From: Candidatus Nanoarchaeia archaeon
Lineage (GTDB): Archaea > Nanobdellota > Nanobdellia > SCGC-AAA011-G17 > JACPNG01
Reading direction: 5' to 3'
NCBI GenBank assembly: GCA_028713535.1
Contig: JAQTOC010000001.1
Coordinates: 49,573-113,572, forward strand
Length of the DNA: 64,000 bases
In this document: in pieces, positions 1 through 64,000 of the stretch
Layout: every line of letters begins with the position of its first letter
Position numbering within the stretch: position 1 is the stretch's first letter
Position numbers and translations under genes: made by a program
The notes under the pieces: generated by a model
Databases searched by the model: none
What the model was told of the DNA's origin: nothing
Seen by the model: only the letters and a program-made list of their open reading frames with translations

Positions 1-2
1 TA

Positions 3-122
3 ATCAGTAGAGAATTAAATATACCTTGCATTGTTGGAGTGCATGGAATAACGAGTTCGATAAAAGATGGAGATATAATTGAAGTGGATGCAAACAAAGG
101 TATTGTCAGGAAATTAAAATGA
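3..122 (+). CDS. C-terminal fragment (5' partial) of PEP-utilising-enzyme mobile (swivel phospho-His) domain protein, paralog 0
   Basis: Frame-3 translation ...ISRELNIPCIVGVHGITSSIKDGDIIEVDANKGIVRKLK* matches the C-terminal end of the PEP-utiliser domains in the downstream paralogs; stop overlaps next ATG (ATGA). Confidence 0.55.
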   Translation: MSRELNIPCIVGVHGITSSIKDGDIIEVDANKGIVRKLK

Positions 123-1186
123 AACTCATAAAATATCTCACTAGGGATTATAGTCTACTTGAGCATAATCTTGTTATAAAAACTCTTCTTAAGGACAACC
201 CGGAAAACGAAGGAATATATTATAATTCTGTCGTAGACGTATTTCAGAAAGGATTTATGGATATTTATGTCCATGGAGAAGATGTTGAGCACAACAAGAA
301 ATTCATTCTGGATAATGTAACCAGAAATAAATTATTTTTGATAAGTAAGGTTGAGGAAGGGATAGCATTAGCAAAGGAATTGGTTAATCTTCCTATGAAC
401 TTGCCAAATAAAATAAAGGAGATGATTGATGAGGAAATTATTAATGAATTAGATAGTTTATTTGAAAAGTTACTTGGTTTTGCAACTTCTATTGAACTGG
501 TACATTGTACAGAAAGGTCTGGAGTTAAGCTAAACCAGAAAGAAATCGAGACTATTGCGCAATTTAATGATCTCAGAAAGGAGGCATACTTAAAATATCT
601 GCAGTTTTTTATTTTAGTAACTAACAAGATTGCAAGGAAAAAAGGACTTTTATCCAAAGACTTGTCTTATCTTACTTTTGATGAGATTATTTCTTTTTTA
701 GAAGGAAAACTAAGCAAGAAAACTGTTGATGAGCTTCAGAATAAAAGAAGAATAAAGTATATCATGAGGGTTGATAATGGAAAATGGAAAGTTATTACAG
801 ATAATTTTGACAGGGAGTATGAAAAACTTAAAAAATTTATTTACGAGGACTTGTTAAGTTCTGAGGTTAAAGGTTTACCAATCAATAAAGGCGTTGTAAG
901 AGGAAAGGTTAAGGTTGTTACACAGAAAACACCTTTTAATGAAATTCCAAAAGGGAGGATCATTGTGACCTATCAAACAAAACCAGATATGGCGCCTTTT
1001 CTCAGGAAATCAATTGCGATAGTAACAGACGAAGGTGGGATTTTATGCCATGCAGCAAACTTAATCAGGGAATTTAAGATAGTTGGGATTGTTGGAACGA
1101 AAAATGCTACGAAAGTTTTTAAGGATGGAGATTTGATTGAAGTTAACGCAGATAACGGAACAATAAGGAAGATAAAACAAATTTAA
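119..1186 (+). CDS. PEP-utilising-enzyme mobile-domain protein (C-terminal swivel phospho-His domain; N-terminal ~260 aa of unknown function), paralog 1
   Basis: C-terminal motif IVTDEGGILCHAANLIREF...VGTKNATKVFKDGDLIEVNADNG = PEP-utilisers signature (TDxGGxxxHAAI[VI]ARE). Confidence 0.65.
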   Translation: MKLIKYLTRDYSLLEHNLVIKTLLKDNPENEGIYYNSVVDVFQKGFMDIYVHGEDVEHNKKFILDNVTRNKLFLISKVEEGIALAKELVNLPMNLPNKIKEMIDEEIINELDSLFEKLLGFATSIELVHCTERSGVKLNQKEIETIAQFNDLRKEAYLKYLQFFILVTNKIARKKGLLSKDLSYLTFDEIISFLEGKLSKKTVDELQNKRRIKYIMRVDNGKWKVITDNFDREYEKLKKFIYEDLLSSEVKGLPINKGVVRGKVKVVTQKTPFNEIPKGRIIVTYQTKPDMAPFLRKSIAIVTDEGGILCHAANLIREFKIVGIVGTKNATKVFKDGDLIEVNADNGTIRKIKQI

Positions 1187-1199
1187 AGCAAAAAAGATA

Positions 1200-2492
1200 T
1201 TGAATATGAACAAATTTTTGGAAGAAGTAAGGAAATTAGACTGGGAGGAGTGGCTGGAGAGGCATTCCAGCCCGTTGGTTACCTCTCTTTTCATAGATGC
1301 AGGAAGGGAAAACTCTTTTAAAAAGATTGGAATCCCAAACATGGAAATCAAAGCAATGTTATACCAGGAGGGGAGGTGGTATGAGTACGGGGCTTTATGG
1401 GAAACCTTTAACAAACGAACGAATAGTTATCTTAAGAAACACACTATCTTTGACATTACCAATGATCTTGATAAATTCTATAAAAGCAAAAAAAGAAGGC
1501 TTAAAATTTTAGCTAACAGTAAAAAGTTTTCACTTGAACAATTTGAAGAAGTTTATGATATTTTATTGGTTCCTGTATCATATATTCTTTTAGCTCACGC
1601 ATTAGAAAGAGTATATATTAAAAGATTGAATGAGGAAGTCCCCAGGTATGTTAAAAAAGATATTGACAAATTTATCGGGGATGCCAGTTTTCCTGTCAAG
1701 AAAGCGGCATATACATTGATGGAGGAAGCAATACGTAAAAATGTTAATACTAAAAAAATCATTGAGGAATTTGGATGGTTGAAAACAAGAGGCATCTCTG
1801 ATGAACCATTTGATGTGAAAGATATAAACAAACTTAAAGCGAAGGTAAATGCGGGAACTCCTTTTAAATCTCCAGAGATCCCAAAACCGCTTAGATCTCT
1901 TTTTGACGAAGTAAAAGAGTTAGTTTATTTCAGGAGTGCAAGAACCGATGTCCTTTATGAATTCTTATACCTGTCTCGATCAATTTTTAAAAAGGTCTCT
2001 AAATTTTACAAGATTCCTTATAATGATTTAGAGAACTATTCAGCCCAGAGTCTGGTAAACAAAAAACCAAGGAAATATCCTTCTGGATTAAACTTTGTTT
2101 TTTATAATGGAGGCTTGTTTGTCAGCGATAAACCGATAGTAAACTCAACGAGTATCAAAGAAAAAGATTTTGTTGAAGGAAGAGTTGTTTATTCAGGAAA
2201 AGCAAAAGGTATTGTTAAGATTGTTAGGACTATTAATGATTTATCTAAGGTTAAGGAAGGAGATGTGTTGGTTGCTCCAATGACTTTCCCTTCTTTTATT
2301 ACAGCTATGAAGAAGTCTGTCGCCTTTGTTACAGATGAGGGGGGTTTAACTTGTCATGCTGCCATTGTTGCTAGGGAAATGAAGAAGCCATGCGTGGTCG
2401 GAACTAAAATTGCAACAAAAGTATTTAAAGACAATGACTTAGTTGAAGTTGATGCTATAAATGGCATAGTTAGGAAGATAAATATTATATAA
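1200..2492 (+). CDS. PEP-utilising-enzyme mobile-domain protein, paralog 2
   Basis: C-terminal FVTDEGGLTCHAAIVAREMKKPCVVGT...DLVEVDAINGIV; same architecture as 119..1186. Confidence 0.65.
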   Translation: MNMNKFLEEVRKLDWEEWLERHSSPLVTSLFIDAGRENSFKKIGIPNMEIKAMLYQEGRWYEYGALWETFNKRTNSYLKKHTIFDITNDLDKFYKSKKRRLKILANSKKFSLEQFEEVYDILLVPVSYILLAHALERVYIKRLNEEVPRYVKKDIDKFIGDASFPVKKAAYTLMEEAIRKNVNTKKIIEEFGWLKTRGISDEPFDVKDINKLKAKVNAGTPFKSPEIPKPLRSLFDEVKELVYFRSARTDVLYEFLYLSRSIFKKVSKFYKIPYNDLENYSAQSLVNKKPRKYPSGLNFVFYNGGLFVSDKPIVNSTSIKEKDFVEGRVVYSGKAKGIVKIVRTINDLSKVKEGDVLVAPMTFPSFITAMKKSVAFVTDEGGLTCHAAIVAREMKKPCVVGTKIATKVFKDNDLVEVDAINGIVRKINII

Positions 2493-2547
2493 GAACAGTT
2501 AAAGCATATAAACAATTATAAATAAAAAATTCTTAAGATTTGATAGG

Positions 2548-3297
2548 ATGGTAAACATTAATGCATTTCTGAGAAAATATGAAAATCTTAAAGGTAAACC
2601 CCTTCGTGATATAATGCCCCGTTTAGCTAAAGAAGGGAGATATCCCATATCTATATCTAAGTCAATGGAGGAGAGGTTGAATGTTTTACAGGTTGAAGGA
2701 GGGGACCGCTTGATCTTGTATAATTTAACTAATCTTTGGTGGAATGAAACCATCGTTACAGGAGATGCAGTTTTTAGAGATCCTTCTTCTGGAAAGTTTA
2801 AGATTGAGTTGTCTTCAAGAACCATGAGAGATATAAATTCCAAAAGTAAAATATACAGGGGGGTTTTAGTTGTTTCTAAGGAGGCATATAATCAGATTGA
2901 AGGACCAGAATTTACTGAAGAAGAAGTTAGTAAATATACTGAAAGGGGCTTGTATTTAGAAGACCTTTCTATTTTCCAAAATCCGATTTTGAATGAATTA
3001 GTACCAAACTCAGAATTACTTGAGAAATATGCAAGGGCAGTTTTTGATGATCTTAATAATAATTTTAAAGGAGATATTATAGATGGGATTATCCCACTTG
3101 GGTTAAGGCGTATACCTGAGCCTGATTGCGGTAAAGATATGTGTTTTGGGAGTTTTTTAACGATAGCTCCAGTTCGCGGATCATTTAGACTTGATCCGGG
3201 TGAACCACGATGTAGCCCGATTATTTCTGAGATTAATTGTGCTAGTTTTAAAGAAAACACAGAGCTATTGTATGGAAATTTCTTTGTTGAGAAGTAG
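2548..3297 (+). CDS. hypothetical protein
   Basis: 249-aa ORF, coding-like composition, no recognisable motif. Confidence 0.4.
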   Translation: MVNINAFLRKYENLKGKPLRDIMPRLAKEGRYPISISKSMEERLNVLQVEGGDRLILYNLTNLWWNETIVTGDAVFRDPSSGKFKIELSSRTMRDINSKSKIYRGVLVVSKEAYNQIEGPEFTEEEVSKYTERGLYLEDLSIFQNPILNELVPNSELLEKYARAVFDDLNNNFKGDIIDGIIPLGLRRIPEPDCGKDMCFGSFLTIAPVRGSFRLDPGEPRCSPIISEINCASFKENTELLYGNFFVEK

Positions 3298-3458
3298 AGC
3301 CAAAGAGCAAACATAAAACAGGGAATACCTTTCTCAATAGTTTTTTAATATGCTCAACTAAACAGAATAAACTCAGATAAACCATTGGAAAAAGTTCTTG
3401 AGGTTTTAATCATTTTATTTATAACAAACTATTTAAACGAACTTTGATTTTCTAATTC

Positions 3459-4274
3459 ATGAGCCTTAAAGAATCTTTAAAAAATAAATTAACCAAGAAA
3501 GAACTTAGTTTAGTTCCAAGGTCTTTTGACCAGATTGGAAACATAGCTATTTTTTCTGAATTTCCTAAAGAATTAAAGAAGAAAGAAAAATTAATTGGAG
3601 AAACTCTAATCAAACTAAATAAAAATCTAAAAACTGCTGCAATCAAATCTGAGAAACATTCAGGAAGATTTAGAACTAAGAAAGTAAGAATTATTGCAGG
3701 AGAAAAAACAAAAGGAACTACACACAAAGAAAGCGGAGTCATTTTAAAGCTTGATGTTGAGAAATGCTATTTTTCACCTAGAACTGGAAGTGAGAGATTA
3801 AGAATAGCTAAACTAGTAAAAAAGAATGAATCTGTTTTGGTGATGTTTTCAGGCATCTCGCCACTGCCTCTTGTCATTTCTAAAAATTCCAAGGCCAAGG
3901 AGATTTATGGAATTGAAATTAATCCTGTTGCACACAAATATGCAGAAGAAAATATTAAATTAAACAAAGTAAAGAATGTTTTCTTGTATAAAGGCGATGT
4001 TAAAAAAATACTGCCTAAATTAAAGAAATTTGACAGAATATTAATGCCACATCCAACAGATGCAGCTTCTTATCTGGACTTAGCATTTAAACACTTAAAG
4101 AAAAATGGAATCTTGCATTTCTATGATTTTCAGGAAGAAGATAATTTTGACAAGGCTGTTGAAAAGATAAAGAAAAAAGCAAAAGGAAAGGTTCTAAGAG
4201 TTGTAAAATGCGGAGACTACGGTCCTAGAATCTACAGAATCTGTGTGGATTTTAGATTTGAGAAATACTTATAA
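3459..4274 (+). CDS. tRNA (m1G37) methyltransferase Trm5 / Taw2-like (Met-10+ family) class I SAM methyltransferase
   Basis: Motifs VLVMFSGISPLPL (SAM motif I), IEINPVA (NPPY-like), C-terminal fold pattern typical of archaeal Trm5/TYW2. Confidence 0.7.
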   Translation: MSLKESLKNKLTKKELSLVPRSFDQIGNIAIFSEFPKELKKKEKLIGETLIKLNKNLKTAAIKSEKHSGRFRTKKVRIIAGEKTKGTTHKESGVILKLDVEKCYFSPRTGSERLRIAKLVKKNESVLVMFSGISPLPLVISKNSKAKEIYGIEINPVAHKYAEENIKLNKVKNVFLYKGDVKKILPKLKKFDRILMPHPTDAASYLDLAFKHLKKNGILHFYDFQEEDNFDKAVEKIKKKAKGKVLRVVKCGDYGPRIYRICVDFRFEKYL

Positions 4275-4296
4275 GTTTAAATTATTCTTAAGAATC

Positions 4297-4623
4297 ATGG
4301 CTTTGGAAGAACTGCAGAGAGAAGTTGATAAGTGGACAGCCCAGTTTACCCCCCAATACTGGCAGGCTCATGAAATTCTGGCGAGATTAATGGAGGAAAC
4401 AGGAGAATTAGCAAGGGAAGTGAACCATTTGTATGGGCCAAAAAAGAAAAAAGACAGTGAGGACAAAAGAGATTTGGGGGATGAGATGGCAGATGTTATC
4501 TTTACTTTAATGTGCTTAGCTAATTCTAAAAATATTAATCTTGATGATGCCTGGAAGAAAATGATGGAGAAGTGCTGCAAGAGAGATAGTGAGAGATACA
4601 AGAAGAGAGAGGATTTAGTTTAG
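4297..4623 (+). CDS. MazG-like nucleotide pyrophosphohydrolase
   Basis: ELQREVDKW...ETGELAREV...LGDEMADVIFTLMCLAN...LDDAWKKMMEK, the EExxE/ExxD MazG pattern; ATG at 4297 chosen over longer ORF. Confidence 0.7.
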   Translation: MALEELQREVDKWTAQFTPQYWQAHEILARLMEETGELAREVNHLYGPKKKKDSEDKRDLGDEMADVIFTLMCLANSKNINLDDAWKKMMEKCCKRDSERYKKREDLV

Positions 4624-4916
4624 TTTTTTCTTAACCAAACGGTGGTTAGATAAAAATATATATTCTGGAGTATACAGATTTTATAGCTGGTGGACAATTC
4701 GGTTGTCCTGAAAAGGATGTATCCATACAAGCCTCTGTCAAGCGCTCAGCTATTAATATGATGACTGGACTATAACTCATCATACGAAACCTGCACTTGT
4801 TAAGCTTCCTTATGGTGCGAATGAGATAACCTTTAAAACGAACCAATAGGTTAAGATTGATATTGGTAGTTGTTTAAGGAACTCTTTCACCGAGTCCAGT
4901 TCCAGCTTATAATAAA

Positions 4917-5063
4917 ATGTTCAAGATAAAACTCAAGAAAAAGGTTTCCAGGAAGAAAAAGAATAAAGGAAGAAATGCTAGTAATAAAAATAAGATTTCT
5001 AAGGTCAAGAAATTAATTAAGCTTGCTAAATCAGGAACCAAGAGAAGAAAGAAGAAAAGATAA
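4917..5063 (+). CDS. possible 48-aa extremely basic (Lys/Arg-rich) small protein
   Basis: MFKIKLKKKVSRKKKNKGRNASNKNKISKVKKLIKLAKSGTKRRKKKR; not in ORF track (below length cutoff); could be nucleic-acid binding or spurious. Confidence 0.2.
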   Translation: MFKIKLKKKVSRKKKNKGRNASNKNKISKVKKLIKLAKSGTKRRKKKR

Positions 5064-5094
5064 TTTAATAAACTTTTTCTGTTTTGTTTAAGGC

Positions 5095-5535
5095 ATGGCT
5101 AACGATAAGAGAGTTGGAGCTGGAATTGGGGTAATGATGCTTAGAAATAATAAGGTTTTATTGGGAAAACGCCACGATAATCCTGGCAAAGCTGATTCTG
5201 CATTACACGGAGAGGGAACCTGGACAATGCCTGGGGGGAGGCTTGAGTTTGGAGAAAGCTTTGAGGATGGGGCTGAAAGAGAGGTTTTAGAGGAGACTGG
5301 AATTAAATTAAGGAAATTTGGAGTTATCTGTGTAAATAATGAAAGACTAAAAGATGCTCATTTTGTCACAATTGGATTGTTTTCAGAGGATTTTGAGGGT
5401 GATCCAAGAGTTATGGAGCCGGATGAAATAACTGAATGGAAATGGTTTGAGCTGGATAAATTGCCTAACAATATTTTTTTCCCAAGCAAGAAGATTCTTG
5501 AGAATTACAAGAGAAAGAAATTTTATATTGGTTAG
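5095..5535 (+). CDS. NUDIX hydrolase
   Basis: Nudix box GGRLEFGESFEDGAEREVLEETGI. Confidence 0.85.
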   Translation: MANDKRVGAGIGVMMLRNNKVLLGKRHDNPGKADSALHGEGTWTMPGGRLEFGESFEDGAEREVLEETGIKLRKFGVICVNNERLKDAHFVTIGLFSEDFEGDPRVMEPDEITEWKWFELDKLPNNIFFPSKKILENYKRKKFYIG

Positions 5536-5588
5536 GCTATCTGATAGGTAACAATTTGCTACGTAGTGACGACGAATAGGTTGAGATT

Positions 5589-5999
5589 TTGTGCAAAAAA
5601 CTATTTAAGTTGCCATGGAATTCTTGTGATATGACTTCCCTTAAAATACTTGAAAAGTTTATTGATGAAAAATATTCAGATTTTGTAGGAGCGATAAGGA
5701 CAGAAGCGAAAAAAATAACTCTTAAGGAAATTATTGCTGAGACAGAAAAGCAGGAGGATTTACCAAGGGATATTGCATCTAAAAAAAATCATGAGTTCAA
5801 ATATGGTGAATCAATTTATTTTAGATTAGGTAATTCTTTTTTTAAAGTATTTGTTGACCCTGAGGTTTTGAGGTTATCATATTGGGATGCTCCTTCTTTA
5901 AAAGAATTCCGTGGATCACATACAAAAAGTTTCTATAATAAACTAACTGATCAGCTCCAGAAAGAGATTGAGCGTTACTTGGATGAATTACCATTCTAA
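5589..5999 (+). CDS. hypothetical protein
   Basis: 136-aa ORF; no motif recognised. Confidence 0.35.
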   Translation: MCKKLFKLPWNSCDMTSLKILEKFIDEKYSDFVGAIRTEAKKITLKEIIAETEKQEDLPRDIASKKNHEFKYGESIYFRLGNSFFKVFVDPEVLRLSYWDAPSLKEFRGSHTKSFYNKLTDQLQKEIERYLDELPF

Positions 6000-6113
6000 G
6001 TGTCTGGGTTAGGGTTGTATAAGTCTGAACAAAGCGGAGATGAGTTCGGCCAAGCTTATTTTATTCTTACTAAATCTTTATTAATTTGTCTGGATTAACT
6101 GTTCTGAAATAAA

Positions 6114-6353
6114 ATGAGTGAAACTTACAAAATTGACAAAGAAACACTTCTTAACCTAGAAGTTGGAGATGTTATAAGATACAATGAAGAAGATATTCCA
6201 ATGACAACTTATTTGATTGTAAGCAGAATTGACAAAGAAAAAGGAGAAATTAGTGGGCAAATGGCTACTACAATAGGAGTTAATGCTATTTCTATAGATG
6301 ATCTTCTTATGAAAATGAATCTAGAGATTGCAGAGTGGCCTGAAGATAAATGA
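6114..6353 (+). CDS. hypothetical small protein
   Basis: 79-aa ORF. Confidence 0.3.
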   Translation: MSETYKIDKETLLNLEVGDVIRYNEEDIPMTTYLIVSRIDKEKGEISGQMATTIGVNAISIDDLLMKMNLEIAEWPEDK

Positions 6354-6461
6354 TTTAGCCCGAATCGAATAGGATTAGGATTCTACGCGTTCGAGTTATG
6401 ATACAGATTTAATATTAGAAAACATAGAAAAAGTGGAGGCCAACCCTCCAAGCCATAAAAA

Positions 6462-6567
6462 TTAATGGCTTAAAAACCCTATCCCCCCGAAAACCACAAG
6501 GATGATCATGACACACAGCCATGTAATCCAATAGATTTTCCAAAGGAAGCCTATTAGATCTCCCATT
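6462..6567 (-). CDS. possible 34-aa hydrophobic micro-protein downstream of the ATPase
   Basis: Minus-strand MGDLIGFLWKIYWITWLCVMIILVVFGGIGFLSH; single TM-like; not in ORF track. Confidence 0.15.
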
Positions 6568-6604
6568 GTGACAATAAACCTGTTTTGTAGATTTATAAAA
6601 TTAT

Positions 6605-7924
6605 TTATTTCTCAAAACCAAATTCTTTTTTAGGAGCAATTGCGTGAGGAGCTTCTCCACCATGCCAGGTAAACCTGGGTCTAATCCTTACTGGATACAA
6701 TCTTTCTGAGTTATCATCCAATAAAATTGCTGAGCCAGCCAATCTTGGCAAGTTATTCAAACTTTTTTGCAGATCTGTAATCAAATAAGACTGCATCATT
6801 GAATTAAGGGCATCAATGTCTGGCTTGGCAGTTAGTCTATGACTTAGAACAATATCTGCCTGAGTTATAACATCCTTGTGAATTTCTCCTGGCTGCTGAG
6901 TAGCTAAGACCATTGAGATTCCAGGTTGACGACCTTCTCTTATTAACTGAACTAAGGTATCTGTTGCAGGAGTTTTTCCTTCTTTTGGAAGAAATTCATG
7001 GGCTTCATCAATTAAAACCCAAACCAAGGGCATATCAAGTTTTTTTTCTTCCTCAAATAATCTTGACCTTGTTTGTATGTCTGACAGTTCTTCTTCTTTT
7101 CTTGAGGTCATTCTTTCTTCAAGAAGTTTTTTGCATATTAAGCCAATAACAAGAGATTTTATTCCCCAGCTTCCGGTTCCTTCTTTATAGCATGAAATGT
7201 CAATTATAGAAACTTTTCCTTTTCCAACTATGTTTTTTATTGGAACGCTTTCCTTGTCAAATAGACCCCAGGTCAAGGCTGCCCTAAACCTGTTTTCTGT
7301 TGCGTCCCTTACATTTTGCTCTGAGCGTTTATCTGATTGTGTTCTTGAAATAATATCATCCATCGAATAATCTTTTAGATTTTCCATCAAATCCTGGATA
7401 ACTCTTTCAATCAAAACTCCTATTGGGGAGTTTATATCAACACTGAAAACATTGCACCAGTCTCCTGCTGTCAACTCAGAAGGCTTTAATGCAAATGAAA
7501 AGTCTGCTGGAATTCCTTTTTGCCTGTAATCATTGAAATAACCTTTTGGAGTGTAAATATCAACATTCAGTCCTTTTGGAGAAATGCCCCATTTTTTTAA
7601 CAAATCTTCTTCTTTCTGGTTTGGATATTTCATTGTCCAGAAAATTCCCATTGTGTCAAAGATTAAAACTGATAACCTGTCTTTTATGTCCTTTGGAAGA
7701 TCTGAAACTTCTTCTGCTATTACACCAAGAGAAAAACTTTTTCCAGAGCCTTTTTTTCCAGAAACTAATATTGTATGGGCGCCGTTTACATCTAAATAAA
7801 CATTGTTAGCAAGGGAGGTAACCTCTCCCATCTTTACATATTGTTTTCCGATAAATATTGTTGCTTCTTTCCCATATTTTTTAAGTTCTGGTTCTGATCT
7901 TCCTATTATTATATCCTGGGTCAT
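6605..7924 (-). CDS. HerA/FtsK-superfamily P-loop ATPase (DUF87 'AAA-like' domain)
   Basis: Walker A GKKGSGKS, Walker B VWVLIDEAHEF, ~440 aa; start overlaps the stop of upstream 1450-aa surface protein (ATGA). Confidence 0.7.
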   Translation of the reverse strand: MTQDIIIGRSEPELKKYGKEATIFIGKQYVKMGEVTSLANNVYLDVNGAHTILVSGKKGSGKSFSLGVIAEEVSDLPKDIKDRLSVLIFDTMGIFWTMKYPNQKEEDLLKKWGISPKGLNVDIYTPKGYFNDYRQKGIPADFSFALKPSELTAGDWCNVFSVDINSPIGVLIERVIQDLMENLKDYSMDDIISRTQSDKRSEQNVRDATENRFRAALTWGLFDKESVPIKNIVGKGKVSIIDISCYKEGTGSWGIKSLVIGLICKKLLEERMTSRKEEELSDIQTRSRLFEEEKKLDMPLVWVLIDEAHEFLPKEGKTPATDTLVQLIREGRQPGISMVLATQQPGEIHKDVITQADIVLSHRLTAKPDIDALNSMMQSYLITDLQKSLNNLPRLAGSAILLDDNSERLYPVRIRPRFTWHGGEAPHAIAPKKEFGFEK

Positions 7925-10900
7925 ATTTTGTTTTTCCTTCTCCTGTAAAATCTGTATGCTATGAACAAAATAAATGCCATTGCTACCAATTCAAGCAAGA
8001 ACAATGGAAGGTTTTCTCCTGACAATCCAGTTGGTTTTTGTGCCTGTTCTTTTTCTTGCAAAGTCAAGACTATTTCCTTGCAGCCTTCTATTCCCTGCCT
8101 TGTCAATTCCATTGCCTGGGAGAATCTTCCTGTTGCTAATTCCATGTCTGCCTTGTTTATGTATTCCTGCAATTCCAAACATTCTGGATTTTCATTTAAC
8201 ATGTCTTTTAAGTACCTTAATTTTTCTTTTACTAACTGCTTGTCTTCCAAACCAAACTCAAGAAGGCTTACGAAGAATTTAATCGAGTCTGTTACAGAAG
8301 GATCAGACACTATTGCTTTTACAGTTATGTCTCTTTTTCCTTCTTTTGTATCCTTGTCTGTGATTATCTCCAAATCAACGTCAACTTCTTCTCCAGGGGA
8401 AAGCTTGTCTATTTTGATTTTATTCAAGTTTAGAGTTATGTCTTTTGTTGAAGCAGAAGCCTCAAGATTTATGTCTGACAACAAAACATCGCCTGTGTTT
8501 TTTACTTTGATTGGAGTAATAATTCTTTCTCCAAGGAACAAGGAGACATCTCCAGGATGCAGTATGTCAATTGTCACATATTCTGTTGCGCCTCCACCGC
8601 CTCCTCCTCCGCCACCGCCACCAGCGCTTGGGACTGAGACTGTTGGTAAAACTGCGGAGGTTACGTTTATGCTAAAGTTGTTTGCTGCCACCTCATATTC
8701 TGAATCATTCAAGATTGCCTGAACAATTTCATAGCCAGTCCATCCTGACCTGGGGGTTATTGTTACCATGTTGGAAGTGTTGCTGACAGTTATTGTTATG
8801 TCTGTTGAATTTTTTAATTCCTCGGTTTCATTCATCTGTATAAATGTAAAGTTTAATGTTTGGTTATACCTGGCGTCACCATAATCATAATCCCTGAAAT
8901 AATCATCCAGGTTAAGCAAAGTGTAACTTGTATCCTGGTTAAAGGAAATGTTTGCAATTTCTGCGTAAAATTCAGGAGGGGCATTTACGTTGCTTACTGT
9001 CAAGTTCCAGTACCAAGAAGCCTCGTAAGTTAAATCTGAGATTATTACAGTTACATTATGGGTTCCTTCATCTGTGTAATTTGCATAATAGGTAAAGGCA
9101 TTTGACTGAGTTGATGTTATTGAAGTTACATTTAAAATATTATCAACGTACCAATTATAATACAATGCTTGGCCTGTGTCAGGGTCATTCACATAAACTG
9201 TAAAGGCCTGAGAGGCATTTTCATCTATACCTGCGATGTTTCCAGAAGGAGTTCCAAGCAAGCTTGTTACAGGATCATTCACATCCGAGATATTTATTGT
9301 GAATATTCTTGAATCTTCAAGTCCAAGAGAGTCGTTGACTGTTATGTTAAGGAGCTCAATTCCGGTTTGGCTTGAATTTGGAGTAAATGTTATCTGGCCG
9401 GATGTTATGTTAATTATGAAGTTTGCCCAGGTTGTGTTTGTGTTAAAAGTAAGAGAGCCATTCTGGCCTTCTGGAGAATCTTCTTCATCTGTTGCATTTA
9501 CATCATAAACCAATGCTTCATCCTGCCTTCCTATTATCTGGTCTGTTGAAGTTATGTTTGGCCTGTCATTTACAGCATATATGCTTAAGTTAAATATCCA
9601 TTCATCTGTCAGCCCAGTAGTGTCTCTTACAGTTACATTTATGAAATGATCTCCTGCGAAAGAGTCATTTGTTGGTGTAAATAAAATTACTCCGTTTGAT
9701 GAGCCTATATCAAAGAATGACGAGTTATCCTCCCATGTCAAAACCTCCCATGTGCTGGGAATATTTAAGTCTTCATCTGTTGCATTAAATATATATGACA
9801 AAGTATCGTCTTCATTCACTGTATGATTCTCCCTTGAGGTTATGTTTGGGTTATCATTAACGTTAATAACAGTAAGGTTTACTATGCCTGACACATAATA
9901 ACCAGGAAGGTCTTTCACAGAAAGGTTTATCCAGTTTTCTCCTACAGATGTGTCGTTAGGAGTTATGTTTATCTCTCCTGTTGTTTCGTTTATTGTGATT
10001 ACAGAATCATTTGAGTAGAAGAATAATGCATCATTGTCTGCATCTGTTGCATTTAATGTGAAATTAAAGTAAAATTCAATGTCTTCTGTAAGGCTGAATT
10101 CTGTATTTGGGGTAAACACAGGAGCATTGTTTGCGTAAACTGTGAGATTTATTATTACAGAATCCTCTATTCCAGTTGAATCATTCACTGTTACATTAAT
10201 CCAGTTTTCCCCTACATTGGTCAGGCTTGGGGTGAAAGATGCTATTCCTGTTGATGAGGAGATTGTTATGTAGCTTTCATTTATGCTCCATGTTAAAAAT
10301 TCAGTGGTACCTGGACTGTCTAAGTCACCGTCTGTCGCGTTGAAATCATAATACCAAGTTATTCCTTCATAACCAGTTATGTTTTCTGCTGTTGTTATCA
10401 ATGGAGCGTCATTTACTCCAATGACTGAGAAGTTTATTATTGCTGAATCTATCAATGAGCCATCGCTTACAGTTAAGTTAAGCCTGTGTTCTCCAATATC
10501 AGTATCGGTTGGAGTTACGTTTATGTATCCTGTTGAGTTTATATCCAGCCAGGTTTCATTTAAGGAAAATGTTAATGTGTTTCCATCAACGTCTGTGGCG
10601 TTGACTGTGCAATTAAAATCAACATCTTCTGTCAAAGTTTGGTTATCACATATATAATCAAGAACTGGAGCGTCATTTACATTAGAGATTATAAACCTTA
10701 CAATCTGCGAATAACAGCCGAGAGAATCGTTAATGCTTATGTTTATCTGGTGATCCCCTACTTCTGTGTTTGTAGGAGTGAAGGAAATCAGGCCTGTGGA
10801 TGGATTTATTTCAAAGAATGAAGAATTATCTTCGAAGCTATAAGCGTCGTTTTCTTCATCTGAGCCAGATACGGTGTATGTATAAGCTGTGTCTTCTATT

Positions 10901-12273
10901 AAACTTTGGTCAGGGATATTGCTAAACTTTGGGGTGTCATTCACAGGATAGACGGTTATGTTCAATGTTGCTGAATCTGAGGCTGAATCTGAATCTGAGG
11001 TAATTAAAATTGTGTTTATGCTTCCGGTTTGTGTTTCTGTTGTGCATGTCAGGTTCATTATTCCTGTATGGAAGTCTATGTCAAAACAGCTTAAGGTGGT
11101 TCCTGCAGCATAGGTGTAATTTAAAATGTCATTTGTATCTGGATCTGTTATGTTTTCTGAAAGATTATAAGTACATATCTGGTCTTCGTAACATTCCCAA
11201 GGAGGCTGTATAAATCCGCTAACGTCCTGAGTTATTACTGGAGCTGTATTTGAAATTGTAAATGTGTCATTTGCCTCCAAGGTCGTATAGACTGTATCTA
11301 CACAAGTAGCGTTAAAGTAGAATGTTCCCTTTACATTAAAGGTTCGGTTGTATTCAAATAACTGGGAAAATTCATTGAATACCATTGCTGTTGGGGTGCC
11401 ATAATCTCCTGTCAGGTTAAAATTTACACTACAAGTAGCAGTTGTATCGTTAATTGTTATCTCTCCTGTTGAGTTTGTGTAGTTTGCAAAGAAAAATGCG
11501 TTTGTTCCAGAATACAATGTGAGGGTGTCATTTTCCGGATCTGATGAATCCCAGAGTGTAAGATTGGAAGTATCAGGAAGACCTCCTGCGTATGCTGTAA
11601 AACCATAAACTGTAAATGTAACATAATCTCCATTGACTTCAAATGGAATGTCTGTTTCAACCCACTCATCACACTTAGCCTTGCTAAAATCATAGTTTTG
11701 GCAGTGATAGATTGCGTTTATTTTATCATAAGCTTTTAATGTTAGAGTTGCGTTTTCTATTGAAACTTCCTTGCTTAAAGAAAGAACTTCGGTTTTAATA
11801 AAAGATTCCTGGGGCTGGGCAACTTTTATCTTGAGATCTGGAGGGATTTTCTTTATTCCTCTGATTCTAGCTTTAGGTGTGCTATCTTTAGAATCTTTTT
11901 CCTGGTCTAGGTATAAATCAATCACATTTGTGTCTGCGGTTTTTTCTATGTTGTAACTAAGAGGCTCAGTTGATTCTATCTGTATTGGATCTGTTGCTAT
12001 TGAAAATCCTGTATATGTCTTAAAGAAGAACAAACCCAGCAAGAATATTGCGAGTATGAAAAAGACTTCAAGGCTTGGGAGTTTGTTTTGTACTACATCT
12101 TTTTTTTCATTTTCAACATCGCCAAGATAGATGTTTTTTACTTTTCCATCTGGCCCTCTTACAGATTTATACAGATATGGACCGTAGAGTTTACCACCTT
12201 TTTTTATGTATCTCTTATGAACCATCAACGACCTCTTTTTATGTAGTACAACTAAAATAAAATAGAAATACAA
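7921..12273 (-). CDS. giant (up to 1450 aa) surface protein with cadherin-like repeats, N-terminal signal-anchor and C-terminal TM anchor
   Basis: Repeated (V/I)NDAP/VNDNP/VNDRP cadherin-type motifs; TM LPSLEVFFILAIFLLGLFFF near the N-terminus; Gly12 linker; C-terminal TM LPLFLLELVAMAFILFIAY + RRRKNKI; many N-x-S/T sequons. Alternative start ATG at 12225 (MVHKRY...). Confidence 0.8.
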   Translation of the reverse strand: MYFYFILVVLHKKRSLMVHKRYIKKGGKLYGPYLYKSVRGPDGKVKNIYLGDVENEKKDVVQNKLPSLEVFFILAIFLLGLFFFKTYTGFSIATDPIQIESTEPLSYNIEKTADTNVIDLYLDQEKDSKDSTPKARIRGIKKIPPDLKIKVAQPQESFIKTEVLSLSKEVSIENATLTLKAYDKINAIYHCQNYDFSKAKCDEWVETDIPFEVNGDYVTFTVYGFTAYAGGLPDTSNLTLWDSSDPENDTLTLYSGTNAFFFANYTNSTGEITINDTTATCSVNFNLTGDYGTPTAMVFNEFSQLFEYNRTFNVKGTFYFNATCVDTVYTTLEANDTFTISNTAPVITQDVSGFIQPPWECYEDQICTYNLSENITDPDTNDILNYTYAAGTTLSCFDIDFHTGIMNLTCTTETQTGSINTILITSDSDSASDSATLNITVYPVNDTPKFSNIPDQSLIEDTAYTYTVSGSDEENDAYSFEDNSSFFEINPSTGLISFTPTNTEVGDHQINISINDSLGCYSQIVRFIISNVNDAPVLDYICDNQTLTEDVDFNCTVNATDVDGNTLTFSLNETWLDINSTGYINVTPTDTDIGEHRLNLTVSDGSLIDSAIINFSVIGVNDAPLITTAENITGYEGITWYYDFNATDGDLDSPGTTEFLTWSINESYITISSSTGIASFTPSLTNVGENWINVTVNDSTGIEDSVIINLTVYANNAPVFTPNTEFSLTEDIEFYFNFTLNATDADNDALFFYSNDSVITINETTGEINITPNDTSVGENWINLSVKDLPGYYVSGIVNLTVINVNDNPNITSRENHTVNEDDTLSYIFNATDEDLNIPSTWEVLTWEDNSSFFDIGSSNGVILFTPTNDSFAGDHFINVTVRDTTGLTDEWIFNLSIYAVNDRPNITSTDQIIGRQDEALVYDVNATDEEDSPEGQNGSLTFNTNTTWANFIINITSGQITFTPNSSQTGIELLNITVNDSLGLEDSRIFTINISDVNDPVTSLLGTPSGNIAGIDENASQAFTVYVNDPDTGQALYYNWYVDNILNVTSITSTQSNAFTYYANYTDEGTHNVTVIISDLTYEASWYWNLTVSNVNAPPEFYAEIANISFNQDTSYTLLNLDDYFRDYDYGDARYNQTLNFTFIQMNETEELKNSTDITITVSNTSNMVTITPRSGWTGYEIVQAILNDSEYEVAANNFSINVTSAVLPTVSVPSAGGGGGGGGGGGATEYVTIDILHPGDVSLFLGERIITPIKVKNTGDVLLSDINLEASASTKDITLNLNKIKIDKLSPGEEVDVDLEIITDKDTKEGKRDITVKAIVSDPSVTDSIKFFVSLLEFGLEDKQLVKEKLRYLKDMLNENPECLELQEYINKADMELATGRFSQAMELTRQGIEGCKEIVLTLQEKEQAQKPTGLSGENLPLFLLELVAMAFILFIAYRFYRRRKNKI
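8591..8627. repeat. 37-nt GC-rich segment (poly-Gly codons) identical to 13004..13040
   Basis: cctccaccgcctcctcctccgccaccgccaccagcgc present in both cadherin-like paralogs (41/42 identical with flanks). Confidence 0.85.
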
Positions 12274-12288
12274 GGTTTTTAAACATTT

Positions 12289-14595
12289 CTAAACTTTTTG
12301 GATAAGTTTACTCAGCTTCCTGTTCAGCTTTCTAATCAATCTGAGCGATCTTCTTTTGTATCTGCCTGAAACCCCGCTGTAGAGCATCTCTATCCTGCTG
12401 CAGGTTGTTTTTGCCTTGGCATATTCTTTGTTTCTTGCTGATATAATAGCATTCTTGTAAAGCTCTTTTATTTTCCTGTATCTTTCTTTTTCTGAATTGT
12501 CCCTTATTGCTGTTAATGTTGTTCCTCTTGGTTTTTTCTTTATTATGGTTATTATTGTTATGATTAATACAAGGATTATTAACAAGGCCCACCAGCTATC
12601 TTTTGGGCAACTAAAGATTTCATTCAGGCTTATTTTCCCATCACCGCAACTTGTCAATGTTTTTGGCTTTTGGATTTCAAAACAAGGCTTGCATGCTCCG
12701 CCGCAGTCAATGTCTTCCTCGTTTTGGTTCTTGATTTTATCATCACAGGTTGGGCATGGCTTGCAAATACCACCACAATCTGCCATTATTTCATTCTGGT
12801 TCTTTATGCTGTCAAAGCAGGTTTCTACAGGAACATAAATACACTCCTGTTCCTCTTTTGGCTTGTAAACAGCAGTTCCGCAGTTTTTGAAATCAGAGCA
12901 TCTTCTTGTCTGGAATCCTTTGTAGTAATTTTCTTTTATGTACAGGCCTGAGTTCTGGCAGGATGACCAATCTGAACAGACCCATGTTTCTGCACATCTT
13001 GCACCTCCACCGCCTCCTCCTCCGCCACCGCCACCAGCGCCTCCGGATGGAGTTGTTGTAACATCGTTGACTGTTACTGTCCAGGTTTTATTCACTGTAA
13101 GAATTCCGTCAGTTGCCATTGCCATGATTGTATGAATTCCTTGGGAGTTGTAGTTTGGACTGTAAGAGTACTGGTTATTTGTTTCTCCGCTTTGTGCAGA
13201 ATCATCAAAGTACCATTGGATTGAAGGAGTTGTTCCATCAGGATCACTTGAAGTTATATTAAATTCCTGGGTTGAGCCTTCGTTCATGGAAAATGAGAGA
13301 GTTGTTGGGTAGTAAGTATCTATTACAGGAGCCTGGCTTGCAGCAGTTATTGTAAATGAAATTATTTCTGAATCTTCTGCACCTTCAGTGTCATTGACTG
13401 TTATGTTTATTGAATAGGTTGCTGCACCTGAATAAGTTGCGTTTACTAATGCAGCAGTGTTATTAACAAATGTTAAGTTCATTATTGTATCATTACTAAT
13501 GAATGTTAATGGGTAATTTTCTTCCTCATCTGTTGCATAAACATAAAATTCCAGTGAATTGCCTGATTCAACTGTTTTTGAGCCTATTGAATCAAGAATA
13601 GGGGGATCATTTACATTAATTATTTCAAACAATACAACCTGAGAATCAAGTGCAGAGCCATCTACTACGTAAATTTCAACACTATAATTTCCTACATCAG
13701 AATAAGTTGGAGTAAAAAGAATTATTCCTGTTTCTTCTGCTATCACAAACAAGGAAGTATTGTCATAGAATTTTATTGCATCGTTATCAGGGTCTGTTGC
13801 GTTTACATCATATTCAAAAAGAACGTCTTCATAAAGTTCATCCCCGCTTTCTATTGTGAAGTTTGGGACTTCTGTAAGGGCTGGAGCATCATTTACATTA
13901 GTGACTGTGAAGTTTATTGTTTCTGAATCGTATAAATTAGCACTGTTTGTTACGTTTATTGTTATGTCGTAAGAGCCAACCTCTGAGTTTGTTGGAGTAA
14001 ATGAGATAACTCCGGTTATGGGATTAATTGTAAATATTGTGGAATCTGAAGCATAGGTAAGATCCAACCCGTTTGGATCTGTGGCATTGATTTCAATGTA
14101 ATATTCCTGGTCTTCTGTTGCTGTTAAGTCTCCAATTGGATCAAGGATTGGACTGTTTGAAATTATTTCAAGAATAAATTCTCCATCTATGTAAGTGTTA
14201 TTTGTATCGCATATTGTGTTGTTTGCCCAGATTGTTATTGAATGGTTTCCTTCTTGGCCTGATGCTGGAGTGAATGAGATTTCTCCACTGGTTGGATCAA
14301 TGCCGAACATGGATGAATTATCTGAATAAACTATTGTGGAACCTGCTGAAGCTGAGGTGTTAATATCATAATAAAATGCTGTCCCTACCTCTCCTGACTT
14401 ATTTTCCAATGAAGGGCTGAATGCAGGAAGTGTGGCTATGCATACTCCTACACTTCCAACTGGTTTTCCTGTTATCTGCTGTATAAAATAAGGGCTTTCA
14501 TTGATTATAGTAATTGTTGACAGAATTGTTGTTAGTATAATAGTTACATATATGAAAGCAAGTGTTTTGTTTGAATTCCACCTCATTTTTATCAT
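12289..14595 (-). CDS. 768-aa surface protein: cadherin-like repeats, poly-Gly hinge, Cys-rich stalk, C-terminal TM anchor and basic cytoplasmic tail
   Basis: N-terminal TM/signal; NVNDAPALTE and NVNDPPILD repeats; GGAGGGGGGGGGGGA; ~30 Cys in CxxC-type spacing; TM WWALLIILVLIITIITII + KKKPRG. Confidence 0.8.
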   Translation of the reverse strand: MIKMRWNSNKTLAFIYVTIILTTILSTITIINESPYFIQQITGKPVGSVGVCIATLPAFSPSLENKSGEVGTAFYYDINTSASAGSTIVYSDNSSMFGIDPTSGEISFTPASGQEGNHSITIWANNTICDTNNTYIDGEFILEIISNSPILDPIGDLTATEDQEYYIEINATDPNGLDLTYASDSTIFTINPITGVISFTPTNSEVGSYDITINVTNSANLYDSETINFTVTNVNDAPALTEVPNFTIESGDELYEDVLFEYDVNATDPDNDAIKFYDNTSLFVIAEETGIILFTPTYSDVGNYSVEIYVVDGSALDSQVVLFEIINVNDPPILDSIGSKTVESGNSLEFYVYATDEEENYPLTFISNDTIMNLTFVNNTAALVNATYSGAATYSINITVNDTEGAEDSEIISFTITAASQAPVIDTYYPTTLSFSMNEGSTQEFNITSSDPDGTTPSIQWYFDDSAQSGETNNQYSYSPNYNSQGIHTIMAMATDGILTVNKTWTVTVNDVTTTPSGGAGGGGGGGGGGGARCAETWVCSDWSSCQNSGLYIKENYYKGFQTRRCSDFKNCGTAVYKPKEEQECIYVPVETCFDSIKNQNEIMADCGGICKPCPTCDDKIKNQNEEDIDCGGACKPCFEIQKPKTLTSCGDGKISLNEIFSCPKDSWWALLIILVLIITIITIIKKKPRGTTLTAIRDNSEKERYRKIKELYKNAIISARNKEYAKAKTTCSRIEMLYSGVSGRYKRRSLRLIRKLNRKLSKLIQKV
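13004..13040. repeat. second copy of the 37-nt poly-Gly-coding segment
   Basis: identical to 8591..8627. Confidence 0.85.
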
Positions 14596-14625
14596 AACTT
14601 CATGGATTTAACTTTAAATAGCTTT

Positions 14626-15039
14626 CTAGAATCTAGTAGTTATGATTCTTAATTTAGATTGATAGGTTCCTTTTTCTGCGTTTTCAGGCACGAGAATTTT
14701 AAACTCAAGTTCTTTTAGTTCGTCTTTTTCCATCTTAAAATTGTTTTCGTTTACATAAATCCAGTTTTTCAATGTACCTTTTATTTTTATGTTCACATAG
14801 GCTTTATTGTATTCCTGGTTTGTTATCCTGATGCTTCTTGAACCACTATTTCCAGGAGGGATTGTCCCAAATGTTAAGTATGTGGTGTTTAAATCAAAAC
14901 CAAGATTTTCATTTACGTTTACTTCTATTGGTATCTCTTCAACGTCAAGGACAATATAATAATTGTAAAGAACAACCATAAAAAGAATCGTTGTAGGAAC
15001 TACTGCGATTATTAATGGGATTAGGTTACTTCTTTTCAT
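14626..15039 (-). CDS. small N-terminally anchored secreted protein
   Basis: MKRSNLIPLIIAVVPTTILFMVVLY TM then beta-rich 110 aa; overlaps upstream gene by 14 nt. Confidence 0.45.
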   Translation of the reverse strand: MKRSNLIPLIIAVVPTTILFMVVLYNYYIVLDVEEIPIEVNVNENLGFDLNTTYLTFGTIPPGNSGSRSIRITNQEYNKAYVNIKIKGTLKNWIYVNENNFKMEKDELKELEFKILVPENAEKGTYQSKLRIITTRF

Positions 15040-16135
15040 TTTTGTGTTTTACCATGTTTATAACAAAAAAGGCTATCAGCAAGATTATCACAAATATCAA
15101 AACAAAAGTAGTTATCTTTAATTTTGGATTTATAACTTCCAGCATTATTTCTTTTTCTATTGTTTTTCCATTGTAATTAACAAGAATCTTTGCTGGGTAT
15201 ATGCTTGGTTCATAATCGGTTGAATCAAAGTAAATATTTGCTGTTTTTTCCTCCCAGGAATTAATTGAGACTGGAGGGCCCCTGAAAACAGGAACATATT
15301 CCTTATCTTTTTTTACAAAAAGCTCAAGATAGGCATTTTCTATCTTTGAATTCCAGAGGTTTTTGATTTTAACATTTATTATTGCGGTTGTGTCTTTTTC
15401 TATTTTATTTATTGAAACGTCAACTATTTTTATTATTTCAGCCCATACTTTGAAAGTTGTTTCAGTGCTTTTATGGTTCTGGTCAAAGTAAATTATTGCA
15501 CTTGCCTGATAATCTCCTGGTTTAGAGGTTTGCCAGGAAGTTTTTAGTGTTTTTTCTTCATTAACATTAAGAGCTGTTGAAGGTATTTTTAATTTTGCTA
15601 TCTCTTCGTTTTGGCTTATCATTGAAATTGTTGCTTCAAGGTTTTTAATATTTTCCTTGCCGATGTTTTTTACAACAATCTGGACCGGAATCTGCCTGTT
15701 TATTTCAGAATCCTCTATTTTAATAACGCTTTCAATATATTTTCCGGGGTAAGGAACATAAGCGTAGATTTTTATTTCAACTCCGCCAATAGCTCCAACT
15801 AAACCCTGACCACCCTTGGATTCTAAGATAACAATTGAGTTTTCATTTATTCCTGGAGATAGATTTTCAGAGGAAAAAAGCCTGCATGAGATATCTTCCC
15901 ATGCATGGGGCTCAATCGTTATTTCTTTTTCAATTGTTATTGAATTATTTAACTGGCCTCTTGGCTCTATGAGAAATGTTTTTGTTTCTTCTGCATTGTT
16001 TGACAAACTAAACGTGCATGAAAATTCCTTGTTTGGCTCATAACTAATCTCCAAAGAGGGAGGCTGCACCAATATTGCAAGGGAGGGACAAGAAACAAGA
16101 ACTATCAAAATTATTATCAACCCTCTTTTTTCCAT
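15026..16135 (-). CDS. surface protein, paralog A: signal peptide, beta-sandwich-like repeats, C-terminal TM anchor
   Basis: Start taken at MEKRGLIIILIVLVSCPSLAIL; shares VGAIGG...VPYPGKY and ILVNYNGKTIEK blocks with 17001..18218; C-terminal TM FVLIFVIILLIAFFVI + KHKNEKK. Confidence 0.6.
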   Translation of the reverse strand: MEKRGLIIILIVLVSCPSLAILVQPPSLEISYEPNKEFSCTFSLSNNAEETKTFLIEPRGQLNNSITIEKEITIEPHAWEDISCRLFSSENLSPGINENSIVILESKGGQGLVGAIGGVEIKIYAYVPYPGKYIESVIKIEDSEINRQIPVQIVVKNIGKENIKNLEATISMISQNEEIAKLKIPSTALNVNEEKTLKTSWQTSKPGDYQASAIIYFDQNHKSTETTFKVWAEIIKIVDVSINKIEKDTTAIINVKIKNLWNSKIENAYLELFVKKDKEYVPVFRGPPVSINSWEEKTANIYFDSTDYEPSIYPAKILVNYNGKTIEKEIMLEVINPKLKITTFVLIFVIILLIAFFVINMVKHKNEKK

Positions 16136-16166
16136 AAGATGAAAGAAGCGATTTTGTTTATAAATC

Positions 16167-16793
16167 TTATGAGGCTGTTGCAATAAATGTAAGGGTTCCT
16201 GATTTCTGGCCTGAGAGCTCGTCATCTGGAATTGTGATGTTAATGTCAACTATTACAGAGTCAGAGTCATCTGTGAAGTTTAAAGAACATATGGCCCATT
16301 CTGAAGCTGCATTTGGGACTGGCCTCCAATCTCCAGAACTTAGACCACCAGGATAGCCCACTGAGCAGCCGTTTCCAGGAGCTGAACTTGGATAATTTAA
16401 TTCTACGTGAGTTGTGTTATACAAAAGATGTTTGCTGTTGTCAAATGTTGCTGAGCTGAACAAGCTTTCAGTTTCCTGTATTGAAATATTAATGAGAATT
16501 GAGCCGTCGTTTGTTAGATTGAAGCCACAGGCATAATCTGCTGCACAGGCATCTCCTTCAATGTTTTTTTTCAGATAAGAAACTTTTCCATCCCCTGGAT
16601 TTGAAGAGGTAAAGTTTACATCTGCATTTACAATTGAGATGCCAAGGCTTGAGTTTATTGAAATATTAACTGAACCGGTTGTGTGCCCTGTGATAATGGA
16701 GAGCTTTGGGGAGCTGGCAATGATTCCTGTTATGGAGATTCCAACTGCTAGTATAGCTAACGCCACAAGAAATTTACTGGATGGTTCTTTCAT
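16167..16793 (-). CDS. secreted Ser/Asn-rich protein with signal peptide
   Basis: MKEPSSKFLVALAILAVGISITGIIAS...; 208 aa, no C-terminal TM. Confidence 0.5.
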   Translation of the reverse strand: MKEPSSKFLVALAILAVGISITGIIASSPKLSIITGHTTGSVNISINSSLGISIVNADVNFTSSNPGDGKVSYLKKNIEGDACAADYACGFNLTNDGSILINISIQETESLFSSATFDNSKHLLYNTTHVELNYPSSAPGNGCSVGYPGGLSSGDWRPVPNAASEWAICSLNFTDDSDSVIVDINITIPDDELSGQKSGTLTFIATAS

Positions 16794-16977
16794 TTTTCTC
16801 TTTTGTCTTGTTTATTTCATTCACAGAGACCCCGATTTTTCCTGTAGGAGTTTCAATGGAATCAAATGTTTTTACATTATCCTTGTTTTTGATTGCCATA
16901 AGGGTCCCTGCTGCAGAAATTATAATTAAAACTACAAGGATTATTGCAAGAGTCTTGTTTGAAATCTTTTTTTCCAT
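16774..16977 (-). CDS. small single-TM protein
   Basis: MEKKISNKTLAIILVVLIIISAAGTLMAI...; overlaps next gene by 20 nt. Confidence 0.3.
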   Translation of the reverse strand: MEKKISNKTLAIILVVLIIISAAGTLMAIKNKDNVKTFDSIETPTGKIGVSVNEINKTKEKNERTIQ

Positions 16978-17000
16978 TTTAATTGAATTATTAAGTTAAT

Positions 17001-18218
17001 TTAAATAGTTTTTTCTATTTTGTTTTTTCTCCTTATGTATACAAACCAGGCTATGTTGATTATTATCAGGACAATTACAAGTATTGTCAGTATGGTATTC
17101 CTGCCAAGGCCTGCTGCAGCAATTGCCTCACCAGTTCCTAATGAGGAGAACCTTATTGAGCCGAGTGTAATGTAAGCTTTCATGTTTTTTTCTGTTGTTT
17201 TTCCATTGTAATTAAGTATTATTTTTGCATCATAGGTTCCTTCTTTTACAAATTCAGTGTCCCAGTAAGCCAGCAATTCCTGTTTTGACAAAGGTTCGAA
17301 GTTCACGTTTGCACTCTTGAAGTTTCCGGCTTCGTTTCCATTTTCATCAGTAATAACGACTTGGGCATAAACGTCGTTTACCTTGTCATTCCACTTGTTT
17401 TCTGCTGAGATTGTGAACTTTGCAACCTGGCCGAGCTGGAAGTTCTTGGATTCTATGCTCAATATCTCTATGAAAAGATTTCCAACGTAAAATGTTTTTT
17501 CTGCTCTTGCATACTTGCCGTCATAACTTAAAGTGGCTACTGCGTGATATGCTCCGGGATTTACCTCTGCTTTCCATTGGGAGGTTACTTCTTTCTTGTC
17601 TTTTGGATCTATAGAAATTTCATTTGTTGTTACAGTCGCGATTTTTTCATTTGTTGGCCCTAAAATATCTATTGTTGCCTTTGCCTGATTTATTCTTTCT
17701 GTTCCAAAATTCGATATGGGAATTATGAAATTAACATAGTCATTTACCTGGGCATCTGAAATTTCTAAATCTATCTTTGCATATTTTCCAGGATAGGGCA
17801 CCTTTATCTCTATGATTAATGCAACTGCTGCTGTGGCACCAACAAAAGCCTGGCCTTCTGAATTGGATGGAATCTCCAATGCAATTATTTTTAACTGGTG
17901 AGTTCCCGGCTCTTCTATCTTTTCCGGCAAAGTTAAATCAAACTTAAATTCTTTGGATTCTTCTGCTGATGACAATGAAATAATTGAATCGTACATTGTT
18001 ATTAAGTCACTTAGCTCGGATTTTTCTGCGTATAAGACAACCTGCATGTCTTTCTTTTCATTGTTTAATACCTTGAAACTGAATGTTTCTTTCTTGTTTG
18101 CTTCAAAGTCTGTTGTTATTTTACCAGGAGTTATACCTATTGCTTTTACTTCTACTGAAAATAAAATAGTCAGGATTATCAAAACCATTATTGTTTTTAT
18201 TAAAATATTTTTATTCAT
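17001..18218 (-). CDS. surface protein, paralog B: signal peptide, beta-sandwich-like repeats, C-terminal TM anchor
   Basis: MNKNILIKTIMVLIILTILFSVEVKA signal; VGATAAVALIIEIKVPYPGKY; IILNYNGKTTEK; C-terminal TM ILTILVIVLIIINIAWFVYI + RRKNK. Confidence 0.6.
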   Translation of the reverse strand: MNKNILIKTIMVLIILTILFSVEVKAIGITPGKITTDFEANKKETFSFKVLNNEKKDMQVVLYAEKSELSDLITMYDSIISLSSAEESKEFKFDLTLPEKIEEPGTHQLKIIALEIPSNSEGQAFVGATAAVALIIEIKVPYPGKYAKIDLEISDAQVNDYVNFIIPISNFGTERINQAKATIDILGPTNEKIATVTTNEISIDPKDKKEVTSQWKAEVNPGAYHAVATLSYDGKYARAEKTFYVGNLFIEILSIESKNFQLGQVAKFTISAENKWNDKVNDVYAQVVITDENGNEAGNFKSANVNFEPLSKQELLAYWDTEFVKEGTYDAKIILNYNGKTTEKNMKAYITLGSIRFSSLGTGEAIAAAGLGRNTILTILVIVLIIINIAWFVYIRRKNKIEKTI

Positions 18219-18708
18219 ATTGCTCAGCTTTTACCCTTGTGTCTTTTTTTAATGTTAGAGATTCGTCCATGTCAAGAACTGCCTGACCTGTAATTGATAT
18301 CTTGTTTTTCAGGGATTCTTCTATTGAAACATTTAGTTTTGAATTTCCGTCGTTGGTTACTATGTAGTTTTCTTCTTCCTGTTCTAGTTTTAGAGATACT
18401 TTGCTTTCGATATCAAAATCTGAGGTTTTTGAGGAAAACAAACCAACCACTTTCCAGTAGATTTTTTCTAATGGCAGGTTTTCCTCAGGAACGTATGAAC
18501 AGCATGGAACTTGTTTTTTTATTGGCGAGGTAAACTCTGGATTGTTGTCTATTAAAATTGTGTAAGTCATAGGAATTCCTGTCCATTTGAATTCTGGCTT
18601 TCTTTCGTAAGTTATTTTATCCTGGGTTTTTGGAAGAGGAAACAAAATAGTCAGGATTAGAATTATCAAAATCAAATTCACGATTCCAATTTTTAATATT
18701 GTTTTCAT
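18211..18708 (-). CDS. small N-terminally anchored protein
   Basis: ATG at 18708 (MKTILKIGIVNLILIILILTILFPL) overlaps stop of upstream gene as ATGA; ORF-track start at 18720 is a GTG. Confidence 0.45.
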   Translation of the reverse strand: MKTILKIGIVNLILIILILTILFPLPKTQDKITYERKPEFKWTGIPMTYTILIDNNPEFTSPIKKQVPCCSYVPEENLPLEKIYWKVVGLFSSKTSDFDIESKVSLKLEQEEENYIVTNDGNSKLNVSIEESLKNKISITGQAVLDMDESLTLKKDTRVKAEQYE

Positions 18709-19943
18709 GCTGAAACCCACCCTGTAAATACTATGTATGCAATCTTGTCTCCTGCAGGCTCATCTAAAGGAACTTGGACTAGGAAATCTATTTCTGCTTC
18801 GTCATTTGTATCAGAATAATTCAGTTGGGAGATTGCAGTTTCATTGGATATAGGAACGTTTTGCCAGTCTAATTGAGAGGAACCGCCATTAAATGAAAGC
18901 TCTTCTCCTGCTTTTGTGTCTATCTTGTACTGAAAATAAGACGTTGGAGATTGCTTTGAGGTCCACAATCCAGTTGAGCCTTCTCCTAATGATATGTTAA
19001 CATCCACCAATGTGTTTCCATCATTTCTTATTACCAATGGAACTGGAGAGTCCTCTGTTGTATTTGATACATCTCCTACGTTAAGAGTTTCAAAGTCTGT
19101 TGAGGAGGTTGGAAGTGAGAGTATGACCTGCGAGGGAATTAAGAAAGTCCTGTTCTCTGACCAACCACCATATTCAATCCCATCAAAAGCAGACACTCTC
19201 CAAGTATAATTAACATCAACATCAAATTCTATCAAAGAAGTGTATTTTGTTGGGGTTGCTATTTCTGCTATTCCTGTTACATTTATTACAGGACTCTGGA
19301 AATCTGATGAAACTTCATCAACTTGGATAAAATATGTTATTGGATCTCCGTCTGGGTCTGTTGTGTTTGACCATTCAAAAGTTATTGTTTTATCCACTAT
19401 GGTTACATTTCCGTTTTCTGGAAGATATAAATCAACAACGTTTGGAGCATTATTTCCTGTATTAAATGAGCCTGATTCTAAGTCAACCAAGTTTGTTGAG
19501 TCTCTTGCAGTTATGTTCCATGTATACACTCCTGACAAGTCTGCTTTTATTGTTGTTGAGTTCCAGGTTATTCCGTCGAAGGTTGCATTGATATTGTCTA
19601 CAATTGCTGTTCCGTTTGGAAGAACTATTGACATGTTTACTTCAAGAAGATTACTATCTGCATCTGAAACTGTTGCAGTAAGATAAAATTCTATGTTTCT
19701 TGTTATTGTTTCTGGAATGGTTTTATTGTCTGTTATTGAAGGAGAATTGTCTGATTCTGCAAAGAAAAACCCTAGAGAATTCTGGTAGCTTGCTGATGAT
19801 GAATTCCCACTTATTGTTCCTATGAGCATGTTGTTTTGATAGCTTGCTGATGATGAATTTGTTCCTCCTGATGAAATAGTTGTTGTGTTTGAATTATAAC
19901 TATCTGAGCCAGTATTTGCTGCAATGGTTACTGTTGCAAGCAA
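18705..19943 (-). CDS. Ser/Thr/Asn-rich surface protein; either separate (TTG start) or the frameshifted C-terminal continuation of the 1127-aa protein
   Basis: First in-frame start is TTG at 19943; no ATG; N-terminus ILLATVTIAANTG looks like the tail of a hydrophobic segment; frame open upstream to 19998. Confidence 0.5.
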   Translation of the reverse strand: MLATVTIAANTGSDSYNSNTTTISSGGTNSSSASYQNNMLIGTISGNSSSASYQNSLGFFFAESDNSPSITDNKTIPETITRNIEFYLTATVSDADSNLLEVNMSIVLPNGTAIVDNINATFDGITWNSTTIKADLSGVYTWNITARDSTNLVDLESGSFNTGNNAPNVVDLYLPENGNVTIVDKTITFEWSNTTDPDGDPITYFIQVDEVSSDFQSPVINVTGIAEIATPTKYTSLIEFDVDVNYTWRVSAFDGIEYGGWSENRTFLIPSQVILSLPTSSTDFETLNVGDVSNTTEDSPVPLVIRNDGNTLVDVNISLGEGSTGLWTSKQSPTSYFQYKIDTKAGEELSFNGGSSQLDWQNVPISNETAISQLNYSDTNDEAEIDFLVQVPLDEPAGDKIAYIVFTGWVSA

Positions 19944-19954
19944 GATTAAAAATA

Positions 19955-22900
19955 TTACATAATCTGTGAGGTTTCGTTTAATTTTACTTCGCCTCCTTTA
20001 TTTATTGTAATGTACTGGCCTAGATCTGTAAAATTAAAGGATGAATTTGTCAGGTATAACTTCCCTGCGTCCTGAATTGTTAGGTTATACAAGAAATTAT
20101 AGGTTTTTTCTATCCAATGGCAGGTTGTATTTAAAAACCAGTTTGAGGCTGGAGGAGTACAAAGATCGATGTTTATAGACTCAACTTCTGTGGAGTTTAG
20201 GTAAACACTGTTGTAAATTATTTCTATGAACAAATCTTTTAGTCCTGATGTTTGAATATTTGGAGTTGTTACATTTGCTTCCCATGCAGTACCGTTATAT
20301 GCAACTTGTTCCTCTGTGAGGTTTGAACAATTTCCTGCTGAGCAGGCATCACAATTTAACCCATAACCACATCCTGCACAACTTCCTATTGCATCGCATG
20401 AAGGATTGGTTTCACTACATCCACATGTAGAGGAACAAGTTCCTGCCTGACAGACATAACTTGTTGTTCCATAACAATTTGCTGCATCCCAGGAACATCC
20501 GCATGTAGAGCAGTCTCCTTGACTTTGTCCGGTACAGGAAGCTGGAGATCCATCGCATCCAGACCAGGTGCAACCCTGAGCTACACATGTTTCTGAAGTT
20601 GATTTGGTAGCACATGCAGAAGGAGTTCCTGTACAGGCATAAACTGCGGTACAATATGTACTACAGCTAAGACAGTTGGCTTCTGTAGAACCTGCACAGA
20701 CAGCGGTACCACCTATACATCCGCCTGGGAGAGGTTCTAGGGTACAACCCTGAGTACTACAACCAGTACATGATGTTCTTGGAATACTCTCACATTCTCC
20801 TTCACCAGTACAACTTGAATATGTCCAGTCACATCCAAAGCTTTCACATGTAGATTGACCTGCTCCTGTGTGAGTTGAACAGGCAGCAGGTGCTCCTTCA
20901 CATCCATCCCAGGTACATCCACAGGTTTCACAATTTGTTTGGCTTGAATCATGAGTATCACATACATCTGGATCTCCTGCACCAGCATCATAACAATTTG
21001 CAACATCCCAAGAGCATCCACAAGAAACGCAACTACCTACGCCATAAGTTGCACACGCAGATGCTGAACCACTACAACCATAAGCTGTGTAATTACATTG
21101 ACTGCATTCATTACAGTTTTTAGTTTCGTTTGATGCTGTACAGTTTAAAGTTCCTGCACATGAATTTGTTTCTGCTATTGTTGCATCTATTCCATCGATG
21201 GTTGCGTTTGTCAGATTTACTCCAGATGTTATTTCTGTTAGATTATAAACATTAAAGAATATTGAAATAATTTCATATGCTGTTGCATTTCTTACAAGTT
21301 CTGTTGTTGGATTCAGGGCAGTTATGTTTGGTTTTTCATAAACTGTGAATGTAACTGAACTTAAATTTTCTAGTCCATCTGTTCCGTTGCTGTAAACAAA
21401 ATAGGTCTGGCTTCCAAGGCTTGGAGACAGACCTGTCAAGTTAGTTCCGCATTCAATTGTTGTATTAATATCTCCGATATTTAATGAATACCAACAAGTA
21501 TCGAGAGCTTCTGTGGTATTTGTAACTGTGTAATTCAGATCGGTAACTTCGCCTTCAACGTACGATGTATTTTCTGGATATGCTATTGCTATATCTGGGG
21601 GAAAATCTGTTATTGTTATGCAATTTCCATCCCATGGAGCCCCGTTGTAATCATATAATTCAAACCATCCTGCAGTATCATTCATTATAGTAGCAATAAA
21701 AGCATCTTTACATAAAACTCCATAGGTATTTGTATCAAATGCTCCTTCCCAAGTTTGGTGGGGAGCATCCAAATCTACAATTCCAGCATCAGATAAACTA
21801 ATGTTTACTACGTTATTAAATGCTGAACCATCTTCAACAAAATCAAAAATAAATATAGTTGAATTACTTCCACCTGTAGTGGCAAAAGTTGTTGCATTTA
21901 ATCTTACAATGGCTATCCCAGTTCTTTTTCCTAATTCCCCTGGTGGCAATGAATAAGGAGTAGAAGCAACGGCTGTTGCATCACTGTGGTTTGCGCTTGC
22001 CAGATAATAATTGGCCTGAGTTGCAGCACTTGTATAATCATAATAATTGACCATGTAATAGTAATTGTTCATTACTGCGACCCTAACATTTCCAGCTGCT
22101 CCGGCACCAACGTCTACTACATAGGAAGATGATCCTTGGTTGTATTCTGTTCTTGTTTTAACTATAATATCATCAAGGTTGTTATCATAGTAACTCTGGA
22201 CTACATTAATCCTGCCTACTGCACCACCATCTTTCATACAACAATCCCCGTGAACCTGAGAGTTTTCATCTCCAGTACTTTGTATCGCACTTATATTTGA
22301 ATTAGCGAATGTGACGGTGTTAGTGCCAGTATATAAAAATCCCCTTGCCCTAATCATATTATCATTGTTATTTATCCATTCAATTACAAAATCTGTGGAG
22401 TTAACAACAACTATATTATTGCTTCTATCATATAATCCTGTAGTTGTATCAGCAGTAGCTCCATTTAATTTTGTTCCAGAAGAAGAACCCCCGTTTAACA
22501 TTCCTGCAATATCAAATATCTCAAAATCTATTTGAGTAGCATTTCCATTTTGTCCAACTACAACAAAGGACGTATCATTTAATCCACCAATATCAACTGG
22601 ATGGGAAGTACATTGTGCTCCTGTTGTGGAAAATCCAAATGTTGTTTCCCATGTAGAACCAATCTGAGTTCCGTTAACATCAAATACTGCAATGTGATAA
22701 ATATTATCTATATCATTACACCATGCCATTGCAACATAAGAATTGTTTAAGATTGTGACTGAGGCCTGGGTATCTGTATTTGTTGCTGTGGTGAATATGG
22801 CTGTTCCAAACCCAATCAGAACTTTTTGTTCTGGGATTACCTCATCAACATGGACTTCTATGGAACTTTCCTCCAGGAAGTTTATCTGGGAGATATTTGT

Positions 22901-23338
22901 AGATATTTTGTTTCCTTCAGTCCTAACAGGAAGTTTGTCCAGATTGTCAAAATCAGAAATTACTTCTTCAAGAGATTTTTCTGTTGATAGATAATTATCC
23001 TTTAAGTCTGATATACATCTTATTTTTTCTTCATCAAATTTAGACTTGCAATTTTCTATTTCTTTTTTTATTATTTCTTTTGGTTTTATTGTGATTATAA
23101 ACGTGTTTTTATCGTTTTGGATAATATTGAAGTCCAGATATGCTTCAAAATAGTCTTGTTTTTCAACTTGCATTCTTAAGTTTTTTTCTGGGAATTGTGT
23201 GAATAGTTTTGGAGAGGTTTTGATGACGTTGGTTGTTGTTTCTTTGTATTTTAGCAGGAGAATTATAATTAATATAATAAAAATAGTGATTGCTAATAAA
23301 AATAGTATTTTTTTCTTATTGAGAGGATTTTTGGTCAT
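19955..23338 (-). CDS. giant 1127-aa surface protein with N-terminal TM anchor and Cys-rich (CxCGC[ST]WD) module
   Basis: MTKNPLNKKKILFLLAITIFIILIIILLL TM; ~70 Cys concentrated in residues ~770-1000; start 1 nt after stop of upstream giant gene. Confidence 0.75.
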   Translation of the reverse strand: MTKNPLNKKKILFLLAITIFIILIIILLLKYKETTTNVIKTSPKLFTQFPEKNLRMQVEKQDYFEAYLDFNIIQNDKNTFIITIKPKEIIKKEIENCKSKFDEEKIRCISDLKDNYLSTEKSLEEVISDFDNLDKLPVRTEGNKISTNISQINFLEESSIEVHVDEVIPEQKVLIGFGTAIFTTATNTDTQASVTILNNSYVAMAWCNDIDNIYHIAVFDVNGTQIGSTWETTFGFSTTGAQCTSHPVDIGGLNDTSFVVVGQNGNATQIDFEIFDIAGMLNGGSSSGTKLNGATADTTTGLYDRSNNIVVVNSTDFVIEWINNNDNMIRARGFLYTGTNTVTFANSNISAIQSTGDENSQVHGDCCMKDGGAVGRINVVQSYYDNNLDDIIVKTRTEYNQGSSSYVVDVGAGAAGNVRVAVMNNYYYMVNYYDYTSAATQANYYLASANHSDATAVASTPYSLPPGELGKRTGIAIVRLNATTFATTGGSNSTIFIFDFVEDGSAFNNVVNISLSDAGIVDLDAPHQTWEGAFDTNTYGVLCKDAFIATIMNDTAGWFELYDYNGAPWDGNCITITDFPPDIAIAYPENTSYVEGEVTDLNYTVTNTTEALDTCWYSLNIGDINTTIECGTNLTGLSPSLGSQTYFVYSNGTDGLENLSSVTFTVYEKPNITALNPTTELVRNATAYEIISIFFNVYNLTEITSGVNLTNATIDGIDATIAETNSCAGTLNCTASNETKNCNECSQCNYTAYGCSGSASACATYGVGSCVSCGCSWDVANCYDAGAGDPDVCDTHDSSQTNCETCGCTWDGCEGAPAACSTHTGAGQSTCESFGCDWTYSSCTGEGECESIPRTSCTGCSTQGCTLEPLPGGCIGGTAVCAGSTEANCLSCSTYCTAVYACTGTPSACATKSTSETCVAQGCTWSGCDGSPASCTGQSQGDCSTCGCSWDAANCYGTTSYVCQAGTCSSTCGCSETNPSCDAIGSCAGCGYGLNCDACSAGNCSNLTEEQVAYNGTAWEANVTTPNIQTSGLKDLFIEIIYNSVYLNSTEVESINIDLCTPPASNWFLNTTCHWIEKTYNFLYNLTIQDAGKLYLTNSSFNFTDLGQYITINKGGEVKLNETSQIM

Positions 23339-23339
23339 T

Positions 23340-26300
23340 TTAGTTTACCTTAAAAATTAAATCAGTTCCGTCAAAGTAGATCATGGCGTTGTCCTCGTCC
23401 CCCAGGTAAATTATATCATTGGTTTTTACTTTAACACCCTGGGCTGTAATGTTGTTTGTTACATTGAGATTTGCAGGGAATACATAGTCATTTGCAGTAG
23501 TGCCAAAGGTTCCATTTACTATCTTAGAAGGATTTATTTCTGCTGAAGCATTTATATCTGCGTTATTTATTTCTCCGCACGTTAAAACTCCTGCCTCGGT
23601 CTTTAGCACACAGGATGTGAAACTATCTAGATATAACCCCTGGGTGAAGTTAGTGTCTGTTTCAAAGGTCTGATTTATTGTAAATATCTGGCTGTTATTC
23701 AGGTATGATACATTTACATTGTCAAATGGAATATCACCTACAATGTGAGTTGTTAATGAAGCGTTATTCTCAGTTGTTTCTTTCACTAAGTTAGTCAGAG
23801 ATATATTATTTTCAGTAACGGTTGTGTTTACTCCTTCTATTGTGATGTTTATTGCGGTATCATCAAATGCGGTTGTATCATCTGTTGTACAATATAGATT
23901 TCCTCCTGTATCTGTGCTAACTACATCACAACTAGTTAAATTGCTTAGGACTGGAGAATACATCATTGAGGTTTGGCTATCAAAGGTTATGTCTCCAGTA
24001 AAGTTCTGAGTGTTGTTTAAGTAGGAAACATTTACATTGTCAAATGGAATATCCCCTGCAATGTGGGTTGTTAATGAAGCGTTATTCTCAGTTATTTCTT
24101 TCACCAAGTTGGTCAGAGATATATTATTTTCAGTAACGGTTGTGTTTACTCCTGTTATGGTTATGTTTATAGATCCATCATCGAAAGAGCCTCCGGCATC
24201 GTCTGAACCACAAACCAAATTACCCCCTGCATCTGTATCAATTGTATCACAGCTTGTTAAATTACTTAATTTAGGACTTGAATCAAATATTATTGTTTCA
24301 TTTGTAATCTGCACTGGTCCATTGAATGTTGCAGTCTGATTTGTAAATGCCACATTTGTTAAATCACTACCTGTTCCTGAATCATCTGAGCCACACACTA
24401 AATTTCCTTGGCTGTCTGTATCAATTGTATCACAGCTTGTTAAATTACTTAATTTAGGACTTGAATCAAATATTATTGTTTCATTTGTAATCTGCACTGG
24501 TCCATTGAATGTTGCAGTCTGATTTGTAAATGCAACGTTTGTCAAATCATCGCTTCCACCCAAATCAGTTCCACAAACCAAGTTACCCTGGGAATCTGTA
24601 TCTATTGTGTTACAATTAGTTAAATTGCTTAATATAGGGGAGTACATCATTGAAACCTGGCTGTCAAAGGTTATGTCTCCAGTAAAGTTCTGAGTGTTAT
24701 TTAAGTAGGATACGTTAATACTATCAAACTGTACATCACTTGCAAGATGGGCTGTTAATGAAGCGTTATTTTCAGTTGTTTCTTTTACTAAGGCTGTTAA
24801 TGAGGCATTGTTCTCAGTTACTGTTGTGTTAACTCCAGTTATTGTTATGTTTATAGATCCATCATCGAAAGAGCCTCCAGCATTATCTGAACCACAAACC
24901 AAATTACCCCCTGCATCTGTATCAATAGTATCACAGCTTGTTAAATTACTTAATTTAGGACTTGAATCAAATATTATTGTTTCATTTGTAATCTGCACTG
25001 GTCCATTGAATGTTGCAGTCTGATTTGTGAAAGCTACATTAGTTAACTCTGTTGAACCTGCTCCAGTATTGTCTGAACCGCATACTAAGTTACCCTGAGA
25101 ATCTGTATCTATTGTGTCACAACTTGTTAGATTGCTAAGAACAGGACTTGAGTCCATAATAATAGTTTCATTAGTAATATGAACTGGACCTGTGAAGTTA
25201 GCAGTCTGATTTGTAAATGCTACATTTGTAAGATCTGTTGAACCTGCTCCTGCATTATCAGTTCCACAAACTAAATTTCCTTCTGAGTCTGTATCTATTG
25301 TGTCACAACTTGTAAGATTACTTAATTTAGGAGTTGAGTCAAATATTATTGTTTCATTAGTAATATGAACCGGACCTGTAAAGTTAGCAGTTTGATTTGT
25401 GAAAGCTACATTTGTTAAATCGCCACCAGCACCTGAATCTGTTCCGCAAACTAATACGCCAGATGTTGTTTTTAATGTGCAGGATTCAAAACTATCCAGG
25501 TATAAATTTCCTGTTAAGTTTGTATCCCCCTGTACTGTCAATGAATGTGTTGGAGATTCACTTCCGATTCCTACTTTATCGGTTGGGTTTGATAAAGTAA
25601 CTGAACCTTCTGACCTGTTCCATGCACTTGAATTTAGAGTTTCTGAACTTCCTCCTGTAAGCCAAGATGGAATGTTTACTATTTCTGAATTCCAGTCTAC
25701 ACATTGTGTACAAGATAGATTATAAGCGATGTCTGCAACAAATGAATAAGGACTTGAAGTCATGTTTACTCTTGGAGTCATTTCTGAATCACCTGAAACT
25801 GTTATTCCGAGATAATACCCTTTGTCAAAACTAAGATTTATTGGCTGGTCTAATCCAAGAGTTGCTGAATAAATCCCGTTTGAAACAGGAACTGTCAAAC
25901 TTTCTTCCCATAAACCAGAACCTCCGCTGTAAACATCATATACCTTGAATAACATTACAGTGTCGCCGTTTACGCTTGATCCTGCTGAATCTGTAAGCTT
26001 ACCATGGACGCTTATTGTCTGAGGGAATTCTGAGGCGTAGTTGTAGGCGTTTGCTGACTCTGTTCCAAATGTTATTTTTAGTATATGAGAGCCGGTTCCA
26101 AGAACTTCTGAGGTTTCTTTTGATGATTCTGAGCAGGCATAACTTGGGACAAACACTTTTCCGTTTGTCAATGAAGAAGTTATCACTGAGTTTCCGCATT
26201 TTAAGTTTATGAAATCTAGGTCTTTTGAAAATGAGGTTCCTTCAATGGGTTCAATTGTAAGGTCTGCTGTCCCAAAAGTCTGGAAGTTAACTTCCCAATA

Positions 26301-27302
26301 ATCCCCTACCTGAGGGTAGGACTGAATGTTTAATACTGTTAGATTACTTCCAACATAACCTGAAAATGAATTTACCTTAAATGTTATTGAATCTCCGTTG
26401 TCTGTAAATGGAATTGCTGTTTTATCCCAGCTTGGACAGTAGCCTGATTCTGGGTTGAATGAAGGGCATTTCAAGATTATGTTTACTGTGTCGTATTTTG
26501 GAAGTGTGATTGTTGCTTCCTCAATTTCCACTGAGGGGAATGCAAACACATCTGTTGTGAATCTTGGGTCGTTTACTGTGTCAAGGAAGCTTACTATGTT
26601 TTCTGATTTTAATCCTTTTATGTTAATTTCTGCCTGATTGTTTTTTCCTTTTGACAAAAGTGCTATTGCGTCTGGAGAGGTTTTAAGAGTTAACTCATAG
26701 CCTTTTTCTGTTTCTTTTATTTCCTGATTTAGCTGTTTTCCTTTCTGGACTAGATTTATTTTTGAGGTTTTGTTTGTTTCTGTTATGTTTGTAATATTTT
26801 CCTCAACGGTAATGTTTTCTTCTACTGGAATCTCAATTATTTCAGGAACTGGAATTTCTATTGTTGTATTTTCATCTTCTGGAACGCTTATTGTTATGTT
26901 TTCATTTGTTTCATTTAATTCTATTATTTCTGGCTGAGCAGGTAGATCTTCCTGGGTTACTGTTACTTTCTTGCTATCAATAACAACTCCGTTTACAATT
27001 AAATCAATATAGGCTTCTCCTGGCTCTGAGATGTTGTAGTCTTCTAAGTTGATTATTATTTTATTGTCTTTTACTATTTCACTTAATGGAACATCTTTTA
27101 TGTAATTGTTTAAAGTAAATCTTACTAAGGTATTTTCAACCGGAATTGTTTCATTGTATTCAAACTCTACTAAACCAACTACGTTTCCAAGATATTCAAA
27201 CATGTTGAAATAATTAAGAACAATTGCTGCAAGGATTATTATGATCACTACTACCAATGGATATTTGTTTTTCTTTTTGTAGTTAATCTGGTTTACTTTC
27301 AT
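23340..27302 (-). CDS. giant 1320-aa N-terminally anchored surface protein with long, near-identical internal tandem repeats (fibre/adhesin-like)
   Basis: MKVNQINYKKKNKYPLVVVIIIILAAIVL anchor; 61-aa repeat LTNVAFTNQTA.F.GPV.ITNETII.DS.P.LSNLTSCDTIDTD..GNLVCG.D in several copies inside 228-aa super-repeats; very high N-x-S/T density. Confidence 0.75.
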   Translation of the reverse strand: MKVNQINYKKKNKYPLVVVIIIILAAIVLNYFNMFEYLGNVVGLVEFEYNETIPVENTLVRFTLNNYIKDVPLSEIVKDNKIIINLEDYNISEPGEAYIDLIVNGVVIDSKKVTVTQEDLPAQPEIIELNETNENITISVPEDENTTIEIPVPEIIEIPVEENITVEENITNITETNKTSKINLVQKGKQLNQEIKETEKGYELTLKTSPDAIALLSKGKNNQAEINIKGLKSENIVSFLDTVNDPRFTTDVFAFPSVEIEEATITLPKYDTVNIILKCPSFNPESGYCPSWDKTAIPFTDNGDSITFKVNSFSGYVGSNLTVLNIQSYPQVGDYWEVNFQTFGTADLTIEPIEGTSFSKDLDFINLKCGNSVITSSLTNGKVFVPSYACSESSKETSEVLGTGSHILKITFGTESANAYNYASEFPQTISVHGKLTDSAGSSVNGDTVMLFKVYDVYSGGSGLWEESLTVPVSNGIYSATLGLDQPINLSFDKGYYLGITVSGDSEMTPRVNMTSSPYSFVADIAYNLSCTQCVDWNSEIVNIPSWLTGGSSETLNSSAWNRSEGSVTLSNPTDKVGIGSESPTHSLTVQGDTNLTGNLYLDSFESCTLKTTSGVLVCGTDSGAGGDLTNVAFTNQTANFTGPVHITNETIIFDSTPKLSNLTSCDTIDTDSEGNLVCGTDNAGAGSTDLTNVAFTNQTANFTGPVHITNETIIMDSSPVLSNLTSCDTIDTDSQGNLVCGSDNTGAGSTELTNVAFTNQTATFNGPVQITNETIIFDSSPKLSNLTSCDTIDTDAGGNLVCGSDNAGGSFDDGSINITITGVNTTVTENNASLTALVKETTENNASLTAHLASDVQFDSINVSYLNNTQNFTGDITFDSQVSMMYSPILSNLTNCNTIDTDSQGNLVCGTDLGGSDDLTNVAFTNQTATFNGPVQITNETIIFDSSPKLSNLTSCDTIDTDSQGNLVCGSDDSGTGSDLTNVAFTNQTATFNGPVQITNETIIFDSSPKLSNLTSCDTIDTDAGGNLVCGSDDAGGSFDDGSINITITGVNTTVTENNISLTNLVKEITENNASLTTHIAGDIPFDNVNVSYLNNTQNFTGDITFDSQTSMMYSPVLSNLTSCDVVSTDTGGNLYCTTDDTTAFDDTAINITIEGVNTTVTENNISLTNLVKETTENNASLTTHIVGDIPFDNVNVSYLNNSQIFTINQTFETDTNFTQGLYLDSFTSCVLKTEAGVLTCGEINNADINASAEINPSKIVNGTFGTTANDYVFPANLNVTNNITAQGVKVKTNDIIYLGDEDNAMIYFDGTDLIFKVN
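23900..25450. repeat. intragenic direct tandem repeats (183-nt unit; 684-nt super-unit) inside 23340..27302
   Basis: 24233-24352 and 24416-24535 are identical over ~120 nt (offset 183). 24160-24345 vs 24844-25029 are ~97% identical (offset 684 = 228 codons). Further diverged copies lie near 24600, 25110 and 25290. Confidence 0.8.
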
Positions 27303-28029
27303 TTCTTAGTTTCCTCCAGAGCCTTTTGTTTTATGAGAAATTCCAAGCCATGGCTTCTGTTTGCAAAGATTTTTTGGGAGATTTTTTTATCTAGCCAGTC
27401 CAGAAGATCTTTGTCCAAAGTAACTGTAATCCTCTCTTTCATTAACTACATACTCCGTAATACTTTAGTGTATATTTGGTTATATATGCATATTGGGTAT
27501 GTAGTAGTTTATAAAGGTTTCTGGAGGGATGTATCCTAGAGCAGATCTGGTTCATAATTGAGGAGGTAGAAAGACCCTTTGAAGAATTAAAGAAGTTGAT
27601 TGGGCTTTTTTATCTTAATTCTTAATAGCGTTATCCAAAATAAAAAGGTAAAAAATAGCAATGTTTAAAAATTTGGAAAAGGAATATAATAGATGGAAAC
27701 AAAAGAAGCATTTATTGTAAACTGTAGCAAAGAAAGCAAATCCTCTGATTTCGTATGGTTTGTAAGACACAAAAAAATAAGAGACGGAAAAGCAGTACCA
27801 GTAAATAGAGGTTCATTAGAGCATTATCTTACAGAAAATAGAAAAAAGATAATGTGAACTGTTTTTGGGTATTGTCTAAACTGTTGGCTTAGCTTAGGTG
27901 GTCAAATGCGTGGCTTATGGATGTTGAAAAGATCTGAAGATGGGACGTTTAAAGAAATGAATTTTGATGAGTTTATAAGAAGAATTATTATTCAAAACCT
28001 ATTTAAAACAATAATCTTCTAAGAAACAT
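27303..28029. promoter_or_regulatory. 727-bp divergent intergenic region (promoters of the minus-strand surface super-operon and the plus-strand membrane-protein genes)
   Basis: Largest non-coding gap in window; several A/T-rich TATA-like stretches (e.g. ttatatatgcatatt at ~27480); contains only micro-ORFs. Confidence 0.3.
27693..27857 (+). CDS. possible 54-aa small protein in the divergent intergenic region
   Basis: METKEAFIVNCSKESKSSDFVWFVRHKKIRDGKAVPVNRGSLEHYLTENRKKIM; below ORF-track cutoff. Confidence 0.2.
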   Translation: METKEAFIVNCSKESKSSDFVWFVRHKKIRDGKAVPVNRGSLEHYLTENRKKIM

Positions 28030-29010
28030 ATGAAGAGGTGGATTTTCAGCTTTATTTTTATCTTGTTAATCAGTTCTACAGTTTATGCAGCTACAGATAG
28101 ATTAGTTGTAAGGTTTCATTCAACAGCAGAAAAACAGGACATTGACTTAAAATTATACTTGGGAAAAGCTCCAATGTATTATTACAATGCAACGCAAAAG
28201 AACGTTATTATTACAATTGACCAGGAAGGAATTGCGCATATAACTTCTAGGTCTGGATTTGAGGGTGTAGAAACAATAATATTCTCTACAAATGAAAGCG
28301 CAATATATGAAAAACAACCGCAGAAAGAGGATTATACTTTTCTTGAAAATTTAACTGAGACAATGATTGAAAAATATCCTACATTGATAACTGACAGGGA
28401 AATCCAGGAATCTTTAGGAGAATCTTTAGTTGACGAAATTCTTCTGAAAAGCATAAAAAAAGCTGACCTGGAAAAAGTCACGTCTGAAGTAAAAGAAGAA
28501 GAGTTAATGGTAAATGTAAATGATGAAGCATTAGTTTTGGTTTCTTTTGAAAACCAGACCAAGCCAAAACTTACTATAGTATTATTTGATGAAGATGCAA
28601 AAGTTGATGAAAATGCATTGAAGCCAGATTACAAGTCTTACATCTTAGGAGGCTTAATTATTATATTTGTTGGGTTTTTAATGCTATACAGAGACAGAAT
28701 ACTGACTTATTTCAAAAAGACAAGATACAACCTAGTAACAAAGAAAAAAACACTAAATCAAAAATTAAATCAAGCAAGCACAGGAAGAGAGATAAAAGAC
28801 GTTATGGAAGATATGTTCAAAGAGAAATTTGGACTGACAAGGTATTCAACTCCTTATGAGACTGAACTAACACTTAATAAGTATAAAATAAAAGGAAACT
28901 TGAAGCAGGAAATTCTTTTTCTATACAGGAAGTTCAATGAAGAACATCTTTCAAAATATGAGGTCGAACTCATCAAGAAATATCTCAAGAGATTAAACAA
29001 AAAGCTTTAA
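28030..29010 (+). CDS. membrane protein: signal peptide, ~190-aa ectodomain, one TM, basic cytoplasmic tail
   Basis: MKRWIFSFIFILLISSTVYA; TM ILGGLIIIFVGFLMLY; Lys-rich tail. Confidence 0.55.
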   Translation: MKRWIFSFIFILLISSTVYAATDRLVVRFHSTAEKQDIDLKLYLGKAPMYYYNATQKNVIITIDQEGIAHITSRSGFEGVETIIFSTNESAIYEKQPQKEDYTFLENLTETMIEKYPTLITDREIQESLGESLVDEILLKSIKKADLEKVTSEVKEEELMVNVNDEALVLVSFENQTKPKLTIVLFDEDAKVDENALKPDYKSYILGGLIIIFVGFLMLYRDRILTYFKKTRYNLVTKKKTLNQKLNQASTGREIKDVMEDMFKEKFGLTRYSTPYETELTLNKYKIKGNLKQEILFLYRKFNEEHLSKYEVELIKKYLKRLNKKL

Positions 29011-29034
29011 TATTAAAGTTATTGTTCTTTATTC

Positions 29035-31281
29035 ATGAGAAAGGGGTTTTGGATTGTCTTTTTATTGTCTATTGAATTAGTAAGCGCGCAGGAAGTCATG
29101 ATTGGAGGAAAAAGCTATTCATTATTATTTATTTCTCCTTTGATTGTTGTTGGATTAATCATATTATTTTTCCTGTTTTCATTTCTATTAAAGAGAATTT
29201 CAAAAGTAAAACTCCCAAGCTTAAAACTAAAAGAAAAGCACATTAGCTTATTCAGCAAGAAAGAGGAAAAACTTGGATTAGGAACTGTATTTGACATAAA
29301 CAAGGAACTTGAGGAGTTTGAGAAAAGAGCAAAGAAACTTGAGACAAAAGAAGCGTTTAACGAGCTTATTGGATTGTTAAAGGATTATCTTTCATATAAA
29401 TTAGGAATGAGCAAGCAGTTTACATTTGAGGAGATAGAGCCAATTCTTGAGAAAAAAGCAAAGAAGTTTGTTCCTTTATCAAAAGAAATTGTGCATTTGA
29501 GGTACAGCGGGAAAGAAATAAACAGGGAAGAGGTAAACAAACTAATTGATTCTTTTAGCAGACTGGCAAGATCTGAAAAAGCTGAGAAACCAAAAGAAGA
29601 GAAAGAAAGAAGAATAACATTATTTGACAAGATTGACATTAAGAATGTCGGCTTAAAAAATTTAAGAGTTTCTTTTAATAATTTATTCAAAAGAACAAAG
29701 GAAAAACAAAGGCCTGTTGTTCTTGGGTTTAAGGTTAAGGATCTTAATATTGAGGTCACAAGAAAACACAGCAAGTTTAATCCTGTTAATGTTTATTATG
29801 AATTAAAAGATTATCTTGAGAAAAGAAAGAATGAAAGCAACAGGGATTTAGTAGAGAGACTTATTAGAAGAGGAAGAAGAACTGTAAAAAGAGACTGGAT
29901 GGATGCAAGCAGGATTTACAACAAGGCATTAGGGATTTATTACAAGATTCCGGTTTCTGATGAAGAGAAAGTTGCTGGTTCTTTAATTGATTTATATGGG
30001 GAAGTGGAAAGGGCAAAGCTTGATGAAGAAAGCAAGCACATGGCAGAGATCACAGAGAAAATACAGGGAATACTTGAGAAGCAGGGAATTGTAAAAGAAG
30101 AGCCTGAGGTTGAAATTGTCAAGCACAGCCATGAAAGCGTCAAACACGTAAGAAAATCTGTTTTGGAATGGAGAAACAACTTAAGCAAGAGAGTTGAGGA
30201 CTTAAAGGGAGCTGTTAAAACAAAGTTCAAGGACATAGAAAACGATGTGGAAAAGGATATTCATTTATTGTTTATTAAGCCAAAGACTGAAAACAAACCA
30301 CTGAGCCATGAAAAACTCAAGAACAATCTAAGGACTTTAAAAGTTGATATACCTAAACAACATAGAGATAAATTATTTACTTTTGAATTACCTCAGAAAG
30401 AAATCTCAAGGATATCCAATGATATAACCAAGAAGAAAATACACGCTGCAAAAGGAAAGGAGTTTAGTTTACCAATATTGAAGGCTGAAAATCCGGTTTT
30501 GATTAAACTGCAAGAATTTGGAGATCACATACATGCAATTGAAAGAGAAGGTTTGGTTGAATTAAAATTAAGAGAGAGAGAACTTGCCAAAGGATTAAGG
30601 GCAATTTTGCATTTCCATAAAAGAAGGCATGACGAGCATGAACTGCCTATTGAAAGATTTGTTTTGGGAAAAGAATTACAGCCTGTTTATGATTCATTGC
30701 CTTTGGTAGAAGAAAACAAGGAAAAAGTTAATTCCTTACTGATGCAGAAAGAGAAATTACTTAACAAATATAAAAGAGCACAGATTGAGGCAAAGAAAAA
30801 ATACATTGAGCATTTGCTTGGCAGGATTGATGACTATGAAAGAAGAAGGATTGATGTCATAAGACAGGAAATAAAGAAGCCTGTTGTCAAGATAAGAAGC
30901 AAGAATGTGGATGAGCTCAGGAAACAGGAACAGGACATTATGGACAGGCTTGTTGGCTTTGAGAAGAAAAAGATGGAAGACATAAAAGGGAACATAAAAG
31001 AATCAATAAGAGAATTTGAGAAAGAAGAACACAGGATTGGAAAGCCTGAATGGAAAGTTGAGGCTGAGAGAGCAAGGAGCAGAGTTTCAAGAAATGTCAA
31101 TGCATTAAGCAAACAGGAAAAAGAGTTATTCAACAAGCTGACTAATGTGCAGAAAGATGTAAAACTGGTTGAGCCTGCATGGAAAACAAAACTGAATAAT
31201 GAAAAGAAAAAAACAACAAAAGATATTGAGAAATTAAGCAAGGAACAGGCAAAACTGTTCAAGAAAATTGATGGACTTTAA
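29035..31281 (+). CDS. membrane-anchored 748-aa Lys/Glu-rich coiled-coil protein
   Basis: Signal + TM (LLFISPLIVVGLIILFFLFSFLL) followed by ~690 aa of charged heptad-like sequence. Confidence 0.6.
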   Translation: MRKGFWIVFLLSIELVSAQEVMIGGKSYSLLFISPLIVVGLIILFFLFSFLLKRISKVKLPSLKLKEKHISLFSKKEEKLGLGTVFDINKELEEFEKRAKKLETKEAFNELIGLLKDYLSYKLGMSKQFTFEEIEPILEKKAKKFVPLSKEIVHLRYSGKEINREEVNKLIDSFSRLARSEKAEKPKEEKERRITLFDKIDIKNVGLKNLRVSFNNLFKRTKEKQRPVVLGFKVKDLNIEVTRKHSKFNPVNVYYELKDYLEKRKNESNRDLVERLIRRGRRTVKRDWMDASRIYNKALGIYYKIPVSDEEKVAGSLIDLYGEVERAKLDEESKHMAEITEKIQGILEKQGIVKEEPEVEIVKHSHESVKHVRKSVLEWRNNLSKRVEDLKGAVKTKFKDIENDVEKDIHLLFIKPKTENKPLSHEKLKNNLRTLKVDIPKQHRDKLFTFELPQKEISRISNDITKKKIHAAKGKEFSLPILKAENPVLIKLQEFGDHIHAIEREGLVELKLRERELAKGLRAILHFHKRRHDEHELPIERFVLGKELQPVYDSLPLVEENKEKVNSLLMQKEKLLNKYKRAQIEAKKKYIEHLLGRIDDYERRRIDVIRQEIKKPVVKIRSKNVDELRKQEQDIMDRLVGFEKKKMEDIKGNIKESIREFEKEEHRIGKPEWKVEAERARSRVSRNVNALSKQEKELFNKLTNVQKDVKLVEPAWKTKLNNEKKKTTKDIEKLSKEQAKLFKKIDGL

Positions 31282-32561
31282 TTTTTTCTCATTTTCATAA
31301 ATACATAATTCACAGGATTTTTTAATTTTTTACACAAAGGATCATCGCAATTAATACCTAGATCCTTGTAATAAGCTTCATTATCGCAGTTTGGAGGCAG
31401 TATATTTTCTTTTGTTTTTCTGTGCCAGGAAATCTGGCTGAGAATATAACCTGTCCTTAATGGCTCGTAGTTATTATTGTTCCATTCTAATAATCTTTTT
31501 TCTATTTCATCAAGAGACCAGCCCATCTGCTTCAGGAAGTTAATCAAAACGAAAACAGCTCTTTTCCTTCCGTCTTTTTCAATTCCTTTCAATATCTGCT
31601 TGATGCATGGAGGAAAATAATCTTCCTTTATTGCAACTTTTGGAATTTCAAAATCTCTTTTTATCTGGATGTTTTCCTTGGATGTTAAAATCTCTTTCAT
31701 GTATTCCTTGTTTGACCTTACTTTGAAATCCATTGCCTGGATTATCAAGGACTTTGCTTCATCAGGCTCAAAAGATTTAAGGAATTCTATTTCAGGCTCA
31801 ATATTTTTCATCTGCGCATTGTTTATGTTAAAACTTCTTGGATCTTTTACAGGGATACTTATTAGGTTAGTTTTTTCATTTATAGAATATGCAGACCTGT
31901 ACAAATGCCTTGGAGATATTAAAATAGAATCTATTCCAATGACTGAGAAAGGATCAAACACATTGTTTCTTATTAAATCCTTTTCCTCTTTCTTTGTGCT
32001 TTTTTTTATTTCATCAATCGTATTTAAACTTAATATTGATTCTGACAATGGCTTTCTTATCATTTCTTTTAGATATTCTGAAATTGCCCTTATTCCATCT
32101 GGGAATAAACATTTTGTTTCTTTTTCATCCACCTTTCTTGGGAATGAGTTTGAGGAAATTCCAATATGAAAGCCAGAACCGCCTGAAAACTTGGAGTAAA
32201 CATGGTTAACATCATGAAATTTTATTGCTTCTATCAACAAAGACGCACAGACTTTGGAATATTCAATGAATTTTGTGTCCACATCAAGGATGCAGTCCCA
32301 GCCAATCCTTAAATCATTTAATTGCTGGGGGGTCATGCTTGGCTTTAACTGCATTGGGTCTGACCAGGTCTCTTCTGAAATATGAAAAGAAGTAACTCCC
32401 TGCTTTGCGAGTTCAAGAACATCTGATTCGTACATTAAAATATCTGGGCGCTTGCCAAATCCTTTATTGTAGAACTGAACGCCAACTTCCTTGTTCTTTG
32501 CCTGGGAAACTATATTATTCTGAATTTCCCTTCTTGAATAATACTTTAGGATTGGATCCAT
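31278..32561 (-). CDS. priS: DNA primase, fused catalytic small subunit (PriS) + PriL C-terminal Fe-S-domain-like module
   Basis: PriS motifs ILDVD and SGGSGFHIGI; C-terminal PPCIKQIL (PriL PPC motif) plus Cys pair NCDNEAYYKDLGINCDDPLC. Confidence 0.75.
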   Translation of the reverse strand: MDPILKYYSRREIQNNIVSQAKNKEVGVQFYNKGFGKRPDILMYESDVLELAKQGVTSFHISEETWSDPMQLKPSMTPQQLNDLRIGWDCILDVDTKFIEYSKVCASLLIEAIKFHDVNHVYSKFSGGSGFHIGISSNSFPRKVDEKETKCLFPDGIRAISEYLKEMIRKPLSESILSLNTIDEIKKSTKKEEKDLIRNNVFDPFSVIGIDSILISPRHLYRSAYSINEKTNLISIPVKDPRSFNINNAQMKNIEPEIEFLKSFEPDEAKSLIIQAMDFKVRSNKEYMKEILTSKENIQIKRDFEIPKVAIKEDYFPPCIKQILKGIEKDGRKRAVFVLINFLKQMGWSLDEIEKRLLEWNNNNYEPLRTGYILSQISWHRKTKENILPPNCDNEAYYKDLGINCDDPLCKKLKNPVNYVFMKMRKN

Positions 32562-32613
32562 AAAGTTAACTAAGTGCGTTGTTTTATAATAATTTAGGTT
32601 TTTTAGGATAGAA

Positions 32614-32982
32614 TTATTCTTCGAGTTTTCTTAGTTCAATCAAACCATGGTTTATTTCTTCTTTTATCTGCTCTGCCACTTCCCTTGTTTCGTGAATCTG
32701 CTTTTCAACAAGATTTTTGGCGTCTTCTATACTCTTTTTTACCATGACATTTGAGCCAACATTGAGAATTACTTTTTCTGTGTTTTTTATTGCGCCTTCA
32801 ATAAAGACGCCTGCGCCGACAGGGATCAAACCATCTGATGCTTTTGAATGCTTTAATGATTCAAGGGATTCACTCAGAACAGAAAGCTCCATGAACTGCT
32901 CCTCTATCAACTGGAGCTGCTCCTGCAGCTGCTGAATCTGGTAGGAAATTGTTTGCAGTTCGAGTAAACGTTCCTCGTTCAT
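32614..32982 (-). CDS. pfdA: prefoldin alpha subunit
   Basis: Coiled coil, two beta-hairpins (LIPVGAGVFIEGAI / KVILNVGSNVMV), coiled coil. Confidence 0.7.
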   Translation of the reverse strand: MNEERLLELQTISYQIQQLQEQLQLIEEQFMELSVLSESLESLKHSKASDGLIPVGAGVFIEGAIKNTEKVILNVGSNVMVKKSIEDAKNLVEKQIHETREVAEQIKEEINHGLIELRKLEE

Positions 32983-33278
32983 TTTTTAGCCTTTGGCTTT
33001 TTCTCAGACTTAGCCTCTTTTTTGGATTTTCTTTTAACTACCCGTTCTTTTATTTTTATTCCTTCTGTTAAAAGAGCTTTCTTTATGTCTGAAGTTGATG
33101 CACCTTTTTTCAGGTTAAGCTTTTTGTTAAGTGGTTCAAGGTGTTTTACATTGCATTTTCTTCTTCTGACATATCCGTCAATCAGCACATTATTTTCATC
33201 TATTACATCTGCAACAACACAGTAATTTCCTGAGTCTCTTCCTGCAATCTTTACGCAAAGTCTTCCTATTTCAAACAT
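32979..33278 (-). CDS. rpl14e: ribosomal protein eL14
   Basis: KOW motif GRLCVKIAGRDSGNYCVV; basic C-terminal tail. Confidence 0.85.
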   Translation of the reverse strand: MFEIGRLCVKIAGRDSGNYCVVADVIDENNVLIDGYVRRRKCNVKHLEPLNKKLNLKKGASTSDIKKALLTEGIKIKERVVKRKSKKEAKSEKKPKAKK

Positions 33279-33514
33279 TTTCTTACCTCATCCTTTATTT
33301 TTTGCCTGGAACATCTTGAGCACAAAACTCCGCCGTATTTTCTTTCAGGCCTTTTCTTTGTTCTTGCTATTGTTCCCTGCCTATAGGTTTTAACATTAAT
33401 TGTTCCTTTTAATATCTGTCCGCAATTGCCACAGCATGGCTGTCTTGGCTTTCCTCTTTCTATCTTAACTTTTGTTCCTTTTGCAGTCCTGATCTTTAAT
33501 TTTCTTTTTTTCAT
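33266..33514 (-). CDS. rpl34e: ribosomal protein eL34 (Zn ribbon)
   Basis: CCGNCGQ...CSRCSRQ, RKYGGVLCSRC; internal ATG at 33514 chosen to avoid 67-nt overlap with upstream gene. Confidence 0.7.
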   Translation of the reverse strand: MKKRKLKIRTAKGTKVKIERGKPRQPCCGNCGQILKGTINVKTYRQGTIARTKKRPERKYGGVLCSRCSRQKIKDEVRKCLK

Positions 33515-33516
33515 TT

Positions 33517-33957
33517 TTATGCTAACCTCATCACTTTCTTTAGTATTATGCTGAATATCATGGAAAATATTATGTATATCCATAACCAGCTTGTGATGCC
33601 TATGAACCTTATTGGTGTTGTTTCATAGACACTTGTCAACCACCCGAACAGGATTATTACGGGTATCAATGTAAACAGCATCGGCTTGAAGCTCTGCATC
33701 ATGTACTTCATGTTTACATCCATTGCCTGTTTCTGTATCTCCATTAGTTTTTGCGGGTCATTTTTAAACTTTTTCATTTCAAGCTGATACTCTTTTGTCT
33801 TTACTTTGAGCTCTTTCATCAGCGTTTGATTTGTGGTAAACTTGTAAATCAAGGTTACTATGAATGTTAACACGAGGCATATTACAATTAGGCCTCCTAA
33901 TGGGTCCCATTGAATCAGTTTTCCGAATATTGCATTGAAAAAACTGTCAAACATCAC
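33517..33957 (-). CDS. Oxa1/EMC3-like DUF106 membrane protein (archaeal YidC-superfamily member)
   Basis: TM1, coiled-coil, TM2, TM3 topology; conserved position immediately downstream of secY. Confidence 0.6.
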   Translation of the reverse strand: MMFDSFFNAIFGKLIQWDPLGGLIVICLVLTFIVTLIYKFTTNQTLMKELKVKTKEYQLEMKKFKNDPQKLMEIQKQAMDVNMKYMMQSFKPMLFTLIPVIILFGWLTSVYETTPIRFIGITSWLWIYIIFSMIFSIILKKVMRLA

Positions 33958-35369
33958 TTACCACCCATTATCTTTCTTATTGCTGGATTCATGTCCATCA
34001 TGTGCTGTTTTGCTATGTCTTCATAAATCCTGTATATAATCATAACTGTAAGCAATATTCCTGTTCCCCTGCTTAATGCTCCCAACAGGTCTGCTGATGC
34101 TGCAAGGAAACCAACCGCTGCACCACCCATTATTGTCAATGGGAAAGTGTATCTTTTTAAGATTTGTTCTATTACTCTTGGATCCCTTCTAAAACCAGGA
34201 ATCTGCAAGCCTGAGTTCATTATCTGGTCTGCCTGGCTTCTTGCATCCATTCCCGAGGTCTGCACCCAGAATACTGAAAATAAGATTGAACCACCAATCA
34301 TAAATAAAATATATGTTCCTGCGTGAGCAAGCAAACTAAAGTTAAATGCGCCTGTGTTAAATGCATCAAACATTCCTTGGACCAAGTTTGGAGAATCTAG
34401 CCATGCAACTATACCAGTTATGGGCTGGTTTCCTGAAAATGTACCTAGGATTGGATGGCCTGCCCTTTCCAATAATCCTGCCCAAAGCTGCAGGTTGGCA
34501 ATTAATGCTGCAACTAAAATAACCGGGATATTTGATGTGTACATGAAATGCAATGGCCATCTTATACCATGGCCTCTTACTCTACCAAATGACAATGGGA
34601 TTTCTACTTTCATTGCCTGGGCAAATACTGAAATAACAAATATGATTATTGTTGCGATTATTGCGCTTAATGCAAGCCCTGCACCAGCTGGGTTTCCTGC
34701 TATCAATGAATTAATGAGGACCCATACTTGGCCGACTGGTGGCTGGCCTGAACCAAAGGCCCAGATTCCTGCAGATGTCAATGGAGAGAATGCCCTTATG
34801 AATATCTGAGCTGCCACTCCTGCTGCAATAAACAAGCTGATACCTGATGCAATTCCCCATTTCTGGACTAGGTCGTCCATCAATAAAACAAGGATACCAC
34901 CGATGCATAACTGAGCAATAAGGAGTATCTGCATTAATGTGTATTGTGAAGGCGCCAAAGCTGCGTTTGGAGCTAAACCTCCCATCAATACGTAAATTGC
35001 TGCTTCAAATAAAATAAATGCCAATGAAAATAATTTTTGTATTCCGTGGAATCTTGCTCTTCCTTCTTTTGTTGATGTGTCAAACTTCCATATGCCTGAC
35101 CCATTTAACAACTGAATTACGATTGAGGCTGTAACTATTGGCCCAATACCTAATGATAATATTGAACCAAAACTTGCTCCAAGTATTATTGAAAGCTGCT
35201 CAAACTGTTTTAATTGGTTTGCGCCAAGACCAAACAAAGGTATTGCTGAAAGCACGAAGAATGCGACCAAAACAATTATAGTCCATTTTATTTTTGCCTT
35301 AAAATCCAGCCTTCCCTCTGGTTTTTTTACTTCAGGGAAGATTGATAATGCTGTATCTATGAATGACAT
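33954..35369 (-). CDS. secY: preprotein translocase subunit SecY
   Basis: 10-TM, 471 aa, position after uL15. Confidence 0.95.
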   Translation of the reverse strand: MSFIDTALSIFPEVKKPEGRLDFKAKIKWTIIVLVAFFVLSAIPLFGLGANQLKQFEQLSIILGASFGSILSLGIGPIVTASIVIQLLNGSGIWKFDTSTKEGRARFHGIQKLFSLAFILFEAAIYVLMGGLAPNAALAPSQYTLMQILLIAQLCIGGILVLLMDDLVQKWGIASGISLFIAAGVAAQIFIRAFSPLTSAGIWAFGSGQPPVGQVWVLINSLIAGNPAGAGLALSAIIATIIIFVISVFAQAMKVEIPLSFGRVRGHGIRWPLHFMYTSNIPVILVAALIANLQLWAGLLERAGHPILGTFSGNQPITGIVAWLDSPNLVQGMFDAFNTGAFNFSLLAHAGTYILFMIGGSILFSVFWVQTSGMDARSQADQIMNSGLQIPGFRRDPRVIEQILKRYTFPLTIMGGAAVGFLAASADLLGALSRGTGILLTVMIIYRIYEDIAKQHMMDMNPAIRKIMGGK

Positions 35370-35370
35370 A

Positions 35371-35802
35371 TTACTCTGTTTCTTCTATTTTTGAGGTTTT
35401 GACCTTTCCACCTTTTTCTTCTACTTTTGCTATCGCTTTTTTCGATGCTGAGTCTACAGTTATGCTTACTTTTTTTAATATATATCCTTTTCCAAGCAAT
35501 TTATCATAACCAAGTTCTGTCAAGTTAATATCTGTCTTGTTTGTTTTCTCAATTAGTTTCTGCACGTCACTTAGATTAATAAATTTAATATCTACATGAG
35601 TATGTGTTTTAAACCCAAACCTACCAAAGTAAGTGTTTCCGTATAATTTCAGGATTGTTGGTTTTTTCTGGTCTGCTCTTTTTCCAGTTCCAGCCATACC
35701 TCTTCCACCTCGGTTACCTGCACCTCTCCATTTCTTGGCAGCCCCGTGGAAGTGGGTTCTTTTACCATAACTTTTCCTGTGCTTCTTTCTTCTGTTTATC
35801 AT
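35371..35802 (-). CDS. rpl15: ribosomal protein uL15
   Basis: Gly/Arg/Lys-rich N-terminus RGAGNRGGRGMAGTGKR; operon position. Confidence 0.9.
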   Translation of the reverse strand: MINRRKKHRKSYGKRTHFHGAAKKWRGAGNRGGRGMAGTGKRADQKKPTILKLYGNTYFGRFGFKTHTHVDIKFINLSDVQKLIEKTNKTDINLTELGYDKLLGKGYILKKVSITVDSASKKAIAKVEEKGGKVKTSKIEETE

Positions 35803-35803
35803 A

Positions 35804-36277
35804 TTACAGCATCCTCATTATAAGATCATTTATCTTTTCTTTTCTGTAACCAAGAGCTCCGCCCTGAACAAAAGTTCTTTTAATGCTCTTGTTGTCAAAT
35901 CCGTGCCTTGGCGGATTTAACCTGAAAAATAATTTTAATCCTGGAATGTCCCTTAGTTCTTTCTTGAAGTCCATAAACATTTTTGTGAATTCTTCTGCAC
36001 TCATTTTTGTTTTGCCTTTGATATAATTTTCATCTATCGGTTTGTTTCCTGCTAGTCTTCCTCTCTTGATTAACAACTCTTTCATTGTTTTATCATCAAT
36101 TTCCCCCCAGGTGGTGTAATCTTTTATTGTATTAATCATTCCGACCAGTTCAGGACTGTTTTTTATTATTATGCAGGTGTTTGTTTTGTACAAACGAAGC
36201 ATCTTCATGGTGTCACCTATTTCTTTCCTTGCCTTGATTGTTCCTCTTAACCTGATAACTGCAATTCTCCTATTCAT
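35804..36277 (-). CDS. rpl30: ribosomal protein uL30
   Basis: operon position, size 157 aa, VIRLRGT motif. Confidence 0.85.
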   Translation of the reverse strand: MNRRIAVIRLRGTIKARKEIGDTMKMLRLYKTNTCIIIKNSPELVGMINTIKDYTTWGEIDDKTMKELLIKRGRLAGNKPIDENYIKGKTKMSAEEFTKMFMDFKKELRDIPGLKLFFRLNPPRHGFDNKSIKRTFVQGGALGYRKEKINDLIMRML

Positions 36278-37010
36278 TTCTACCTTCCTTGATGCTTAAC
36301 CTTTTTTCAAATTCAGGCATTACCTTTGTTGAGCTTAATTTTTTAAGTGCTTCCATCAAAGCATAAATCAAGTTTATCTTTGTCCTTGTCTGCCCTTTTG
36401 TTTTTGAACGTATATCTTTTATTCCTGCAAATCTCAGGACTTTCTGGCATTCTCTTTCTACCTTCAAATCTGTTCCTTTTGGCGCAGGCATTAAGACAAT
36501 TTTTGCACTGCCCCATCTTCCCTCGACTTTAAATGGAATTGAATGTGGATCCAGGGATTTACCTTCCCATGAACCACTTCCCCTTTTGATCTTGATAATA
36601 TTCAATTTGGCCTGCCTCATTGCTTTTTCCCTTGCAGGTACTGTCTCTTTTGATTTTCCCCTTCCAACTCCGACATAACCATCATGATTTCCGACGACAG
36701 CCAGTGCTGAGAACTTTGGCTTGTTACCTTCTTTTGTTTTTTTCTGGGTTTGCCTCCATATGGACCTTTTTCCCCCCCCGAACTTACCCTTGGATTGTCC
36801 AAAGAATATTAAGTCTGACTCGAGATTTGGAAGAAGAGTGTCAACTATTTCAGGCTCTCTTATCTTGATCCCCTTGTCGAGTATCTCATCTATGTCAATT
36901 ATTTTCTTGTCTTTTACCAACTTGCCCAGCTTTGTTGTTGGATTCCATCCTTCTAAAGGATCTTTCTTTTCCCTTGGTTCTCTTTGTTTTATTGTTTCGT
37001 CTCTCATCAT
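36270..37010 (-). CDS. rps5: ribosomal protein uS5
   Basis: FSALAVVGNHDGYVGVGRGKSKE. Confidence 0.9.
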   Translation of the reverse strand: MMRDETIKQREPREKKDPLEGWNPTTKLGKLVKDKKIIDIDEILDKGIKIREPEIVDTLLPNLESDLIFFGQSKGKFGGGKRSIWRQTQKKTKEGNKPKFSALAVVGNHDGYVGVGRGKSKETVPAREKAMRQAKLNIIKIKRGSGSWEGKSLDPHSIPFKVEGRWGSAKIVLMPAPKGTDLKVERECQKVLRFAGIKDIRSKTKGQTRTKINLIYALMEALKKLSSTKVMPEFEKRLSIKEGRNE

Positions 37011-37552
37011 TTACCTTTCATTATTTTATCTTTTGTTTCCTGAATATTCTTTTCCAAGACATCAGAGGTTATTTTTTCCTTTTTGTATCTTGAAAACTGC
37101 GATTCTGATGCTTCTTTTAAATAATTGGATATGTGCTTTCCTTTTATTCTTTCTTCTGAAGGGAAAACTTCAGGATCGTGAGGTATTTTCAGGCCTGAAT
37201 CTACCAAGCCTTTCAATGCAGCAAACAGCCTTGATTTTGCCACTGGTTCATACAAACCTATGTCAAATATCCCTTCTTTTATTTTCTTTTCCTGAGCTTT
37301 TTTTCCTGCAAGCAAACCAAGAAGGTATGCTGAAGGTATGTTTGATTTTGATCCTTTGTAGCCCATCTTCTCAAGGCTTTGTGTTGTTACTGTCAATAAA
37401 ACTTTATCGCCATTTTCATGGTAGTTTGTGAACTGGATCATCATATTCTTGGAGGACTTTCTAACCAAAATTCTTGTTTTCTCAGACTTTAAGAGTTTTA
37501 GCCTCTTGCTGTAGCTGGTCCTATTCTGTTTTCTTCTTTTTAACTGTGTCAT
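37007..37552 (-). CDS. rpl18: ribosomal protein uL18
   Basis: operon position; 5S-binding family size and composition. Confidence 0.85.
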   Translation of the reverse strand: MTQLKRRKQNRTSYSKRLKLLKSEKTRILVRKSSKNMMIQFTNYHENGDKVLLTVTTQSLEKMGYKGSKSNIPSAYLLGLLAGKKAQEKKIKEGIFDIGLYEPVAKSRLFAALKGLVDSGLKIPHDPEVFPSEERIKGKHISNYLKEASESQFSRYKKEKITSDVLEKNIQETKDKIMKGK

Positions 37553-38000
37553 TTTTACTGATTAATTTTTTTTCCTCCATGTACATTATAATGTGTCTTT
37601 TGCTTCTGAAGAAGCCTCCTTTGCTTTTTAAGTATAAGTCTCTGTAATCCTTATTTGAGATTTGTTTTTTATCTTTAAGAGTTCTTATTATTTGCCTCTG
37701 GGATCTTATCCTGTTCATCCAGTCTTCTTTCTTGTTTGTCCTTGCTCCTTTCTTACCTTTTTTTCTTCCAGGACCTTTTCCTCTACCTTTTCTTTTCTGG
37801 ATTAAATCTTTTCTTGCCCTGCCTCTTGATTGTGAATTTGTTTGGTCTTTGAATATTGCTTTTTCCCTTATCAATGCCCTTAGGTCTTCTTTGGTTATTG
37901 CTTCCTTGATGTCATCCAATCTATCTTGGTTGAATCTTACTCTGTTAACCCCTACTTTTAGGAGGATTGCTGCAAGTCTTTTTTGTGGCCCGAGTTTCAT
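37521..38000 (-). CDS. rpl19e: ribosomal protein eL19
   Basis: MKLGPQKRLAAILLKVGVNRVRF. Confidence 0.9.
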   Translation of the reverse strand: MKLGPQKRLAAILLKVGVNRVRFNQDRLDDIKEAITKEDLRALIREKAIFKDQTNSQSRGRARKDLIQKRKGRGKGPGRKKGKKGARTNKKEDWMNRIRSQRQIIRTLKDKKQISNKDYRDLYLKSKGGFFRSKRHIIMYMEEKKLISKNDTVKKKKTE

Positions 38001-38569
38001 TTGTATTCTCCTTCCTTGCCAGACCTTGGCTTTTCAAGTATTTTTTTCTTTTCTTCGTCCTGTTTTTCCTCTTTGGATTTTTCCTCTTTCTTCTCTTCAG
38101 CCTTTTTCTTAAGCTCTTCTTTTGATTTTGTTCTTACTTCAACTTTCTTTTTCTTCTCTTCAGCCTTTTTCTTAATAAATTCTTCAGAGGTTTTTATGAA
38201 ATCATCAATGTCTTTTAGGTTTGAAATTTTCATCTTTTTCTCTTTTATCTTTTTGAGTATCTCAATCTTCTTTTTTAATCCAAGTGTTGAACTTAACAAT
38301 ATGATCTGGTCCTTTCCTATTTTTTCAATGTCATTCATATTATTTATTATAATTTCATGCAGTCCTTGCTTGTTTAATCCATATATCTGTTTGTTTGATC
38401 CAAAACCGACCTTGGCCAATCTCCTGTATCCTTTCAAGGCTCTTCTCATCTTGGAGTCCATCCCTTTTGGCTTTCTCCAGTTCTTCTCAAGCTTTGTCAG
38501 TTTGTTAGCATCCTGTCTAAGGAATTTTGGCTTTCTCCTTCTCAGCTGCTTAACTTCTTCTGGTTTCAT
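37997..38569 (-). CDS. rpl32e: ribosomal protein eL32 with Lys/Glu-rich C-terminal extension
   Basis: KFLRQDANKLTKLEKNWRKPKGMDSKMR. Confidence 0.85.
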   Translation of the reverse strand: MKPEEVKQLRRRKPKFLRQDANKLTKLEKNWRKPKGMDSKMRRALKGYRRLAKVGFGSNKQIYGLNKQGLHEIIINNMNDIEKIGKDQIILLSSTLGLKKKIEILKKIKEKKMKISNLKDIDDFIKTSEEFIKKKAEEKKKKVEVRTKSKEELKKKAEEKKEEKSKEEKQDEEKKKILEKPRSGKEGEYK

Positions 38570-39108
38570 ATCTTCTTTCCTGCCTTAACCATAATATAAA
38601 TGCCGTCTTGGAATACTCTTTTGTCTCTCTTTTTAACTTTGCATATCTGCTCTATATTTGCTGCGGTCTGTCCGGCTTTTTCCTTTGATGCGCTTTTTAC
38701 CTTGATCTCGTCTCCAGCAATTTTTACCTCGACGCCTTCAATTATCGTTGCTTTTCTTGGGACTTTTTCACCAAGGAAATTTTTAATTATTACTTCGTCT
38801 TTTTCTGTTGAGACGCTCATTGGGAAATGGCTTGAGCATATCTTAAGGGTGTATTCATAATTTTCTGTTACTCCCTTGATCATGTTTGAAATATGAGATT
38901 TAAAGGTCCCCATCATTCTTTTCTCCCTCTTTGTTGCATTCTTTGAAATTAATTTTATCTGGCCGTCTTCCTGTGTTATGGTTATGTTTGGGTATTTTAT
39001 TTCCCTTTCAACCTCACCATGCGGCCCCTTTACCCTTATCATATCTTCTTCTATATGAACTTCAACATTTTCAGGTATGATTATCTTTTCTTTTAATTCT
39101 GATATCAT
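38566..39108 (-). CDS. rpl6: ribosomal protein uL6
   Basis: two-domain 180 aa, operon position. Confidence 0.9.
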   Translation of the reverse strand: MISELKEKIIIPENVEVHIEEDMIRVKGPHGEVEREIKYPNITITQEDGQIKLISKNATKREKRMMGTFKSHISNMIKGVTENYEYTLKICSSHFPMSVSTEKDEVIIKNFLGEKVPRKATIIEGVEVKIAGDEIKVKSASKEKAGQTAANIEQICKVKKRDKRVFQDGIYIMVKAGKKI

Positions 39109-39109
39109 T

Positions 39110-39499
39110 TTAGTAGCAGTATGCGATTAATTTTCCTCCAAGGTTTTTTTCTTTGCATTGGTAATGTGTAAGCATGCCTTTTGGGGTTGAGATTATCAAC
39201 AAACCAAAGTCTTTTGCTGACAGGTATCTTTTTTCAAATTTCTCAATGTCTGTGACCTTTACTGAGAATCTTGGCTTGATTACCCCTGTTGCGTTTATGT
39301 TTCCGTTGAGTTTTATGTCCAGTATGCCGCCTTTCTTGTCGTCTTCGGCCTTGAAATCCTCGATGTATTTATTTTCCTTAAGGATCTTTAATACTTCAAC
39401 AATGATTTTTGAACTTGGTTTTATCTGGCAGGATGTTTTTCCAACTTTTTCTGCATTATTCATCTTGCATAATGTGTTTGCTAATGGGTCATTTAACAT
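39110..39499 (-). CDS. rps8: ribosomal protein uS8
   Basis: operon position and conserved C-terminus GGKLIAYCY. Confidence 0.9.
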   Translation of the reverse strand: MLNDPLANTLCKMNNAEKVGKTSCQIKPSSKIIVEVLKILKENKYIEDFKAEDDKKGGILDIKLNGNINATGVIKPRFSVKVTDIEKFEKRYLSAKDFGLLIISTPKGMLTHYQCKEKNLGGKLIAYCY

Positions 39500-39509
39500 T
39501 GTTTCCTCC

Positions 39510-39740
39510 TTAATGGAATTTTTTGAATCCTAATTTTTTTGCATTAAGCCTAAAGCATCTCCTGCAGTATCCTATCTCGTATTGCGAGATCATACCTTTT
39601 GTTGATCCACAAACCTTGCATCTGTTTGTTGATCTTCCGAATTCTCTTTTCTTTGGAGCGTTGTGTTTAATGTATTTCTTCAATTTTGCTGGCTTGTTCT
39701 TCAGCTGCTTGAAAACTTTTTTGTAGCTTTTTACAGTCAT
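39510..39740 (-). CDS. rps14: ribosomal protein uS14 (Zn-binding type)
   Basis: CKVCGSTKG...CRRCFR. Confidence 0.85.
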   Translation of the reverse strand: MTVKSYKKVFKQLKNKPAKLKKYIKHNAPKKREFGRSTNRCKVCGSTKGMISQYEIGYCRRCFRLNAKKLGFKKFH

Positions 39741-40234
39741 ATTACCTCAACTCCAAACTTTTCATTTACGAATTTGATTGCATCATCTTTTGTGATGAGG
39801 TGCTTCTTTGAAATCTTTGCCTGGTGGATAGTCCTTCTTTTTATCCTGTAACCGGCTCTTTCCAGTGTAACAGCAACTTCCAACCCAATTATTCCGATCT
39901 TTGAGTCATACTCTACATCAGGAATGTCAAGATATTCTGCTATCCCAAATGCAAAGTTACCATTACTGTCAAATTTCTTTATGGATATCTTATTTTCCAC
40001 TGCAGTGAACAATCTTTTCAATAATGCTTCTGCCTTTTCCTTCCTTAGGGTCACCTTGCATCCTATTGCAAGCCCGGGACGCACTCCCCATGTAGGTATT
40101 CTTTTCTGGCTCTTGCATTCAACTGCCTTTAATCCTGTTATTTTGTTAAGCAGATACCTAGCGTTTTCTAGTTTAACTCCTGGCTCGCCAGTTCCTATAT
40201 TCAATGTTATTTTTTCAATTTTTATCTGTTTCAT
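39737..40234 (-). CDS. rpl5: ribosomal protein uL5
   Basis: operon position, 165 aa. Confidence 0.9.
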   Translation of the reverse strand: MKQIKIEKITLNIGTGEPGVKLENARYLLNKITGLKAVECKSQKRIPTWGVRPGLAIGCKVTLRKEKAEALLKRLFTAVENKISIKKFDSNGNFAFGIAEYLDIPDVEYDSKIGIIGLEVAVTLERAGYRIKRRTIHQAKISKKHLITKDDAIKFVNEKFGVEVI

Positions 40235-40935
40235 TTTTTAGGGATTATTGATTGTTCGACGACAAAAACAAAGTCTTTTCTTGTCTCGAATTTGTCTTTT
40301 CCTGATATTAATGTTACACTTGCTGGAAGCAAACCTTCCTGTTTTTTAATGCCTTCAATTGTGCCAAACCTTCCAAGATATGCTCCGCTGGTCAATAATG
40401 CAATGGCGCCTTTCTCAAGTTTTAAATGTTTTATTATCTTGTTTTTCTCCAAGTCAATTATTACTGAGTCGCCTACCTTGTAATCATCCTTGTCAATGAG
40501 CAAGTTTTTTCCATCATACAGGTTAAGCTGTATCTTCTTTTTCTTAAGATGGGTTTTTCCAATAATCTTGCATATTTTATGATTTGAATCCTGCTTGCTT
40601 ATTTTGTGCAAGGTCAATTTTCCTTTTTCATCTATGAGGACTATGTAATGCTCGTTCAGTTCAGGTATTTCAATGATATCCATCAACCCAACAGGAAGCC
40701 TCTGATCTTTTCTTGCTTTTTTGTCTACCAAAAGTTTTTTATCATTCAATATTTTTTTTACTTCCCTTGAGGTTTTTGCATAACCCAAAACATTCTTCAG
40801 CAATAAGTTGATAGTGATGCTTTCCCTTAATTTATGTGGACCTGCCCTTGGTTTTGCCAAATAAGTGTTTTCCTTTCTTTTTATTGGCCAGTTCTTTGGC
40901 GTGTTAATACTCTTTAGGTGTCTTTTACTTGGCAT
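40231..40935 (-). CDS. rps4e: ribosomal protein eS4
   Basis: MPSKRHLKSINTPKNWPI N-terminus typical of S4e. Confidence 0.9.
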   Translation of the reverse strand: MPSKRHLKSINTPKNWPIKRKENTYLAKPRAGPHKLRESITINLLLKNVLGYAKTSREVKKILNDKKLLVDKKARKDQRLPVGLMDIIEIPELNEHYIVLIDEKGKLTLHKISKQDSNHKICKIIGKTHLKKKKIQLNLYDGKNLLIDKDDYKVGDSVIIDLEKNKIIKHLKLEKGAIALLTSGAYLGRFGTIEGIKKQEGLLPASVTLISGKDKFETRKDFVFVVEQSIIPKK

Positions 40936-41320
40936 TTTCTTTTTCTCCTTTCTTCTTGTTCTTCATCCTTCTTTTATCATCAAGGTTTAATTCTGTTATC
41001 TGCAAGTTTGAAGCATTAATCGGATATCTTGTTTTGTTTCCGTCTTTCTTTATTGTTTCTATGTTCTCTATGTACACTTTTGATTGTTTAATATCTACTT
41101 CTGTTACCTTCCCTGTTCTCTTTTTGAATTTTCCAATCATTATCTTTACAGTGTCACCCTTTCTTATCTGGATGTTCCTTATGCCGTGTTTTTTTCTCAG
41201 GTCTTTTGAAAGGTTTACATTCATGAATTTCTTTTTAATGTGAAGTGGAGCATTGTACCTATATTTATGCTGCTTTCTAGGGCTTTTACTTGCATTCCAT
41301 GTTTTTGACCATTCTTTCAT
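40925..41320 (-). CDS. rpl24: ribosomal protein uL24
   Basis: KOW IRKGDTVKIMIGKFKKRTGKV. Confidence 0.85.
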   Translation of the reverse strand: MKEWSKTWNASKSPRKQHKYRYNAPLHIKKKFMNVNLSKDLRKKHGIRNIQIRKGDTVKIMIGKFKKRTGKVTEVDIKQSKVYIENIETIKKDGNKTRYPINASNLQITELNLDDKRRMKNKKKGEKENAK

Positions 41321-41321
41321 T

Positions 41322-41723
41322 TTATACTACGATGCTAGCAATCTTTGCCAATGCAGGCCATCTTTCTACTGCCTCCTTTGCAATAGGGCCTTTAAAAATT
41401 GTACCTTTTGGGTTTCCTTTATCGTCTTTGAAAACTATCATTGCGTTGTCCTCAAACTTAATTCTTGTCCCGTCTGCTCTTTTGTATTCTTTTTTTTGCC
41501 TTACTATTACTCCAATTACTACCTTCTTTCTTACATCAGGACGCCCGCTTACTACAGAGCCCATGACAAAGTCACCAATGCCTCCTTTTGGAAGAGCACC
41601 TTTTATGTTCTTGTATCTTCTTACGTTGAATATTCTTACTTTTTTAGCTCCCGAATTATCACAAACATCAACGTTTGCTCCTACAGGGATCCCCCTTGTC
41701 ACGTTTGCAGACAATGCTTTCAT
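41322..41723 (-). CDS. rpl14: ribosomal protein uL14
   Basis: VCDNSGAKKVRIF. Confidence 0.95.
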   Translation of the reverse strand: MKALSANVTRGIPVGANVDVCDNSGAKKVRIFNVRRYKNIKGALPKGGIGDFVMGSVVSGRPDVRKKVVIGVIVRQKKEYKRADGTRIKFEDNAMIVFKDDKGNPKGTIFKGPIAKEAVERWPALAKIASIVV

Positions 41724-42040
41724 TTTAGCACCTCGATAACTATGAAATTTTTAGTCTTACTTATCGGCTTTGACTCAACAACTTTTACCATATCACCTAA
41801 TTTTATGTCTATGCAATCTGGCTTGTGCACTTTTAATCTTGAAAGCCTTTTTTCATATCTTTCATACTTGTAAAGATAATTTAATCTTGGAATTTCTATT
41901 GTGATTGTTTTATGAACGTTAATTTTTATTACTTTTCCAACTAAGATTCTCCCCCTTATGCTTACTGGGTTGTGGAATGGGCAGTGCTTATCATTGCATT
42001 CCTTCTTTGGAGATTCTACCTTTATCCCTATATTCTTCAT
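41720..42040 (-). CDS. rps17: ribosomal protein uS17
   Basis: operon position, OB-fold size. Confidence 0.85.
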   Translation of the reverse strand: MKNIGIKVESPKKECNDKHCPFHNPVSIRGRILVGKVIKINVHKTITIEIPRLNYLYKYERYEKRLSRLKVHKPDCIDIKLGDMVKVVESKPISKTKNFIVIEVLK

Positions 42041-42309
42041 TTTAAACTCCTTATTTTCTTGATGCGGTCCTCTGGTCTGTTAACTAACAAACCCCCATCA
42101 ATTTCCACGATTTTGTTTTCGAATTTTGTTTTCATCTTAATTTGTGATTTTATGAGCTTGATTTTTTTGTTTTTTTCCTGCATTGTTATTGTGTTTTTTG
42201 TTTCGTCGATTATTTTTCCTTTCCTGCCGATCTGGCTCTTGTTCTTTGAATCTGTTATTTCGACATATATGCCGATTATTTCTTTTCTTAGTATGTCCTT
42301 GATACTCAT
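42037..42309 (-). CDS. rnp1: RNase P protein component Rpp29 (Pop4)
   Basis: Sm-like 90 aa; conserved archaeal position between SUI1 and S17. Confidence 0.7.
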   Translation of the reverse strand: MSIKDILRKEIIGIYVEITDSKNKSQIGRKGKIIDETKNTITMQEKNKKIKLIKSQIKMKTKFENKIVEIDGGLLVNRPEDRIKKIRSLK

Positions 42310-42608
42310 TTTATTGAGTTCTCGTCGAAGCCTAGCTTGACAAGCTCTTTTTTAACCTTTGCCAGGTGATGTCCTTGGAGTTCGATAACGTCTCCTTTTG
42401 TGGTTCCTCCGCATGCAAGGGCTGACTTTAATTTTTTTGTTACTTCTTTTATATCAATTGCTTTTTTGTCAAGCCCCTTAACCACAGTTATCATCTTTCC
42501 AAATTTTCTCTTTTCGATCATTACGTTAATCTCTTGATCTTCTTTTGCAATGGTTTCACACACGCAAAGAGCTTTTGGCAGGCCACACTTTGGGCATATT
42601 TCACTCAT
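42306..42608 (-). CDS. translation initiation factor SUI1/eIF1
   Basis: KRKFGKMITVVKGLD...LACGGTTKGDVIELQGHH. Confidence 0.85.
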   Translation of the reverse strand: MSEICPKCGLPKALCVCETIAKEDQEINVMIEKRKFGKMITVVKGLDKKAIDIKEVTKKLKSALACGGTTKGDVIELQGHHLAKVKKELVKLGFDENSIK

Positions 42609-42826
42609 ATCTTTTTCTTTACCTCCTTAGTTTTTTGAGCATGAATTCTTGTAAGTAACATTGCGATTGTCTTCTTGATTTGCTTTACTCTACCAGGGCT
42701 TTCGATTGTTGTCTTTGTGGCTCTCTGAACATTTATCTTAAGCATGTCTTTGTTTAGGTCTTCAATCTTATGCTCCATCTGTTCTTTTGTCATGTTTCTT
42801 AGTTCATTCTTTTTTATCAGAGCCAT
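42605..42826 (-). CDS. rpl29: ribosomal protein uL29
   Basis: 73 aa helical, operon position. Confidence 0.8.
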   Translation of the reverse strand: MALIKKNELRNMTKEQMEHKIEDLNKDMLKINVQRATKTTIESPGRVKQIKKTIAMLLTRIHAQKTKEVKKKI

Positions 42827-43541
42827 CTTCTTTCTCCTTTACTTCTTTCTTTTTCTTTGGTGTTCTCTTTTTTGTTTTTTTCTCAGGTTTTTCTTCCTTT
42901 GGTTTTTCCTCTTCTTTTATTTCTTCAACATGAATTATTGCAGGCTCATTTATTTTTACTTTGTCAGGCAGCCTTATGTCCGGAGGAAGTATCATTAATT
43001 TTATTCCTATGCATCCTCTCTTAAGATTTGCACGCCCCTGCGCCTTTAATACCTGCGAATCTGAAACATCCCCTGATTTTTTCAGGTAGCCGGAGAAAAA
43101 TCTCCATGATTTTGCCCTTGCACCAGGGATTCCAACCCCGCCGATGATTATTTCTGCACCGATTGCTTTTGATTCTATTATTTTTTTCAGCATCTCATAT
43201 CCAAGGAACTTGAATCTTTTTGGCCCGAATCTTTCAAGCGAGGAAACCATTTCATCCAGGACTGTGTTTGGATCAAGGTATGGGGACTTTATCTCACCGA
43301 TTTCTATCTGCGGGTTTTCCATATTGTATTTTGTTTTTAGTATCTGGGTCATTTTCTTTATGTTTTCCCCTTTTCTTCCGACGATTAAACCAGGACGTGA
43401 GGTATAAACAATTATTTTTTCTCCAAGAGGAGTTCTTTTTATTTCAATCCTGCTGTTCCCTGAATTGGACAGCTGCTGGATTATGAAGTTTTCAACTTCC
43501 TGCACTTTTATTTTTCTTGCTATGAATTTTCTTTCAATCAT
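42804..43541 (-). CDS. rps3: ribosomal protein uS3 (KH domain, Lys/Glu-rich C-terminal tail)
   Basis: LIVGRKGENIKKMTQ KH motif. Confidence 0.9.
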   Translation of the reverse strand: MIERKFIARKIKVQEVENFIIQQLSNSGNSRIEIKRTPLGEKIIVYTSRPGLIVGRKGENIKKMTQILKTKYNMENPQIEIGEIKSPYLDPNTVLDEMVSSLERFGPKRFKFLGYEMLKKIIESKAIGAEIIIGGVGIPGARAKSWRFFSGYLKKSGDVSDSQVLKAQGRANLKRGCIGIKLMILPPDIRLPDKVKINEPAIIHVEEIKEEEKPKEEKPEKKTKKRTPKKKKEVKEKEDGSDKKE

Positions 43542-43993
43542 TTTTTAGCTTCCCCTTTCTTTTTCTCGTGCTTTGGCTCTTTTTCTTCAACTGTGATATA
43601 AATATGCGTTCTTTTTGCTTCCCTGCTTCTTTGCCTTCCGTACCTTGCTGGCTCTGCTGCCTTGTTTGGGATTATGCTTTTTATGAACAATGACTCTGGG
43701 TTTAATCCCTGGTTCTGCGCATTTTTTTCTGCAGCTTCGATAAGTTTCAGTATTGCCTTTGCTGCATTATAAGGATATGCCCCTGAATAAAGCCTTCCGT
43801 GCTTGTGCCCTCTGTCCTTGTTGAATCTTAGAAATGGAATTGGTTTTATCTTGTTTATTGAATCAAGCAATATCTTCTTTGCTTTTACAGTGGATTTTCT
43901 TCTTATACAGTTGCAGATTTCGATGCTGTCTTTAGGTGAAATTACCAAATCCAATCCTCTTGCAATTGCCTGATGCTTATTTTCTGTTTCCAT
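43538..43993 (-). CDS. rpl22: ribosomal protein uL22
   Basis: operon position, 151 aa. Confidence 0.85.
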   Translation of the reverse strand: METENKHQAIARGLDLVISPKDSIEICNCIRRKSTVKAKKILLDSINKIKPIPFLRFNKDRGHKHGRLYSGAYPYNAAKAILKLIEAAEKNAQNQGLNPESLFIKSIIPNKAAEPARYGRQRSREAKRTHIYITVEEKEPKHEKKKGEAKK

Positions 43994-43995
43994 TT

Positions 43996-44391
43996 TTATT
44001 TAACCGAAGCTGACTTACTGGATTTTGTTGCTCCAATTCCTGCAGCTGAGTGCGATACTTTTCTTCTTGTATGGGAAAACTCTCCAAGCCTGTGGCCAAT
44101 CATTAATTCATTGATCATTACAGGCTCGAATGTCTTACCCTGGTGAACGTGAACTGTTACTCCAATCATTTCAGGAAGGATTACCATATTTCTCAAATGG
44201 GTTTTAACAGGCCTTTTTCTTTTTCCCTGCTTAGCTTCTGCAATTTTTTTAAGAAGCTTTATCTGCTGTTCACTTAAGCCTCTCTTAAGCGCTCTTCTTG
44301 GCCTTGACTTAAGCAACTTAAGTGTATCTTCCATCTTGATACTTTCAAGTTCTTCTACAGTCTTGCCCCTGAATAGTTTTTCTTTTGCCAT
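43996..44391 (-). CDS. rps19: ribosomal protein uS19
   Basis: GKTFEPVMINELMIGHRLGEFSHTR. Confidence 0.9.
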   Translation of the reverse strand: MAKEKLFRGKTVEELESIKMEDTLKLLKSRPRRALKRGLSEQQIKLLKKIAEAKQGKRKRPVKTHLRNMVILPEMIGVTVHVHQGKTFEPVMINELMIGHRLGEFSHTRRKVSHSAAGIGATKSSKSASVK

Positions 44392-44393
44392 GT

Positions 44394-45113
44394 TTATCTT
44401 TTCCTACCAGTCCTTCTTGCGTGTATTAAACCTACGTTTCTACCTGAAGAAGCGAACCTTGGTGCGTTCTTAGGCTTACCAATATTCTTACCTCTTCCAG
44501 ATCCGAATGGATGATCAACAGCGTTCATTTTTACTCCAGATGTTCTTGGATATAATTTACCTTTTGCCTTCATAAGATAGAATCTATTACCGGCTTTTAC
44601 AAATGGCTTTTCCTTTCTTCCAGATCCGGCCACTATGCCTATTGTTGCCTTGCAATCAGGGCTTAATTTTTTTTGTTTCTTTGAAGGCAATTGAATTATA
44701 ATCTTGTCTGGAAATTTTGCAACTATCCTTGCAGCTGAGCCAGATGACCTGCAAAATGCAATTTTTCCAGGAGTGGATTCAATGTTGCAGATTGGTGTTC
44801 CTTCAGGAATATCCTTGAGGAACAATGTGTTTCCGGTTGATACTGGTGCGTTTTCCCCGAAGACAACTTCCTGTCCAACTCTAACTTCATTTGGAGCTGC
44901 AATCAATGCAACTTCCTTGTTTGAATATTTTATTTCTGCCAATGGACCGCCGTGCTGGGCGCAATGAATCAGGTCAGTTATTTTTCCTGTAATGTTAGTT
45001 TCCTTTACATTTTTCAGAGGCTGATTGTATATTTTTCCTTTTGACCTGTGAGAGTGTGCCCTGTATGTAAACGTTCCTTTTCCACGCCTCTGCTGAATTA
45101 ATACCTTTCCCAT
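44394..45113 (-). CDS. rpl2: ribosomal protein uL2
   Basis: HPFGSGRGKNIGKPK, GGPLAEIKY. Confidence 0.95.
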   Translation of the reverse strand: MGKVLIQQRRGKGTFTYRAHSHRSKGKIYNQPLKNVKETNITGKITDLIHCAQHGGPLAEIKYSNKEVALIAAPNEVRVGQEVVFGENAPVSTGNTLFLKDIPEGTPICNIESTPGKIAFCRSSGSAARIVAKFPDKIIIQLPSKKQKKLSPDCKATIGIVAGSGRKEKPFVKAGNRFYLMKAKGKLYPRTSGVKMNAVDHPFGSGRGKNIGKPKNAPRFASSGRNVGLIHARRTGRKR

Positions 45114-45114
45114 T

Positions 45115-45360
45115 TTACATTAAACCTAATTTTGTTGCTATGTCCATAGCAGGATTTTCTGGTGATAAAGTAACATATGCCTTTTTCTTTGCACTTGGCA
45201 GTATTGTTGTTGTTACCCTTATGACCTTAACCTTGAATAATTTTTCAACTTCTTTTTTTATTTCGTCTTTGTTTGCTTTAAGGTCTACTATGAATGTTAA
45301 TTTATTCTCTGCTTCCATTAACCTTATGGATCTTTCTGTTGTCAATGGATATATCATCAT
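45115..45360 (-). CDS. rpl23: ribosomal protein uL23
   Basis: 81 aa, operon position. Confidence 0.85.
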   Translation of the reverse strand: MMIYPLTTERSIRLMEAENKLTFIVDLKANKDEIKKEVEKLFKVKVIRVTTTILPSAKKKAYVTLSPENPAMDIATKLGLM

Positions 45361-46178
45361 TTTTTACTCCTCTTCTTCATGAACAAATCTTCTTTTTCAA
45401 GCCTTTCGATTGCCTTGTCTGAATAAATAGTAATTCTTCCGGGCATTGTTCCAGGAGCAAGCAGTTCAGCATTAATTTCGTTTACCTTTACAATGTCAAC
45501 TCCCTGGATGTTTCCTGCTGATTTTTGCAGTTTGCATCTGTCTGAGACAACAAACAATGGACCGACTTTTTTCCTGTATGGCCTTCCTCTTGATTTTCCT
45601 TTTCCAGCCCTTATTTTTTTAACCTTAATCCTTTCAAGTTCGTTTTCAAGGCCGATTTTTTTAAGAATGTCAAGAACGTCTTTTGTTTTTTCAACGTTTT
45701 CAATCTTGGATTCAAGTATTAAAGGAATTTCTTTAAATTTATGGCCTCTTTCTTTGACAATTTCTTTGTCCATGGTTGCTGCTAGGGCAGACCTTATTGC
45801 TTTTCTTCTTTCTGTTACGTTTATTCCAAGACCAAGGAATTTTTCAACCTTTGGAGGGTGAGCTCTTCTACCACCGACTGTATTAGGGGAGGTTGCTCCA
45901 ACCCAGAAGAAATGAATTCCTCTCTTAGTCATTATTTTTCTTGGAACTCTTGAGATTCCGTGACCATAAGCACCCTTGTATGATTTTCTTCTCCTTGAAA
46001 TCTTGGATGAATATTTTTTACCTGCTTCAGGATCTGAACCATAGGGCTGCCTTTTATTGGCTTGTATAACAAGAACAGCTCTTTTAATCAAGTCAGGCCT
46101 TATCTCTTCCTCAAACTGCTTAGGCAAATTAATATCCTTTACTTTTTTTCCGTTTAAATCCAAAACCGAGGCTTTCAT
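45357..46178 (-). CDS. rpl4: ribosomal protein uL4
   Basis: operon position, 273 aa. Confidence 0.9.
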   Translation of the reverse strand: MKASVLDLNGKKVKDINLPKQFEEEIRPDLIKRAVLVIQANKRQPYGSDPEAGKKYSSKISRRRKSYKGAYGHGISRVPRKIMTKRGIHFFWVGATSPNTVGGRRAHPPKVEKFLGLGINVTERRKAIRSALAATMDKEIVKERGHKFKEIPLILESKIENVEKTKDVLDILKKIGLENELERIKVKKIRAGKGKSRGRPYRKKVGPLFVVSDRCKLQKSAGNIQGVDIVKVNEINAELLAPGTMPGRITIYSDKAIERLEKEDLFMKKRSKK

Positions 46179-47140
46179 TGTTTACTCTCCTGACTGATGT
46201 ATGTAATTTCAATTGGATAATTATATCTTTTGTTTAATCTCATTGTTTCTGTAAGGATTAACAATCTTTTTCTTGGTCCTGGCACAGAACCTTTAATCAG
46301 TATGTATGGATTTTTTATAATGCCATAGTTTACAAATCCGCCTTTTGGATTTACTTCTTCTGGCTTAGAATTAATTTTGTAAATTCTTTTATTGTATTCG
46401 GTTCTTAAGTGATAGCCCATCTTTCCTGGCTGAGGAGTCCTGAATGAAACTCTTTTTGGAGTCCATGCACCAAGCGTTCCGATTCCTCTCTTTGTTTTTT
46501 CAGATTTGTGTTGCCTGATGTTAACTCCGTATCTTTTTACTGTTCCCTGGAATCCTTTTCCTTTTGTTACACCGTGAATATCAACATACTGAGCTTCCTT
46601 GAAAACATCTGTGATATTAATAAGATCTTTTTCAAGCAATGATCTTGCCAATTCTAATTTTTTATCCTTGTCTCCGGATAAACCAACTTCAAATACTTCT
46701 GGTTTTTTCTTTCCAATGCCTGTTAAACTTGGCTGGGTATAAACAATCAACCTTAGATCATCAAATAATTCTGGCTGGGATGATTTTTTTGGAAGGCCTA
46801 TTGTCCTTTTAACTTCCTTGTTTATTTTTTTTGATATAAGCTGAGAAATAGCGACTAAACCATCAGTGGTTTTTTTGTAAAACTTGATTGCCAATGGTTT
46901 CATTGGCGGACACTCGATAATTGTGATTGCTTCCTGGGTTTTAAGATCTTTTCTTTGTGATTTTGTGTTTGTTTCAACCCTTAATATGTGAGTCATGCCT
47001 GCCTTGTAGCCTGCAAAACCAAGAAGCTTAGTATCTTTAAGGTCATGAGACCAATTCCTAATTCTAGCAAAGTTTCTCCTGGCCCTTGACCTAGGCCAAA
47101 ACTGCAAACTTCCTTTTCTAGGTGAATGTCTTTTTCCCAT
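46175..47140 (-). CDS. rpl3: ribosomal protein uL3
   Basis: first gene of the archaeal L3-L4-L23-L2 cluster; 321 aa. Confidence 0.95.
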   Translation of the reverse strand: MGKRHSPRKGSLQFWPRSRARRNFARIRNWSHDLKDTKLLGFAGYKAGMTHILRVETNTKSQRKDLKTQEAITIIECPPMKPLAIKFYKKTTDGLVAISQLISKKINKEVKRTIGLPKKSSQPELFDDLRLIVYTQPSLTGIGKKKPEVFEVGLSGDKDKKLELARSLLEKDLINITDVFKEAQYVDIHGVTKGKGFQGTVKRYGVNIRQHKSEKTKRGIGTLGAWTPKRVSFRTPQPGKMGYHLRTEYNKRIYKINSKPEEVNPKGGFVNYGIIKNPYILIKGSVPGPRKRLLILTETMRLNKRYNYPIEITYISQESKQ

Positions 47141-47337
47141 TCTCTATAGTTCTCCCTTCAACAGGGTTTCAGGCTGAAGACATATGCCTGGATCGCCTCT
47201 AGAATCAGCGGCTAGTGTATTAGTAAACGATGTGTTTACTTGATTATCAGTAGGGTTAGAAATGTTGGATTTTTAGTGGTATATAAAGGTTTTGGATTTT
47301 TATAATTATACTTATATATACTTGAGCGGGAAAAAAT

Positions 47338-47380
47338 TAGACCAGAGTACTGGGATAGTTCTCTGGTCAGATTTTAACTG
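47338..47380 (-). terminator. hairpin + oligo-U terminator-like element downstream of 47406..47771
   Basis: 8-bp perfect stem gaccagag/ctctggtc (14-nt loop) followed on the minus strand by TAATTTTTTCCC. Confidence 0.35.
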
Positions 47381-47405
47381 GAACAGTCATTTTGTTGTGA
47401 TACTT

Positions 47406-47771
47406 TTACTTGCACGGAATTGGTGTTATTTCGAGGATGTTCTCATACCATGAGAGCAACTTAAATCTCAGGCCGTATACTTTCAGTCGATAACATTTCC
47501 CTCCTCTGATTTTTGCGTACATATCTGAGGAATCTGTTTTCCAAAACCACGGCCAATATGAGTCTGTGTTTTTGAACACCCGAATTTCTTTGGTGCTGGC
47601 CAATTCAGTGAAGATGATGTATTTATCTGTGTCGTGGGATCGTTTGACGGTTTTCTCTGTGACTCTTACGTCGTATACTTTAACTGTGTTGCAAGCGATC
47701 ATACTCTTCACCATAAGGATTGTCAACGTACCGATCGTGATGAGAATGCCTAGTTTTGTTAAGGTTTTCAT
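47406..47771 (-). CDS. hypothetical secreted protein (signal peptide)
   Basis: MKTLTKLGILITIGTLTILMVKSMIA... Confidence 0.45.
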   Translation of the reverse strand: MKTLTKLGILITIGTLTILMVKSMIACNTVKVYDVRVTEKTVKRSHDTDKYIIFTELASTKEIRVFKNTDSYWPWFWKTDSSDMYAKIRGGKCYRLKVYGLRFKLLSWYENILEITPIPCK

Positions 47772-48208
47772 TTAATCACTCCTATTTTAGTGGTTTAATA
47801 GAACTCTGCCGGTTTTTCCTTAAGGAAAAAATTTCTCTGAGATTTTAAGACTCAGAAAAAGGAATTCTAAAAAGGACCTTCCGGCTACTGTAAATTAATT
47901 TTGTACTGTTTGTTAAGAAGAAGAAACTTATAAACCTTTCGTTTTGTTATTCCTGCTTAGTAAATACAAATAGTAAGTTTTATAAATAAAGAGTTCTTAG
48001 AATCTGATATATCTTTGATTAAATTTCGGGTCTTCCCGACTGTAAGAACCCTTTGTGGGTTTTGTTTCTCTTAGATGTTATGTCTTAGAGAAAATTGGAT
48101 GTCGAGGAAGAATTGAAATAAGTAAGTAATTTAGCACCGCTAATAGGTGATTGTGATTTACATCTATGAGATTCTTCCTTAAATCTTTAAACCAATAGGA
48201 GAAGAGAG

Positions 48209-48502
48209 ATGTTTTGCATAATGATAGGAACGAATTGTCCAACTTGTAAGGGTCATTTCGATCATGATCCATCAGATGCAGAAATCAAGCAGGCTATGGG
48301 TTATGACCCAGAGACTGACTTGACAATTGTGGACTGTAGGATTGTAGAAAGTGATGACCCCAATACCTGTTGTGCAACAGAGTATTGGCGGGCGCAGGAG
48401 GAACAAGAACAGGCAGACGAAGAGGAGTCTCGTGCGTTGGATGCAAAAATTGAGCAGGCTCGGCAGGAAGATGAGGATATTCGCGCAATGCTTAAGGATT
48501 AA
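48209..48502 (+). CDS. hypothetical small acidic protein with CxxC pair; atypically GC-rich
   Basis: NCPTCKG...NTCCATEYW; Glu/Asp/Gln-rich C-terminus; GC content visibly above surroundings. Confidence 0.4.
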   Translation: MFCIMIGTNCPTCKGHFDHDPSDAEIKQAMGYDPETDLTIVDCRIVESDDPNTCCATEYWRAQEEQEQADEEESRALDAKIEQARQEDEDIRAMLKD

Positions 48503-48699
48503 AGCCTCTGAAAAGGAAATAGCTCTTTTGTTTTGGGAAGTGGAGAAAGGAGTATTGTAACTCTTCTCATAACGGAAGTTAAAAGCTATTTTCTTTTATT
48601 TCTTAAGTATATATATGTAGTAATATTTCGTCTTAAAAATAGGGAGTGTTAGAGTAAACGTGAATTATCTTGGAAATTTGGAGGCGAAATCTTTAAGAA

Positions 48700-48742
48700 T
48701 AAGCCTTATTTTCTAAAATAAAAGCAAAAAGGGGGTTTTTAT
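48700..48742 (+). promoter_or_regulatory. putative TATA-like promoter for histone gene
   Basis: taaaataaaagc ~30 nt upstream of ATG, consistent with a leaderless or short-leader transcript; stronger TATA (aagtatatatatg) at ~48606. Confidence 0.2.
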
Positions 48743-48955
48743 ATGAAAAGCAACATTTTACCTTTAGCAGCAATGGAAAACCTGTTAAAAATCAAGGCAA
48801 ATGCTCCAAGAGTGAGTAATTCTGCAAAAGAGGAGCTAAGAAGCATATTAGAGGATTATGCAGAAAAGATTGGGGAAATGGCAGTAAAACTGGCTTTGCA
48901 TTCTAAGAGAAAAACAGTCACTGGGGAAGATATTAAGTTAGCTGCTAAGAATTAG
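48743..48955 (+). CDS. archaeal histone (HMf-family histone fold)
   Basis: RVSNSAKEELRSILEDYAEKIGEMAVKLALHSKRKTVTGEDIKLAAK aligns with HMfB loops/helices. Confidence 0.85.
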   Translation: MKSNILPLAAMENLLKIKANAPRVSNSAKEELRSILEDYAEKIGEMAVKLALHSKRKTVTGEDIKLAAKN

Positions 48956-49414
48956 TTACTTCATTTTCTGGGTAACCAGCATTTTGTTTTTACATTTAGC
49001 ACACTCAAAAGGAAGAGCTTTTACAGATTCTCTTTTTCCTGTCTCTTCATTTAACCTAGAAACAGATTTTCTCTTGAAAGGAACTTCAATCTCCCCAGAA
49101 TAAGAACATTTAGGACAGACATATTTTATGCTTGCAATTAAACTCTCTGCGTATTCATCCTTGTTTACTGTGTATTTGCATTTAGGACAGACATATTCTT
49201 CAGCCCTAATCTTGAAATTTCCTGTTTTAGGGTCTCTTGGCTTAGCCATAATCCCCTTTCCGCACTTAGGGCATTTATTCCTAAGAACCCAGCATTTAAT
49301 AGAGCCTTTTCCATCTTCGAGAGTTCTGTTAGTAAAGTATACACATTCATCCATTGATTCTGGTTCTTTTAACATTTTCACAGCCTTTTCAGTTCGATTG
49401 AAACTGCATTGCAC
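48956..49414 (-). CDS. multi-Zn-ribbon protein (four CxxC pairs)
   Basis: CPKCGKG, CPKCKYT, CPKCSYS, CAKCKNK; likely real start at an internal Met (MLKEPESMDECVYF). Confidence 0.5.
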   Translation of the reverse strand: MQCSFNRTEKAVKMLKEPESMDECVYFTNRTLEDGKGSIKCWVLRNKCPKCGKGIMAKPRDPKTGNFKIRAEEYVCPKCKYTVNKDEYAESLIASIKYVCPKCSYSGEIEVPFKRKSVSRLNEETGKRESVKALPFECAKCKNKMLVTQKMK

Positions 49415-50118
49415 TTAACCCTTATGTATCTTGGGCATAATGTAAACTCATATTTATTCTTTTTGCAGTAATCTTCTATTTCTTGTTTTTCTTTTTCATT
49501 ATTAAATTTTACTATTACGTTAATGCCCTTGTTTTTTTTGTGGATTATATCATATCCTTTAAGGTCATTTTTAACTTTTTTGTTTAAACCGTCTAGATAT
49601 AAAACTCTTTTTTTAATGTCTTTAAGCTTTTCGTGCAATAAGCTTAGTTTTTCCTTTTCAAATTCTTCCTGAATTTCTAAATTTAAGTCAGATGCTATAA
49701 AACCGCCATAGCTTAAGTTAATTATTTTATCCTTTCCAAAACTTCCAAAAATTATGGCTCCTTCTTTTGATTGAGAATAACCAATCGAGCCTGAGGCATC
49801 ATTAATAATTAATCCATTGAAGATTATTTTTTTCATATCCTGCATGGCAAAATAGCCTGGATTGGAATTTACCAATAAAACATACTTTTCTTTATCAAAA
49901 TTTATTTTGTTTTTTAATAAACCGTGGTCTGTTTGATAGTAAAGGAAATGCTTTGGATACTGATAATAAGTAATCCAGCCTCCCTGGTCAGGTATTAAAA
50001 AAATTTTATCTTTGTAAATCCTTGTTAATTGCTTAATTGCGTTATTTCCGCTTTTAACCAAATAAATATTTTTCTTGTTTGTTAGTTTTCTAAGAATTTT
50101 TTTTATTTCTTTTTCCAT
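49378..50118 (-). CDS. hypothetical protein; faint resemblance to DegT-type PLP aminotransferase core
   Basis: IINDASGSIGYSQSKEGAIIFGSFGKDKIINLSYGGFI vs DegT DAAHA.G / FSF..K.I..GEGG blocks; adjacent to gmd. Confidence 0.3.
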   Translation of the reverse strand: MEKEIKKILRKLTNKKNIYLVKSGNNAIKQLTRIYKDKIFLIPDQGGWITYYQYPKHFLYYQTDHGLLKNKINFDKEKYVLLVNSNPGYFAMQDMKKIIFNGLIINDASGSIGYSQSKEGAIIFGSFGKDKIINLSYGGFIASDLNLEIQEEFEKEKLSLLHEKLKDIKKRVLYLDGLNKKVKNDLKGYDIIHKKNKGINVIVKFNNEKEKQEIEDYCKKNKYEFTLCPRYIRVKCNAVSIELKRL

Positions 50119-50141
50119 AAAGAACTAAAAATAAATTGAAT

Positions 50142-51164
50142 TTATAAACCTTGTTTTTCCAGTTCTTTTAATTCAAAGTCAACCATTATTTTAACAAGTT
50201 CATTGAAGGATGTGTTTGGTTTCCAACCCAGTTTTATTTTTGCTTTTGTATAATCTCCAAGTAAAATGTCGACTTCTGCAGGCCTGAAAAACTGAGGGTC
50301 AATATGTATTATTGGCATTCCGTTCCAGTAGCCTTTTTCATCAAATCCAGAACCGCGCCATTCAAAGTTAGACATACCAAGACATTTACAGGATTCCTCG
50401 ACGAATTCCCTTATTGAGTGGGTTTCGTTTGTTGCTATCACATAATCATCCGGAGAATCCTGCTGCAGCATCAGCCACATTGCTTCAACATAATCTTTTG
50501 AATAACCCCAGTCCCTTTTTGAGTCTAGATTGCCAAGCCTTAGCTCACTTCTTACTCCTTTTTTTATTTCTGCGAGAGCCCTGGCTACTTTTTTTGTTAC
50601 AAATTCCTCTCCTCTTCTTGGAGATTCGTGATTGAATAAAATTCCGTTGCAGCAGAACATACCATAAGCATCCCTGTATAATTTAGCTGTAAAGAAAGCA
50701 AACTGCTTTGCTATTCCATATGGGCTTCGGGGATTAAATGGAGTTGTTTCCCTTTGAGGAATCTCCATAGCTTTTCCGAACATTTCAGAGCTGGATGCCT
50801 GGTAGAACCTAATGTGTCTTTCTGGATCTATCTTTTTTATGCATTCAAGAAGATTAAGAACTGCAATTCCTGTTACTTGGGTAGTATAATCTGGCTGGTT
50901 AAATGAAGCCTGTACGAATGACTGGGCTGCCAAATTATAGACTTCGTCTGGTTTTGAAATCAGCAATGCCCTTAACAATGAATGAGTATCTGTTAAATCA
51001 CCATCTATTAATGTTATCTTGTCTTTTAAATGTCTAATCCTGCTTAAGTTATCTGTACTTGATCTTCTTACTAGACCATGGACATTATACCCCTTTTCCA
51101 ACAATAACTCTGCTAGGTAAGAACCGTCCTGGCCAGTAATGCCTGTAATGAGGGCAGATTTCAT
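50142..51164 (-). CDS. gmd: GDP-mannose 4,6-dehydratase
   Basis: MKSALITGITGQDGSYLAELLLEKGYNVHGLVRRSS; start at 51164 rather than 51251 (which would overlap tRNA-Glu). Confidence 0.9.
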   Translation of the reverse strand: MKSALITGITGQDGSYLAELLLEKGYNVHGLVRRSSTDNLSRIRHLKDKITLIDGDLTDTHSLLRALLISKPDEVYNLAAQSFVQASFNQPDYTTQVTGIAVLNLLECIKKIDPERHIRFYQASSSEMFGKAMEIPQRETTPFNPRSPYGIAKQFAFFTAKLYRDAYGMFCCNGILFNHESPRRGEEFVTKKVARALAEIKKGVRSELRLGNLDSKRDWGYSKDYVEAMWLMLQQDSPDDYVIATNETHSIREFVEESCKCLGMSNFEWRGSGFDEKGYWNGMPIIHIDPQFFRPAEVDILLGDYTKAKIKLGWKPNTSFNELVKIMVDFELKELEKQGL

Positions 51165-51223
51165 GCAATAGTTAAGATTAAAAAGGTTTATATTGTTTTT
51201 TATGATTAAGAATATGGTTTTTT

Positions 51224-51298
51224 GCTCCGGTAGTGTAGTCCGGTCAATCACATGGGATTCTCGATCCTATAACCCGGGTTCGAATCCCGGCCGGAGCA
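51224..51298 (+). tRNA. tRNA-Glu (anticodon CTC)
   Basis: 7-bp acceptor GCTCCGG/CCGGAGC, T-arm CCGGG-TTCGAAT-CCCGG, anticodon stem TGGGA/TCCTA with loop TTCTCGA; no encoded CCA. Confidence 0.8.
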
Positions 51299-51402
51299 TA
51301 TACTTTTTGGATAATAAATGGGATATTCAACTGAAATTTATTACTCAATACAAATGACTTTTTTGTGGGAAATTTTTTAAGTTAGGTCTTACCCTCAATT
51401 GG

Positions 51403-52932
51403 ATGATAGAAATAGTTGATTGCGGAAGCCAGCTGACCCAAAACATTGCGAGAAGGGTGAGGGAAGCAGGTGTTTTTACAGAAATAATTCCTTTTAATAC
51501 TTCTGTTGAAAAAATAAAAAGAGCAGACCTTGAGGGAATCATAATCTCTGGAGGGCAGTTCAGTGTTTATGATGAGAATTCTCCTATATACTCAAGGGAG
51601 GTTTTAGACCTTGATGTTCCTGTCTTAGGGATATGTTACGGACAGCAATCAATTGCTCATTTGCTTGGGGGAAAGGTAAGCCCTACCCAAAACAGGGAGT
51701 ATGGAGAAACAAAAATAAAATTGAAAAAGGAGAGCAAGTTATTTGATGGAATTTCTCCCTCACAGGAATTTATTGTCTGGATGAGCCACGGAGATGTTGT
51801 TGAAAAGCTTCCAGAAAATTTTGAGGCTACGGCTATTTCCCAAAATGGGCATGTTGCTGCTATGCAGATGCAGGAAAAAAGAATATATTCTGTGCAGTTC
51901 CATCCAGAAGTTGATCATACTCAACATGGCAGAGCCATCTTGGAAAATTTCTTAAAAATTTGTGATGCTCAAAGGACCTGGAAACCTGAAAAAGAATATG
52001 ACAGGATTGTTGAAGAGCTGAAAGAAAAATTAAATGGAAAAATAGGCGTTGGAGGGATTAGCGGCGGGGTTGATTCTTCAACAGTATCTGTTTTAGTCAA
52101 TCAGGTATCTGGTGAAAGTTATCATCCTATTTTTGTTGACAATGGATTATTAAGATTGGATGAAGCCAAAAATGTTAAAGAGAGCCTGGATAAATTTTTA
52201 TTAAACATAATTTATGTTGATGCCAGCGATAGATTCCTAAAGAAGTTGTCAGGCATAACAGATCCTGATGAAAAAAGAAAAATCATCGGCCATGAGTTTG
52301 TTGCTGTCTTTGAAGAGGAGGCAAGAAAAATTTCTGGTGCGACTTATCTTGTTCAAGGAACATTATACCCAGATGTGATTGAGAGTGTTCCTGTTTATGG
52401 TTCTTCATCAAAAATAAAAAGGCACCACAATGTCGGGGGCTTGCCTGAGAAGATGGGATTAGAGGTTATAGAGCCATTCAGGAATTTGTTTAAGGATGAA
52501 GTCAGAAAAATTGCAGAATATAAACTTGGGATGCCAAAATCAATTGTATGGAGACATCCTTTCCCAGGACCGGGATTAGCAATCAGAATCATTGGGGATA
52601 TCACACCAGAAAAACTGGATATTGCCAGAAAAGCAGATGATATATTCATTAGCGAACTTATAAATGAGGGATTATATTATAAGATAAGCCAGGCATTTGC
52701 AGGGCTTTTGGGTGGAAAGGCGGTTGGGGTCATGGGTGATGCCCAGTCTTATGATTATATTGTTGGCTTGAGAGCTGTTGTTACAAATGATTTCATGACT
52801 GCAGATTGGTATGGTTTTGATAAGTCATTTTTAACTAAAGTTACTAACAGGATCATAAACGAAGTCAAAGGGGTGGGCAGAGTTTTTTATGACACCTGTC
52901 AAAAACCTCCTTCTACAATCGAGTGGGAATAG
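51403..52932 (+). CDS. guaA: GMP synthase (glutamine-hydrolysing), fused GATase + ATP-PPase
   Basis: GICYGQQ class-I GATase; SGGVDSS PP-loop; 509 aa. Confidence 0.95.
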   Translation: MIEIVDCGSQLTQNIARRVREAGVFTEIIPFNTSVEKIKRADLEGIIISGGQFSVYDENSPIYSREVLDLDVPVLGICYGQQSIAHLLGGKVSPTQNREYGETKIKLKKESKLFDGISPSQEFIVWMSHGDVVEKLPENFEATAISQNGHVAAMQMQEKRIYSVQFHPEVDHTQHGRAILENFLKICDAQRTWKPEKEYDRIVEELKEKLNGKIGVGGISGGVDSSTVSVLVNQVSGESYHPIFVDNGLLRLDEAKNVKESLDKFLLNIIYVDASDRFLKKLSGITDPDEKRKIIGHEFVAVFEEEARKISGATYLVQGTLYPDVIESVPVYGSSSKIKRHHNVGGLPEKMGLEVIEPFRNLFKDEVRKIAEYKLGMPKSIVWRHPFPGPGLAIRIIGDITPEKLDIARKADDIFISELINEGLYYKISQAFAGLLGGKAVGVMGDAQSYDYIVGLRAVVTNDFMTADWYGFDKSFLTKVTNRIINEVKGVGRVFYDTCQKPPSTIEWE

Positions 52933-53028
52933 ATTATCGGTTTTGATTTTGATTAGGATAAACAAGCATTATACTCTGATATATAGCTAATATTATAATT
53001 AAGTATTTAAAATAAAATATTACTTAAT

Positions 53029-53847
53029 TTGGTAATGGAAGAGGATTTTGATATTCAAAAGAAAAAAGAGGACATAATGAAGAGGGATAATCTTGGTTCT
53101 AGAGAAAGTCAAATCAGAAATTTAGAGGGTTATGTCCCAGAGTTAGTCAAGGATGAGTTCAAGCTTAAGCAATCAAACATAAGCCAGTTCAGAAAGATTG
53201 TTCCTGCACTGATTGAGAAAGGGGTTGAAAACCTAGACTTAAGCATGTTCAGCCAGGAAATGAGAAATGAAATCTTAAATGCTGTCGGAGAAGAGCACTT
53301 ACTTAAAGGAAGATTGCCTGATGCTGTAAAAATTTTCTTAATGACAAAGAACGCCCAGAGATTAAAGGACATTGCAAAGAACTATGAGGATATTGGATTG
53401 TTTGGGAGTGCGGTTGATATTTTAAAAGCCATTGAAGATCTGGATGGATTAGTAAGATTAGGAGACAGATGCTTGGATGCAGGCAGATTAGGGGATGCTG
53501 TAAGAGCAATCAAGTATGTTGGAGACAAGGAGAAATTAGTCAAGATTGGTTATTTCTGCCTTGAGAGAGATAAATTAGATTTTGCTATTGAGGTATTTAA
53601 GAGCGCTTCAAGAGAAGACTTGCTTACTGAATTGGGAGAGAAATGGATAAGGGAAGGCAAGTTTGAGTATGCTTACAAGGCTCTTGAACTTGTTGGAGAC
53701 AAGGCAAGGATAAGCCACTTAGCTGATGTTTTATTAAAAGAAGGATTGTTCAGGGCAGCTTACAAATCTTATGTTTTGGCTGGAAATATAATAATGGCTG
53801 ATTTCATAAGGCAGAATTTTTCTGATAAGAATTCATTGATAGATTAA
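53029..53847 (+). CDS. hypothetical alpha-helical repeat protein
   Basis: repeated ~35-aa helical units (LGDAVRAIKYVGDKEKLVKIG...). Confidence 0.4.
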   Translation: MVMEEDFDIQKKKEDIMKRDNLGSRESQIRNLEGYVPELVKDEFKLKQSNISQFRKIVPALIEKGVENLDLSMFSQEMRNEILNAVGEEHLLKGRLPDAVKIFLMTKNAQRLKDIAKNYEDIGLFGSAVDILKAIEDLDGLVRLGDRCLDAGRLGDAVRAIKYVGDKEKLVKIGYFCLERDKLDFAIEVFKSASREDLLTELGEKWIREGKFEYAYKALELVGDKARISHLADVLLKEGLFRAAYKSYVLAGNIIMADFIRQNFSDKNSLID

Positions 53848-53864
53848 GAAAGCTTTAAATAAAT

Positions 53865-55364
53865 TTGTTCTTGATTTATTTTATGACAAAGTACTACATA
53901 ACTACAGCTATTGATTATGTAAATGCAAAACCGCATATTGGGCATGCTTATGAGAAAGTAATAGCTGATGTTCTTGCAAGATGGAACAGGTTGAACGGCA
54001 AAGATGTTTTTTACCTGACTGGCACTGATGAAAATGCACAGAAAAATGCACAGGCTGCAAAAGAAGCGAAGAAGGAAGCAAAAAACTTTGTTGATGAAAA
54101 TGTAAATTACTTTATTGAATTATGTGAAAAATTAAACCTAAGCAATGATTATTTCATAAGAACAACCGAGAAAAAACATATCAAAACTTCCCAGGAAATC
54201 TTCAAGAAAGTCTTTGACAAAGGAGATATTTACAAGGGAACTTATGAAGGTTATTACTGCGATGGATGCGAGGCATTCATAACAGAGAAAGAATTAGTCA
54301 ATGGAAAATGCCCTGAGCACAACAAAGAGCCAAAGCACATCAAAGAGGAAAATTATTTCTTTAAGATGTCAAATTATGAAAAAGAAATGCTGAAGCTCCT
54401 GGAAAAACCGGGCTTTGTTTATCCTGATTACAGAAGGAAGGAGATGTATAACAGAGTCAAGGAAGAAGGATTAAAAGATTTATGCGTAAGCAGAAAAGGA
54501 ACTGACTGGGGGATTAAATTACCCAATAACAAAGACTTTTCAATTTATGTTTGGTTTGACGCTTTGATAAACTATGTTTCTGCATTGGATTATCCTGATG
54601 GAGATTTATATAAAAAATTCTGGCCCGCAGACGTTCATCTAATTGGAAAAGGGATAAATTGGTTTCATTCTGTTATTTGGCCAACAATGCTGATGTCTGC
54701 TGGGATTAAATTACCTAGGCAAATTGTTGTTCATGGTTACTTGACAGTTAATGGACAAAAAATAAGCAAGAGCCTAGGAAATGTGATTGATCCGATTAAA
54801 CTTGTTGATAAATACGGAGCTGATCCAGTAAGATATATTTTAATAAGGGACATTCCTTTTGGAGAAGACGGAGATTTCTCTGAGAGAGCGTTGGTTGAAA
54901 GAATAAATTCTGAATTAGCAAATGGAATCGGAAATTTGGTTAACAGAAGTTTAGGCATGACTGAAAAATACTTTGAGGGAAAAGTACCAAAGGGAAAAAA
55001 TATTATTAAGTTTGATTTGAAAAAGTTTAATGAGCATTTTGACAGATTAGAATTACATTTGGCCTTAGGAGAGATTTGGAGATATATAGCTGAGTGCAAT
55101 AAGTTCATCGATGATAAAAGACCATGGGAATTAGCTAAGAACAATGACAAGGGACTTAATGATGTTATTTATTCTGTTCTGGATTCATTAAGAATAATTT
55201 CAATATTAATCAGCCCATTTGTTCCAGAGACATCTGAGAAAATATGCAAGAAGCTGGGAATGGGTTTGGGAAAATACAAAGATATTAAAATTGATTTGCT
55301 AAAAGCAGGAATTCAGACAAATAAAGGAAAAGTCTTGTTTGATAAAATAGAAAATGGAATGTAA
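53865..55364 (+). CDS. metG: methionyl-tRNA synthetase, catalytic core only (no C-terminal tRNA-binding domain)
   Basis: HIGH = PHIGHAYE; KMSKS = KISKS; Zn knuckle CDGCEAF...CPEH; probable true start ATG 53883 (MTKYYITTAIDY). Confidence 0.95.
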   Translation: MFLIYFMTKYYITTAIDYVNAKPHIGHAYEKVIADVLARWNRLNGKDVFYLTGTDENAQKNAQAAKEAKKEAKNFVDENVNYFIELCEKLNLSNDYFIRTTEKKHIKTSQEIFKKVFDKGDIYKGTYEGYYCDGCEAFITEKELVNGKCPEHNKEPKHIKEENYFFKMSNYEKEMLKLLEKPGFVYPDYRRKEMYNRVKEEGLKDLCVSRKGTDWGIKLPNNKDFSIYVWFDALINYVSALDYPDGDLYKKFWPADVHLIGKGINWFHSVIWPTMLMSAGIKLPRQIVVHGYLTVNGQKISKSLGNVIDPIKLVDKYGADPVRYILIRDIPFGEDGDFSERALVERINSELANGIGNLVNRSLGMTEKYFEGKVPKGKNIIKFDLKKFNEHFDRLELHLALGEIWRYIAECNKFIDDKRPWELAKNNDKGLNDVIYSVLDSLRIISILISPFVPETSEKICKKLGMGLGKYKDIKIDLLKAGIQTNKGKVLFDKIENGM

Positions 55365-55542
55365 GCAAAAAAACAACTTGAAATACTGCAACTGCACTTA
55401 TGACTGCAATAAAAAAGGAATTTGCTGCGAGTGCATAAGGTATCACCGGGAAAAGAAACAGTTACCTGCGTGTTATTTTGACAATAAGACTGAGAAAAGC
55501 TATGACAGGTCTTTTGAAAAATTTTTGGAGGCAAGAAAATGA
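55354..55542 (+). CDS. possible 62-aa Cys-rich micro-protein overlapping both neighbours
   Basis: MECKQKNNLKYCNCTYDCNKKGICCECIRYH...; 11-nt overlap with metG end, ATGA overlap with next gene. Confidence 0.3.
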   Translation: MECKQKNNLKYCNCTYDCNKKGICCECIRYHREKKQLPACYFDNKTEKSYDRSFEKFLEARK

Positions 55543-55859
55543 TTAGTTTTGAGCAATTCAAGGAATTTGAATTCAAAGTTGGGGAGATTAAGGAAGCCAA
55601 GGAACATCCTAATGCTGATAAGTTAGTTATTTTAAAGGTTGATATTGGAGAAGAGGAAAGACAGATTGTTGCTGGAATAAGGAAACATTATGATATTGAT
55701 GATCTTGTTGGAAAGAAAATAGTCATTGTTGCTAATCTAGAACCTGCAATGTTAAGAGGAATCAAAAGCGAGGGAATGTTGCTGGCTGCTGTAAATAATG
55801 ACAAGGTTGTTTTGGTAACTCCTGAGAGCGATATAGAGAACGGGGCAAGAGTGCAGTAA
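55539..55859 (+). CDS. Trbp111/EMAP-II-like tRNA-binding domain protein (free-standing MetRS C-terminal domain homolog)
   Basis: FEFKVGEIKEAKEHPNADKLVILKVDIGEE..RQIVAGI OB-fold tRNA-binding signature. Confidence 0.8.
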   Translation: MISFEQFKEFEFKVGEIKEAKEHPNADKLVILKVDIGEEERQIVAGIRKHYDIDDLVGKKIVIVANLEPAMLRGIKSEGMLLAAVNNDKVVLVTPESDIENGARVQ

Positions 55860-56016
55860 TATTTATATAGTCTTTATCTTGTTTTTTGCTGATTGATTTA
55901 GAAATTTTTGCCCCTTCAGGGTTATATTAAGAGGTGGACTCTTAGTGGCAATTCTGCTTTGATATTTCTAATTGCTGGAGGGGCTTGGAAAGTTTAAAAT
56001 TTGAAAAGGAGATACC

Positions 56017-56310
56017 ATGGATTTTACAAATTTACTTGGCCTTGTTGCAGCCACAGGGTCTACAATATCTTTTATGCCTCAGGCATGGAAAGTATACCGG
56101 ACGAAAAAGACGAAGGATCTTTCATTGGGGATGTATGTCCTTATAACCTTGTCATTATCTGGTTGGTGGGTGTATGGATTCTTGCAAAAAGATCTTCCGC
56201 TTTTGGTTGCTAATTCAATTACGGTGCCTTTGACAGCATACATATTGGGAGTGATTGTGAAGAACTTGTTTAAGAAATCCAAGAAGACTAAAAGGAAAAA
56301 CCAGGAGTGA
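56017..56310 (+). CDS. SemiSWEET / PQ-loop family 3-TM transporter
   Basis: PQ motif FMPQAWKVYRTKKTKD; three TM helices in 97 aa. Confidence 0.75.
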   Translation: MDFTNLLGLVAATGSTISFMPQAWKVYRTKKTKDLSLGMYVLITLSLSGWWVYGFLQKDLPLLVANSITVPLTAYILGVIVKNLFKKSKKTKRKNQE

Positions 56311-56434
56311 GGCATCTTGTTATCAGACTACGCTCAACTGATTCAGTTGGGCGTTTTGTTTATTAGTTAAGTATATATGCATAGATACTAAATATTTTTG
56401 TCTTGATCGAAGAGAAATTTCTTGCAATAAGGAC

Positions 56435-56509
56435 TGAGCCCGCCGCGATTCGAACGCGGGACCTCTCGATTATCAGTCGAGTGCTATAGCCAGGCTAAGC
56501 CACGGGCTC
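56435..56509 (-). tRNA. tRNA-Ile (anticodon GAT)
   Basis: revcomp GAGCCCG...CTCGA-CTGATAA-TCGAG...CGCGG-TTCGAAT-CCGCG...CGGGCTCA. Confidence 0.85.
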
Positions 56510-56524
56510 GTGAATATCAAAAAG

Positions 56525-56596
56525 CGTCCCGAGCAGGATTTGAACCTGCAACCGCATGATTAACAGTCATGTGCTCTACCATTAAGCTATCGGGAC
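56525..56596 (-). tRNA. tRNA-Asn (anticodon GTT)
   Basis: revcomp GTCCCGA...CATGA-CTGTTAA-TCATG...GCAGG-TTCAAAT-CCTGC-TCGGGAC-G. Confidence 0.85.
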
Positions 56597-56702
56597 ATAG
56601 CTTAAAAACACCAACAAGAGGTTTAAAAATGTTTCTAATAAGCTGGAAAAGGCTTATAAATAATGGGTTTGTTGGTTCTGTTTAAAAGAGACTGGAGGGA
56701 TA

Positions 56703-57317
56703 ATGCTTGAGAACACAGTTCAGAACGGACCAGAAAGTCAGTGGAGTTTTCAGAGGTTAAAAGAGACTGGGTTTGAGTTATCGCTTAATCTTAGAGCAAG
56801 ACATAATCGTGAGACATATCATTCTTATGGGGCAGTTATTCTTGCAAGCTCATTTATGAGGGAGAAAATAACCCCGTATGTTTCAGCTTTAAAATCAAAA
56901 AAGATTTTACCTTTTGTTGCTAAAAATTTAGATTTTTTTATGTATGCTGTTTCTGAGTTAAGACCAGCGATTGTTGTGGTTGATCCCAGGATTGGTTTGC
57001 CTAGCTCTACAAGCAAATATTTTCATCATGAATTTGTTAATGAATTAAGGAATATGATTGGACCAGATTTTGAGGATAATCAAAGACTTTTTTATGAAGG
57101 AGCTATAATAGGGATTTGCCCGAGTGATAAAATGTCTTTAGAGCAGAGAGAAAATTTTTATGAGAGCAGGGGCTGGAATTATTTTACAGGTAGGTTAAAT
57201 AAAGGGCTGGTTGATTTACTTTTTGATCCTAAAGACTTGGATCCGAATGAATTTGTTAAAGTTTTAGACAGGTATAGACTCGGAGATGAATTTTTTAAAG
57301 CTTTTATGGATAAATAA
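56703..57317 (+). CDS. hypothetical protein
   Basis: 204-aa ORF. Confidence 0.4.
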   Translation: MLENTVQNGPESQWSFQRLKETGFELSLNLRARHNRETYHSYGAVILASSFMREKITPYVSALKSKKILPFVAKNLDFFMYAVSELRPAIVVVDPRIGLPSSTSKYFHHEFVNELRNMIGPDFEDNQRLFYEGAIIGICPSDKMSLEQRENFYESRGWNYFTGRLNKGLVDLLFDPKDLDPNEFVKVLDRYRLGDEFFKAFMDK

Positions 57318-57321
57318 TCAG

Positions 57322-58398
57322 TTAGTCTATAAATTCTTTATTCTTAATCTTTTCAGGAAGATACTTTTCAGATATAAAAGAGATTCCTCGTGCGCTTAAT
57401 GCCTGGATTTCTGCCTTGGCTTTTAGTTTTTTAAGTTCTGTTAATTGATGCTGCCAAGCCTTGTTATCCTTGAACCAGTCATAATCCTTTATCTGGTCGA
57501 TTCTTTTAATATCAACGTCTTTGAATTTAATTAGGTTAGACTCAAGCCCGTATTTTTTAATGTCATCTACAGTTATGCCCAAGAACTTGACTCCGGGGAT
57601 TGTTAACTGCTCTGACATATGAGCTAGTGAGATTGAGCCGTATTTTATTACAGAATAAATATAGAATCCCCATGGATCTAAATCTGTCAAAACATAAATT
57701 GGAAGTTTGTATTCATCGTACAATCTTTGCAGCAGTCTTCTGATGCCTCTTGTTGTTTGGCCCTGAGAGGACATAATCAAGCAATTTTGCTTTTCCCAGA
57801 ACTTATCTTCATGAAGCCTTTCCCATACTGCTGCTTTTTCCATATACAAGATATATTTTGCATTGACTTTTTTGAATTTTATTTCCTCGACATTACTTGG
57901 GATGCTCCATCCTCCAGAACCCATCTTTGACCAGTCAATTGTATCTCCCTTGTCTTCGACAATTACATTTCCTGCTACAGAACCATTTTTATTTGCGTTG
58001 ATGTTCAACTGCTCCCTTGAGCAGCCAGTAATCAATTCCATATCTTCGATGACAGAGTCGCTCTCTGCCTGGTCGTCAACAACGTTTGTTTTTGTTCCAG
58101 GGATAGTTCTTTTCATCTGGTAGAAAACATCCCTAAGAGAAGCGTGTTTTTTTTCCTTTAATAAGTTGTGGCTTATCCTTGCTATATCAACGGTCTGAAG
58201 GAATTTTTTTGAATGAGCTACATTGAAGAAGGATCTTGCTGCTGATTTGTTTCCTAATTTTAATGTAGCTGATTTTTTATCAAATTCAATGTTTGAGAGA
58301 CTTCTTAATGGGAATATCAGAGTTGGATTTTGTTTCTTGCTTATCTGAATTTCAAGTTTTTTTCCGAGTTCTTTTAGTTTAGCTTTGGCTTTCTCCAT
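57322..58398 (-). CDS. top6A: DNA topoisomerase VI subunit A (Spo11-like)
   Basis: Toprim YVLTDLDPWG; ~360 aa; downstream of and overlapping top6B. Confidence 0.85.
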   Translation of the reverse strand: MEKAKAKLKELGKKLEIQISKKQNPTLIFPLRSLSNIEFDKKSATLKLGNKSAARSFFNVAHSKKFLQTVDIARISHNLLKEKKHASLRDVFYQMKRTIPGTKTNVVDDQAESDSVIEDMELITGCSREQLNINANKNGSVAGNVIVEDKGDTIDWSKMGSGGWSIPSNVEEIKFKKVNAKYILYMEKAAVWERLHEDKFWEKQNCLIMSSQGQTTRGIRRLLQRLYDEYKLPIYVLTDLDPWGFYIYSVIKYGSISLAHMSEQLTIPGVKFLGITVDDIKKYGLESNLIKFKDVDIKRIDQIKDYDWFKDNKAWQHQLTELKKLKAKAEIQALSARGISFISEKYLPEKIKNKEFID

Positions 58399-59971
58399 TT
58401 TTTATAATCTCCTTTAGATTTTTATGAAGTATTGCATCAAGGTTTGCATGAATTGTTTTTTTGTCTTCTTCGCTTAGCTGGGCAATTGCGTTTGCCAGTT
58501 CTGGAATATATTTTTCAAATAAATTTGCCCTTTCTGTCTGCTGCCTTGCCTTGACGGTTTTTCTGATATGGCCTGCAAGTTTTCTTCCTACTTCCTGTAA
58601 GGCTAGTTTCATCTCTTTTAATATTTCAGGATAGTGAGCAATTGCCTCTTTGGATTCTGAAGTAAATGGAACCCAGACAGAAACCATATGTATCATTAAG
58701 GTTACTGGTCCAGAAGGCAAAGCTCCTTTTGATTGCGATAAACCGTAATTTTTCCAGGCAGTTGTTACAATTGCTTTGTTTGTTGCACAGGCTCCCTGCT
58801 GATACAACAATGGGACCCGGTTTGCAAACCTAATGACCCTTATCAAGTCATTTCCTTCCTCATCAATATTTATTTCACCACCGTATGAAAGGCCTACTTC
58901 TATCTGGAACGGGTTTCCCCTGTAGACTGCCGGAGGCCTTGTTGCTGCAGCATAAAACTCTGCATTGATCTCTTTTTTAAGGCCCTTGATTATTAATTCC
59001 TCCCCTATTGGAGATAGGCAGTTTGTTGGAGGCGCCATTATTTTTGTCTCCATAATGGACTTTAGCAAATTATCTGCTTCATGGGTTGCTATTTTTTCTG
59101 GTTTTGATTTTGGATCAAGCTTTGCTTTGTCGCATATTTGTTTTGCAACTGCTGGCGAGACCCTTGAAAAATCTGAGATAAGGAATGATGCTAGGTTTCT
59201 TGCCTTTGTTGTCTTAAGCATCTTGATAAGAATTCCCAGCTCTATTCCGTGAGGATGAGGCTTAATTTCTTTTGGCTCTTTTGGCAGGTCTTTTGTTGCT
59301 CTTGGAAATTCTATTACCTGGCCTTCTGGGCTTTTGTATGCAATCTTGATATGAGGATTTGCGATTGCAGTCTGTTTTAGGTATTCATCCACGCTTTGTT
59401 TTCCTTTTTGATATTTTGCTTCAAGTTCAATCTCAACTTTAGTTCCATGTTCAATTAACCATTCAACTTCACATTCCTTGATTATTTCTGGTTCGTTCTT
59501 CTGGGTGTTAATATTTAGTTCATAATAGTGAGCTGGTTTTTTTGGGGATATTCTCGAGGTAATCCTTGTTGGTTTTCCTGTTGTCAACTGGCCGTACATT
59601 CCTGCTGCGCTGATACCAATACCCTGCTGGCCACGCGACTGCTTCATCGTATGAAACTTGGAGCCATACAGCAGTTTAGCAAATATCCTTGGGATCTGTT
59701 CTTTTACAATTCCAGGACCGTTGTCCTGAACAATTACAAGAAACCTGTCTTCTGCTTTTTGGGTTACCTCTACATAAATATCAGGAGTCATTTTTGATTC
59801 TTCGCATGCATCAAGAGAATTATCCACTGCCTCTTTTATCGTTGTTAGAAGGGCTTTTCTCGGGTTATCAAAGCCAAGCAAGTGCCTGTTTTTCGTGAAG
59901 AATTCGGATACTGAGATTTCTCTCTGTTTTTTTGCAAGCTCTTCTGCTATTATAACCTCTTTTTTAACCAT
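58379..59971 (-). CDS. top6B: DNA topoisomerase VI subunit B (GHKL ATPase)
   Basis: Bergerat-fold motifs EAVDNSLDACEE, VQDNGPGI, GQQGIGISAAGMYGQ. Confidence 0.9.
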   Translation of the reverse strand: MVKKEVIIAEELAKKQREISVSEFFTKNRHLLGFDNPRKALLTTIKEAVDNSLDACEESKMTPDIYVEVTQKAEDRFLVIVQDNGPGIVKEQIPRIFAKLLYGSKFHTMKQSRGQQGIGISAAGMYGQLTTGKPTRITSRISPKKPAHYYELNINTQKNEPEIIKECEVEWLIEHGTKVEIELEAKYQKGKQSVDEYLKQTAIANPHIKIAYKSPEGQVIEFPRATKDLPKEPKEIKPHPHGIELGILIKMLKTTKARNLASFLISDFSRVSPAVAKQICDKAKLDPKSKPEKIATHEADNLLKSIMETKIMAPPTNCLSPIGEELIIKGLKKEINAEFYAAATRPPAVYRGNPFQIEVGLSYGGEINIDEEGNDLIRVIRFANRVPLLYQQGACATNKAIVTTAWKNYGLSQSKGALPSGPVTLMIHMVSVWVPFTSESKEAIAHYPEILKEMKLALQEVGRKLAGHIRKTVKARQQTERANLFEKYIPELANAIAQLSEEDKKTIHANLDAILHKNLKEIIKNGESQS

Positions 59972-59995
59972 TAACAGTTAGGTGGATTTAAGGGG

Positions 59996-60820
59996 TTAAT
60001 AAATATTTTCCTTTTTGACTATATAGAATATTTCGTTTTTTGTTTTGAATTTAATTGGATGTTTTACTAATTTGTTAAACCACGCCAGCCTTTTTACATT
60101 TAGATTTTTCCTGTACAGTGTCTTTGTGGGGAAGCTTATAACGAAGTATTTTGTAGAAATTGACTTTAGAAGTCTTCTTGAAATGCCTATTTTCAGTGTT
60201 TCAAGATTATCCAGGGCTTTAAAGATGAAACATATATCTGATTCTGGGAAGTTATTATTTTCTATGAGATTTTTTTGAAGAACTTCTGAATGAATGTTAT
60301 AAACTGGCTCTATTATGGAAAAATATTCTTTTAAGAATCTTATATCTTCTTTATTTAATTCAACTGCAATATAATTTATTTCTTTTAGGTTCATAAAGGG
60401 TATTGATACCGGATTAATGCCCGACGCCAAATCCAAGATTGTTCTTGGTTCTCCTGTTATTTCAAATATTTTTTTATAGATTTCCTCATAATCTTCCAGT
60501 CTTTCTTTTGAAGAGACATGCGTGTTTAAAATTTTTTTGTAGATTTCTTTGTTTAAAGGATCTTTTTTCAGCTGTTTTAATAGTAAATTTCTTTTTTTTA
60601 TTTCAGGATTAAATGCCCCGTAGACCTGCTCGAGATTCTTTCTTATTTCCTTTACCGCATTTTCATACTGCTTTCTCGAATTCAAATCAATCTTATTTTC
60701 CCTGAGATAGGATTCAATAATAGGCATGAGTATTTTATTATCAAGTTTTCTTATTATTTTATTAGAAACATTGGAATAAGATTTTTCTCTTTTGATATCA
60801 GTTATGATCTTGTTCAGCAT
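59996..60820 (-). CDS. putative class I SAM methyltransferase, possibly FmrO/ArmA/Rmt-like 16S rRNA methyltransferase family
   Basis: ILDLASGINP (cf. LDxxCGxNP motif I), ICFIFKAL, FVISFPTKTL blocks resembling ArmA/RmtB as recalled from memory; unverified. Confidence 0.35.
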   Translation of the reverse strand: MLNKIITDIKREKSYSNVSNKIIRKLDNKILMPIIESYLRENKIDLNSRKQYENAVKEIRKNLEQVYGAFNPEIKKRNLLLKQLKKDPLNKEIYKKILNTHVSSKERLEDYEEIYKKIFEITGEPRTILDLASGINPVSIPFMNLKEINYIAVELNKEDIRFLKEYFSIIEPVYNIHSEVLQKNLIENNNFPESDICFIFKALDNLETLKIGISRRLLKSISTKYFVISFPTKTLYRKNLNVKRLAWFNKLVKHPIKFKTKNEIFYIVKKENIY

Positions 60821-61328
60821 TTTTCTTTCTGTGAATTATGTAGTTGAATGCATTTACGTGGGGAGCTCCCTTTAATAGTTCTTCCACTCCTTCTTTAGCT
60901 ATTTCAACATTTTCATAACTTCCAAGGATTGCGACTGTTTTCCCATAGATTGAAATATGTGTGTTTGTCAATCTTTCAATTTCTTTTCTTGCTTTTCCTT
61001 CCTTACCAATCAACCTGGCTTTTATCCTTTTTTTTGCTTTGATTGAATCCCCAACATAATCTTCGATATTTATTATTTCAAGAATAGTGTTTTCATTTCT
61101 TAACATTGTTGCAAGTTTAGGATTAAAACCACGGGCTATGCACCTTATTGCAGGAGTTGCTTCAAAAATCTTTATGCTGTCTTCTGACTCAAGAGTGGCT
61201 GTGCATTCTTCTGAATCTACCTTGATCGCCACTCCGAAAAGCTTTTCCAGATTTTTTCTTACTGTTCCTTTTTTACCAATCAGGACTGCAATCCTGTCTT
61301 TTGGAACCTTTATTATTTCTTTGTACAT
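60798..61328 (-). CDS. KH-domain RNA-binding protein (aDim2/Pno1-like, two KH modules)
   Basis: IGKKGTVRKNLE and IGKEGKARKEIE GxxG loops; next to aIF-1A as in many archaea. Confidence 0.75.
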   Translation of the reverse strand: MYKEIIKVPKDRIAVLIGKKGTVRKNLEKLFGVAIKVDSEECTATLESEDSIKIFEATPAIRCIARGFNPKLATMLRNENTILEIINIEDYVGDSIKAKKRIKARLIGKEGKARKEIERLTNTHISIYGKTVAILGSYENVEIAKEGVEELLKGAPHVNAFNYIIHRKKNAEQDHN

Positions 61329-61329
61329 C

Positions 61330-61665
61330 TTAGAATTCTTCTAGATCTGAGAGTTTGTCTAGGAAGCCTTTTTTCTTTAACCAGTCTATCTGGTTTGGAG
61401 CGTATTTGTATAGAATATCTCCTTTGTCATCTCCTCCATATTCCCATTTTTCAACTAGGACGATATTGCCTTCTCTTACCCAGAGCTTTCTTTTTAATCT
61501 GCCTGGGATCCTGCAAACTCTTGTTCTTCCGTCTAGGCAGGCTACCCTTATCATTGAGGCTCCCAGCCTTTGCTGGACTATCCCAAGTGCTTCATTTGGT
61601 CTTGGAGTCTTTACTCTGAGGATTTCTCCTTCTTGGGGCTGTTCGTTATATCTCTTCTTGTCCAT
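61330..61665 (-). CDS. eif1a: translation initiation factor aIF-1A
   Basis: S1-like OB: GEILRVKTPRPNEALGIVQQRLGASMIRVACLDGRTRVCRIPGRLKRKLWVREGNIVLVEKWEY. Confidence 0.9.
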   Translation of the reverse strand: MDKKRYNEQPQEGEILRVKTPRPNEALGIVQQRLGASMIRVACLDGRTRVCRIPGRLKRKLWVREGNIVLVEKWEYGGDDKGDILYKYAPNQIDWLKKKGFLDKLSDLEEF

Positions 61666-61744
61666 AATTTAGCTGAGAATACGGGGTTTATAAACGTATT
61701 CATTTGCTCGATATTTTTATATAGTTTTTCTTGTTTCTGAGACT

Positions 61745-63196
61745 ATGGAAGATTTTAAAAATCTGGTTAAAGGGAAAGAATTTTACAAGTTTAAGTATTC
61801 TCCAAAGAAACAATATTTTTTCCCAATTTATACAATGGATTTATCATTAGTTTCTGAAAAACACAAAGAGTTTTTTGGAATGAACCTTTCTATGGTTGTT
61901 TTTTATGAGAAAAACGGAGAAGTTTCCTTTTATTATCCGAAGCAGGAATTTGACAGCCTTGCAAGCTTTCTTATTGACAGCTTCAAGGATAAAAAATATT
62001 TTAATGAGATTGTCCATGAGATTAAAAAGTGCAATAAAACTCTAAATAAACTCATAGATAAACTAGATGACTTGGAAAAAGAGATTAGCGATGAAAGGAT
62101 CCTTGAGATTTATTCTGATTATATCAAAACGCTTGTTGAATTCAGAATTTTTGCATTCATCCCCAATGTGGTTTCGATGATGGACTTTGACATAATGGAA
62201 ACATACAGGAATCTACTTTCAAGAGATGTTTCAAAACAGGATTTTTCTGTTTTGACTTCTTCTGATGAACTTTCTTTGTCTACACTTGCTGAAAAAGAAC
62301 TTTTGGAATTAGTTGCCAAGAATAAATTAGGTGATAAATATCTGAGTGAATGGATAGACAAATGGGGTTATCTGTATTATTATTACACTGGACCCCTTCC
62401 TGATTTGGAATCTGTCAGAAAGATGATATCTGACTTATGCAAGACTTATATGAACCCTGAAACGAGACTAAAAGAAATTAAAGGATATGAAAAAGAGATT
62501 AAATTAAAGAAGAAAGACCTTATTAAGAATTTAGAATTAACAAAACAGGATGTTTATCTGCTGGATGTTATTTCCTATCTTAATTATTACAAGCTTGAGA
62601 GAAAAGAGCTTATGCAGAAGAGTTATGTTGCTTTTGATAATTTATTTAGGATACTGGAAAAGAGAACAGAAATTAAAGTTGATGACCTTAAATTTTTGAC
62701 TCTGGACGAGACAAAAAGCTTATTGGAAGGAAAAAACTTTAACCCATTAATCGGGAAAAGAAAAAAAGAATTTTGCTATGTTGCAGCAGAAAATGAACTT
62801 AATTTTTTAGAGGACAGACATGCACAGGAATTGATTGATTCATTAAAAATATTTGTTTCTTCTGAAAGATTGCTTATTGCTTATTCTTCTGATGAAGTTA
62901 TTAGGGCAAAACTGATTATAGTTAACACAAAAGAAGATTTGAAGAAAGTGGAGGATATCAAAGAGCCATTTATCCTTGGAAGCCATTCTACTTCTCCTGA
63001 TTTGTTGCCTGCAATGGTTAGGTCTGCCGGTATAATTACTGAGATAGGAGGGATGACAAGCCATGCAGCTGTAGTTTCAAGAGAATTAAAGAAACCGTGC
63101 ATAGTCGGTTTCAAGAGTTTATTCAAGAAATTCAAGGAAGGAGACATGGTTGAATTAGATACTAAAAAAGGAGAGGTAAGGAGGGCTGGAAAATGA
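61745..63196 (+). CDS. PEP-utilising-enzyme mobile-domain protein, paralog 4
   Basis: C-terminal IITEIGGMTSHAAVVSRELKKPCIVGF...DMVELDTKKGEV; stop overlaps next ATG. Confidence 0.65.
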   Translation: MEDFKNLVKGKEFYKFKYSPKKQYFFPIYTMDLSLVSEKHKEFFGMNLSMVVFYEKNGEVSFYYPKQEFDSLASFLIDSFKDKKYFNEIVHEIKKCNKTLNKLIDKLDDLEKEISDERILEIYSDYIKTLVEFRIFAFIPNVVSMMDFDIMETYRNLLSRDVSKQDFSVLTSSDELSLSTLAEKELLELVAKNKLGDKYLSEWIDKWGYLYYYYTGPLPDLESVRKMISDLCKTYMNPETRLKEIKGYEKEIKLKKKDLIKNLELTKQDVYLLDVISYLNYYKLERKELMQKSYVAFDNLFRILEKRTEIKVDDLKFLTLDETKSLLEGKNFNPLIGKRKKEFCYVAAENELNFLEDRHAQELIDSLKIFVSSERLLIAYSSDEVIRAKLIIVNTKEDLKKVEDIKEPFILGSHSTSPDLLPAMVRSAGIITEIGGMTSHAAVVSRELKKPCIVGFKSLFKKFKEGDMVELDTKKGEVRRAGK

Positions 63197-63864
63197 GTTT
63201 GAAAATTAAGTGGATGGGATGGGCGAATTTTGTTGTTGAGTCTGGAAAAGAAGTCATTGCTTTTGACCCATTTTTTGAGTCTGACAAAAAAGCGGATGTT
63301 ATTTTTATTTCGCATGGGCATCCTGACCATTGTGATAAACAAGCAATTGAATCTTTGAAAAACGAAAATACTGTTTTTGTTACAAATAACTCTGTTGCTA
63401 AACAAATGAATTTTGGAGATGTATCTGTATTGAATACTGGAGACAAAAAGAAGATTAGGAATTTAAATGTTGAAGCGGTTTACGCATATAATCTTAATAT
63501 ACCTAACCATCAAAAAGGAGTTGACACTGGTTTTATTGTTGAGTTTGGCGGAAAAAGGATTTACCATACAGGAGATTCTGATTTAACAGATGAGATGAAG
63601 AATGTAAAAAACATTGATGTTTTGTTCTTGCCTGTTGGCGGAACTTTTACAATGGGAACTGACATGGGATTGGAAGCTATTAAGAGTATCAAACCCAAGA
63701 TTGTAATACCCATGCATTATGGGGAGATTGATGTTGTTTTTGGCGGCGAGAAGATGCATTTGAAACTTGATGCCGATGTTGGGGCATTCAAGAAGAAAGT
63801 TGAATCTGAAACTGCAACTAAAGTTTTTGTTGTGAAACCAGGACAGGAAATTGAAATAAACTAA
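63193..63864 (+). CDS. metallo-beta-lactamase-fold hydrolase (UPF0173-like)
   Basis: FISHGHPDHCD (HxHxDH), HTGDS, PMHYG. Confidence 0.8.
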   Translation: MSLKIKWMGWANFVVESGKEVIAFDPFFESDKKADVIFISHGHPDHCDKQAIESLKNENTVFVTNNSVAKQMNFGDVSVLNTGDKKKIRNLNVEAVYAYNLNIPNHQKGVDTGFIVEFGGKRIYHTGDSDLTDEMKNVKNIDVLFLPVGGTFTMGTDMGLEAIKSIKPKIVIPMHYGEIDVVFGGEKMHLKLDADVGAFKKKVESETATKVFVVKPGQEIEIN

Positions 63865-63882
63865 GTTTCGTCTTTATTAAAA

Positions 63883-64000
63883 ATGAGAAAGTATGAAATC
63901 TTGGACAGAAAGTCTAACATGTACCCCTCATTATGGGCTTGGGCTCTTATTGTTGGTTTTGTTGAAAGAGCTCCAAGAGTTGTTTTTAAGGGAAGGGATT
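63883..64000 (+). CDS. hypothetical protein, 3' partial (runs off window)
   Basis: ATG 63883, MRKYEILDRKSNMYPSLWAWALIVGF... hydrophobic. Confidence 0.3.
   Translation, partial: MRKYEILDRKSNMYPSLWAWALIVGFVERAPRVVFKGRD

Follow-up and report, generated by a model that had tools for sequence, protein, structure and literature searches.

Swivel-domain genes in a nanoarchaeal genome segment are probable acceptor subunits of split ATP-dependent dikinases

The 64,000-nt stretch of Candidatus Nanoarchaeia archaeon DNA analysed here in full (the window) contains four genes whose products end in a phospho-histidine swivel domain, as a preliminary description of the sequence had proposed. Pfam identifies the domain as PF00391 in three of them; the fourth, copy 0, is cut by the window start and was recognized on Logan contig L001. 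These genes and two neighbouring reading frames are as follows.

3..122, + strand: copy 0, last 39 codons; translation ISRELNIPCIVG...VDANKGIVRKLK, then stop; the stop overlaps the copy 1 start.
119..1186, + strand: copy 1, 355 aa, short-class candidate acceptor; a 245-aa N-domain, then the PF00391 swivel (nt 944-1159, E 4.2e-18); catalytic His311 at nt 1049-1051, conserved Arg153 at nt 575-577.
1206..2492, + strand: copy 2, 428 aa from its ATG; predicted RPH-type substrate-binding domain, then the swivel (nt 2253-2465); His codon at nt 2355-2357, conserved Arg codon at nt 1941-1943.
2548..3297, + strand: 249-aa open reading frame, 56 nt 3' of copy 2.
61745..63196, + strand: copy 4, 483 aa; predicted RPH-type substrate-binding domain, then the swivel (nt 62960-63172); His440 at nt 63062-63064, conserved Arg286 at nt 62600-62602.
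63193..63864, + strand: metallo-beta-lactamase-fold (MBL) hydrolase, 223 aa; Lactamase_B_3, E 2.5e-33, 115.8 bits.

The PF00391 matches lie at the C-termini of copies 1, 2 and 4 (E 4e-18, 1e-25 and 2e-22; 65.1, 89.5 and 78.8 bits, with a Pfam gathering score of 23.1 bits) and are the only Pfam matches in these proteins. In agreement with the preliminary description, the ATP-grasp and TIM-barrel domains are missing: Pfam finds neither PPDK_N (PF01326) nor PEP-utilizers_C (PF02896) in the three copies, which end within about 10 residues of the swivel. A six-frame HMM scan detected no further swivel domains in the window. The histidines of copies 1, 2 and 4 were verified at the codon level as His311, His384 and His440. 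For copy 2, which is identical to the 428-aa NCBI protein P0001, the mechanically called reading frame is 430 aa long from a TTG at 1200, so that His386 in that frame is His384 in the 428-aa protein. Contig L001:1-723 extends copy 0 by 601 nt further to the left and makes 240 aa visible, including TNEGGLLSHAAI; the His motif GGLLSHAAI is present.

The first three genes had been described as overlapping or abutting. An ATGA at 119-122 does join the copy 0 stop to the copy 1 start, and copies 1 and 2 are separated by 19 nt, measured from the copy 2 ATG. The 249-aa reading frame downstream, which is called as a gene on L001 too, may belong to the same operon as copy 2; it has no Pfam or NCBIfam match, and the related loci that were compared contain nothing homologous to it.

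Copy 4 had been portrayed as translationally coupled to an MBL hydrolase. Both the ATGA overlap between the copy 4 stop and the MBL start (63193-63196, with a GGAGG-like stretch upstream) and the Lactamase_B_3 assignment are real, but a defined partnership is not borne out. Relatives of copy 4 are rare (two proteins in one search and one metagenome locus in another), and in the orthologues the next gene downstream encodes an HD-domain protein or a HAD hydrolase. Because neither of two independent orthologue contexts has an MBL gene, we reject the hydrolase as a conserved partner of copy 4. Nor do the related loci that were compared encode a homologue of the window MBL. It resembles the UPF0173/PRK00685 hydrolases in its Lactamase_B_3 fold, its length of about 220 aa and its HxHxDH motif (HGHPDH in the translation), but its score of 125 bits against the NCBIfam PRK00685 metal-dependent hydrolase model is under the cut-off of 144, and its pairing with copy 4 is not kept in orthologous loci. 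We know of no functional link between UPF0173/PRK00685 hydrolases and dikinases. An FmrO-type rRNA methyltransferase gene is found some 900 nt away from copy 4.

We compared the window with 33 related loci from DPANN archaea and CPR bacteria, the GTDB representatives scanned being genomes other than the window's own. In these loci, 116 complete genes have the same architecture, 14 of the genes encoding proteins of 300-399 aa. The swivel genes form arrays that occupy 10-15 kb, with a median of three and a maximum of eight genes per locus, all on the same strand; neighbours overlap or sit no more than 20 nt apart in 48 of 89 pairs. Carbamoyltransferase-like proteins, M20 peptidases, cytidylyltransferases and phosphohydrolases are the recurrent neighbours. 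A search of the full-text literature, which it covers incompletely, returned papers on RPH and HpeHI and counts of rph-like genes in CPR, and no description of such arrays.

The N-terminal regions of the window proteins had been called mutually divergent, and over most of their length this stands. Pairwise BLAST aligns the swivels at 47-52% identity together with at most about 100-140 residues upstream, leaving the remaining N-terminal regions unalignable; global pairwise identity of the N-domains collapses to short segments and is uninformative. Copies 2 and 4 are nevertheless related here, with N-domains that are homologous and helical (96% probability, E 3e-9 and 269 columns when hhalign is given the N-domains alone). 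In the case of copy 1, hhalign relates only the last ~74 columns of the N-domain to the copy-4 family. A weak NCBIfam alignment of copy 1 to rifamycin phosphotransferase, far under the cut-off, spans residues 157-349, and phmmer with copy 1 reaches RPH through the swivel only. Although a copy 1 orthologue (L030_11267) is 36% identical in the N-domain, a search of 5.8 billion sequences with this domain returned only copy 1 itself, and for residues 1-165 one or two orthologues are the only relatives detected. Conservation is good in the copy 2 family: its 31 sequences share 44 invariant columns, 17 of them within the N-domain, and carry the motifs FIGDASFPxKKN and ELVYFRTARTD.

Structure prediction of the N-terminal regions had been suggested as a check on their fold. 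The predicted models are helical rather than ATP-grasp and look RPH-like, not like ordinary PPDK nucleotide-binding domains. Among solved structures, the rifampin-binding domain (RIF-BD) of rifampin phosphotransferase (RPH) is the only relative of the copy 2/4 N-domain as modelled, the input alignment for the copy 4 model being dominated by copy-2 family sequences. At the sequence level, an N-domain profile gave no match to solved structures at E values up to 10. The full-length models match RPH best, and not enzyme I. A predicted RIF-BD-fold substrate domain packed on a C-terminal swivel places the proteins in the RPH-type dikinase superfamily at the level of fold.

These observations bear directly on the idea that the genes are pseudogenes, left over when PEP synthase or PPDK was truncated to its central swivel. 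The swivels are indeed homologous to those of PEP synthase and PPDK, locally with up to about 50% identity, and the best PDB and NCBIfam sequence matches are PEP synthases, in each case through the swivel alone. However, all of the open reading frames are intact, the N-domains are not ATP-grasp sequence read in a shifted frame, the conserved columns of the copy 2 family extend into the N-domain, and the substrate domain differs in fold, being helical and RPH-like in the models. The TIM barrel and the fused nucleotide-binding domain of the canonical enzymes (PPDK_N) are undetectable, and the recurrence of one architecture in more than a hundred complete genes is that of an intact, conserved family. 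We find the pseudogene reading scarcely credible.

Conservation in the arrays is concentrated at two residues. The swivel histidine is kept in 125 of 126 array proteins and one N-domain arginine in 101 of 126 (R153 in copy 1, R246 in copy 2 and R286 in copy 4); apart from this arginine, the N-domain is hypervariable across the 126 proteins and is not conserved. In RPH, the second phosphotransfer requires an Arg-Glu pair, Arg666/Glu667, in the substrate domain (PMC4844700). Copies 1, 2 and 4 have an acidic residue two positions after the conserved arginine, and the two residues may correspond to Arg666/Glu667.

A phospho-relay is one way to read a mobile phospho-histidine domain attached to a helical one: the N-domain would be the docking site for a protein partner, much as HPr binds to the helical subdomain of PTS enzyme I, and another protein, not a small molecule, would receive the phosphate. 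Enzyme I has the same swivel domain, the combination of many paralogs with one upstream ATP-grasp is reminiscent of a branched relay, and subdomains of the RPH substrate domain are weakly similar in structure to PTS components (Stogios et al., PMC4844700). Nevertheless, relay components such as HPr or EIIA were not seen in the window and do not recur among the loci, the best structural match of the full-length models is RPH instead of enzyme I, and the conserved N-domain arginine fits a catalytic phosphotransfer site. A carrier function is distinctly improbable on these grounds.

The ATP-grasp domain missing from the window proteins is encoded close to some of their relatives. A PPDK_N gene is present in 14 of the 33 related loci, never more than once per locus, and the stand-alone partner is recognized by Pfam with an E value of 1e-98. 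Five loci have PPDK_N and an acceptor joined in one protein; at one of these (L011), a 746-aa fusion protein combines PPDK_N, a copy-2-type N-domain and a swivel, which is the architecture of RPH. Within the 64-kb window, Pfam found no ATP-grasp among 25 window proteins, and neither did an HMM of the relatives' partners when run against all six frames (E up to 10). The seven loci labelled archaeal have no PPDK_N up to 10 kb away from their copy-2 orthologue. By analogy, copies that lack their own ATP-grasp would not be self-sufficient and would need a separate PPDK_N subunit, a requirement to which the gene fusions in relatives also point.

Separation of the ATP-grasp from the acceptor has precedent in the two-component dikinases HpeHI of Rhodococcus, PpsAB phenylphosphate synthase of Thauera and CreHI of Corynebacterium, where the ATP-grasp subunit is apart from a subunit with substrate-binding and C-terminal swivel domains (PMC12167813). 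The HpeH/PpsA/CreH acceptors have the same layout as the window proteins, substrate-binding domain and swivel without ATP-grasp. For this type of subunit too, no solved structure other than RPH aligns past the swivel, and the His motif GGxxxHAA is shared with the window proteins. The differences are nevertheless considerable. HpeH and PpsA are about 600-640 aa long, as against 355-483 aa for the window proteins. Sequence similarity is not significant anywhere but in the swivel, the only part to which the PpsA-like NCBIfam models (PRK08296) align; their scores are 81-88 bits, where the cut-off is 578. The known pairs have one acceptor per ATP-grasp and occur in aromatic-degrading bacteria, whereas the relatives of the window proteins have many acceptors per ATP-grasp and belong to DPANN and CPR; unlike the known pairs, the window genes have no carboxylase or aromatic-catabolic genes nearby. 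RPH itself (PDB 5HV1/5FBS; PMC4844700) has a fused ATP-grasp without equivalent in the window proteins, with which it shares 14-15% identity, and its RIF-binding domain of about 430 aa is larger than the window N-domains of about 250-375 aa.

Taken together, we consider it likely that the four proteins are acceptor (substrate) subunits in split, RPH-type dikinases that depend on ATP. In each acceptor, the phospho-histidine swivel would come after a substrate-binding domain that is variable and mostly helical, and a separate PPDK_N ATP-grasp subunit of ~315 aa would bind ATP. The swivel histidine of the acceptor would take the beta-phosphate, with release of AMP and Pi, and the charged swivel would then swing back to its own N-domain and phosphorylate a substrate hydroxyl with the aid of the conserved arginine. 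One ATP-grasp may serve arrays of up to eight acceptors, and the ATP-grasp would be the phosphate donor in this organism as well. Because the copies differ almost wholly in the substrate-binding domain, each probably has a substrate of its own. The earlier proposal of a system that phosphorylates small molecules stays the best reading, with the amendment that the proteins described would not suffice by themselves and would depend on the separate PPDK_N subunit.

A related use of the same chemistry would be phosphate activation of a substrate for condensation, in which the product is not a phosphate ester. The ligases PigC and RedH are among the weak NCBIfam matches; the window proteins and the ATP-grasp partners of relatives match them in the order expected, with the grasp N-terminal and the swivel C-terminal, and phosphoryl activation is reportedly among the known functions of such enzymes. 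The matches amount to 40-59 bits against a cut-off of 1300, however, and are limited to the swivel region; no biosynthetic gene cluster surrounds the arrays, and the recurrent phosphohydrolase neighbours point to phosphate-ester products. Ligase activity of this kind seems very unlikely.

With respect to physiological role, our guess is that acceptor subunits of split dikinases trap or activate metabolites taken from the host, possibly with a phosphohydrolase step to follow; in the Hpe pathway, the dikinase step is followed by dephosphorylation (PMC12167813). Detoxification is the main alternative. In its strict RPH sense, it would make the proteins antibiotic- or toxin-inactivating kinases, with the arrays detoxifying secondary metabolites of the host or community. 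The nearest fold relative is an antibiotic kinase, hypervariable substrate domains on a conserved core fit a defence repertoire, the rRNA methyltransferase near copy 4 is of the FmrO type, and rph-like genes were counted among the resistance-like genes of CPR genomes in a survey (PMC8651080). On the other hand, the window proteins fall far under every NCBIfam cut-off, the rifamycin phosphotransferase equivalog (NF041857) included (68, 51 and 35 bits against 999), and nothing points to rifamycin as their substrate. No resistance context is kept around the arrays, where the recurrent neighbours are of metabolic types. Members of the copy 2 family from two domains of life share 33-49% identity, a degree of conservation more in keeping with a fixed cellular substrate than with an arms race. 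We therefore regard inactivation of antibiotics or toxins in this strict sense as unlikely.

The split-dikinase reading would extend beyond the window. To our knowledge, dikinases so far known are single proteins or one-to-one pairs, and if one ATP-grasp charges many acceptors, this would be a new organizational principle for these enzymes. DPANN and CPR genomes are minimal and host-dependent, yet the related loci hold large arrays of these genes. It is conceivable, though we put it forward tentatively and at somewhat less than even chances, that the window holds a small, scattered instance of a system characteristic of ultra-small episymbionts. In such a modular, one-to-many platform for small-molecule phosphorylation, a single ATP-grasp subunit would charge as many as eight acceptors, or more, that are interchangeable, keep the His/Arg core and have substrate domains diversified past recognition at the sequence level, with phosphohydrolases of varied superfamilies (His-phosphatase, HD, HAD and MBL) interspersed. 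The family is tractable, consisting of small, soluble proteins in which the histidine and arginine are clear targets for mutagenesis and to which a simple assay of AMP/Pi release is applicable, and its diversified pockets could yield new regioselective kinases. If the proposal is correct, the platform would account for an appreciable part of a genome of roughly 1 Mb and could trap or activate many host-derived compounds, and the acceptors would provide a handle on what DPANN and CPR cells take up or neutralize.

The window contains all four swivel-domain proteins where the preliminary description had placed them:

3-122: copy 0, only the last 39 codons in the window
119-1186: copy 1, 355 aa
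1206-2492: copy 2, 428 aa
61745-63196: copy 4, 483 aa

On L001, a Logan contig that overlaps the window start and reaches 601 nt further left, 240 aa of copy 0 are visible, with an intact GGLLSHAAI motif. In a Pfam scan, copies 1, 2 and 4 each end in the phospho-His swivel domain PF00391 (E 4e-18 to 1e-25), and no other domain is detected. The N-domains are not ordinary PPDK nucleotide-binding domains and the genes are not PEP synthase pseudogenes, the outcome that would have refuted the preliminary reading. In pairwise BLAST comparisons, the copies share 47-52% identity over the swivel, and at most ∼100-140 residues upstream of it can be aligned.

The rifampin phosphotransferase (RPH) is organized as an ATP-grasp domain (1-314), a RIF-binding domain (327-754) and a swivel (767-865) (PMC4844700), and the window proteins therefore match its C-terminal two thirds. 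The same layout is found in HpeH, PpsA and CreH, the acceptor subunits of the two-component small-molecule dikinases HpeHI, PpsAB and CreHI; for HpeH, RPH was the only structure that aligned past the swivel (PMC12167813). Structure modeling likewise indicates an RPH-like fold for the acceptors, in common with the C-terminal part of RPH, and suggests that the N-domain is related to the RPH substrate-binding domain. The input alignment for the copy 4 model consisted mostly of copy-2 family sequences, and an N-domain profile found no sequence match in the PDB. At the sequence level, the window proteins fail membership in RPH, the PpsA-like models and PEP synthase, with NCBIfam scores all far under the cut-offs, and compared with those three families they form a distinct, shorter lineage. 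In biochemical class, they quite probably act like acceptors of the HpeH/PpsA type.

The copy 2 N-domain defines a tight family: a word-indexed search recovered 32 proteins, and an exhaustive search of 1.84 billion representatives yielded only 69 clusters. The motifs FIGDASFPxKKN and ELVYFRTARTD are invariant. Over its last ∼74 columns, the shorter N-domain of copy 1 (245 aa) aligns with the copy-4 family (96.7%); residues 1-165 lie outside the aligned segment, and the alignment of copy 1 with the NCBIfam rifamycin phosphotransferase model begins ∼90 residues ahead of the swivel. This short class is recurrent, with lengths of 300-399 aa for 14 of the 116 complete array proteins. We aligned 126 array proteins over the swivel and the 170 residues upstream of it, and checked the window codons. 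Of the 126, 125 retain the catalytic His, and the sole strongly conserved N-domain position within those 170 residues is an Arg (101/126), which in copies 1, 2 and 4 is R153, R246 and R286, respectively. In each of these three copies, the residue two positions further on is acidic (RKE, RTD and RKE). The second phosphotransfer of RPH depends on an Arg-Glu pair in its substrate domain, and these residues are kept in distant RPH clades that have lost the ones contacting RIF (PMC4844700). We infer that the Arg of the array proteins probably corresponds to the one in this pair. A catalytic core that is kept while the pocket has diverged beyond recognition argues for a different substrate for each paralog.

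To place these genes in context, one genome per species was scanned with copy-2 N-domain motifs, yielding 31 loci; adding the two loci with copy 4 orthologues (L033 and L036) gave 33, which were annotated with our own ORF calls and HMMs of the swivel and N-domain. Most of the 31 are labeled as Woesearchaeota or other archaea, or as CPR lineages (Berkel-, Uhr-, Kerfeld-, Taylor-, Staskawicz-, Magasanik- and Kaiserbacteria, Paceibacterota, Saccharibacteria), and nine are recorded as Gammaproteobacteria, Methanosarcinales, Planctomycetota or plain "bacterium". Loci L002, L007, L012, L014, L017, L025 and L026 carry one of these three named labels, and their closest relatives here are DPANN/CPR; these bins may be mislabeled, or the family may be more widely distributed. 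The copy-2 orthologue nearly always lies within a same-strand array of swivel-domain genes (median 3 and maximum 8 per locus, in loci of up to 21 kb), with at least three such genes in 19 of the 33 loci and at least five in 11. Neighboring array genes overlap or lie within 20 nt of one another in 48 of 89 pairs. Copy 4 has two known relatives (45% and 42% identity), both located in arrays with a PPDK_N gene, and the L033 contig, which holds one of them, is clearly archaeal (Alba, ribosomal protein S17e, diphthamide synthase).

This PPDK_N protein, the ATP-grasp partner, is a recurrent array member of ∼315 aa (Pfam, E 1e-98). Of the 33 loci, 14 have it, always as a single copy, and in five it forms part of a fusion with an acceptor; the 746-aa protein of L011 joins PPDK_N, a copy-2-type N-domain and a swivel in the complete RPH architecture, and the exhaustive search also recovered fusions of 722-1470 aa. 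Giant fusions of 970-1313 aa carry PPDK_N and two acceptor modules, with two swivel domains each (L008:7586-11278, L010:1-3501, L029:3869-7810, L033:12098-15010), and at these loci the array appears to be partly welded into one polypeptide. No ATP-grasp gene was found in the 64-kb window, nor closer than 10 kb to the copy-2 orthologue in any of the seven loci labeled archaeal. In the literature searched, we found no description of arrays with many acceptors per ATP-grasp or of their concentration in DPANN/CPR; the only trace is a count of rph-like genes in CPR genomes (PMC8651080).

The ATGA overlaps proposed between copies 0 and 1 and between copy 4 and the following metallo-beta-lactamase-fold (MBL) gene are real (119-122 and 63193-63196), and the latter gene does match Lactamase_B_3 in Pfam. 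However, this pairing of copy 4 with an MBL gene is not conserved: the orthologue in L033 precedes a 209-aa HD-domain protein, a homologue of which lies inside the CPR array of L024, and that in L036 precedes a HAD hydrolase. None of the related loci compared encodes a homologue of the window MBL. What recurs is the class of neighbor, with phosphohydrolases in or beside arrays (His-phosphatase family in at least six loci, HD in two, HAD in two and MBL in the window), although these raw counts provide only a lead. The interspersed His_Phos_1, HD and HAD genes (L008, L015, L025, L029, L036:3089-4003, L033:11472-12101, L024:15141-15755, L036:11496-12092, L032:9068-9697) may represent non-orthologous filling of the role held by the window MBL. 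Several CPR loci also share, inside their arrays or next to them, genes for an aspartate/ornithine carbamoyltransferase-like protein (OTCace_N only) and an M20 peptidase; recurrent neighbors form clusters c1 (L012, L019, L021, L022, L024) and c3 (L012, L019, L022). A cytidylyltransferase-like gene recurs in three loci.

The window as a whole has 35.5% G+C and is archaeal, from a genome of DPANN type, with topoisomerase VI-like ORFs, a fused primase, a ribosomal protein cluster and an aIF1A-like ORF; copies 1 and 2 are listed as "PEP-utilizing enzyme [Candidatus Nanoarchaeia archaeon]" on a 120,640-nt contig.

2548-3297, plus: 249-aa ORF directly 3' of copy 2, also called on the Logan contig
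4243-4623 and 5095-5535, plus: MazG-type and NUDIX pyrophosphohydrolase genes
6605-27302, minus: 20-kb same-strand run of very large ORFs (1450, 768, 407, 405, 412, 1127, 1320 aa)
6605-7924, in this minus-strand run: HerA-like ATPase
31278-32561, minus: fused PriS-PriL primase, 426-aa ORF
50142-51251, minus: GDP-mannose 4,6-dehydratase ORF, mechanical GTG start
51223-51299, plus: tRNA-Glu
59996-60820, minus: FmrO-family ribosomal RNA methyltransferase (E 1.3e-22)

The primase is considered fused because one ORF matches both the small and large archaeal subunits (DNA_primase_S and DNA_primase_lrg). The ORF at 2548-3297 has no match in Pfam or NCBIfam and no homologue in the related loci compared. 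The MazG and NUDIX genes follow the copy 0-2 array, 1.7-2.6 kb beyond copy 2, and NUDIX genes of the same cluster are also close to arrays in L013 and L017. Ig-like, PKD, CARDB or fn3 domains occur in all four ORFs scanned in the 20-kb run, which were the smaller ones of 405-768 aa; the run is probably a cluster of genes for surface structures or attachment. The dehydratase ORF overlaps the tRNA by 29 nt at its GTG, and its true start is probably further in because the Pfam match begins at residue 33. The FmrO gene, whose family comprises aminoglycoside-resistance 16S rRNA methylases, is encoded on the strand opposite to copy 4, ∼900 nt away from it.

In PpsAB, HpeHI and RPH, the swivel His attacks the beta-phosphate of the ATP that the ATP-grasp presents, with release of AMP and Pi, and the swivel swings back to phosphorylate the bound substrate (PMC12167813). 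We infer that a dikinase cycle of this type would also run in the window organism, with one ATP-grasp acting in trans on several acceptors and with small molecules as the acceptor substrates. The phosphohydrolase neighbors would fit a phosphorylate-then-process logic, for which the Hpe pathway (phosphorylation, carboxylation, dephosphorylation) offers a precedent. The main alternative for the physiological role is detoxification. Our preferred guess, by analogy with a suggestion of the HpeHI authors (PMC12167813), is that these proteins may serve in metabolite trapping by phosphorylation.

Follow-up and report, generated by a model that had tools for sequence, protein, structure and literature searches.

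Results

A short ATPase gene overlaps the end of a surface-protein gene

The window, meaning the whole stretch of DNA analysed, is 64 kb long. On its minus strand, at 6605..7924, an ATG-initiated coding sequence specifies a 439-aa short HerA-like (DUF87) ATPase, the local ortholog of a DPANN-wide family. When all reading-frame segments of at least 70 aa in the window were searched with the family HMM, the ORF at 6605-7924 was the single match. Scanning the window for the pattern G....GK[ST] turned up a single further match; it lies in a plus-strand ORF that runs antisense to the neighboring giant gene.

That giant gene lies directly upstream on the same strand. A first-pass annotation of this DNA had reported that the ATPase start codon overlaps the stop codon of a cadherin-like giant protein, and the overlap is real: the ATG (7924-7922) and the TGA (7923-7921) share an ATGA at 7921..7924. 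The giant ORF is listed as 1450 aa from a TTG (7921..12273, minus strand). A start at the ATG at 12225, which follows AAGAGGT, appears more likely, because the resulting 1434 aa fit the 1435-aa orthologs in two close relatives (L001 and L003). Its make-up is typical for a surface protein of archaea. The protein carries an N-terminal signal anchor, cadherin/Big_9-type repeats (profile matches to Big_9, Cadherin_4, He_PIG and tandem-95) and 71 NxS/T sequons. Its C-terminal module consists of a poly-G tract, a CARDB-like domain and a helical domain containing 'NPECLELQE', followed by a transmembrane segment and a basic tail, RRRKNKI. The purine-rich stretch AGGAGAAGGAAAAAC (7925..7945, minus strand), immediately ahead of the ATPase ATG, resembles a Shine-Dalgarno site, but it encodes the RRRKN tail and is simply the codons for those residues.

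Further upstream, still on the minus strand (12289..27302), is an array of about nine secreted or membrane-anchored proteins of 768, 137, 407, 208, 405, 169, 412, 1127 and 1320 aa. No second NTPase was found in this surface-protein array of ∼20 kb.

Downstream of the ATPase gene is a hydrophobic, 34-aa minus-strand micro-ORF (6462..6566). It had been flagged in the first-pass annotation and does exist, but neither L001 nor L003 conserves it, and judging from these comparisons it is probably no gene, or a strain-specific one. We considered it as a membrane partner of the ATPase and rejected it, since even relatives with 83–85% identical ATPases do not conserve it. Past the micro-ORF, a terminator-like hairpin followed by a T-run (6434..6450, minus strand) probably closes the transcription unit on its 3' side. 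A Trm5/TYW2 methyltransferase gene on the plus strand (3459..4274), ∼2.3 kb from the ATPase gene, is its ancestral convergent downstream neighbor.

The ATPase neighbors in the window are thus surface proteins, NUDIX, MazG and Trm5. The window is part of a DPANN archaeal chromosome, and elsewhere it holds a ribosomal-protein/SecY cluster, Topo VI, a fused primase, aminoacyl-tRNA synthetases and three tRNAs. The scanned ORFs of the window included no gene for NurA, Mre11 or Rad50, as the first-pass annotation had stated for the vicinity of the ATPase.

The ATPase is a soluble, short member of the FtsK-HerA superfamily

The earlier assignment to the HerA/FtsK superfamily (DUF87) was confirmed. 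Walker A, GKKGSGKS, spans aa 56-63 (7736..7759) and Walker B, VWVLIDEAHEF, spans aa 301-311 (6992..7024). A third motif, REGRQPGISMVLATQQPGE (aa 329-347, 6890..6940), is family-invariant, with invariant columns running from R329 to G346; going by known motifs, we take it as the counterpart of the segment that holds the arginine finger and sensor in HerA/FtsK ATPases. All these features lie on the minus strand. Pfam matched the protein to DUF87 at 48 bits (cut-off 23.2) and, weakly, to HerA_C at 24.9 bits (cut-off 22). In a Foldseek search with the predicted monomer the top matches were all HerA-type (4d2i, E 4e-16); the predicted fold also matches VirB4 and FtsK. A sequence search of the PDB returned HerA-type chains only. 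With Walker A, Walker B and its catalytic Glu, an arginine-finger/sensor segment and a RecA-like fold, the protein is one of the P-loop ATPases that make up the FtsK-HerA superfamily.

Some 50 residues come before Walker A, and the predicted monomer shows just three short strands ahead of the core. The last 17 residues are disordered. A C-terminal membrane-interaction region had been proposed as a feature to look for, but neither a transmembrane segment (maximum 19-residue hydropathy 1.02) nor an amphipathic membrane region was found anywhere in the protein. Pfam and hydropathy likewise revealed no FHA domain and no membrane-binding segment.

In an alignment of 26 family members, the window ATPase is 57–85% identical to the other 25 and has every motif and invariant column; its score against the family HMM is 788 bits. 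The family is marked by the invariant motifs DTMGIFWTM, REGRQPG, TQQPGE and a C-terminal WHGGE, by a length of ∼440 aa and by Trm5/FEN1 nearby; the window member has the motifs and the length, with Trm5 downstream.

An abundant and unnamed DPANN family

The ATPase is a vertically inherited ortholog conserved across Nanoarchaeia/Woesearchaeota-type DPANN archaea. We counted more than 5,800 homologs of ∼440 aa with 55–65% identity in Woesearchaeota, Nanoarchaeota and Pacearchaeota MAGs. Among the matches listed, at least 590 stretches in a genome scan and at least 545 in a metagenome scan encode a relative, and a profile search of 1.84 billion cluster representatives gave 362 clusters below 1e-30. 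Relatives with a named source belong to Aenigmarchaeota, Diapherotrites, Nitrososphaeria and Lokiarchaeota, and Asgard archaea have fused forms.

Inteins interrupt ∼20 of the best 150 cluster representatives and occupy three sites. Two different inteins insert within Walker A, and a third insertion site follows the DE of Walker B. Inteins in Walker motifs are a pattern typical of essential ATPases that handle nucleic acids.

Longer, distant relatives are fused to winged-helix (wHTH: TrmB/MarR/ArsR), SAP, DUF835 or FHA domains, and no membrane or secretion domain was seen among these fusions. DUF835 has been described only as the output domain of archaeal response regulators and so gives no clue to function.

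Databases annotate the family just as 'DUF87 domain-containing protein' or 'ATP-binding protein'; it is unnamed. Our literature search on HerA, NurA or DUF87 in DPANN archaea found no paper describing a short HerA-like ATPase family, and a cryo-ET paper on DPANN archaea does not mention such ATPases.

The usual surroundings are replication genes

We called ORFs at 169 loci encoding the ATPase: 83 from genomes, 80 from metagenomes and six more from the closest relatives. Neighbors were clustered for the 83 genome loci, with recurrent clusters scanned against Pfam; for the 80 metagenome loci the directly upstream gene alone was recorded.

The ancestral order reads TBP, IleRS, RFC, RFC, HtpX (minus), ATPase (plus), Trm5 (minus), x, FEN1 (minus), PD-(D/E)XK, PolB, MetAP, Cdc48. 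The ATPase often also has DnaG, Topo VI and an SSB-like OB-fold gene in its vicinity. Within 10 kb there is at least one replication gene at 63 of the 83 genome loci and at least two at 43. These neighbors are mostly on the opposite strand, so the association is one of conserved gene order rather than of an operon.

The same-strand gene upstream varies, and may encode an SSB-like OB-fold protein, a primase, a Xer-type recombinase, a small protein with three transmembrane segments, or others. A Xer-type tyrosine recombinase gene is directly upstream, on the same strand, at three loci (L166, L117 and L129), and the small three-segment membrane protein takes this position in one other subclade (L023, L034, L064, L103 and L108). 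Within one subclade, the ATPase gene is followed in 24 of 25 cases by a same-strand gene for a 100-aa protein, for which Pfam gave no informative match. One relative, P0146 (423 aa), is encoded after PglZ and a BrxC-like ATPase of 1344 aa in a BREX/MADS-like cluster adjoined by AddAB-like genes.

A TATA-like hexamer is present between -42 and -22 in 103 of 146 orthologs, with a sharp histogram peak at -30 to -26. Such an element ∼28 nt before the ATG implies a leaderless mRNA, and to judge from the upstream sequences the ATPase gene usually forms its own transcription unit. Unlike most orthologs, the window gene has no TATA-like hexamer at -30, and neither it nor L025 has one anywhere between -42 and -22.

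Coupling to surface proteins recurs but is rare

Surface-protein synteny in relatives had been offered as one test of a functional connection, with its absence counting against one. At ∼160 of the 169 loci no surface protein is upstream of the ATPase, which is equally conserved there. The ATGA coupling to a giant surface protein is kept at seven loci: the window, L001, L002, L003, L165, L167 and L025. ATPase identity to the window copy is 83–85% for L001, L002 and L003, 64–66% for L165 and L167 (proteins P0004 and P0005) and 59% for L025. An NJ tree places P0004, P0005, P0012 and P0008 with the window clade, on weak support, and L025 elsewhere; P0012 and P0008 do not have the surface-protein arrangement despite this grouping. 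The NJ trees were poorly resolved (bootstrap 14/50 for one tested clade), and by these sequence comparisons the seven coupled loci appear to span two or three lineages.

All coupled upstream proteins have the C-terminal module in common, at 30–78% identity to the window copy. At L138, a module-bearing protein is encoded 1.6 kb upstream of the ATPase. Of all proteins called at these loci, the only ones with the module are encoded upstream of the ATPase and on its strand. Such consistent placement exceeds a simple random-placement expectation.

We examined whether a coupled copy might be a specialized paralog and rejected the idea. Trm5 is kept downstream at every coupled locus that reaches so far, namely the window, L003, L025, L165 and L167, with FEN1 also kept in the four relatives, so the coupled copies are orthologs at the ancestral site.

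We also sought the module away from the ATPase. A profile built from the trimmed seven-sequence alignment matched 12 database proteins, short fragments; a query that retained the poly-G tract gave zero matches, probably because low-complexity words dominated. Four other module proteins could be placed on contigs, and the ATPase was adjacent to none of them. The gene after the module protein encodes a MoxR AAA ATPase in one case and is on the opposite strand in three. The module is therefore better described as a general anchor domain with no dedicated ATPase partner.

Comparison with known translocases

Archaeal HerA (S. solfataricus 4D2I, T. kodakarensis 9X1L) is the nearest known system, sharing with the window ATPase the Walker A and B motifs, an 'EGR...ATQ.P' segment and solubility. 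Canonical HerA, however, begins with a HAS barrel of roughly 100 residues, where the window ATPase has ∼50 residues and no match to PF09378 at E <= 0.01. Its scores against the HerA equivalog models are far below cut-off, at 41.1 bits for NF040937 (cut-off 800) and 35.7 for NF040819 (cut-off 970). Canonical HerA is partnered by NurA, often along with Mre11 and Rad50, none of which is encoded in the neighborhood of the ATPase, and the window protein has invariant motifs of its own, DTMGIFWTM and the C-terminal WHGGE. The earlier view that this is not the canonical, NurA-linked HerA thus held up. The ATPase is a HerA-type variant: short, with no HAS barrel and no nuclease partner in the neighborhood.

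FtsK/SpoIIIE belongs to the same superfamily, and we propose a like mode of action, a hexameric pump for double-stranded DNA. The upstream Xer genes at three loci recall FtsK-XerCD. Yet the window ATPase has neither the N-terminal membrane domain nor the gamma (KOPS-reading) domain of FtsK, and its Pfam FtsK_SpoIIIE score of 19 bits is under the cut-off of 24. It also differs from VirB4/TraC, CedB/CedD and EssC/EccC in having no transmembrane segments, FHA domains or tandem ATPase domains. Scores against CedB (15.7 bits), CedD (23) and EssC (23) compare with cut-offs of 600–780, and TraB too scored below the HerA equivalogs. Partner genes of T4SS, Ced and T7SS are absent near the ATPase, and synteny with membrane proteins is not conserved.

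Among defense proteins, mad8 of MADS is similarly short, and its profile matches over the full length (68.9 bits), but the other mad genes are absent. The MADS model makes mad6 and mad7 mandatory (bioRxiv 10.1101/2023.03.30.534895), and these two do not co-occur at the window locus. Unlike defense HerA-like ATPases, the window ATPase is core, syntenic and vertically inherited, with no defense island around it. By its sequence, then, the protein is a soluble, short HerA-type ATPase with intact catalytic motifs that falls outside canonical HerA, FtsK, VirB4, CedB and EssC.

Discussion

On balance we think it probable that the ATPase is a DNA-acting HerA-like translocase, the product of a core DPANN gene that a surface-protein operon has captured as its last gene. 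It likely acts in DNA translocation or unwinding during replication, repair or segregation, in the manner of HerA or FtsK, rather than in protein transport. We base this role on the fold, on where the inteins insert, on fusions to DNA-binding domains and on neighborhoods with replication, Xer, SSB or AddAB-like genes. The protein would assemble as a hexamer and use ATP to move along, or pump, double-stranded DNA.

The capture can be pictured as follows. A surface-protein array would have been placed into the intergenic region between the divergent HtpX and ATPase genes, where it would have replaced the ATPase's own promoter. Expression would then probably depend on read-through and on termination-reinitiation from the last surface-protein gene. 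With its own promoter lost, selection on ATPase expression alone would hold the arrangement in place, with no functional link to the surface protein.

The first-pass annotation had instead suggested a secretion, assembly or translocation motor. In the form that we weighed, the ATPase would be a cytoplasmic motor for export, insertion, anchoring or turnover of the giant surface protein in the coupled lineages, or, as a variant, would serve contact-dependent DNA uptake at the site of host attachment. The ATGA overlap recurs at seven loci from two or three lineages, each time with a protein that has the shared C-terminal module, including between loci whose ATPases are just 64–66% identical (window clade versus P0004/P0005) and again in the non-sister L025; the ATPase is the sole NTPase of its 20-kb surface cluster; and another subclade has the small three-segment membrane protein directly upstream. 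Superfamily members such as EssC/EccC do export proteins, and a motor working in trans is compatible with the synteny, since the ATPase is probably in all these genomes. Against such a role, the ATPase is equally conserved at the ∼160 of 169 loci where the arrangement is missing, and there the gene stands alone in an island of replication genes. It has no transmembrane, FHA or membrane-binding segment, the coupled copy sits at the ancestral chromosomal position, relatives are fused to DNA-binding rather than secretion domains, and none of the four other module proteins is beside an ATPase of this family. We therefore do not uphold the secretion-motor reading. We consider a surface-linked function unlikely; the weight it retains comes from an arrangement that is repeated across deep divergences and each time on one side.

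A different doubt concerns how far the protein is from HerA itself. It could be the lineage's true HerA, resecting double-strand breaks with a NurA and Mre11-Rad50 encoded elsewhere; many mesophilic archaea have herA and nurA unlinked, structure and HMM searches both matched HerA proteins best, and the surroundings are rich in DNA metabolism genes. The equivalog scores of 36–41 bits against cut-offs of 800–970, the ∼50 residues ahead of Walker A with no Pfam HAS-barrel match, and the absence of NurA, Mre11 and Rad50 from the window and from the Pfam-scanned recurrent neighbors of the 83 genome loci speak against this identity, and the one recurrent nuclease, a weak PD-(D/E)XK match, is non-adjacent. 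We doubt that it is correct. A defense ATPase (mad8-like as in MADS, Sir2-HerA-like or DndH-like) or the ATPase of a virus or mobile element seems highly improbable. Here the best PADLOC match was mad8, P0146 follows PglZ and the BrxC-like ATPase, and PHROG terminase and FtsK-like profiles matched at 37–59 bits. The gene, however, is single-copy and keeps its position beside housekeeping genes in hundreds of species at 55–65% identity, which is not a patchy distribution, and this part of the window has no mad, Sir2, DUF4297 or Dnd partner and no integrase. Nearer to the DNA-acting translocase that we favor is a distinctly unlikely version in which the intein-rich ATPase would be the chromosome-handling motor of these reduced archaea, either working FtsK-like with Xer in recombination and segregation or pumping DNA into the cell, and in the coupled lineages would be recruited to the basic cytoplasmic tail of the giant surface protein, itself of a host-adhesion type. 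If true, tail recruitment would tie cell-cell contact physically to DNA translocation.

Read as a captured core translocase, the locus illustrates how a housekeeping gene can lose its leaderless promoter and end up in translational coupling with an operon unrelated to it. It removes a tempting inference of a secretion motor from operon position, and is a caution for guilt-by-association annotation. The ATPase family is among the most conserved uncharacterized protein families of DPANN archaea, with hundreds of species, replisome neighbors and repeated intein invasion. To our knowledge, very few DNA segregation or repair motors are recognizable in these archaea. This core HerA-like translocase is a concrete candidate for such a motor.

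Surface-protein array and a shared anchoring module

The giant surface protein is accompanied by a 15-kb array (window 12289-27302, minus strand) in which nine more secreted or membrane-anchored proteins are all encoded on its strand. Two of them are WxLIP/CARDB-like paralogs of 405 and 407 aa, each with a signal peptide, a C-terminal transmembrane (TM) segment and a basic tail. The array also holds two giant proteins, 1127 and 1320 aa long, for which Pfam gave hardly any matches. The giant protein itself starts with the peptide MVHKRYIKKGGKLYGPYLYKSVRGPDGKVKNIY (window 12150-12225, minus strand), a basic, cytoplasmic stretch that precedes the signal anchor. This peptide is conserved in the L001 and L003 orthologs, and among all loci examined the motif was limited to these three orthologous giant proteins.

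The C-terminal anchoring module of the giant protein (window 7921-8650, minus strand) recurs in DPANN surface proteins, at loci L025, L138, L165, L167 and L171-L174. It runs from a poly-G linker through a CARDB-like beta domain and a helical domain, in which an NPECLELxE motif is invariant and two cysteines are conserved, to a TM segment and finally a basic tail. No Pfam family corresponds to this module. At L171 the module carrier is followed by a gene for a MoxR-type AAA ATPase.

Other genes of the window

Divergent from the surface-protein array are two adjacent plus-strand genes (window 28030-31281) for proteins of 326 and 748 aa, neither of which had a Pfam match even at E 0.05. A single 427-aa protein (window 31278-32561, minus strand) appears to be a fused PriS-PriL primase, as it matches the families of both the small and the large primase subunit. 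Three plus-strand genes (window 119-1186, 1200-2492 and 61745-63196) encode proteins whose sole Pfam match is a C-terminal PEP-utilising 'mobile' domain, leaving N-terminal regions of 280-400 residues with no Pfam match.

Inteins in the ATPase family

Among the 150 best cluster representatives of the HerA-like ATPase family, about 20 contain inteins (proteins P0121-P0148 and others), some with LAGLIDADG endonucleases, and a few of the proteins have two inteins apiece. Three insertion sites were found: GKRG/SGKS, cut after GKRG; GSGK/S, cut after GSGK; and a site after the DE of Walker B. The window copy, in which the equivalent positions are at nt about 7736-7750 and about 7004, has no intein. 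Tandem duplication of the ATPase was noted once, for P0134.

Genes adjoining the ATPase in other loci

A highly conserved protein of ~100 aa, absent from the window, occurs 25 times within one subclade, and in 24 of these cases its gene comes immediately after that of the ATPase, in the same orientation (loci L045, L052, L054, L056, L062, L070, L078, L081, L107, L112, L113, L115, L116, L125 and L128). Its conserved sequence, FSKSFPKT...LFEKRASH.VYWKE.KAKEKFD, had no informative match in Pfam. Another subclade (L023, L034, L064, L103 and L108) has, directly upstream on the same strand, a small protein of ~120 aa with three TM segments and no Pfam match. The replication island, the conserved neighborhood of the ATPase, repeatedly includes a ~217-aa protein with a weak PD-(D/E)XK / Cas4-like nuclease match (L014:14113-14766 and 19 other loci), encoded in the interval from FEN1 to PolB, some genes downstream of the ATPase.

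The 423-aa relative P0146 is the last gene of a cluster (L083:1-9272) that also encodes a PglZ-like protein, two ~260-aa proteins and a 1344-aa BrxC-like P-loop protein, and that adjoins AddAB-like helicase-nuclease genes and a UDG gene. This may be a BREX/MADS-like defence cluster.

Three loci have a gene for a Xer-type tyrosine recombinase immediately 5' of the ATPase gene and in the same orientation (L166:983-1801, L117:1-432 and L129:1-846, with gaps of 1, 12 and -17 nt, respectively), an arrangement that recalls the bacterial FtsK-XerCD partnership.

Follow-up and report, generated by a model that had tools for sequence, protein, structure and literature searches.

Gene conversion between tandem paralogs has been described for the PE_PGRS17/PE_PGRS18 pair of Mycobacterium tuberculosis (Karboul et al. 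2006, PMC1762029). The two genes described here resemble that pair in being tandem, surface-associated paralogs with a glycine-rich, repetitive GGN coding substrate, in which a variant block appears to have been copied in some lineages only. However, the tract is about 40 nt long, not hundreds, and the paralogs are only about 31% identical in protein overall and unrelated downstream of a poly-glycine hinge. The host, a DPANN archaeon, is AT-rich, and its lineage is represented by one genome assembly, not by a population sample. Ectopic gene conversion is also known from the concerted evolution of prokaryotic paralogs (PMC6053082) and from the mtrA duplicates of methanogens (PMC4632066). As in those cases, within-genome paralogs are closer in the affected segment than between-genome orthologs. 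Those cases are long-lasting and involve whole genes or domains, whereas here one lineage shows a single, recent micro-patch and another lineage (L005) a different one, without sustained homogenisation.

In domain organisation, both proteins recall the tandem-95/Big_9 Ig-domain adhesins of bacteria and archaea, with repeated beta-sandwich domains of about 90 aa and VNDxP and acidic D-x-D motifs. Unlike those adhesins, they have a homopolymeric G6-G16 hinge fixed at the boundary between ectodomain and stalk, followed by a C-terminal transmembrane (TM) anchor, and gene 2 carries a Cys-rich module without a described family. Surface proteins with PGF-CTERM/archaeosortase and GlyGly-CTERM/rhombosortase signals likewise combine a glycine motif with a C-terminal TM helix and a basic tail. 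There the motif abuts the TM at the extreme C-terminus, whereas here a folded module of ~130-190 aa lies between hinge and TM, and in gene 2 a long cytoplasmic tail extends past the TM. A sortase-type signal was rejected on hinge position (133 aa from hinge end to TM in gene 2, 191 aa in gene 1), and PGF-CTERM and GlyGly-CTERM families were absent from the NCBIfam matches.

Results

The window, meaning the whole 64,000-nt stretch of DNA analysed, carries both genes on the minus strand. Gene 1 (7921-12273) is a 1450-aa ORF when read from a TTG, the length given in the preliminary description, but translation more likely begins at the ATG at 12225 (1434 aa), as in its orthologs. Its product has an N-terminal basic motif followed by a TM (aa 64-90) and a long ectodomain of tandem-95/Big_9/cadherin-like repeats with 71 N-x-S/T sequons. 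Beyond the ectodomain come a G11 hinge (aa 1218-1228), a weakly CARDB/DUF7507-like beta-sandwich, a helical region and a C-terminal TM (aa 1420-1443). Scores exceeded the cut-offs for Big_9 (94.8; cut-off 23.6), Cadherin_4 (51.9; 25.1) and NF012211 (114.6; 90), while the CARDB/DUF7507 matches of the stalk were sub-threshold only (Pfam E up to 5; PDB sequence search).

Gene 2 (12289-14595; 768 aa, NCBI MDD5177716.1) encodes an N-terminal hydrophobic helix and five Ig-like/PKD beta-sandwich domains (aa ~55-511, pLDDT 85-93). In the AlphaFold2 model the glycine run (G11, aa 521-531) sits directly past the last beta-sandwich, within a low-confidence, disordered linker (pLDDT <50 for 514-536). It is followed by the Cys-rich module, in which the motif C-x-E-x-W-x-C-x-D-W-S-x-C precedes two C-F-D...D-C-G-G-x-C-x-P-C units; no family was found for this module in Pfam (E up to 5) or by PDB sequence search. 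The protein ends with a TM (aa 664-689) and a helical cytoplasmic tail of ~80 aa. Big_9 (57.4), He_PIG (45.1) and PKD_4 (37.0) scored above cut-off, and Cadherin_4 (17.2, <25.1) and NF012211 (57, <90) below it. Each gene is complete, with its own start and its own TM anchors. The products are membrane-anchored, probably glycosylated surface proteins of this Candidatus Nanoarchaeia (DPANN) archaeon.

The same 37 nt occur in both genes, at 8591-8627 in gene 1 (minus strand; G11 codons at 8590-8622) and at 13004-13040 in gene 2 (minus strand; G11 codons at 13003-13035). A scan of the window recovered exactly these two copies and, with up to 3 mismatches allowed, no third match in the 64,000 nt; two matches were seen in 0/100 dinucleotide shuffles. 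With flank included, the copies agree at 41/42 nt (8586-8627 for the gene 1 copy), as had been reported. They are direct repeats offset by 4413 nt, and both encode Ala and Gly11 in the same reading frame. On the sense strand, copy 1 reads GC GCT (Ala), then GGT GGC GGT GGC, three GGA codons and GGC GGT GGA GG; the sequence quoted in the preliminary description as coding is the plus strand and hence antisense to both genes. The poly-glycine linker called G11-12 there is present, with both runs exactly G11; gene 2 places 'GGA' in front, giving S-G-G-A-G11-A. As described, the tract marks the point in both proteins where the Ig/cadherin-like ectodomain gives way to the membrane-proximal module.

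The identity is sharply bounded. The 80-nt flanks of the two copies are 27% and 37% identical, which is the random level, and the longest word common to the two genes after the 37 nt is 14 nt. No other (GGN)>=5 run occurs in the 64 kb. The tract is G+C-rich because glycine codons obligatorily carry GG; its GC3 is 27%, not above the overall GC of the window (31-40%). GGT and GGC together make up 59% of codons in poly-Gly tracts vs 38% in the genome average. The probability of 10 identical Gly codons is 6e-6 to 2e-5, and that of at least 10 of 11 is 5e-5 to 1e-3 even at a generous empirical match rate. When synonymous codons were shuffled with both proteins kept (n=1000), the longest shared word was 11-28 nt vs the 37 observed. 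Shared protein sequence and codon usage do not account for the identity, which exceeds chance.

We then compared the hinge among relatives. In many Nano-, Woese- and Pacearchaeota, poly-glycine stands at the same domain boundary of both families, with hinge lengths of 6-16 glycines; one CPR bacterial protein has it as well. Across an alignment of 21 gene 2 homologs (32-69% identity to the window protein) poly-Gly is nearly invariant at this position, and it is present in gene 1-type proteins too. A homolog query with the C-terminal 450 aa of gene 1 returned 4 proteins only, likely because low-complexity words crowded the list of candidates. At the protein level, the hinge is an ancient trait of both families. 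Distant DPANN genomes show the same pair of architectures, with constant module combinations.

The nucleotides behave differently from the protein. Syntenic orthologs in L001/L005 (69% aa identity) and L002/L006 (65%) have poly-Gly in both genes, but the codons differ between paralogs, with 4/11 and 3/8 matches, respectively, vs 10/11 in the window. Five more distant genomes gave 3/7, 4/6, 2/9, 6/10 and 2/6, so that the seven other two-gene genomes together show 2-6 matches per 6-11 codons. Among the 8 genomes with both genes, 7 lack a long identity between the two tracts. The window tract differs from the orthologous tracts of L005, L006 and L085 by several third-position changes and by length; within the tract, the window paralogs are closer to each other (37/37 nt) than either is to its ortholog. 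The GC island had been called perfectly conserved, a claim that does not survive this comparison: the nucleotides vary among relatives, and the G+C is simply that of GGN.

A close strain, L085 (JGI 3300035701; 90% DNA identity), has a contig that stops before the gene 1 hinge, and the comparison covers its gene 2 tract. That tract differs from the window's mid-way and is one codon shorter, while it has in common with it the start 'ggc gct GGT GGC' and the end 'GGA GGC GGT GGA GG'. The tract thus evolves normally, and the window's version looks gene 2-derived. A protein-seeded metagenome scan for the gene 1 hinge region of this strain returned no relative. The 37-mer itself was absent from the metagenome and viral contig collections searched.

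A second patch shared by the two paralogs was found in L005, with 34 nt exact, ~60 nt at ~90% identity and random flanks, in an Ig repeat and not in the hinge. Short conversions thus recur between these paralogs. Shared words of 28 and 53 nt in L020 and L025 were discarded, since there overlapping ORF extensions represent the same physical DNA.

Discussion

These observations are best explained by a short-tract ectopic gene conversion between the tandem paralogs, recent and specific to this lineage, and we consider this explanation likely to be correct. The codon-match statistics and the synonymous shuffles favour it over coincidence, in agreement with the preliminary description on this point. 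The glycine run would form a flexible hinge that links the Ig/cadherin-like ectodomain to the membrane-proximal module. In the lineage of the window, we infer, a short non-reciprocal recombination copied ~37-41 nt from one hinge onto the other, by ectopic gene conversion or by template switching during replication or repair. Microhomology between the GGN repeats of the two tracts, which are direct repeats 4.4 kb apart, may have seeded the event, and the copying would have erased the synonymous differences between them. The transfer probably ran from gene 2 to gene 1, because the 5' edge GC-GCT (Ala) is of gene 2 type; gene 1 orthologs have CCT or ACT ahead of the glycine run, not GCT. The 3' codons are also of gene 2 type, as seen in L085. 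The first four Gly codons (GGT GGC GGT GGC) match gene 1 orthologs too, and to that extent the direction of transfer reads as ambiguous. At most one or two hinge-adjacent residues were changed, without evident functional consequence.

Several other readings have to be weighed against conversion. Assembly or read correction (k-mer correction, bulge removal) in a low-coverage metagenome could have homogenised tracts that were similar but not identical. Related MAGs have ~5x coverage and, judged from similar isolate and contig names, possibly come from the same study; the window genome was found in no independent assembly, exact look-ups of its own proteins having returned no encoding contig. Yet a 37-nt tract with unique flanks is spanned by any 100-150-nt read, and the tracts of relatives were reproduced exactly in independent Logan assemblies (L003 and L004 vs L002). 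The true tracts would already need to be nearly identical, which itself requires conversion. Gene order and both architectures also agree with the orthologs, and the collinearity of both genes with them shows no mis-join at the locus, a site that the preliminary description proposed as a hotspot for assembly errors. We consider an artefact improbable. Independent slippage and codon bias might instead have converged on the same 33-37 nt. GGN tracts are repetitive, and sliding brings one between-genome pair, L045 vs L082, to 9/10 codon matches; this capacity of periodic tracts is also a point against conversion. Against convergence stand its low probability (~6e-6 to 1e-3, depending on the null), the 0/1000 synonymous shuffles above 28 nt and the extension of the identity into the non-Gly GC-GCT, which leave it with hardly any credibility.

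The hinge might also be a built-in, in-frame recombination joint across DPANN archaea, with the patch as the footprint of an exchange. As in-frame direct repeats, the two copies would permit deletion, fusion or exchange of ectodomain and anchor cassettes; recombination between them would fuse the gene 2 ectodomain in-frame to the gene 1 anchor, and poly-Gly is kept exactly at the module boundary in both families. If this were so, occasional recombination would yield, within populations, deletions or chimeric adhesins that combine the ectodomain of gene 2 with the anchor of gene 1. However, a swapped architecture was seen in 0 of 8 two-gene genomes and 0 of 125 homologs. Ectodomains that precede the Cys-rich module are always of gene 2 size, and the CARDB-like module comes after the long type. 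Long identity between the tracts is confined to one of the 8 genomes, and the patch in L005 is at another site in the genes. The cassette exchange and domain shuffling raised in the preliminary description, with ectodomains swapped upstream of the hinge, were not borne out by ortholog alignment. In two related genomes the identities on the two sides of the hinge are similar, at 67-72% and 69-76% in gene 1 and at 67% and 62-72% in gene 2. Nor did Pfam and NCBIfam searches detect a recombinase, integrase or reverse transcriptase in the 18 cluster and flanking ORFs scanned, a set exclusive of the 169-, 208- and 126-aa ORFs. We regard a recombination joint as very unlikely. Programmed rearrangement of the shufflon, pilin-type silent-cassette or DGR kind was rejected on the same scan, and on the completeness of the genes, the direct orientation of the repeat and the constant module combinations. 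In a weaker variant, the hinge might be a conserved proteolytic shedding site.

Selection on the nucleotides since duplication, for mRNA structure or a G-quadruplex, a translational pause, or a protein- or sRNA-binding site, seems to us highly improbable. The sense strand presents eleven GG blocks from which a two-tetrad G-quadruplex could form, and the preference for GGT and GGC in poly-Gly tracts is in keeping with such selection. Against it, only the glycines are conserved: the nucleotides differ at 65-69% aa identity and even at 90% DNA identity, on which an RNA-structure or G4 constraint was rejected. The 37-mer is missing from the collections searched, and the predicted folds of the two contexts are unlike.

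For the favoured reading, gene conversion, the locus would provide a clean, datable example from a DPANN archaeon of ectopic conversion over a very short tract (~40 nt), with a low-complexity GGN tract as its seed. The case also serves as a warning that identical GC-rich islands in AT-rich genomes may trivially reflect glycine codons and local homogenisation. One point about the substrate counts against conversion: a stretch of 37 nt with imperfect homology is little for recombination of the RecA/RadA type.

The conversion event matters little alone, and the hinge and the gene cluster that emerged as a by-product may be more useful. Upstream of gene 2 lie eight co-directional genes (14626-27302, minus strand) for secreted or membrane-anchored beta-sandwich proteins of 137, 407, 208, 405, 169, 412, 1127 and 1320 aa, which together with genes 2 and 1 form a cluster partly conserved across DPANN archaea. 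Our literature searches returned nothing relevant on poly-glycine hinges or on DPANN surface proteins of the cadherin-like type, and no description of the cluster. In the two-gene (and larger) surface-protein cluster common to Nano-, Woese- and Pacearchaeota, these episymbionts have a candidate cell-surface apparatus. On the other side, a HerA/FtsK-superfamily ATPase (DUF87; 6605-7924, minus strand) overlaps the gene 1 stop by 4 nt; the two closest related genomes have it in synteny too.

A 37-nt tract shared by two tandem genes

The 37-mer CCTCCACCGCCTCCTCCTCCGCCACCGCCACCAGCGC occurs as two exact plus-strand copies, at 8591-8627 and 13004-13040, and the match extends to 41 of 42 nt when the left flank is counted; a search of the window confirmed both figures of the preliminary description. 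That description had the quoted segment on the coding strand. Because both host ORFs lie on the minus strand, the quoted letters are antisense. The sense reading, in the same frame in both copies, is (x)GC GCT GGT GGC GGT GGC GGA GGA GGA GGC GGT GGA GG(C/T) GCA, encoding Ala-Gly11-Ala in both genes. The G11 codons span 8590-8622 in gene 1 (7921-12273, minus strand, 1450-aa ORF) and 13003-13035 in gene 2 (12289-14595, minus strand, 768 aa), within the protein contexts VPSA-G11-ATEY and PSGGA-G11-ARCAE, respectively. The copies are in direct orientation, 4413 nt apart, and in-frame gene fusion via recombination of these repeats is physically possible. The 80-nt flanks past the tract are unrelated, with 27% and 37% identity between copies. 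No third copy exists in the window at up to 3 mismatches, and a shuffled sequence likewise gave no match. The two tracts are the only GGN runs of at least five triplets in the 64 kb.

Gene 2 (NCBI MDD5177716.1, on a 120.6-kb contig of a Candidatus Nanoarchaeia MAG, DPANN) scores above threshold for Big_9, He_PIG, and PKD. Its AlphaFold2 model, with an input of 21 homologs, resolves five beta-sandwich domains with good confidence (aa ~55-511, pLDDT 85-93) and places G11 inside a low-confidence linker (aa 514-536). The Cys-rich region that follows is modelled poorly; beyond it come a TM helix and a cytoplasmic tail that is confidently helical. The Cys-rich membrane-proximal module (aa 532-768; 12289-13002, minus strand) carries C-x-E-x-W-x-C-x-D-W-S-x-C, with a thrombospondin-repeat-like spacing, then two C-F-D-x-I-x-N-Q-x-E-x-x-x-D-C-G-G-x-C-x-P-C units. 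All 21 homologs keep the cysteines, AlphaFold2 confidence is below 50, and searches for Pfam and PDB relatives of the module returned none.

Gene 1 scores above threshold for Big_9, Cadherin_4, He_PIG, and the NCBIfam tandem-95 repeat model, and has 71 N-x-S/T sequons and TMs at aa 64-90 and 1420-1443. The 222 residues past its hinge form a weakly CARDB/DUF7507-like beta-sandwich and a helical segment, then the TM. The mechanical start is TTG. Judging from the orthologs, the true start is probably the ATG at 12225, giving 1434 aa: both orthologs begin with MVHKRY(I/V)KK at the equivalent ATG (start peptide MVHKRYIKKGGK...), and the resulting 63-nt gap after gene 2 is the same in GCA_028714375.1 (L002). 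The conserved basic N-terminal peptide ahead of the first TM reads MVHKRY[IV]KK.GK[IL]YGPYLYKS[IV]R...GKVKNIYL. The ectodomains of the two proteins have Ig repeats in common at ~31% identity, and past the hinge their modules have no relationship (local alignment score 28). The position of the hinge rules out a sortase-type glycine signal.

Identical synonymous codons at an old hinge

The preliminary description had read the tract as a perfectly conserved GC island. However, Gly codons impose GG, making 67% G+C obligatory, and third-position GC is 27%, no higher than the 31-40% of the window overall; the G+C is that of GGN codons, and the nucleotides diverge in relatives. There is no GC island needing explanation. 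The point to explain is the identical synonymous choice. Ten identical Gly codons have a chance of 2e-5 under window Gly codon usage and 6e-6 under the usage seen in poly-Gly tracts, and at least 10 matches of 11 have a probability of 1e-3 under a generous empirical per-codon match rate (0.415, from slid tracts). In 1000 within-gene synonymous codon reshuffles, which kept both protein sequences and the G11 runs, the longest word common to the two genes was 11-28 nt, against 37 observed; the next-longest word that the two genes have in common is 14 nt. Gly codons in five poly-Gly tracts of this clade are GGT 31%, GGC 27%, and GGA 35%, with GGA at 51% across window genes. This mixing may reflect avoidance of slippage-prone perfect triplet repeats, or tRNA supply. 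Tract length varies among genomes from G6 to G16 (L005-L083 and the window).

When 21 gene 2 homologs of Nano-, Woese-, and other DPANN archaea, with 32-69% identity to the window protein, are aligned, the Gly run stands at one column throughout, directly before an invariant C-x-x-x-W-x-C-x-x-W-x-x-C, with four run positions (nearly) invariant. Gene 1-type proteins have a long ectodomain, G5-G11 at the boundary, a CARDB-like domain, and ~220-265 residues to the end; one such poly-Gly protein belongs to a CPR bacterium (Uhrbacteria). Among 80 loci obtained by scanning species-representative genomes, the tandem pair is present again in L005, L006, L010, L020, L025, L027, and L042. There, gene 2-like members have ~470-560 aa ahead of the run and 180-270 aa past it, and gene 1-like members ~1070-1260 and 207-230 aa. 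In all seven, the paralog tracts vary freely at third positions, with best in-register codon matches of 4/11, 3/8, 3/7, 4/6, 2/9, 6/10, and 2/6; the window pair reaches 10/11.

The closest complete relatives, GCA_028714095.1 (L001/L005) and GCA_028714375.1 (L002/L006), have orthologs 65-76% identical and the same order of gene 2, gene 1, and HerA-like ATPase. The former has GGC GGT GGA GGT GGC GGC GGA GGT GGA GGA GGA in gene 2 and GGT GGC GGT GGA GGC GGC GGG GGC GGA GGT GGA in gene 1. The latter has G10 in gene 2 and G8 with different codons in gene 1, exactly as in the independent Logan assemblies L003 and L004. A close strain in JGI metagenome 3300035701 (L085; 90% DNA and 91% protein identity) has the gene 2 tract ...gga ggc gct GGT GGC GGA GGG GGT GGA GGC GGT GGA GGA gca..., with one codon fewer and with changes midway; the tract thus accumulates differences at a normal rate. 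Thus an old hinge carries a new nucleotide identity in the window, a lineage-specific homogenisation and not conservation. In GCA_028714095.1, three small opposite-strand genes (L001 12390-13921; 315 aa, 96 aa with DUF134/sigma70_r4-like domains, and 80 aa with DUF5320) lie between gene 2 and gene 1 and widen the hinge spacing to 6169 nt.

Probable gene conversion between the paralogs

Sharply bounded identity in otherwise unalignable DNA, inside a region of GGN microhomology, is the pattern that ectopic gene conversion over a short tract, or template switching, leaves between tandem paralogs. The bounded, lineage-specific patch supports the preliminary reading of a conversion signature. Gene 2 may have been the donor and gene 1 the recipient, the direction that the tract edges favour: L085 assigns both the 'GC GCT' ahead of the run and the closing 'GGA GGC GGT GGA GG' to the gene 2 lineage, and in gene 1 orthologs the run is preceded by CCT or ACT. 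Against this direction, the opening codons GGT GGC GGT GGC look like those of gene 1 orthologs too. A second patch, a 34-nt exact word, joins the L005 paralogs at 10275-10308 and 16621-16654, within ~60 nt at ~90% identity and with random flanks. It encodes DTSLFDIDSSTG inside an Ig repeat, and the corresponding window sites are not identical; micro-conversion is not tied to the hinge. The longest paralog-common word in L006, L010, L027, and L042 is only 13-15 nt.

Cassette exchange with domain shuffling at the hinge, also proposed earlier, is unsupported, because orthologs are collinear, module pairing is constant, and a scan of 18 ORFs in and beside the cluster (all but three small ones) turned up neither a recombinase nor an integrase nor a reverse transcriptase. 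The suggested ortholog alignment, run on the relatives, gave collinearity on both sides of the hinge and no swapped ectodomain. Identity is similar on either side (gene 1: N-part 67% / 72%, C-part 69% / 76%; gene 2: N-part 67% / 67%, C-part 72% / 62%), and ectodomain size and anchor type are paired constantly across all genomes and homologs examined. Selection on the tract at the nucleotide level is contradicted by the relatives' tracts. An assembly or read-correction artefact behind the identity is improbable: it would still demand nearly identical true tracts, and collinearity with orthologs speaks against a mis-join.

For conversion between the paralogs, the closest analogue is that within the PE_PGRS17/18 pair of M. 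tuberculosis, also tandem and glycine-rich (PMC1762029). Concerted evolution of prokaryotic paralogs, archaeal included, is well documented (PMC6053082, PMC4632066), and the window patch is a new, very short case of an already known process.

The surrounding surface-protein cluster

Both genes belong to an eleven-gene co-directional cluster (6605-27302, minus strand) with products of 1320, 1127, 412, 169, 405, 208, 407, 137, 768, and 1450 aa. Most of these are beta-sandwich proteins, secreted or anchored in the membrane, and the last gene of the cluster codes for a HerA/FtsK-like ATPase (DUF87; weak matches to HerA, CedB/CedD, and EssC). Two related Nanoarchaeia (L005, L006) keep the whole cluster in synteny. 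The 412/405/407/137-aa genes and gene 2 are kept in many Woese-, Pace-, Nano-, and Aenigmarchaeota loci (many of L007-L074), gene 1 accompanies conserved cluster genes in seven loci, and tblastn finds the ATPase of the cluster in the two closest genomes only. Its products may make up a cell-surface or host-contact apparatus of DPANN archaea. A literature search found no description of the conserved poly-Gly hinge with this cluster, which we regard as a modest descriptive by-product.

The 1320-aa gene has internal tandem DNA repeats at 23562-25454, families D1 and D2 (units of ~183-186 nt and ~300 nt, 67-81% identical), and its repeat-domain protein matched no Pfam family above threshold. Outside the cluster, a 427-aa ORF (31278-32561, minus strand) matches the DNA primase large-subunit family above the Pfam cut-off and the small-subunit family below it, which suggests a fused PriS-PriL primase. 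Such fusions have been reported for Nanoarchaeota.

Follow-up and report, generated by a model that had tools for sequence, protein, structure and literature searches.

How DPANN and CPR organisms attach to their hosts is poorly understood, and recognisable domains are absent from most of their large surface proteins. A gene for an exported protein of 1127 aa, located in a 64,000-nucleotide stretch of a Candidatus Nanoarchaeia archaeon contig (JAQTOC010000001.1; this whole stretch is hereafter the window), raises a specific question in this context: what is the Cys-rich module that the protein carries, and what may it do at the cell surface? Our answer, to which we give a probability of roughly 0.6, is that the module is an array of uncurated, disulfide-stapled extracellular mini-domains that would act as a rigid rod and probably have a part in binding.

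The reading frame given by the first-pass annotation was recovered unchanged (Table 1). The gene lies in a tight operon, with the upstream gene ending at 23340 and the downstream gene starting at 19943. In the translated protein, the hydrophobic stretch close to the N-terminus is the sole membrane-type segment, and would act as a signal-anchor or a signal peptide, judging from its sequence. The beta-rich region has no family match in Pfam; compared with the ortholog it shows 40% identity, 32 gap columns and a dN/dS of 0.46, and it may be a variable recognition head. The sequon-rich region ahead of the array resembles a segment of the Woesearchaeota protein L012 (41% over 111 aa, E 5e-10) that overlaps the Big_13 Ig-like match of L012, and may likewise be Ig-like. 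Downstream of the array, the C-terminal region contains one Cys pair (positions 1060 and 1073), and neither a terminal membrane segment or sorting signal in its translation nor a Pfam match was found. The array is therefore located in the protein's distal third, behind the N-terminal anchor, the fast-evolving candidate head and the conserved sequon-rich region. This arrangement makes the description of the module as a stalk, put forward by the first-pass annotation, doubtful, since the protein has no hydrophobic anchor other than the N-terminal one and the module is distal rather than beside the membrane.

Table 1. Features of the 1127-aa exported protein and of its Cys-rich array, with their positions in the window
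Feature	Residues (aa)	Window position	Strand	Basis
Gene for the 1127-aa exported protein carrying the Cys-rich module		19955..23338	(-)	ORF list; full-length ortholog L103
N-terminal hydrophobic segment, ILFLLAITIFIILIIILLL, after a Lys-rich start	11-29	23252..23308	(-)	Read from the translation
Beta-rich, fast-evolving region	171-570	21629..22828	(-)	Ortholog comparison
Sequon-rich region directly ahead of the array	571-726	21161..21628	(-)	75% identity to the ortholog
R1, N-cap variant, CAGTLNC-x8-CxxCxxCxY, 5 Cys	727-754	21077..21160	(-)	Variant common to other arrays
R2, R3, R4, canonical units	755-781, 782-812, 813-842	20813..21076	(-)	Independent HMM
R5, R6, divergent units, 5 Cys each	843-873, 874-901	20636..20812	(-)	Cys spacing read from the sequence
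R7, R8, most canonical pair, CTGTPSACATKSTSETCVAQGCTW and CDGSPASCTGQSQGDCSTCGCSW	902-927, 928-954	20477..20635	(-)	Independent HMM
C-terminal cap, R9 and R10, 11 Cys	955-1006	20321..20476	(-)	Matches the P0004 C-terminus
C-terminal region, not Cys-rich, sequon-rich	1007-1127	19958..20320	(-)	Translation; 76% identity to the ortholog

The module covers aa 727-1004 (window 20327..21160) and contains 49 Cys in 278 aa, the whole protein having 61. The cluster was thus found where it had been placed beforehand (20340-21200), and the four strings quoted from it (SCVSCGCSWD, CETCGCTWDGCEG, CESFGCDWTY and CSTCGCSWDAANCY) are all present, but the accompanying estimate of about 70 Cys in about 250 aa was too high. 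Cysteine accounts for 17.6% of the module versus 1.04% in the window's other 44 ORFs (binomial P about 6e-44). The module is composed of ten tandem units of ~26-27 aa, opened by a cap variant at the N-terminal end and closed by a C-terminal cap with 11 Cys, and the unit consensus reads C1-[ST]-G-T-P-x2-C2-x-[ST]-[YHF]-x5-C3-x3-G-C4-[ST]-W. Linkers are short, mostly 4-8 residues from C4 to the following C1. The motif CxCGC[ST]WD reported by the first-pass annotation does occur, but it represents just the 3' half of this longer unit, and the middle Cys of CxxCGC, which is specific to certain lineages, does not belong to the invariant core. We refer to the family defined in this analysis as the 'CxGTPxxC...GCxW' four-Cys repeat.

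Five units, R2, R3, R4, R7 and R8, fit the family Cys spacing (C-x5-7-C-x7-10-C-x4-5-C), and each of them has the Gly after C1 (+2), the Gly before C4 and the Trp after C4 (+2). R1 fits as a cap variant, and the same variant, CxGTL[NT]C...CxxCxxCx[WY], starts the arrays of P0001, P0004, P0008, L031, L036, L080, L101, L107 and L103 (these and similar handles designate family members). R5 and R6 have Leu or Ala in place of Trp and a changed C3-C4 spacing, with all their Cys kept in the ortholog; they match only weakly with the first unit HMM, which included this protein's own units, and give no match with the independent one. Trp is lost in R9 as well. The Cys spacing of the C-terminal cap is 7-4-3-1-6-5-2-5-2-4, and the cap aligns ungapped with the C-terminus of P0004 (aa 578-616; 49% identity, E 2e-7), whose tail also contains 11 Cys. 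A fifth Cys is found in R1-3, R5-6 and R8-10, taking the form CxxCGC[ST]W in R2 and R3. It is missing from R4, which has Phe instead (CESFGCDW), and from R7.

With C, G, S, T and A making up 68% of its residues, the module might be taken for compositional or low-complexity sequence that lacks a defined fold, or even for a wrong reading frame. We regard this as vanishingly improbable. The frame is open over 1127 codons and under purifying selection, the dN/dS of 0.17 in the module being the lowest in the gene (0.32 for the whole gene). With a unit HMM from which this protein and its ortholog were left out, the real module scores 54.6 bits, whereas 500 residue shuffles average -90 and do not exceed -42. 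The same type of profile, free of query and ortholog, detects the whole protein at E 2.9e-11, with five units individually significant (i-E of 2e-3, 4.5e-6 and 1.9e-5 for R2, R3 and R4, and of 2.9e-7 and 7e-3 for R7 and R8), and none of the other ORFs of the window at E<0.3. Full-length and 63% identical, the ortholog L103, from a Nanoarchaeia MAG, has syntenic neighbours. Its module is 85.6% identical, with one gap, and 82% identical at non-Cys residues. The first-pass annotation had itself named a low-complexity artefact devoid of conserved Cys spacing as what would overturn its reading; this is not what was found, the spacing being strictly kept at 49 of 49 Cys in the ortholog and across 193 units from 77 proteins.

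The module is also richer in GC than the remaining gene (0.45 vs 0.343), as had been remarked earlier and ascribed to Cys, Gly, Ala and Thr codons. Indeed, the rise is located in codon positions 1+2 (0.58 vs 0.39) and not in GC3, which is lower in the module (0.19 vs 0.24), indicating that it comes from Cys/Gly/Ala/Ser/Thr codons. Horizontal transfer as the source of the rise is ruled out by the lower GC3. No tandem repeat was found in the module at the DNA level, showing that the units are old and do not result from recent slippage, and recent repeat expansion is ruled out on the same ground.

The first-pass annotation had also suggested looking for the repeat in other DPANN proteomes, and it was found there and beyond. 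Ten matches were obtained in 1.84e9 representative proteins, and GTDB species genomes scanned for a codon pattern yielded 113 loci, with 65 ORFs matching the unit HMM. Protein-collection matches and codon-pattern loci combined gave the 193 distinct units, carried by at least 77 exported proteins. Across these units C2, C3 and C4 are conserved at 100%, C1 and G3 at 99%, W24 at 92% and G21 at 89%. The carriers are DPANN anchored or pilin-like proteins, CPR type IV pilins, Methanosarcinales proteins and Myxococcota lipoproteins, and their N-termini bear export signals of several kinds: lipoboxes in the Myxococcota members, archaeal pilin-like leaders in P0001, P0004 and L020, pilin N-termini in L081 and L034, N_methyl and T2SSG pilin domains in L052, and N-terminal anchors in the 1127-aa protein, L103, L012 and L030; signal peptides occur among the relatives too. 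Compact, strongly conserved and endowed with a clear signature, the module is usable as a searchable profile, and it connects ultra-small archaea and bacteria, through their surface proteins and type IV pilins, with the lipoproteins of soil myxobacteria (Myxococcota).

Other searches were less productive. The whole protein had no match in a word-index homology search of the protein collection; since these searches returned no self-match, the 1127-aa protein is not in that collection. The module alone retrieved P0011 as sole match, and a di-unit profile gave 27 candidates, none of them significant. With the whole protein as query, a locus search of GTDB genomes and JGI metagenomes revealed no relative, and an ortholog-specific codon pattern found nothing in metagenomes. 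Among the Myxococcota lipoproteins, no conserved gene neighbours were found beyond pairs of closely related genomes. Within the window, the first-pass annotation had pointed to a 768-aa paralog with a shorter Cys-rich stalk. A Cys-rich region is indeed present in that protein (aa 534-663, window about 12607..12996, 17 Cys), but neither the paralogy nor the unit repeat was recovered: the best BLAST E-value between the two proteins is 1.6, the unit HMM does not match, and the motifs differ (CxxWxCxxWSxC, DCGGxCxPC, CGDG). As far as sequence comparison tells, this region is unrelated to the four-Cys repeat.

Does the repeat belong to a family that is already described? No Pfam or NCBIfam family matched the 1127-aa protein (Pfam E<=1), curated S-layer domain models included, in agreement with the initial view of an extracellular Cys-stabilised module unlike any archaeal S-layer domain. 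Sequence searches of the PDB gave chance-level matches only (E>=0.07), a PDB fold search gave no match, and literature searches returned nothing on the four-Cys repeat. The family is in none of the libraries searched (Pfam-A, NCBIfam, PDB). That the module is nonetheless a divergent member of a described Cys-rich family, such as EGF/laminin-EGF, PSI, TNFR-type, DUF4215 or hevein-like, is in our opinion highly unlikely; in its favour are a loose pattern likeness (PSI, CxxC...CxWC) and the presence of a DUF4215 repeat elsewhere in the family member L064. The PSI domain, likewise a small extracellular Cys-rich fold (a Cys knot), resembles the unit in its CxxC...CxW-type stretch, a likeness that we treat as a lead only: it spans about 50 aa with eight Cys, CxWC among them, and does not form tandem units of 26 aa, whereas the unit described here has no Cys directly after Trp, and neither Pfam nor structural comparison gave a PSI match. 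EGF-like and laminin-type EGF arrays are likewise tandem, very small and disulfide-stapled, with short linkers, and form rigid rods that often carry binding sites. However, their units are 35-60 aa long, with six or eight Cys and a different signature, and occur in eukaryotic extracellular matrix and receptor proteins, whereas the present unit is prokaryotic, measures about 26 aa and combines four invariant Cys with an invariant Trp; no EGF Pfam model matched, and no match to the EGF fold was found. The Myxococcus cysteine-rich repeat (DUF4215 / PF13948; TIGR02232) is also a prokaryotic, extracellular, tandem Cys-rich repeat common in Myxococcota, but its motif is different (CGDG...ExCDDGN), and neither PF13948 nor the NCBIfam repeat model matched the 1127-aa protein or the relatives tested; the motif of CGDG type is present in the nearby 768-aa protein but absent from the 1127-aa one. 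Hevein-like/CBM18 and other mini carbohydrate-binding modules offer a possible functional analogy, being tiny, disulfide-rich, often repeated, equipped with conserved aromatics and joined by flexible linkers to a surface anchor, but hevein-like/CBM18 domains have eight Cys with other spacing and show no sequence or fold match to the unit. For annotation, the module provides a handle as a new domain family; being small and autonomous, the unit lends itself to structure work, and it is a candidate through which binding by episymbiont surface proteins can be studied. We see the result as a domain discovery of practical use, not as a conceptual surprise.

A structural model of the R7-R8 di-unit (aa 902-954) was obtained with AlphaFold2 from 42 in-register rows (pLDDT 86.8, pTM 0.57). 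In this model, the residue after C1 forms a beta-bridge with the residue after C4, indicating that each unit is closed on itself, and a short helix bears C3. This good model rests on one di-unit and an alignment of family units; three units modelled from a staggered alignment gave a pLDDT of 41.

We therefore favour a reading in which window 20321..21160(-) would encode ten small, independently folding extracellular mini-domains in tandem. From the invariant Cys and the export signals, we infer that the four invariant Cys of each unit form two intra-unit disulfides; all 77 units of aerobic Myxococcota have exactly four Cys, in keeping with two disulfides in each. A tiny core and/or the joint to the following unit would be provided by the invariant Trp together with the aromatic residue after C2, and the short linkers and the caps would yield a stiff, protease-resistant rod at the cell surface. 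The architecture suggests that this rod probably offers a surface for binding or attachment, to a partner protein, to itself or to a glycan: in relatives, the units are often the sole folded part, tied by a disordered linker to a lipid anchor, or are fused at the end of a type IV pilin. With units so often terminal or alone, the array is probably more than a spacer. On the other hand, the high conservation of the module might simply stem from how densely so small a fold is packed.

A purely mechanical role, in which the array is an inert spacer or stalk, a rigid disulfide-braced rod setting the distance between flanking domains, is conceivable, but we consider it rather unlikely. Arrays of small tandem Cys-rich units, such as those of the EGF type, are classic rod builders, the linkers are short, and the array is located between other domains in the 1127-aa protein, L103, L012, L067 and P0008. 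With the anchor N-terminal and the array distal, however, the array does not hold the variable head off the membrane. Furthermore, nothing follows the array in the Myxococcota lipoproteins and the CPR pilins, L052 among them, nor in P0003, P0007 and P0009, which consist of little besides units, so that a spacer would have nothing to hold apart there, and the module is the best-conserved segment of the protein, non-Cys residues included, whereas spacers usually drift.

A second question is whether all these cysteines are engaged in disulfides. The odd total of 49 and the existence of isolated five-Cys units indicate that not every Cys is in an intra-unit disulfide. Some or all of them may instead bind Zn, Fe, Cu, Ni or a cluster, the metal being structural or serving metal capture or redox chemistry on the surface of an anaerobe; we regard such a metal-thiolate module as unlikely. 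The five-Cys form and the N-cap display classic chelating spacings (CxxCxC and CxxCxxC), single five-Cys units have no partner Cys, the odd Cys total is conserved, and the five-Cys form is found only in DPANN, CPR, Methanosarcinales and similar MAGs. The invariant core, however, consists of four Cys spaced 6/8/4, with no paired CxxC knuckles, and these four are the only Cys in all 77 Myxococcota units. Zinc-ribbon, ferredoxin and metallothionein models gave no match, and no His, Asp or Glu that could serve as a ligand is conserved. Metallothioneins share with the module a high Cys content and the CxxCxC and CxxCxxC spacings, but their Cys content is about 30%, versus 17.6% here, and the invariant Gly, the invariant Trp, the aromatic after C2 and the predicted helix and beta-bridge set the unit apart from them.

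A disulfide-stapled rod would leave room for a distinct role of the fifth Cys, the middle one of CxxCGC[ST]W, which is found in 39 of the 193 units, in none of the Myxococcota units, and also in isolated single units. Most organisms that have the five-Cys form are anaerobes, in which extracellular disulfides are less certain. As a long shot, the fifth Cys may remain as an unpaired thiol or create a chelating CxxCxC site, making the array a redox- or metal-switchable covalent attachment device that the ultra-small DPANN and CPR episymbionts and some methanogens would carry on surface proteins and pili, with intermolecular disulfides or metal bridges to host or partner surfaces. Confined to certain lineages, the fifth Cys offers a specific hypothesis open to biochemistry. 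Pairing of the fifth Cys between adjacent units as a general rule is ruled out by the isolated five-Cys units. In the array studied here, the two units that lack it, R4 and R7, are placed symmetrically, a pattern with a chance of about 5/45 of arising at random; one may speculate that it reflects an antiparallel hairpin of the array, stapled unit to unit.

The 1127-aa protein carries 61 Cys, 49 of which fall within a 278-residue module made of ten units of about 27 aa (R1-R10). Given a Cys frequency of 1.04% in the other 44 ORFs of the window, the probability of such a concentration is about 6e-44. The first-pass annotation had located this stretch correctly and its four quoted strings are present, but its estimate of about 70 Cys was too high. 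The module is GC-richer than the remainder of the gene (0.45 vs 0.343). This excess lies in codon positions 1+2 (0.58 vs 0.39), GC3 being lower in the module (0.19 vs 0.24), so that the GC bump follows from the use of codons for Cys, Gly, Ala, Ser and Thr and not from foreign DNA. Tandem Repeats Finder reported no DNA-level repeat in the module, and the protein repeats are thus old and diverged.

Coordinates of the features in the window
Feature	Residues (aa)	Window position	Strand	Description
Surface-protein cluster		6605..27302	-	ten tightly packed genes
HerA/DUF87-type ATPase gene		6605..7924	-	end of the cluster
768-aa protein		12289..14595	-	Big_9, He_PIG and PKD domains
17-Cys region of the 768-aa protein	534-663	12607..12996	-	immediately before the C-terminal membrane segment
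1127-aa protein		19955..23338	-	member of the cluster
Cys-rich module	727-1004	20327..21160	-	49 Cys
R1	727-754			N-terminal cap variant, CxGTLNC...CxxCxxCxY
R2-R4 and R7-R8				canonical units
R5-R6				divergent units, Trp lost
R9-R10	955-1006			C-terminal cap, 11 Cys
Fastest-evolving region of the 1127-aa protein	171-570	21629..22828	-	32 gap columns against the ortholog
1320-aa protein		23340..27302	-	repeats with one Cys pair each
427-aa ORF		31278..32561	-	PriS and PriL fused
PEP-utilising-enzyme mobile domain ORFs		119..1186; 1200..2492; 61745..63196	+	C-terminal domain, sole match
Cys-rich ORF		41253..41873	+	15 Cys in 206 aa, no Pfam match
Cys-rich ORF		48956..49414	-	11 Cys in 152 aa

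Three tests indicate a real, constrained domain and disfavour a low-complexity artefact. First, a profile built from 181 units, leaving out the 1127-aa protein and its ortholog, recovered the protein at E 2.9e-11, with five units significant one by one and nothing below E 0.3 in the rest of the window. Second, this profile gave the module 54.6 bits, whereas 500 shuffled versions averaged -90 and reached -42 at most. Third, the codon-pattern scan identified an ortholog that spans the full length at 63% identity in a Candidatus Nanoarchaeia MAG (locus L103, JAQTMY010000001.1), next to orthologs of four neighbouring genes. Aligned pairwise, the 1127-aa protein and this ortholog share 49/49 module Cys with one gap. 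Identity reaches 85.6% in the module (82% for non-Cys residues) vs 40% at aa 171-570, and dN/dS (Nei-Gojobori) is 0.17, the lowest of the gene, vs 0.46. Cys conservation, identity and dN/dS thus show that the module is not a low-complexity region devoid of conserved Cys spacing.

How widespread is the unit? When the module was compared exhaustively by phmmer with 1.84 billion representative proteins, only ten matched at E<=1e-3 (P-numbers), each carrying the unit. Scanning one genome per GTDB species for the codon pattern yielded 113 loci (L-numbers), with 65 ORFs in which the unit HMM scores at E<=1e-3; the other loci, chiefly from GC-rich actinomycetes, fall short of this threshold, and we presume that most of them are chance pattern matches. 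The 193 distinct units define the consensus C-[ST]-G-T-P-x2-C-x-[ST]-[YHF]-x5-C-x3-G-C-[ST]-W, with the first Cys conserved in 99% and the other three in 100% of units, the Gly after the first Cys in 99%, the Gly before the fourth in 89% and the Trp in 92%. All unit carriers are exported proteins. In Myxococcota and Polyangiaceae lipoproteins, a Gly/Ser/Asp-rich linker follows the lipobox, and three to five units occupy the extreme C-terminus. In CPR bacteria the carriers are type IV pilins: in L052, at least six units (seven by the first HMM pass) extend from the N_methyl and T2SSG domains to the C-terminus, and L081 and L034 have pilin N-termini. Archaeal carriers bear pilin-like leaders (P0001, P0004, L020) or N-terminal anchors (the 1127-aa protein, L103, L012, L030), and in Methanosarcinales the units lie within very large proteins. 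At least nine other proteins have arrays that begin with the N-cap variant. The C-cap can be aligned gap-free with the C-terminus of P0004, at 49% identity (E 2e-7), and each of the two contains 11 Cys. In the small relatives P0003, P0007 and P0009, a short INIGDAWK.V / VNIGDVWE.V motif recurs in alternation with the Cys units and may be a second mini-repeat partnering with them.

Membership in a known Cys-rich family is disfavoured, as neither Pfam-A nor NCBIfam had a match at E<=1 to the module, the 1127-aa protein or its relatives, and PDB sequences gave no significant match to the unit. Literature searches found no description of the repeat. The proposal of an extracellular, Cys-stabilised module was right in spirit but too narrow: the module belongs to a previously uncurated, cross-domain repeat family. 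We classify it as a putative disulfide-rich extracellular repeat.

Most units have four Cys (152 of 193); a fifth, located in CxxCGCxW, occurs in 39. The CxCGC[ST]WD motif noticed initially covers just the 3' end of the unit, and its middle Cys is this optional fifth residue. The five-Cys form is absent from Myxococcota (77/77 units four-Cys), common in DPANN, CPR and Methanosarcinales, and found in a few other MAGs (carriers: P0003, P0004, P0009, L017, L030, L031, L036, L055, L056, L080, L101, L107). Lone five-Cys units with no other Cys nearby occur in L030, L056 (twice) and P0009; with an odd Cys count, each of them must have one or more Cys outside any intra-unit disulfide. The module's total is likewise odd, as is that of its ortholog. 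The fifth Cys may remain a free thiol, form an intermolecular disulfide or belong to a CxxCxC metal site, and a metal-thiolate module is a less likely reading of the array. In the 1127-aa protein, eight units have the extra Cys; its symmetric lack in R4 and R7 would be consistent with an array folded back as an antiparallel hairpin, but such symmetry has a chance probability of about 0.11.

Taken together, these results demonstrate a capped array of tandem mini-domains that is ancient, exported and under strong constraint. Each unit would hold two disulfides, and the array would be stiff, with a probable binding role. A pure spacer is a less likely alternative; we favour an array that would be more than a spacer, because the sole anchor of the 1127-aa protein is N-terminal and the array distal rather than membrane-proximal, because many relatives end in the array or have no other folded part, and because it evolves slower than its flanks. 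Within the fastest-evolving region (aa 171-570), segments resembling beta-strands recur and suggest a beta-rich head built of repeats, which may be the specificity-determining part of the protein.

The surrounding cluster encodes large surface proteins that are rich in sequons and have Big_9, cadherin-like, PKD, CARDB and fn3-like matches, and at least five of its genes are syntenic at L103. The 768-aa protein had been described as a paralog with a shorter Cys-rich stalk. The stalk is genuine and membrane-proximal, since its 17-Cys region adjoins the C-terminal membrane segment, but paralogy is not supported: we found no unit-HMM match, no BLAST similarity to the 1127-aa protein and different motifs (CxxWxCxxWSxC...QTRRC, two NQNE...DCGGxCxPC and one CGDG). 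This region matches no Pfam model; an archaeal ORF at locus L010 resembles it (40% identity over 53 aa, E 6e-7). The 1320-aa protein shares about 46% identity with its ortholog at L103. It is built in part of near-identical repeats of about 60 aa, about six to eight in number (…LTNVAFTNQTA.F.GPV.ITNETII.DS.P.LSNLTSCDTIDTD..GNLVCG.D…) alternating with INITITGVNTTVTENN.SLT segments, and has only weak, sub-threshold Pfam matches.

The window is archaeal and DPANN-like, and the nearest relative found is the Nanoarchaeia MAG. Its genes include those for Topo VI B, SecY and ribosomal proteins, as well as a primase in which PriS and PriL are fused. This 427-aa ORF matches both small and large DNA primase subunit models, a fusion typical of DPANN archaea. 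Neither of the two other Cys-rich ORFs matches the unit HMM; the shorter one has weak, sub-threshold DUF7560 and Cas12f1-like TNB zinc-ribbon matches. The presence of three ORFs with the PEP-utilising-enzyme mobile domain is unusual for a small genome.
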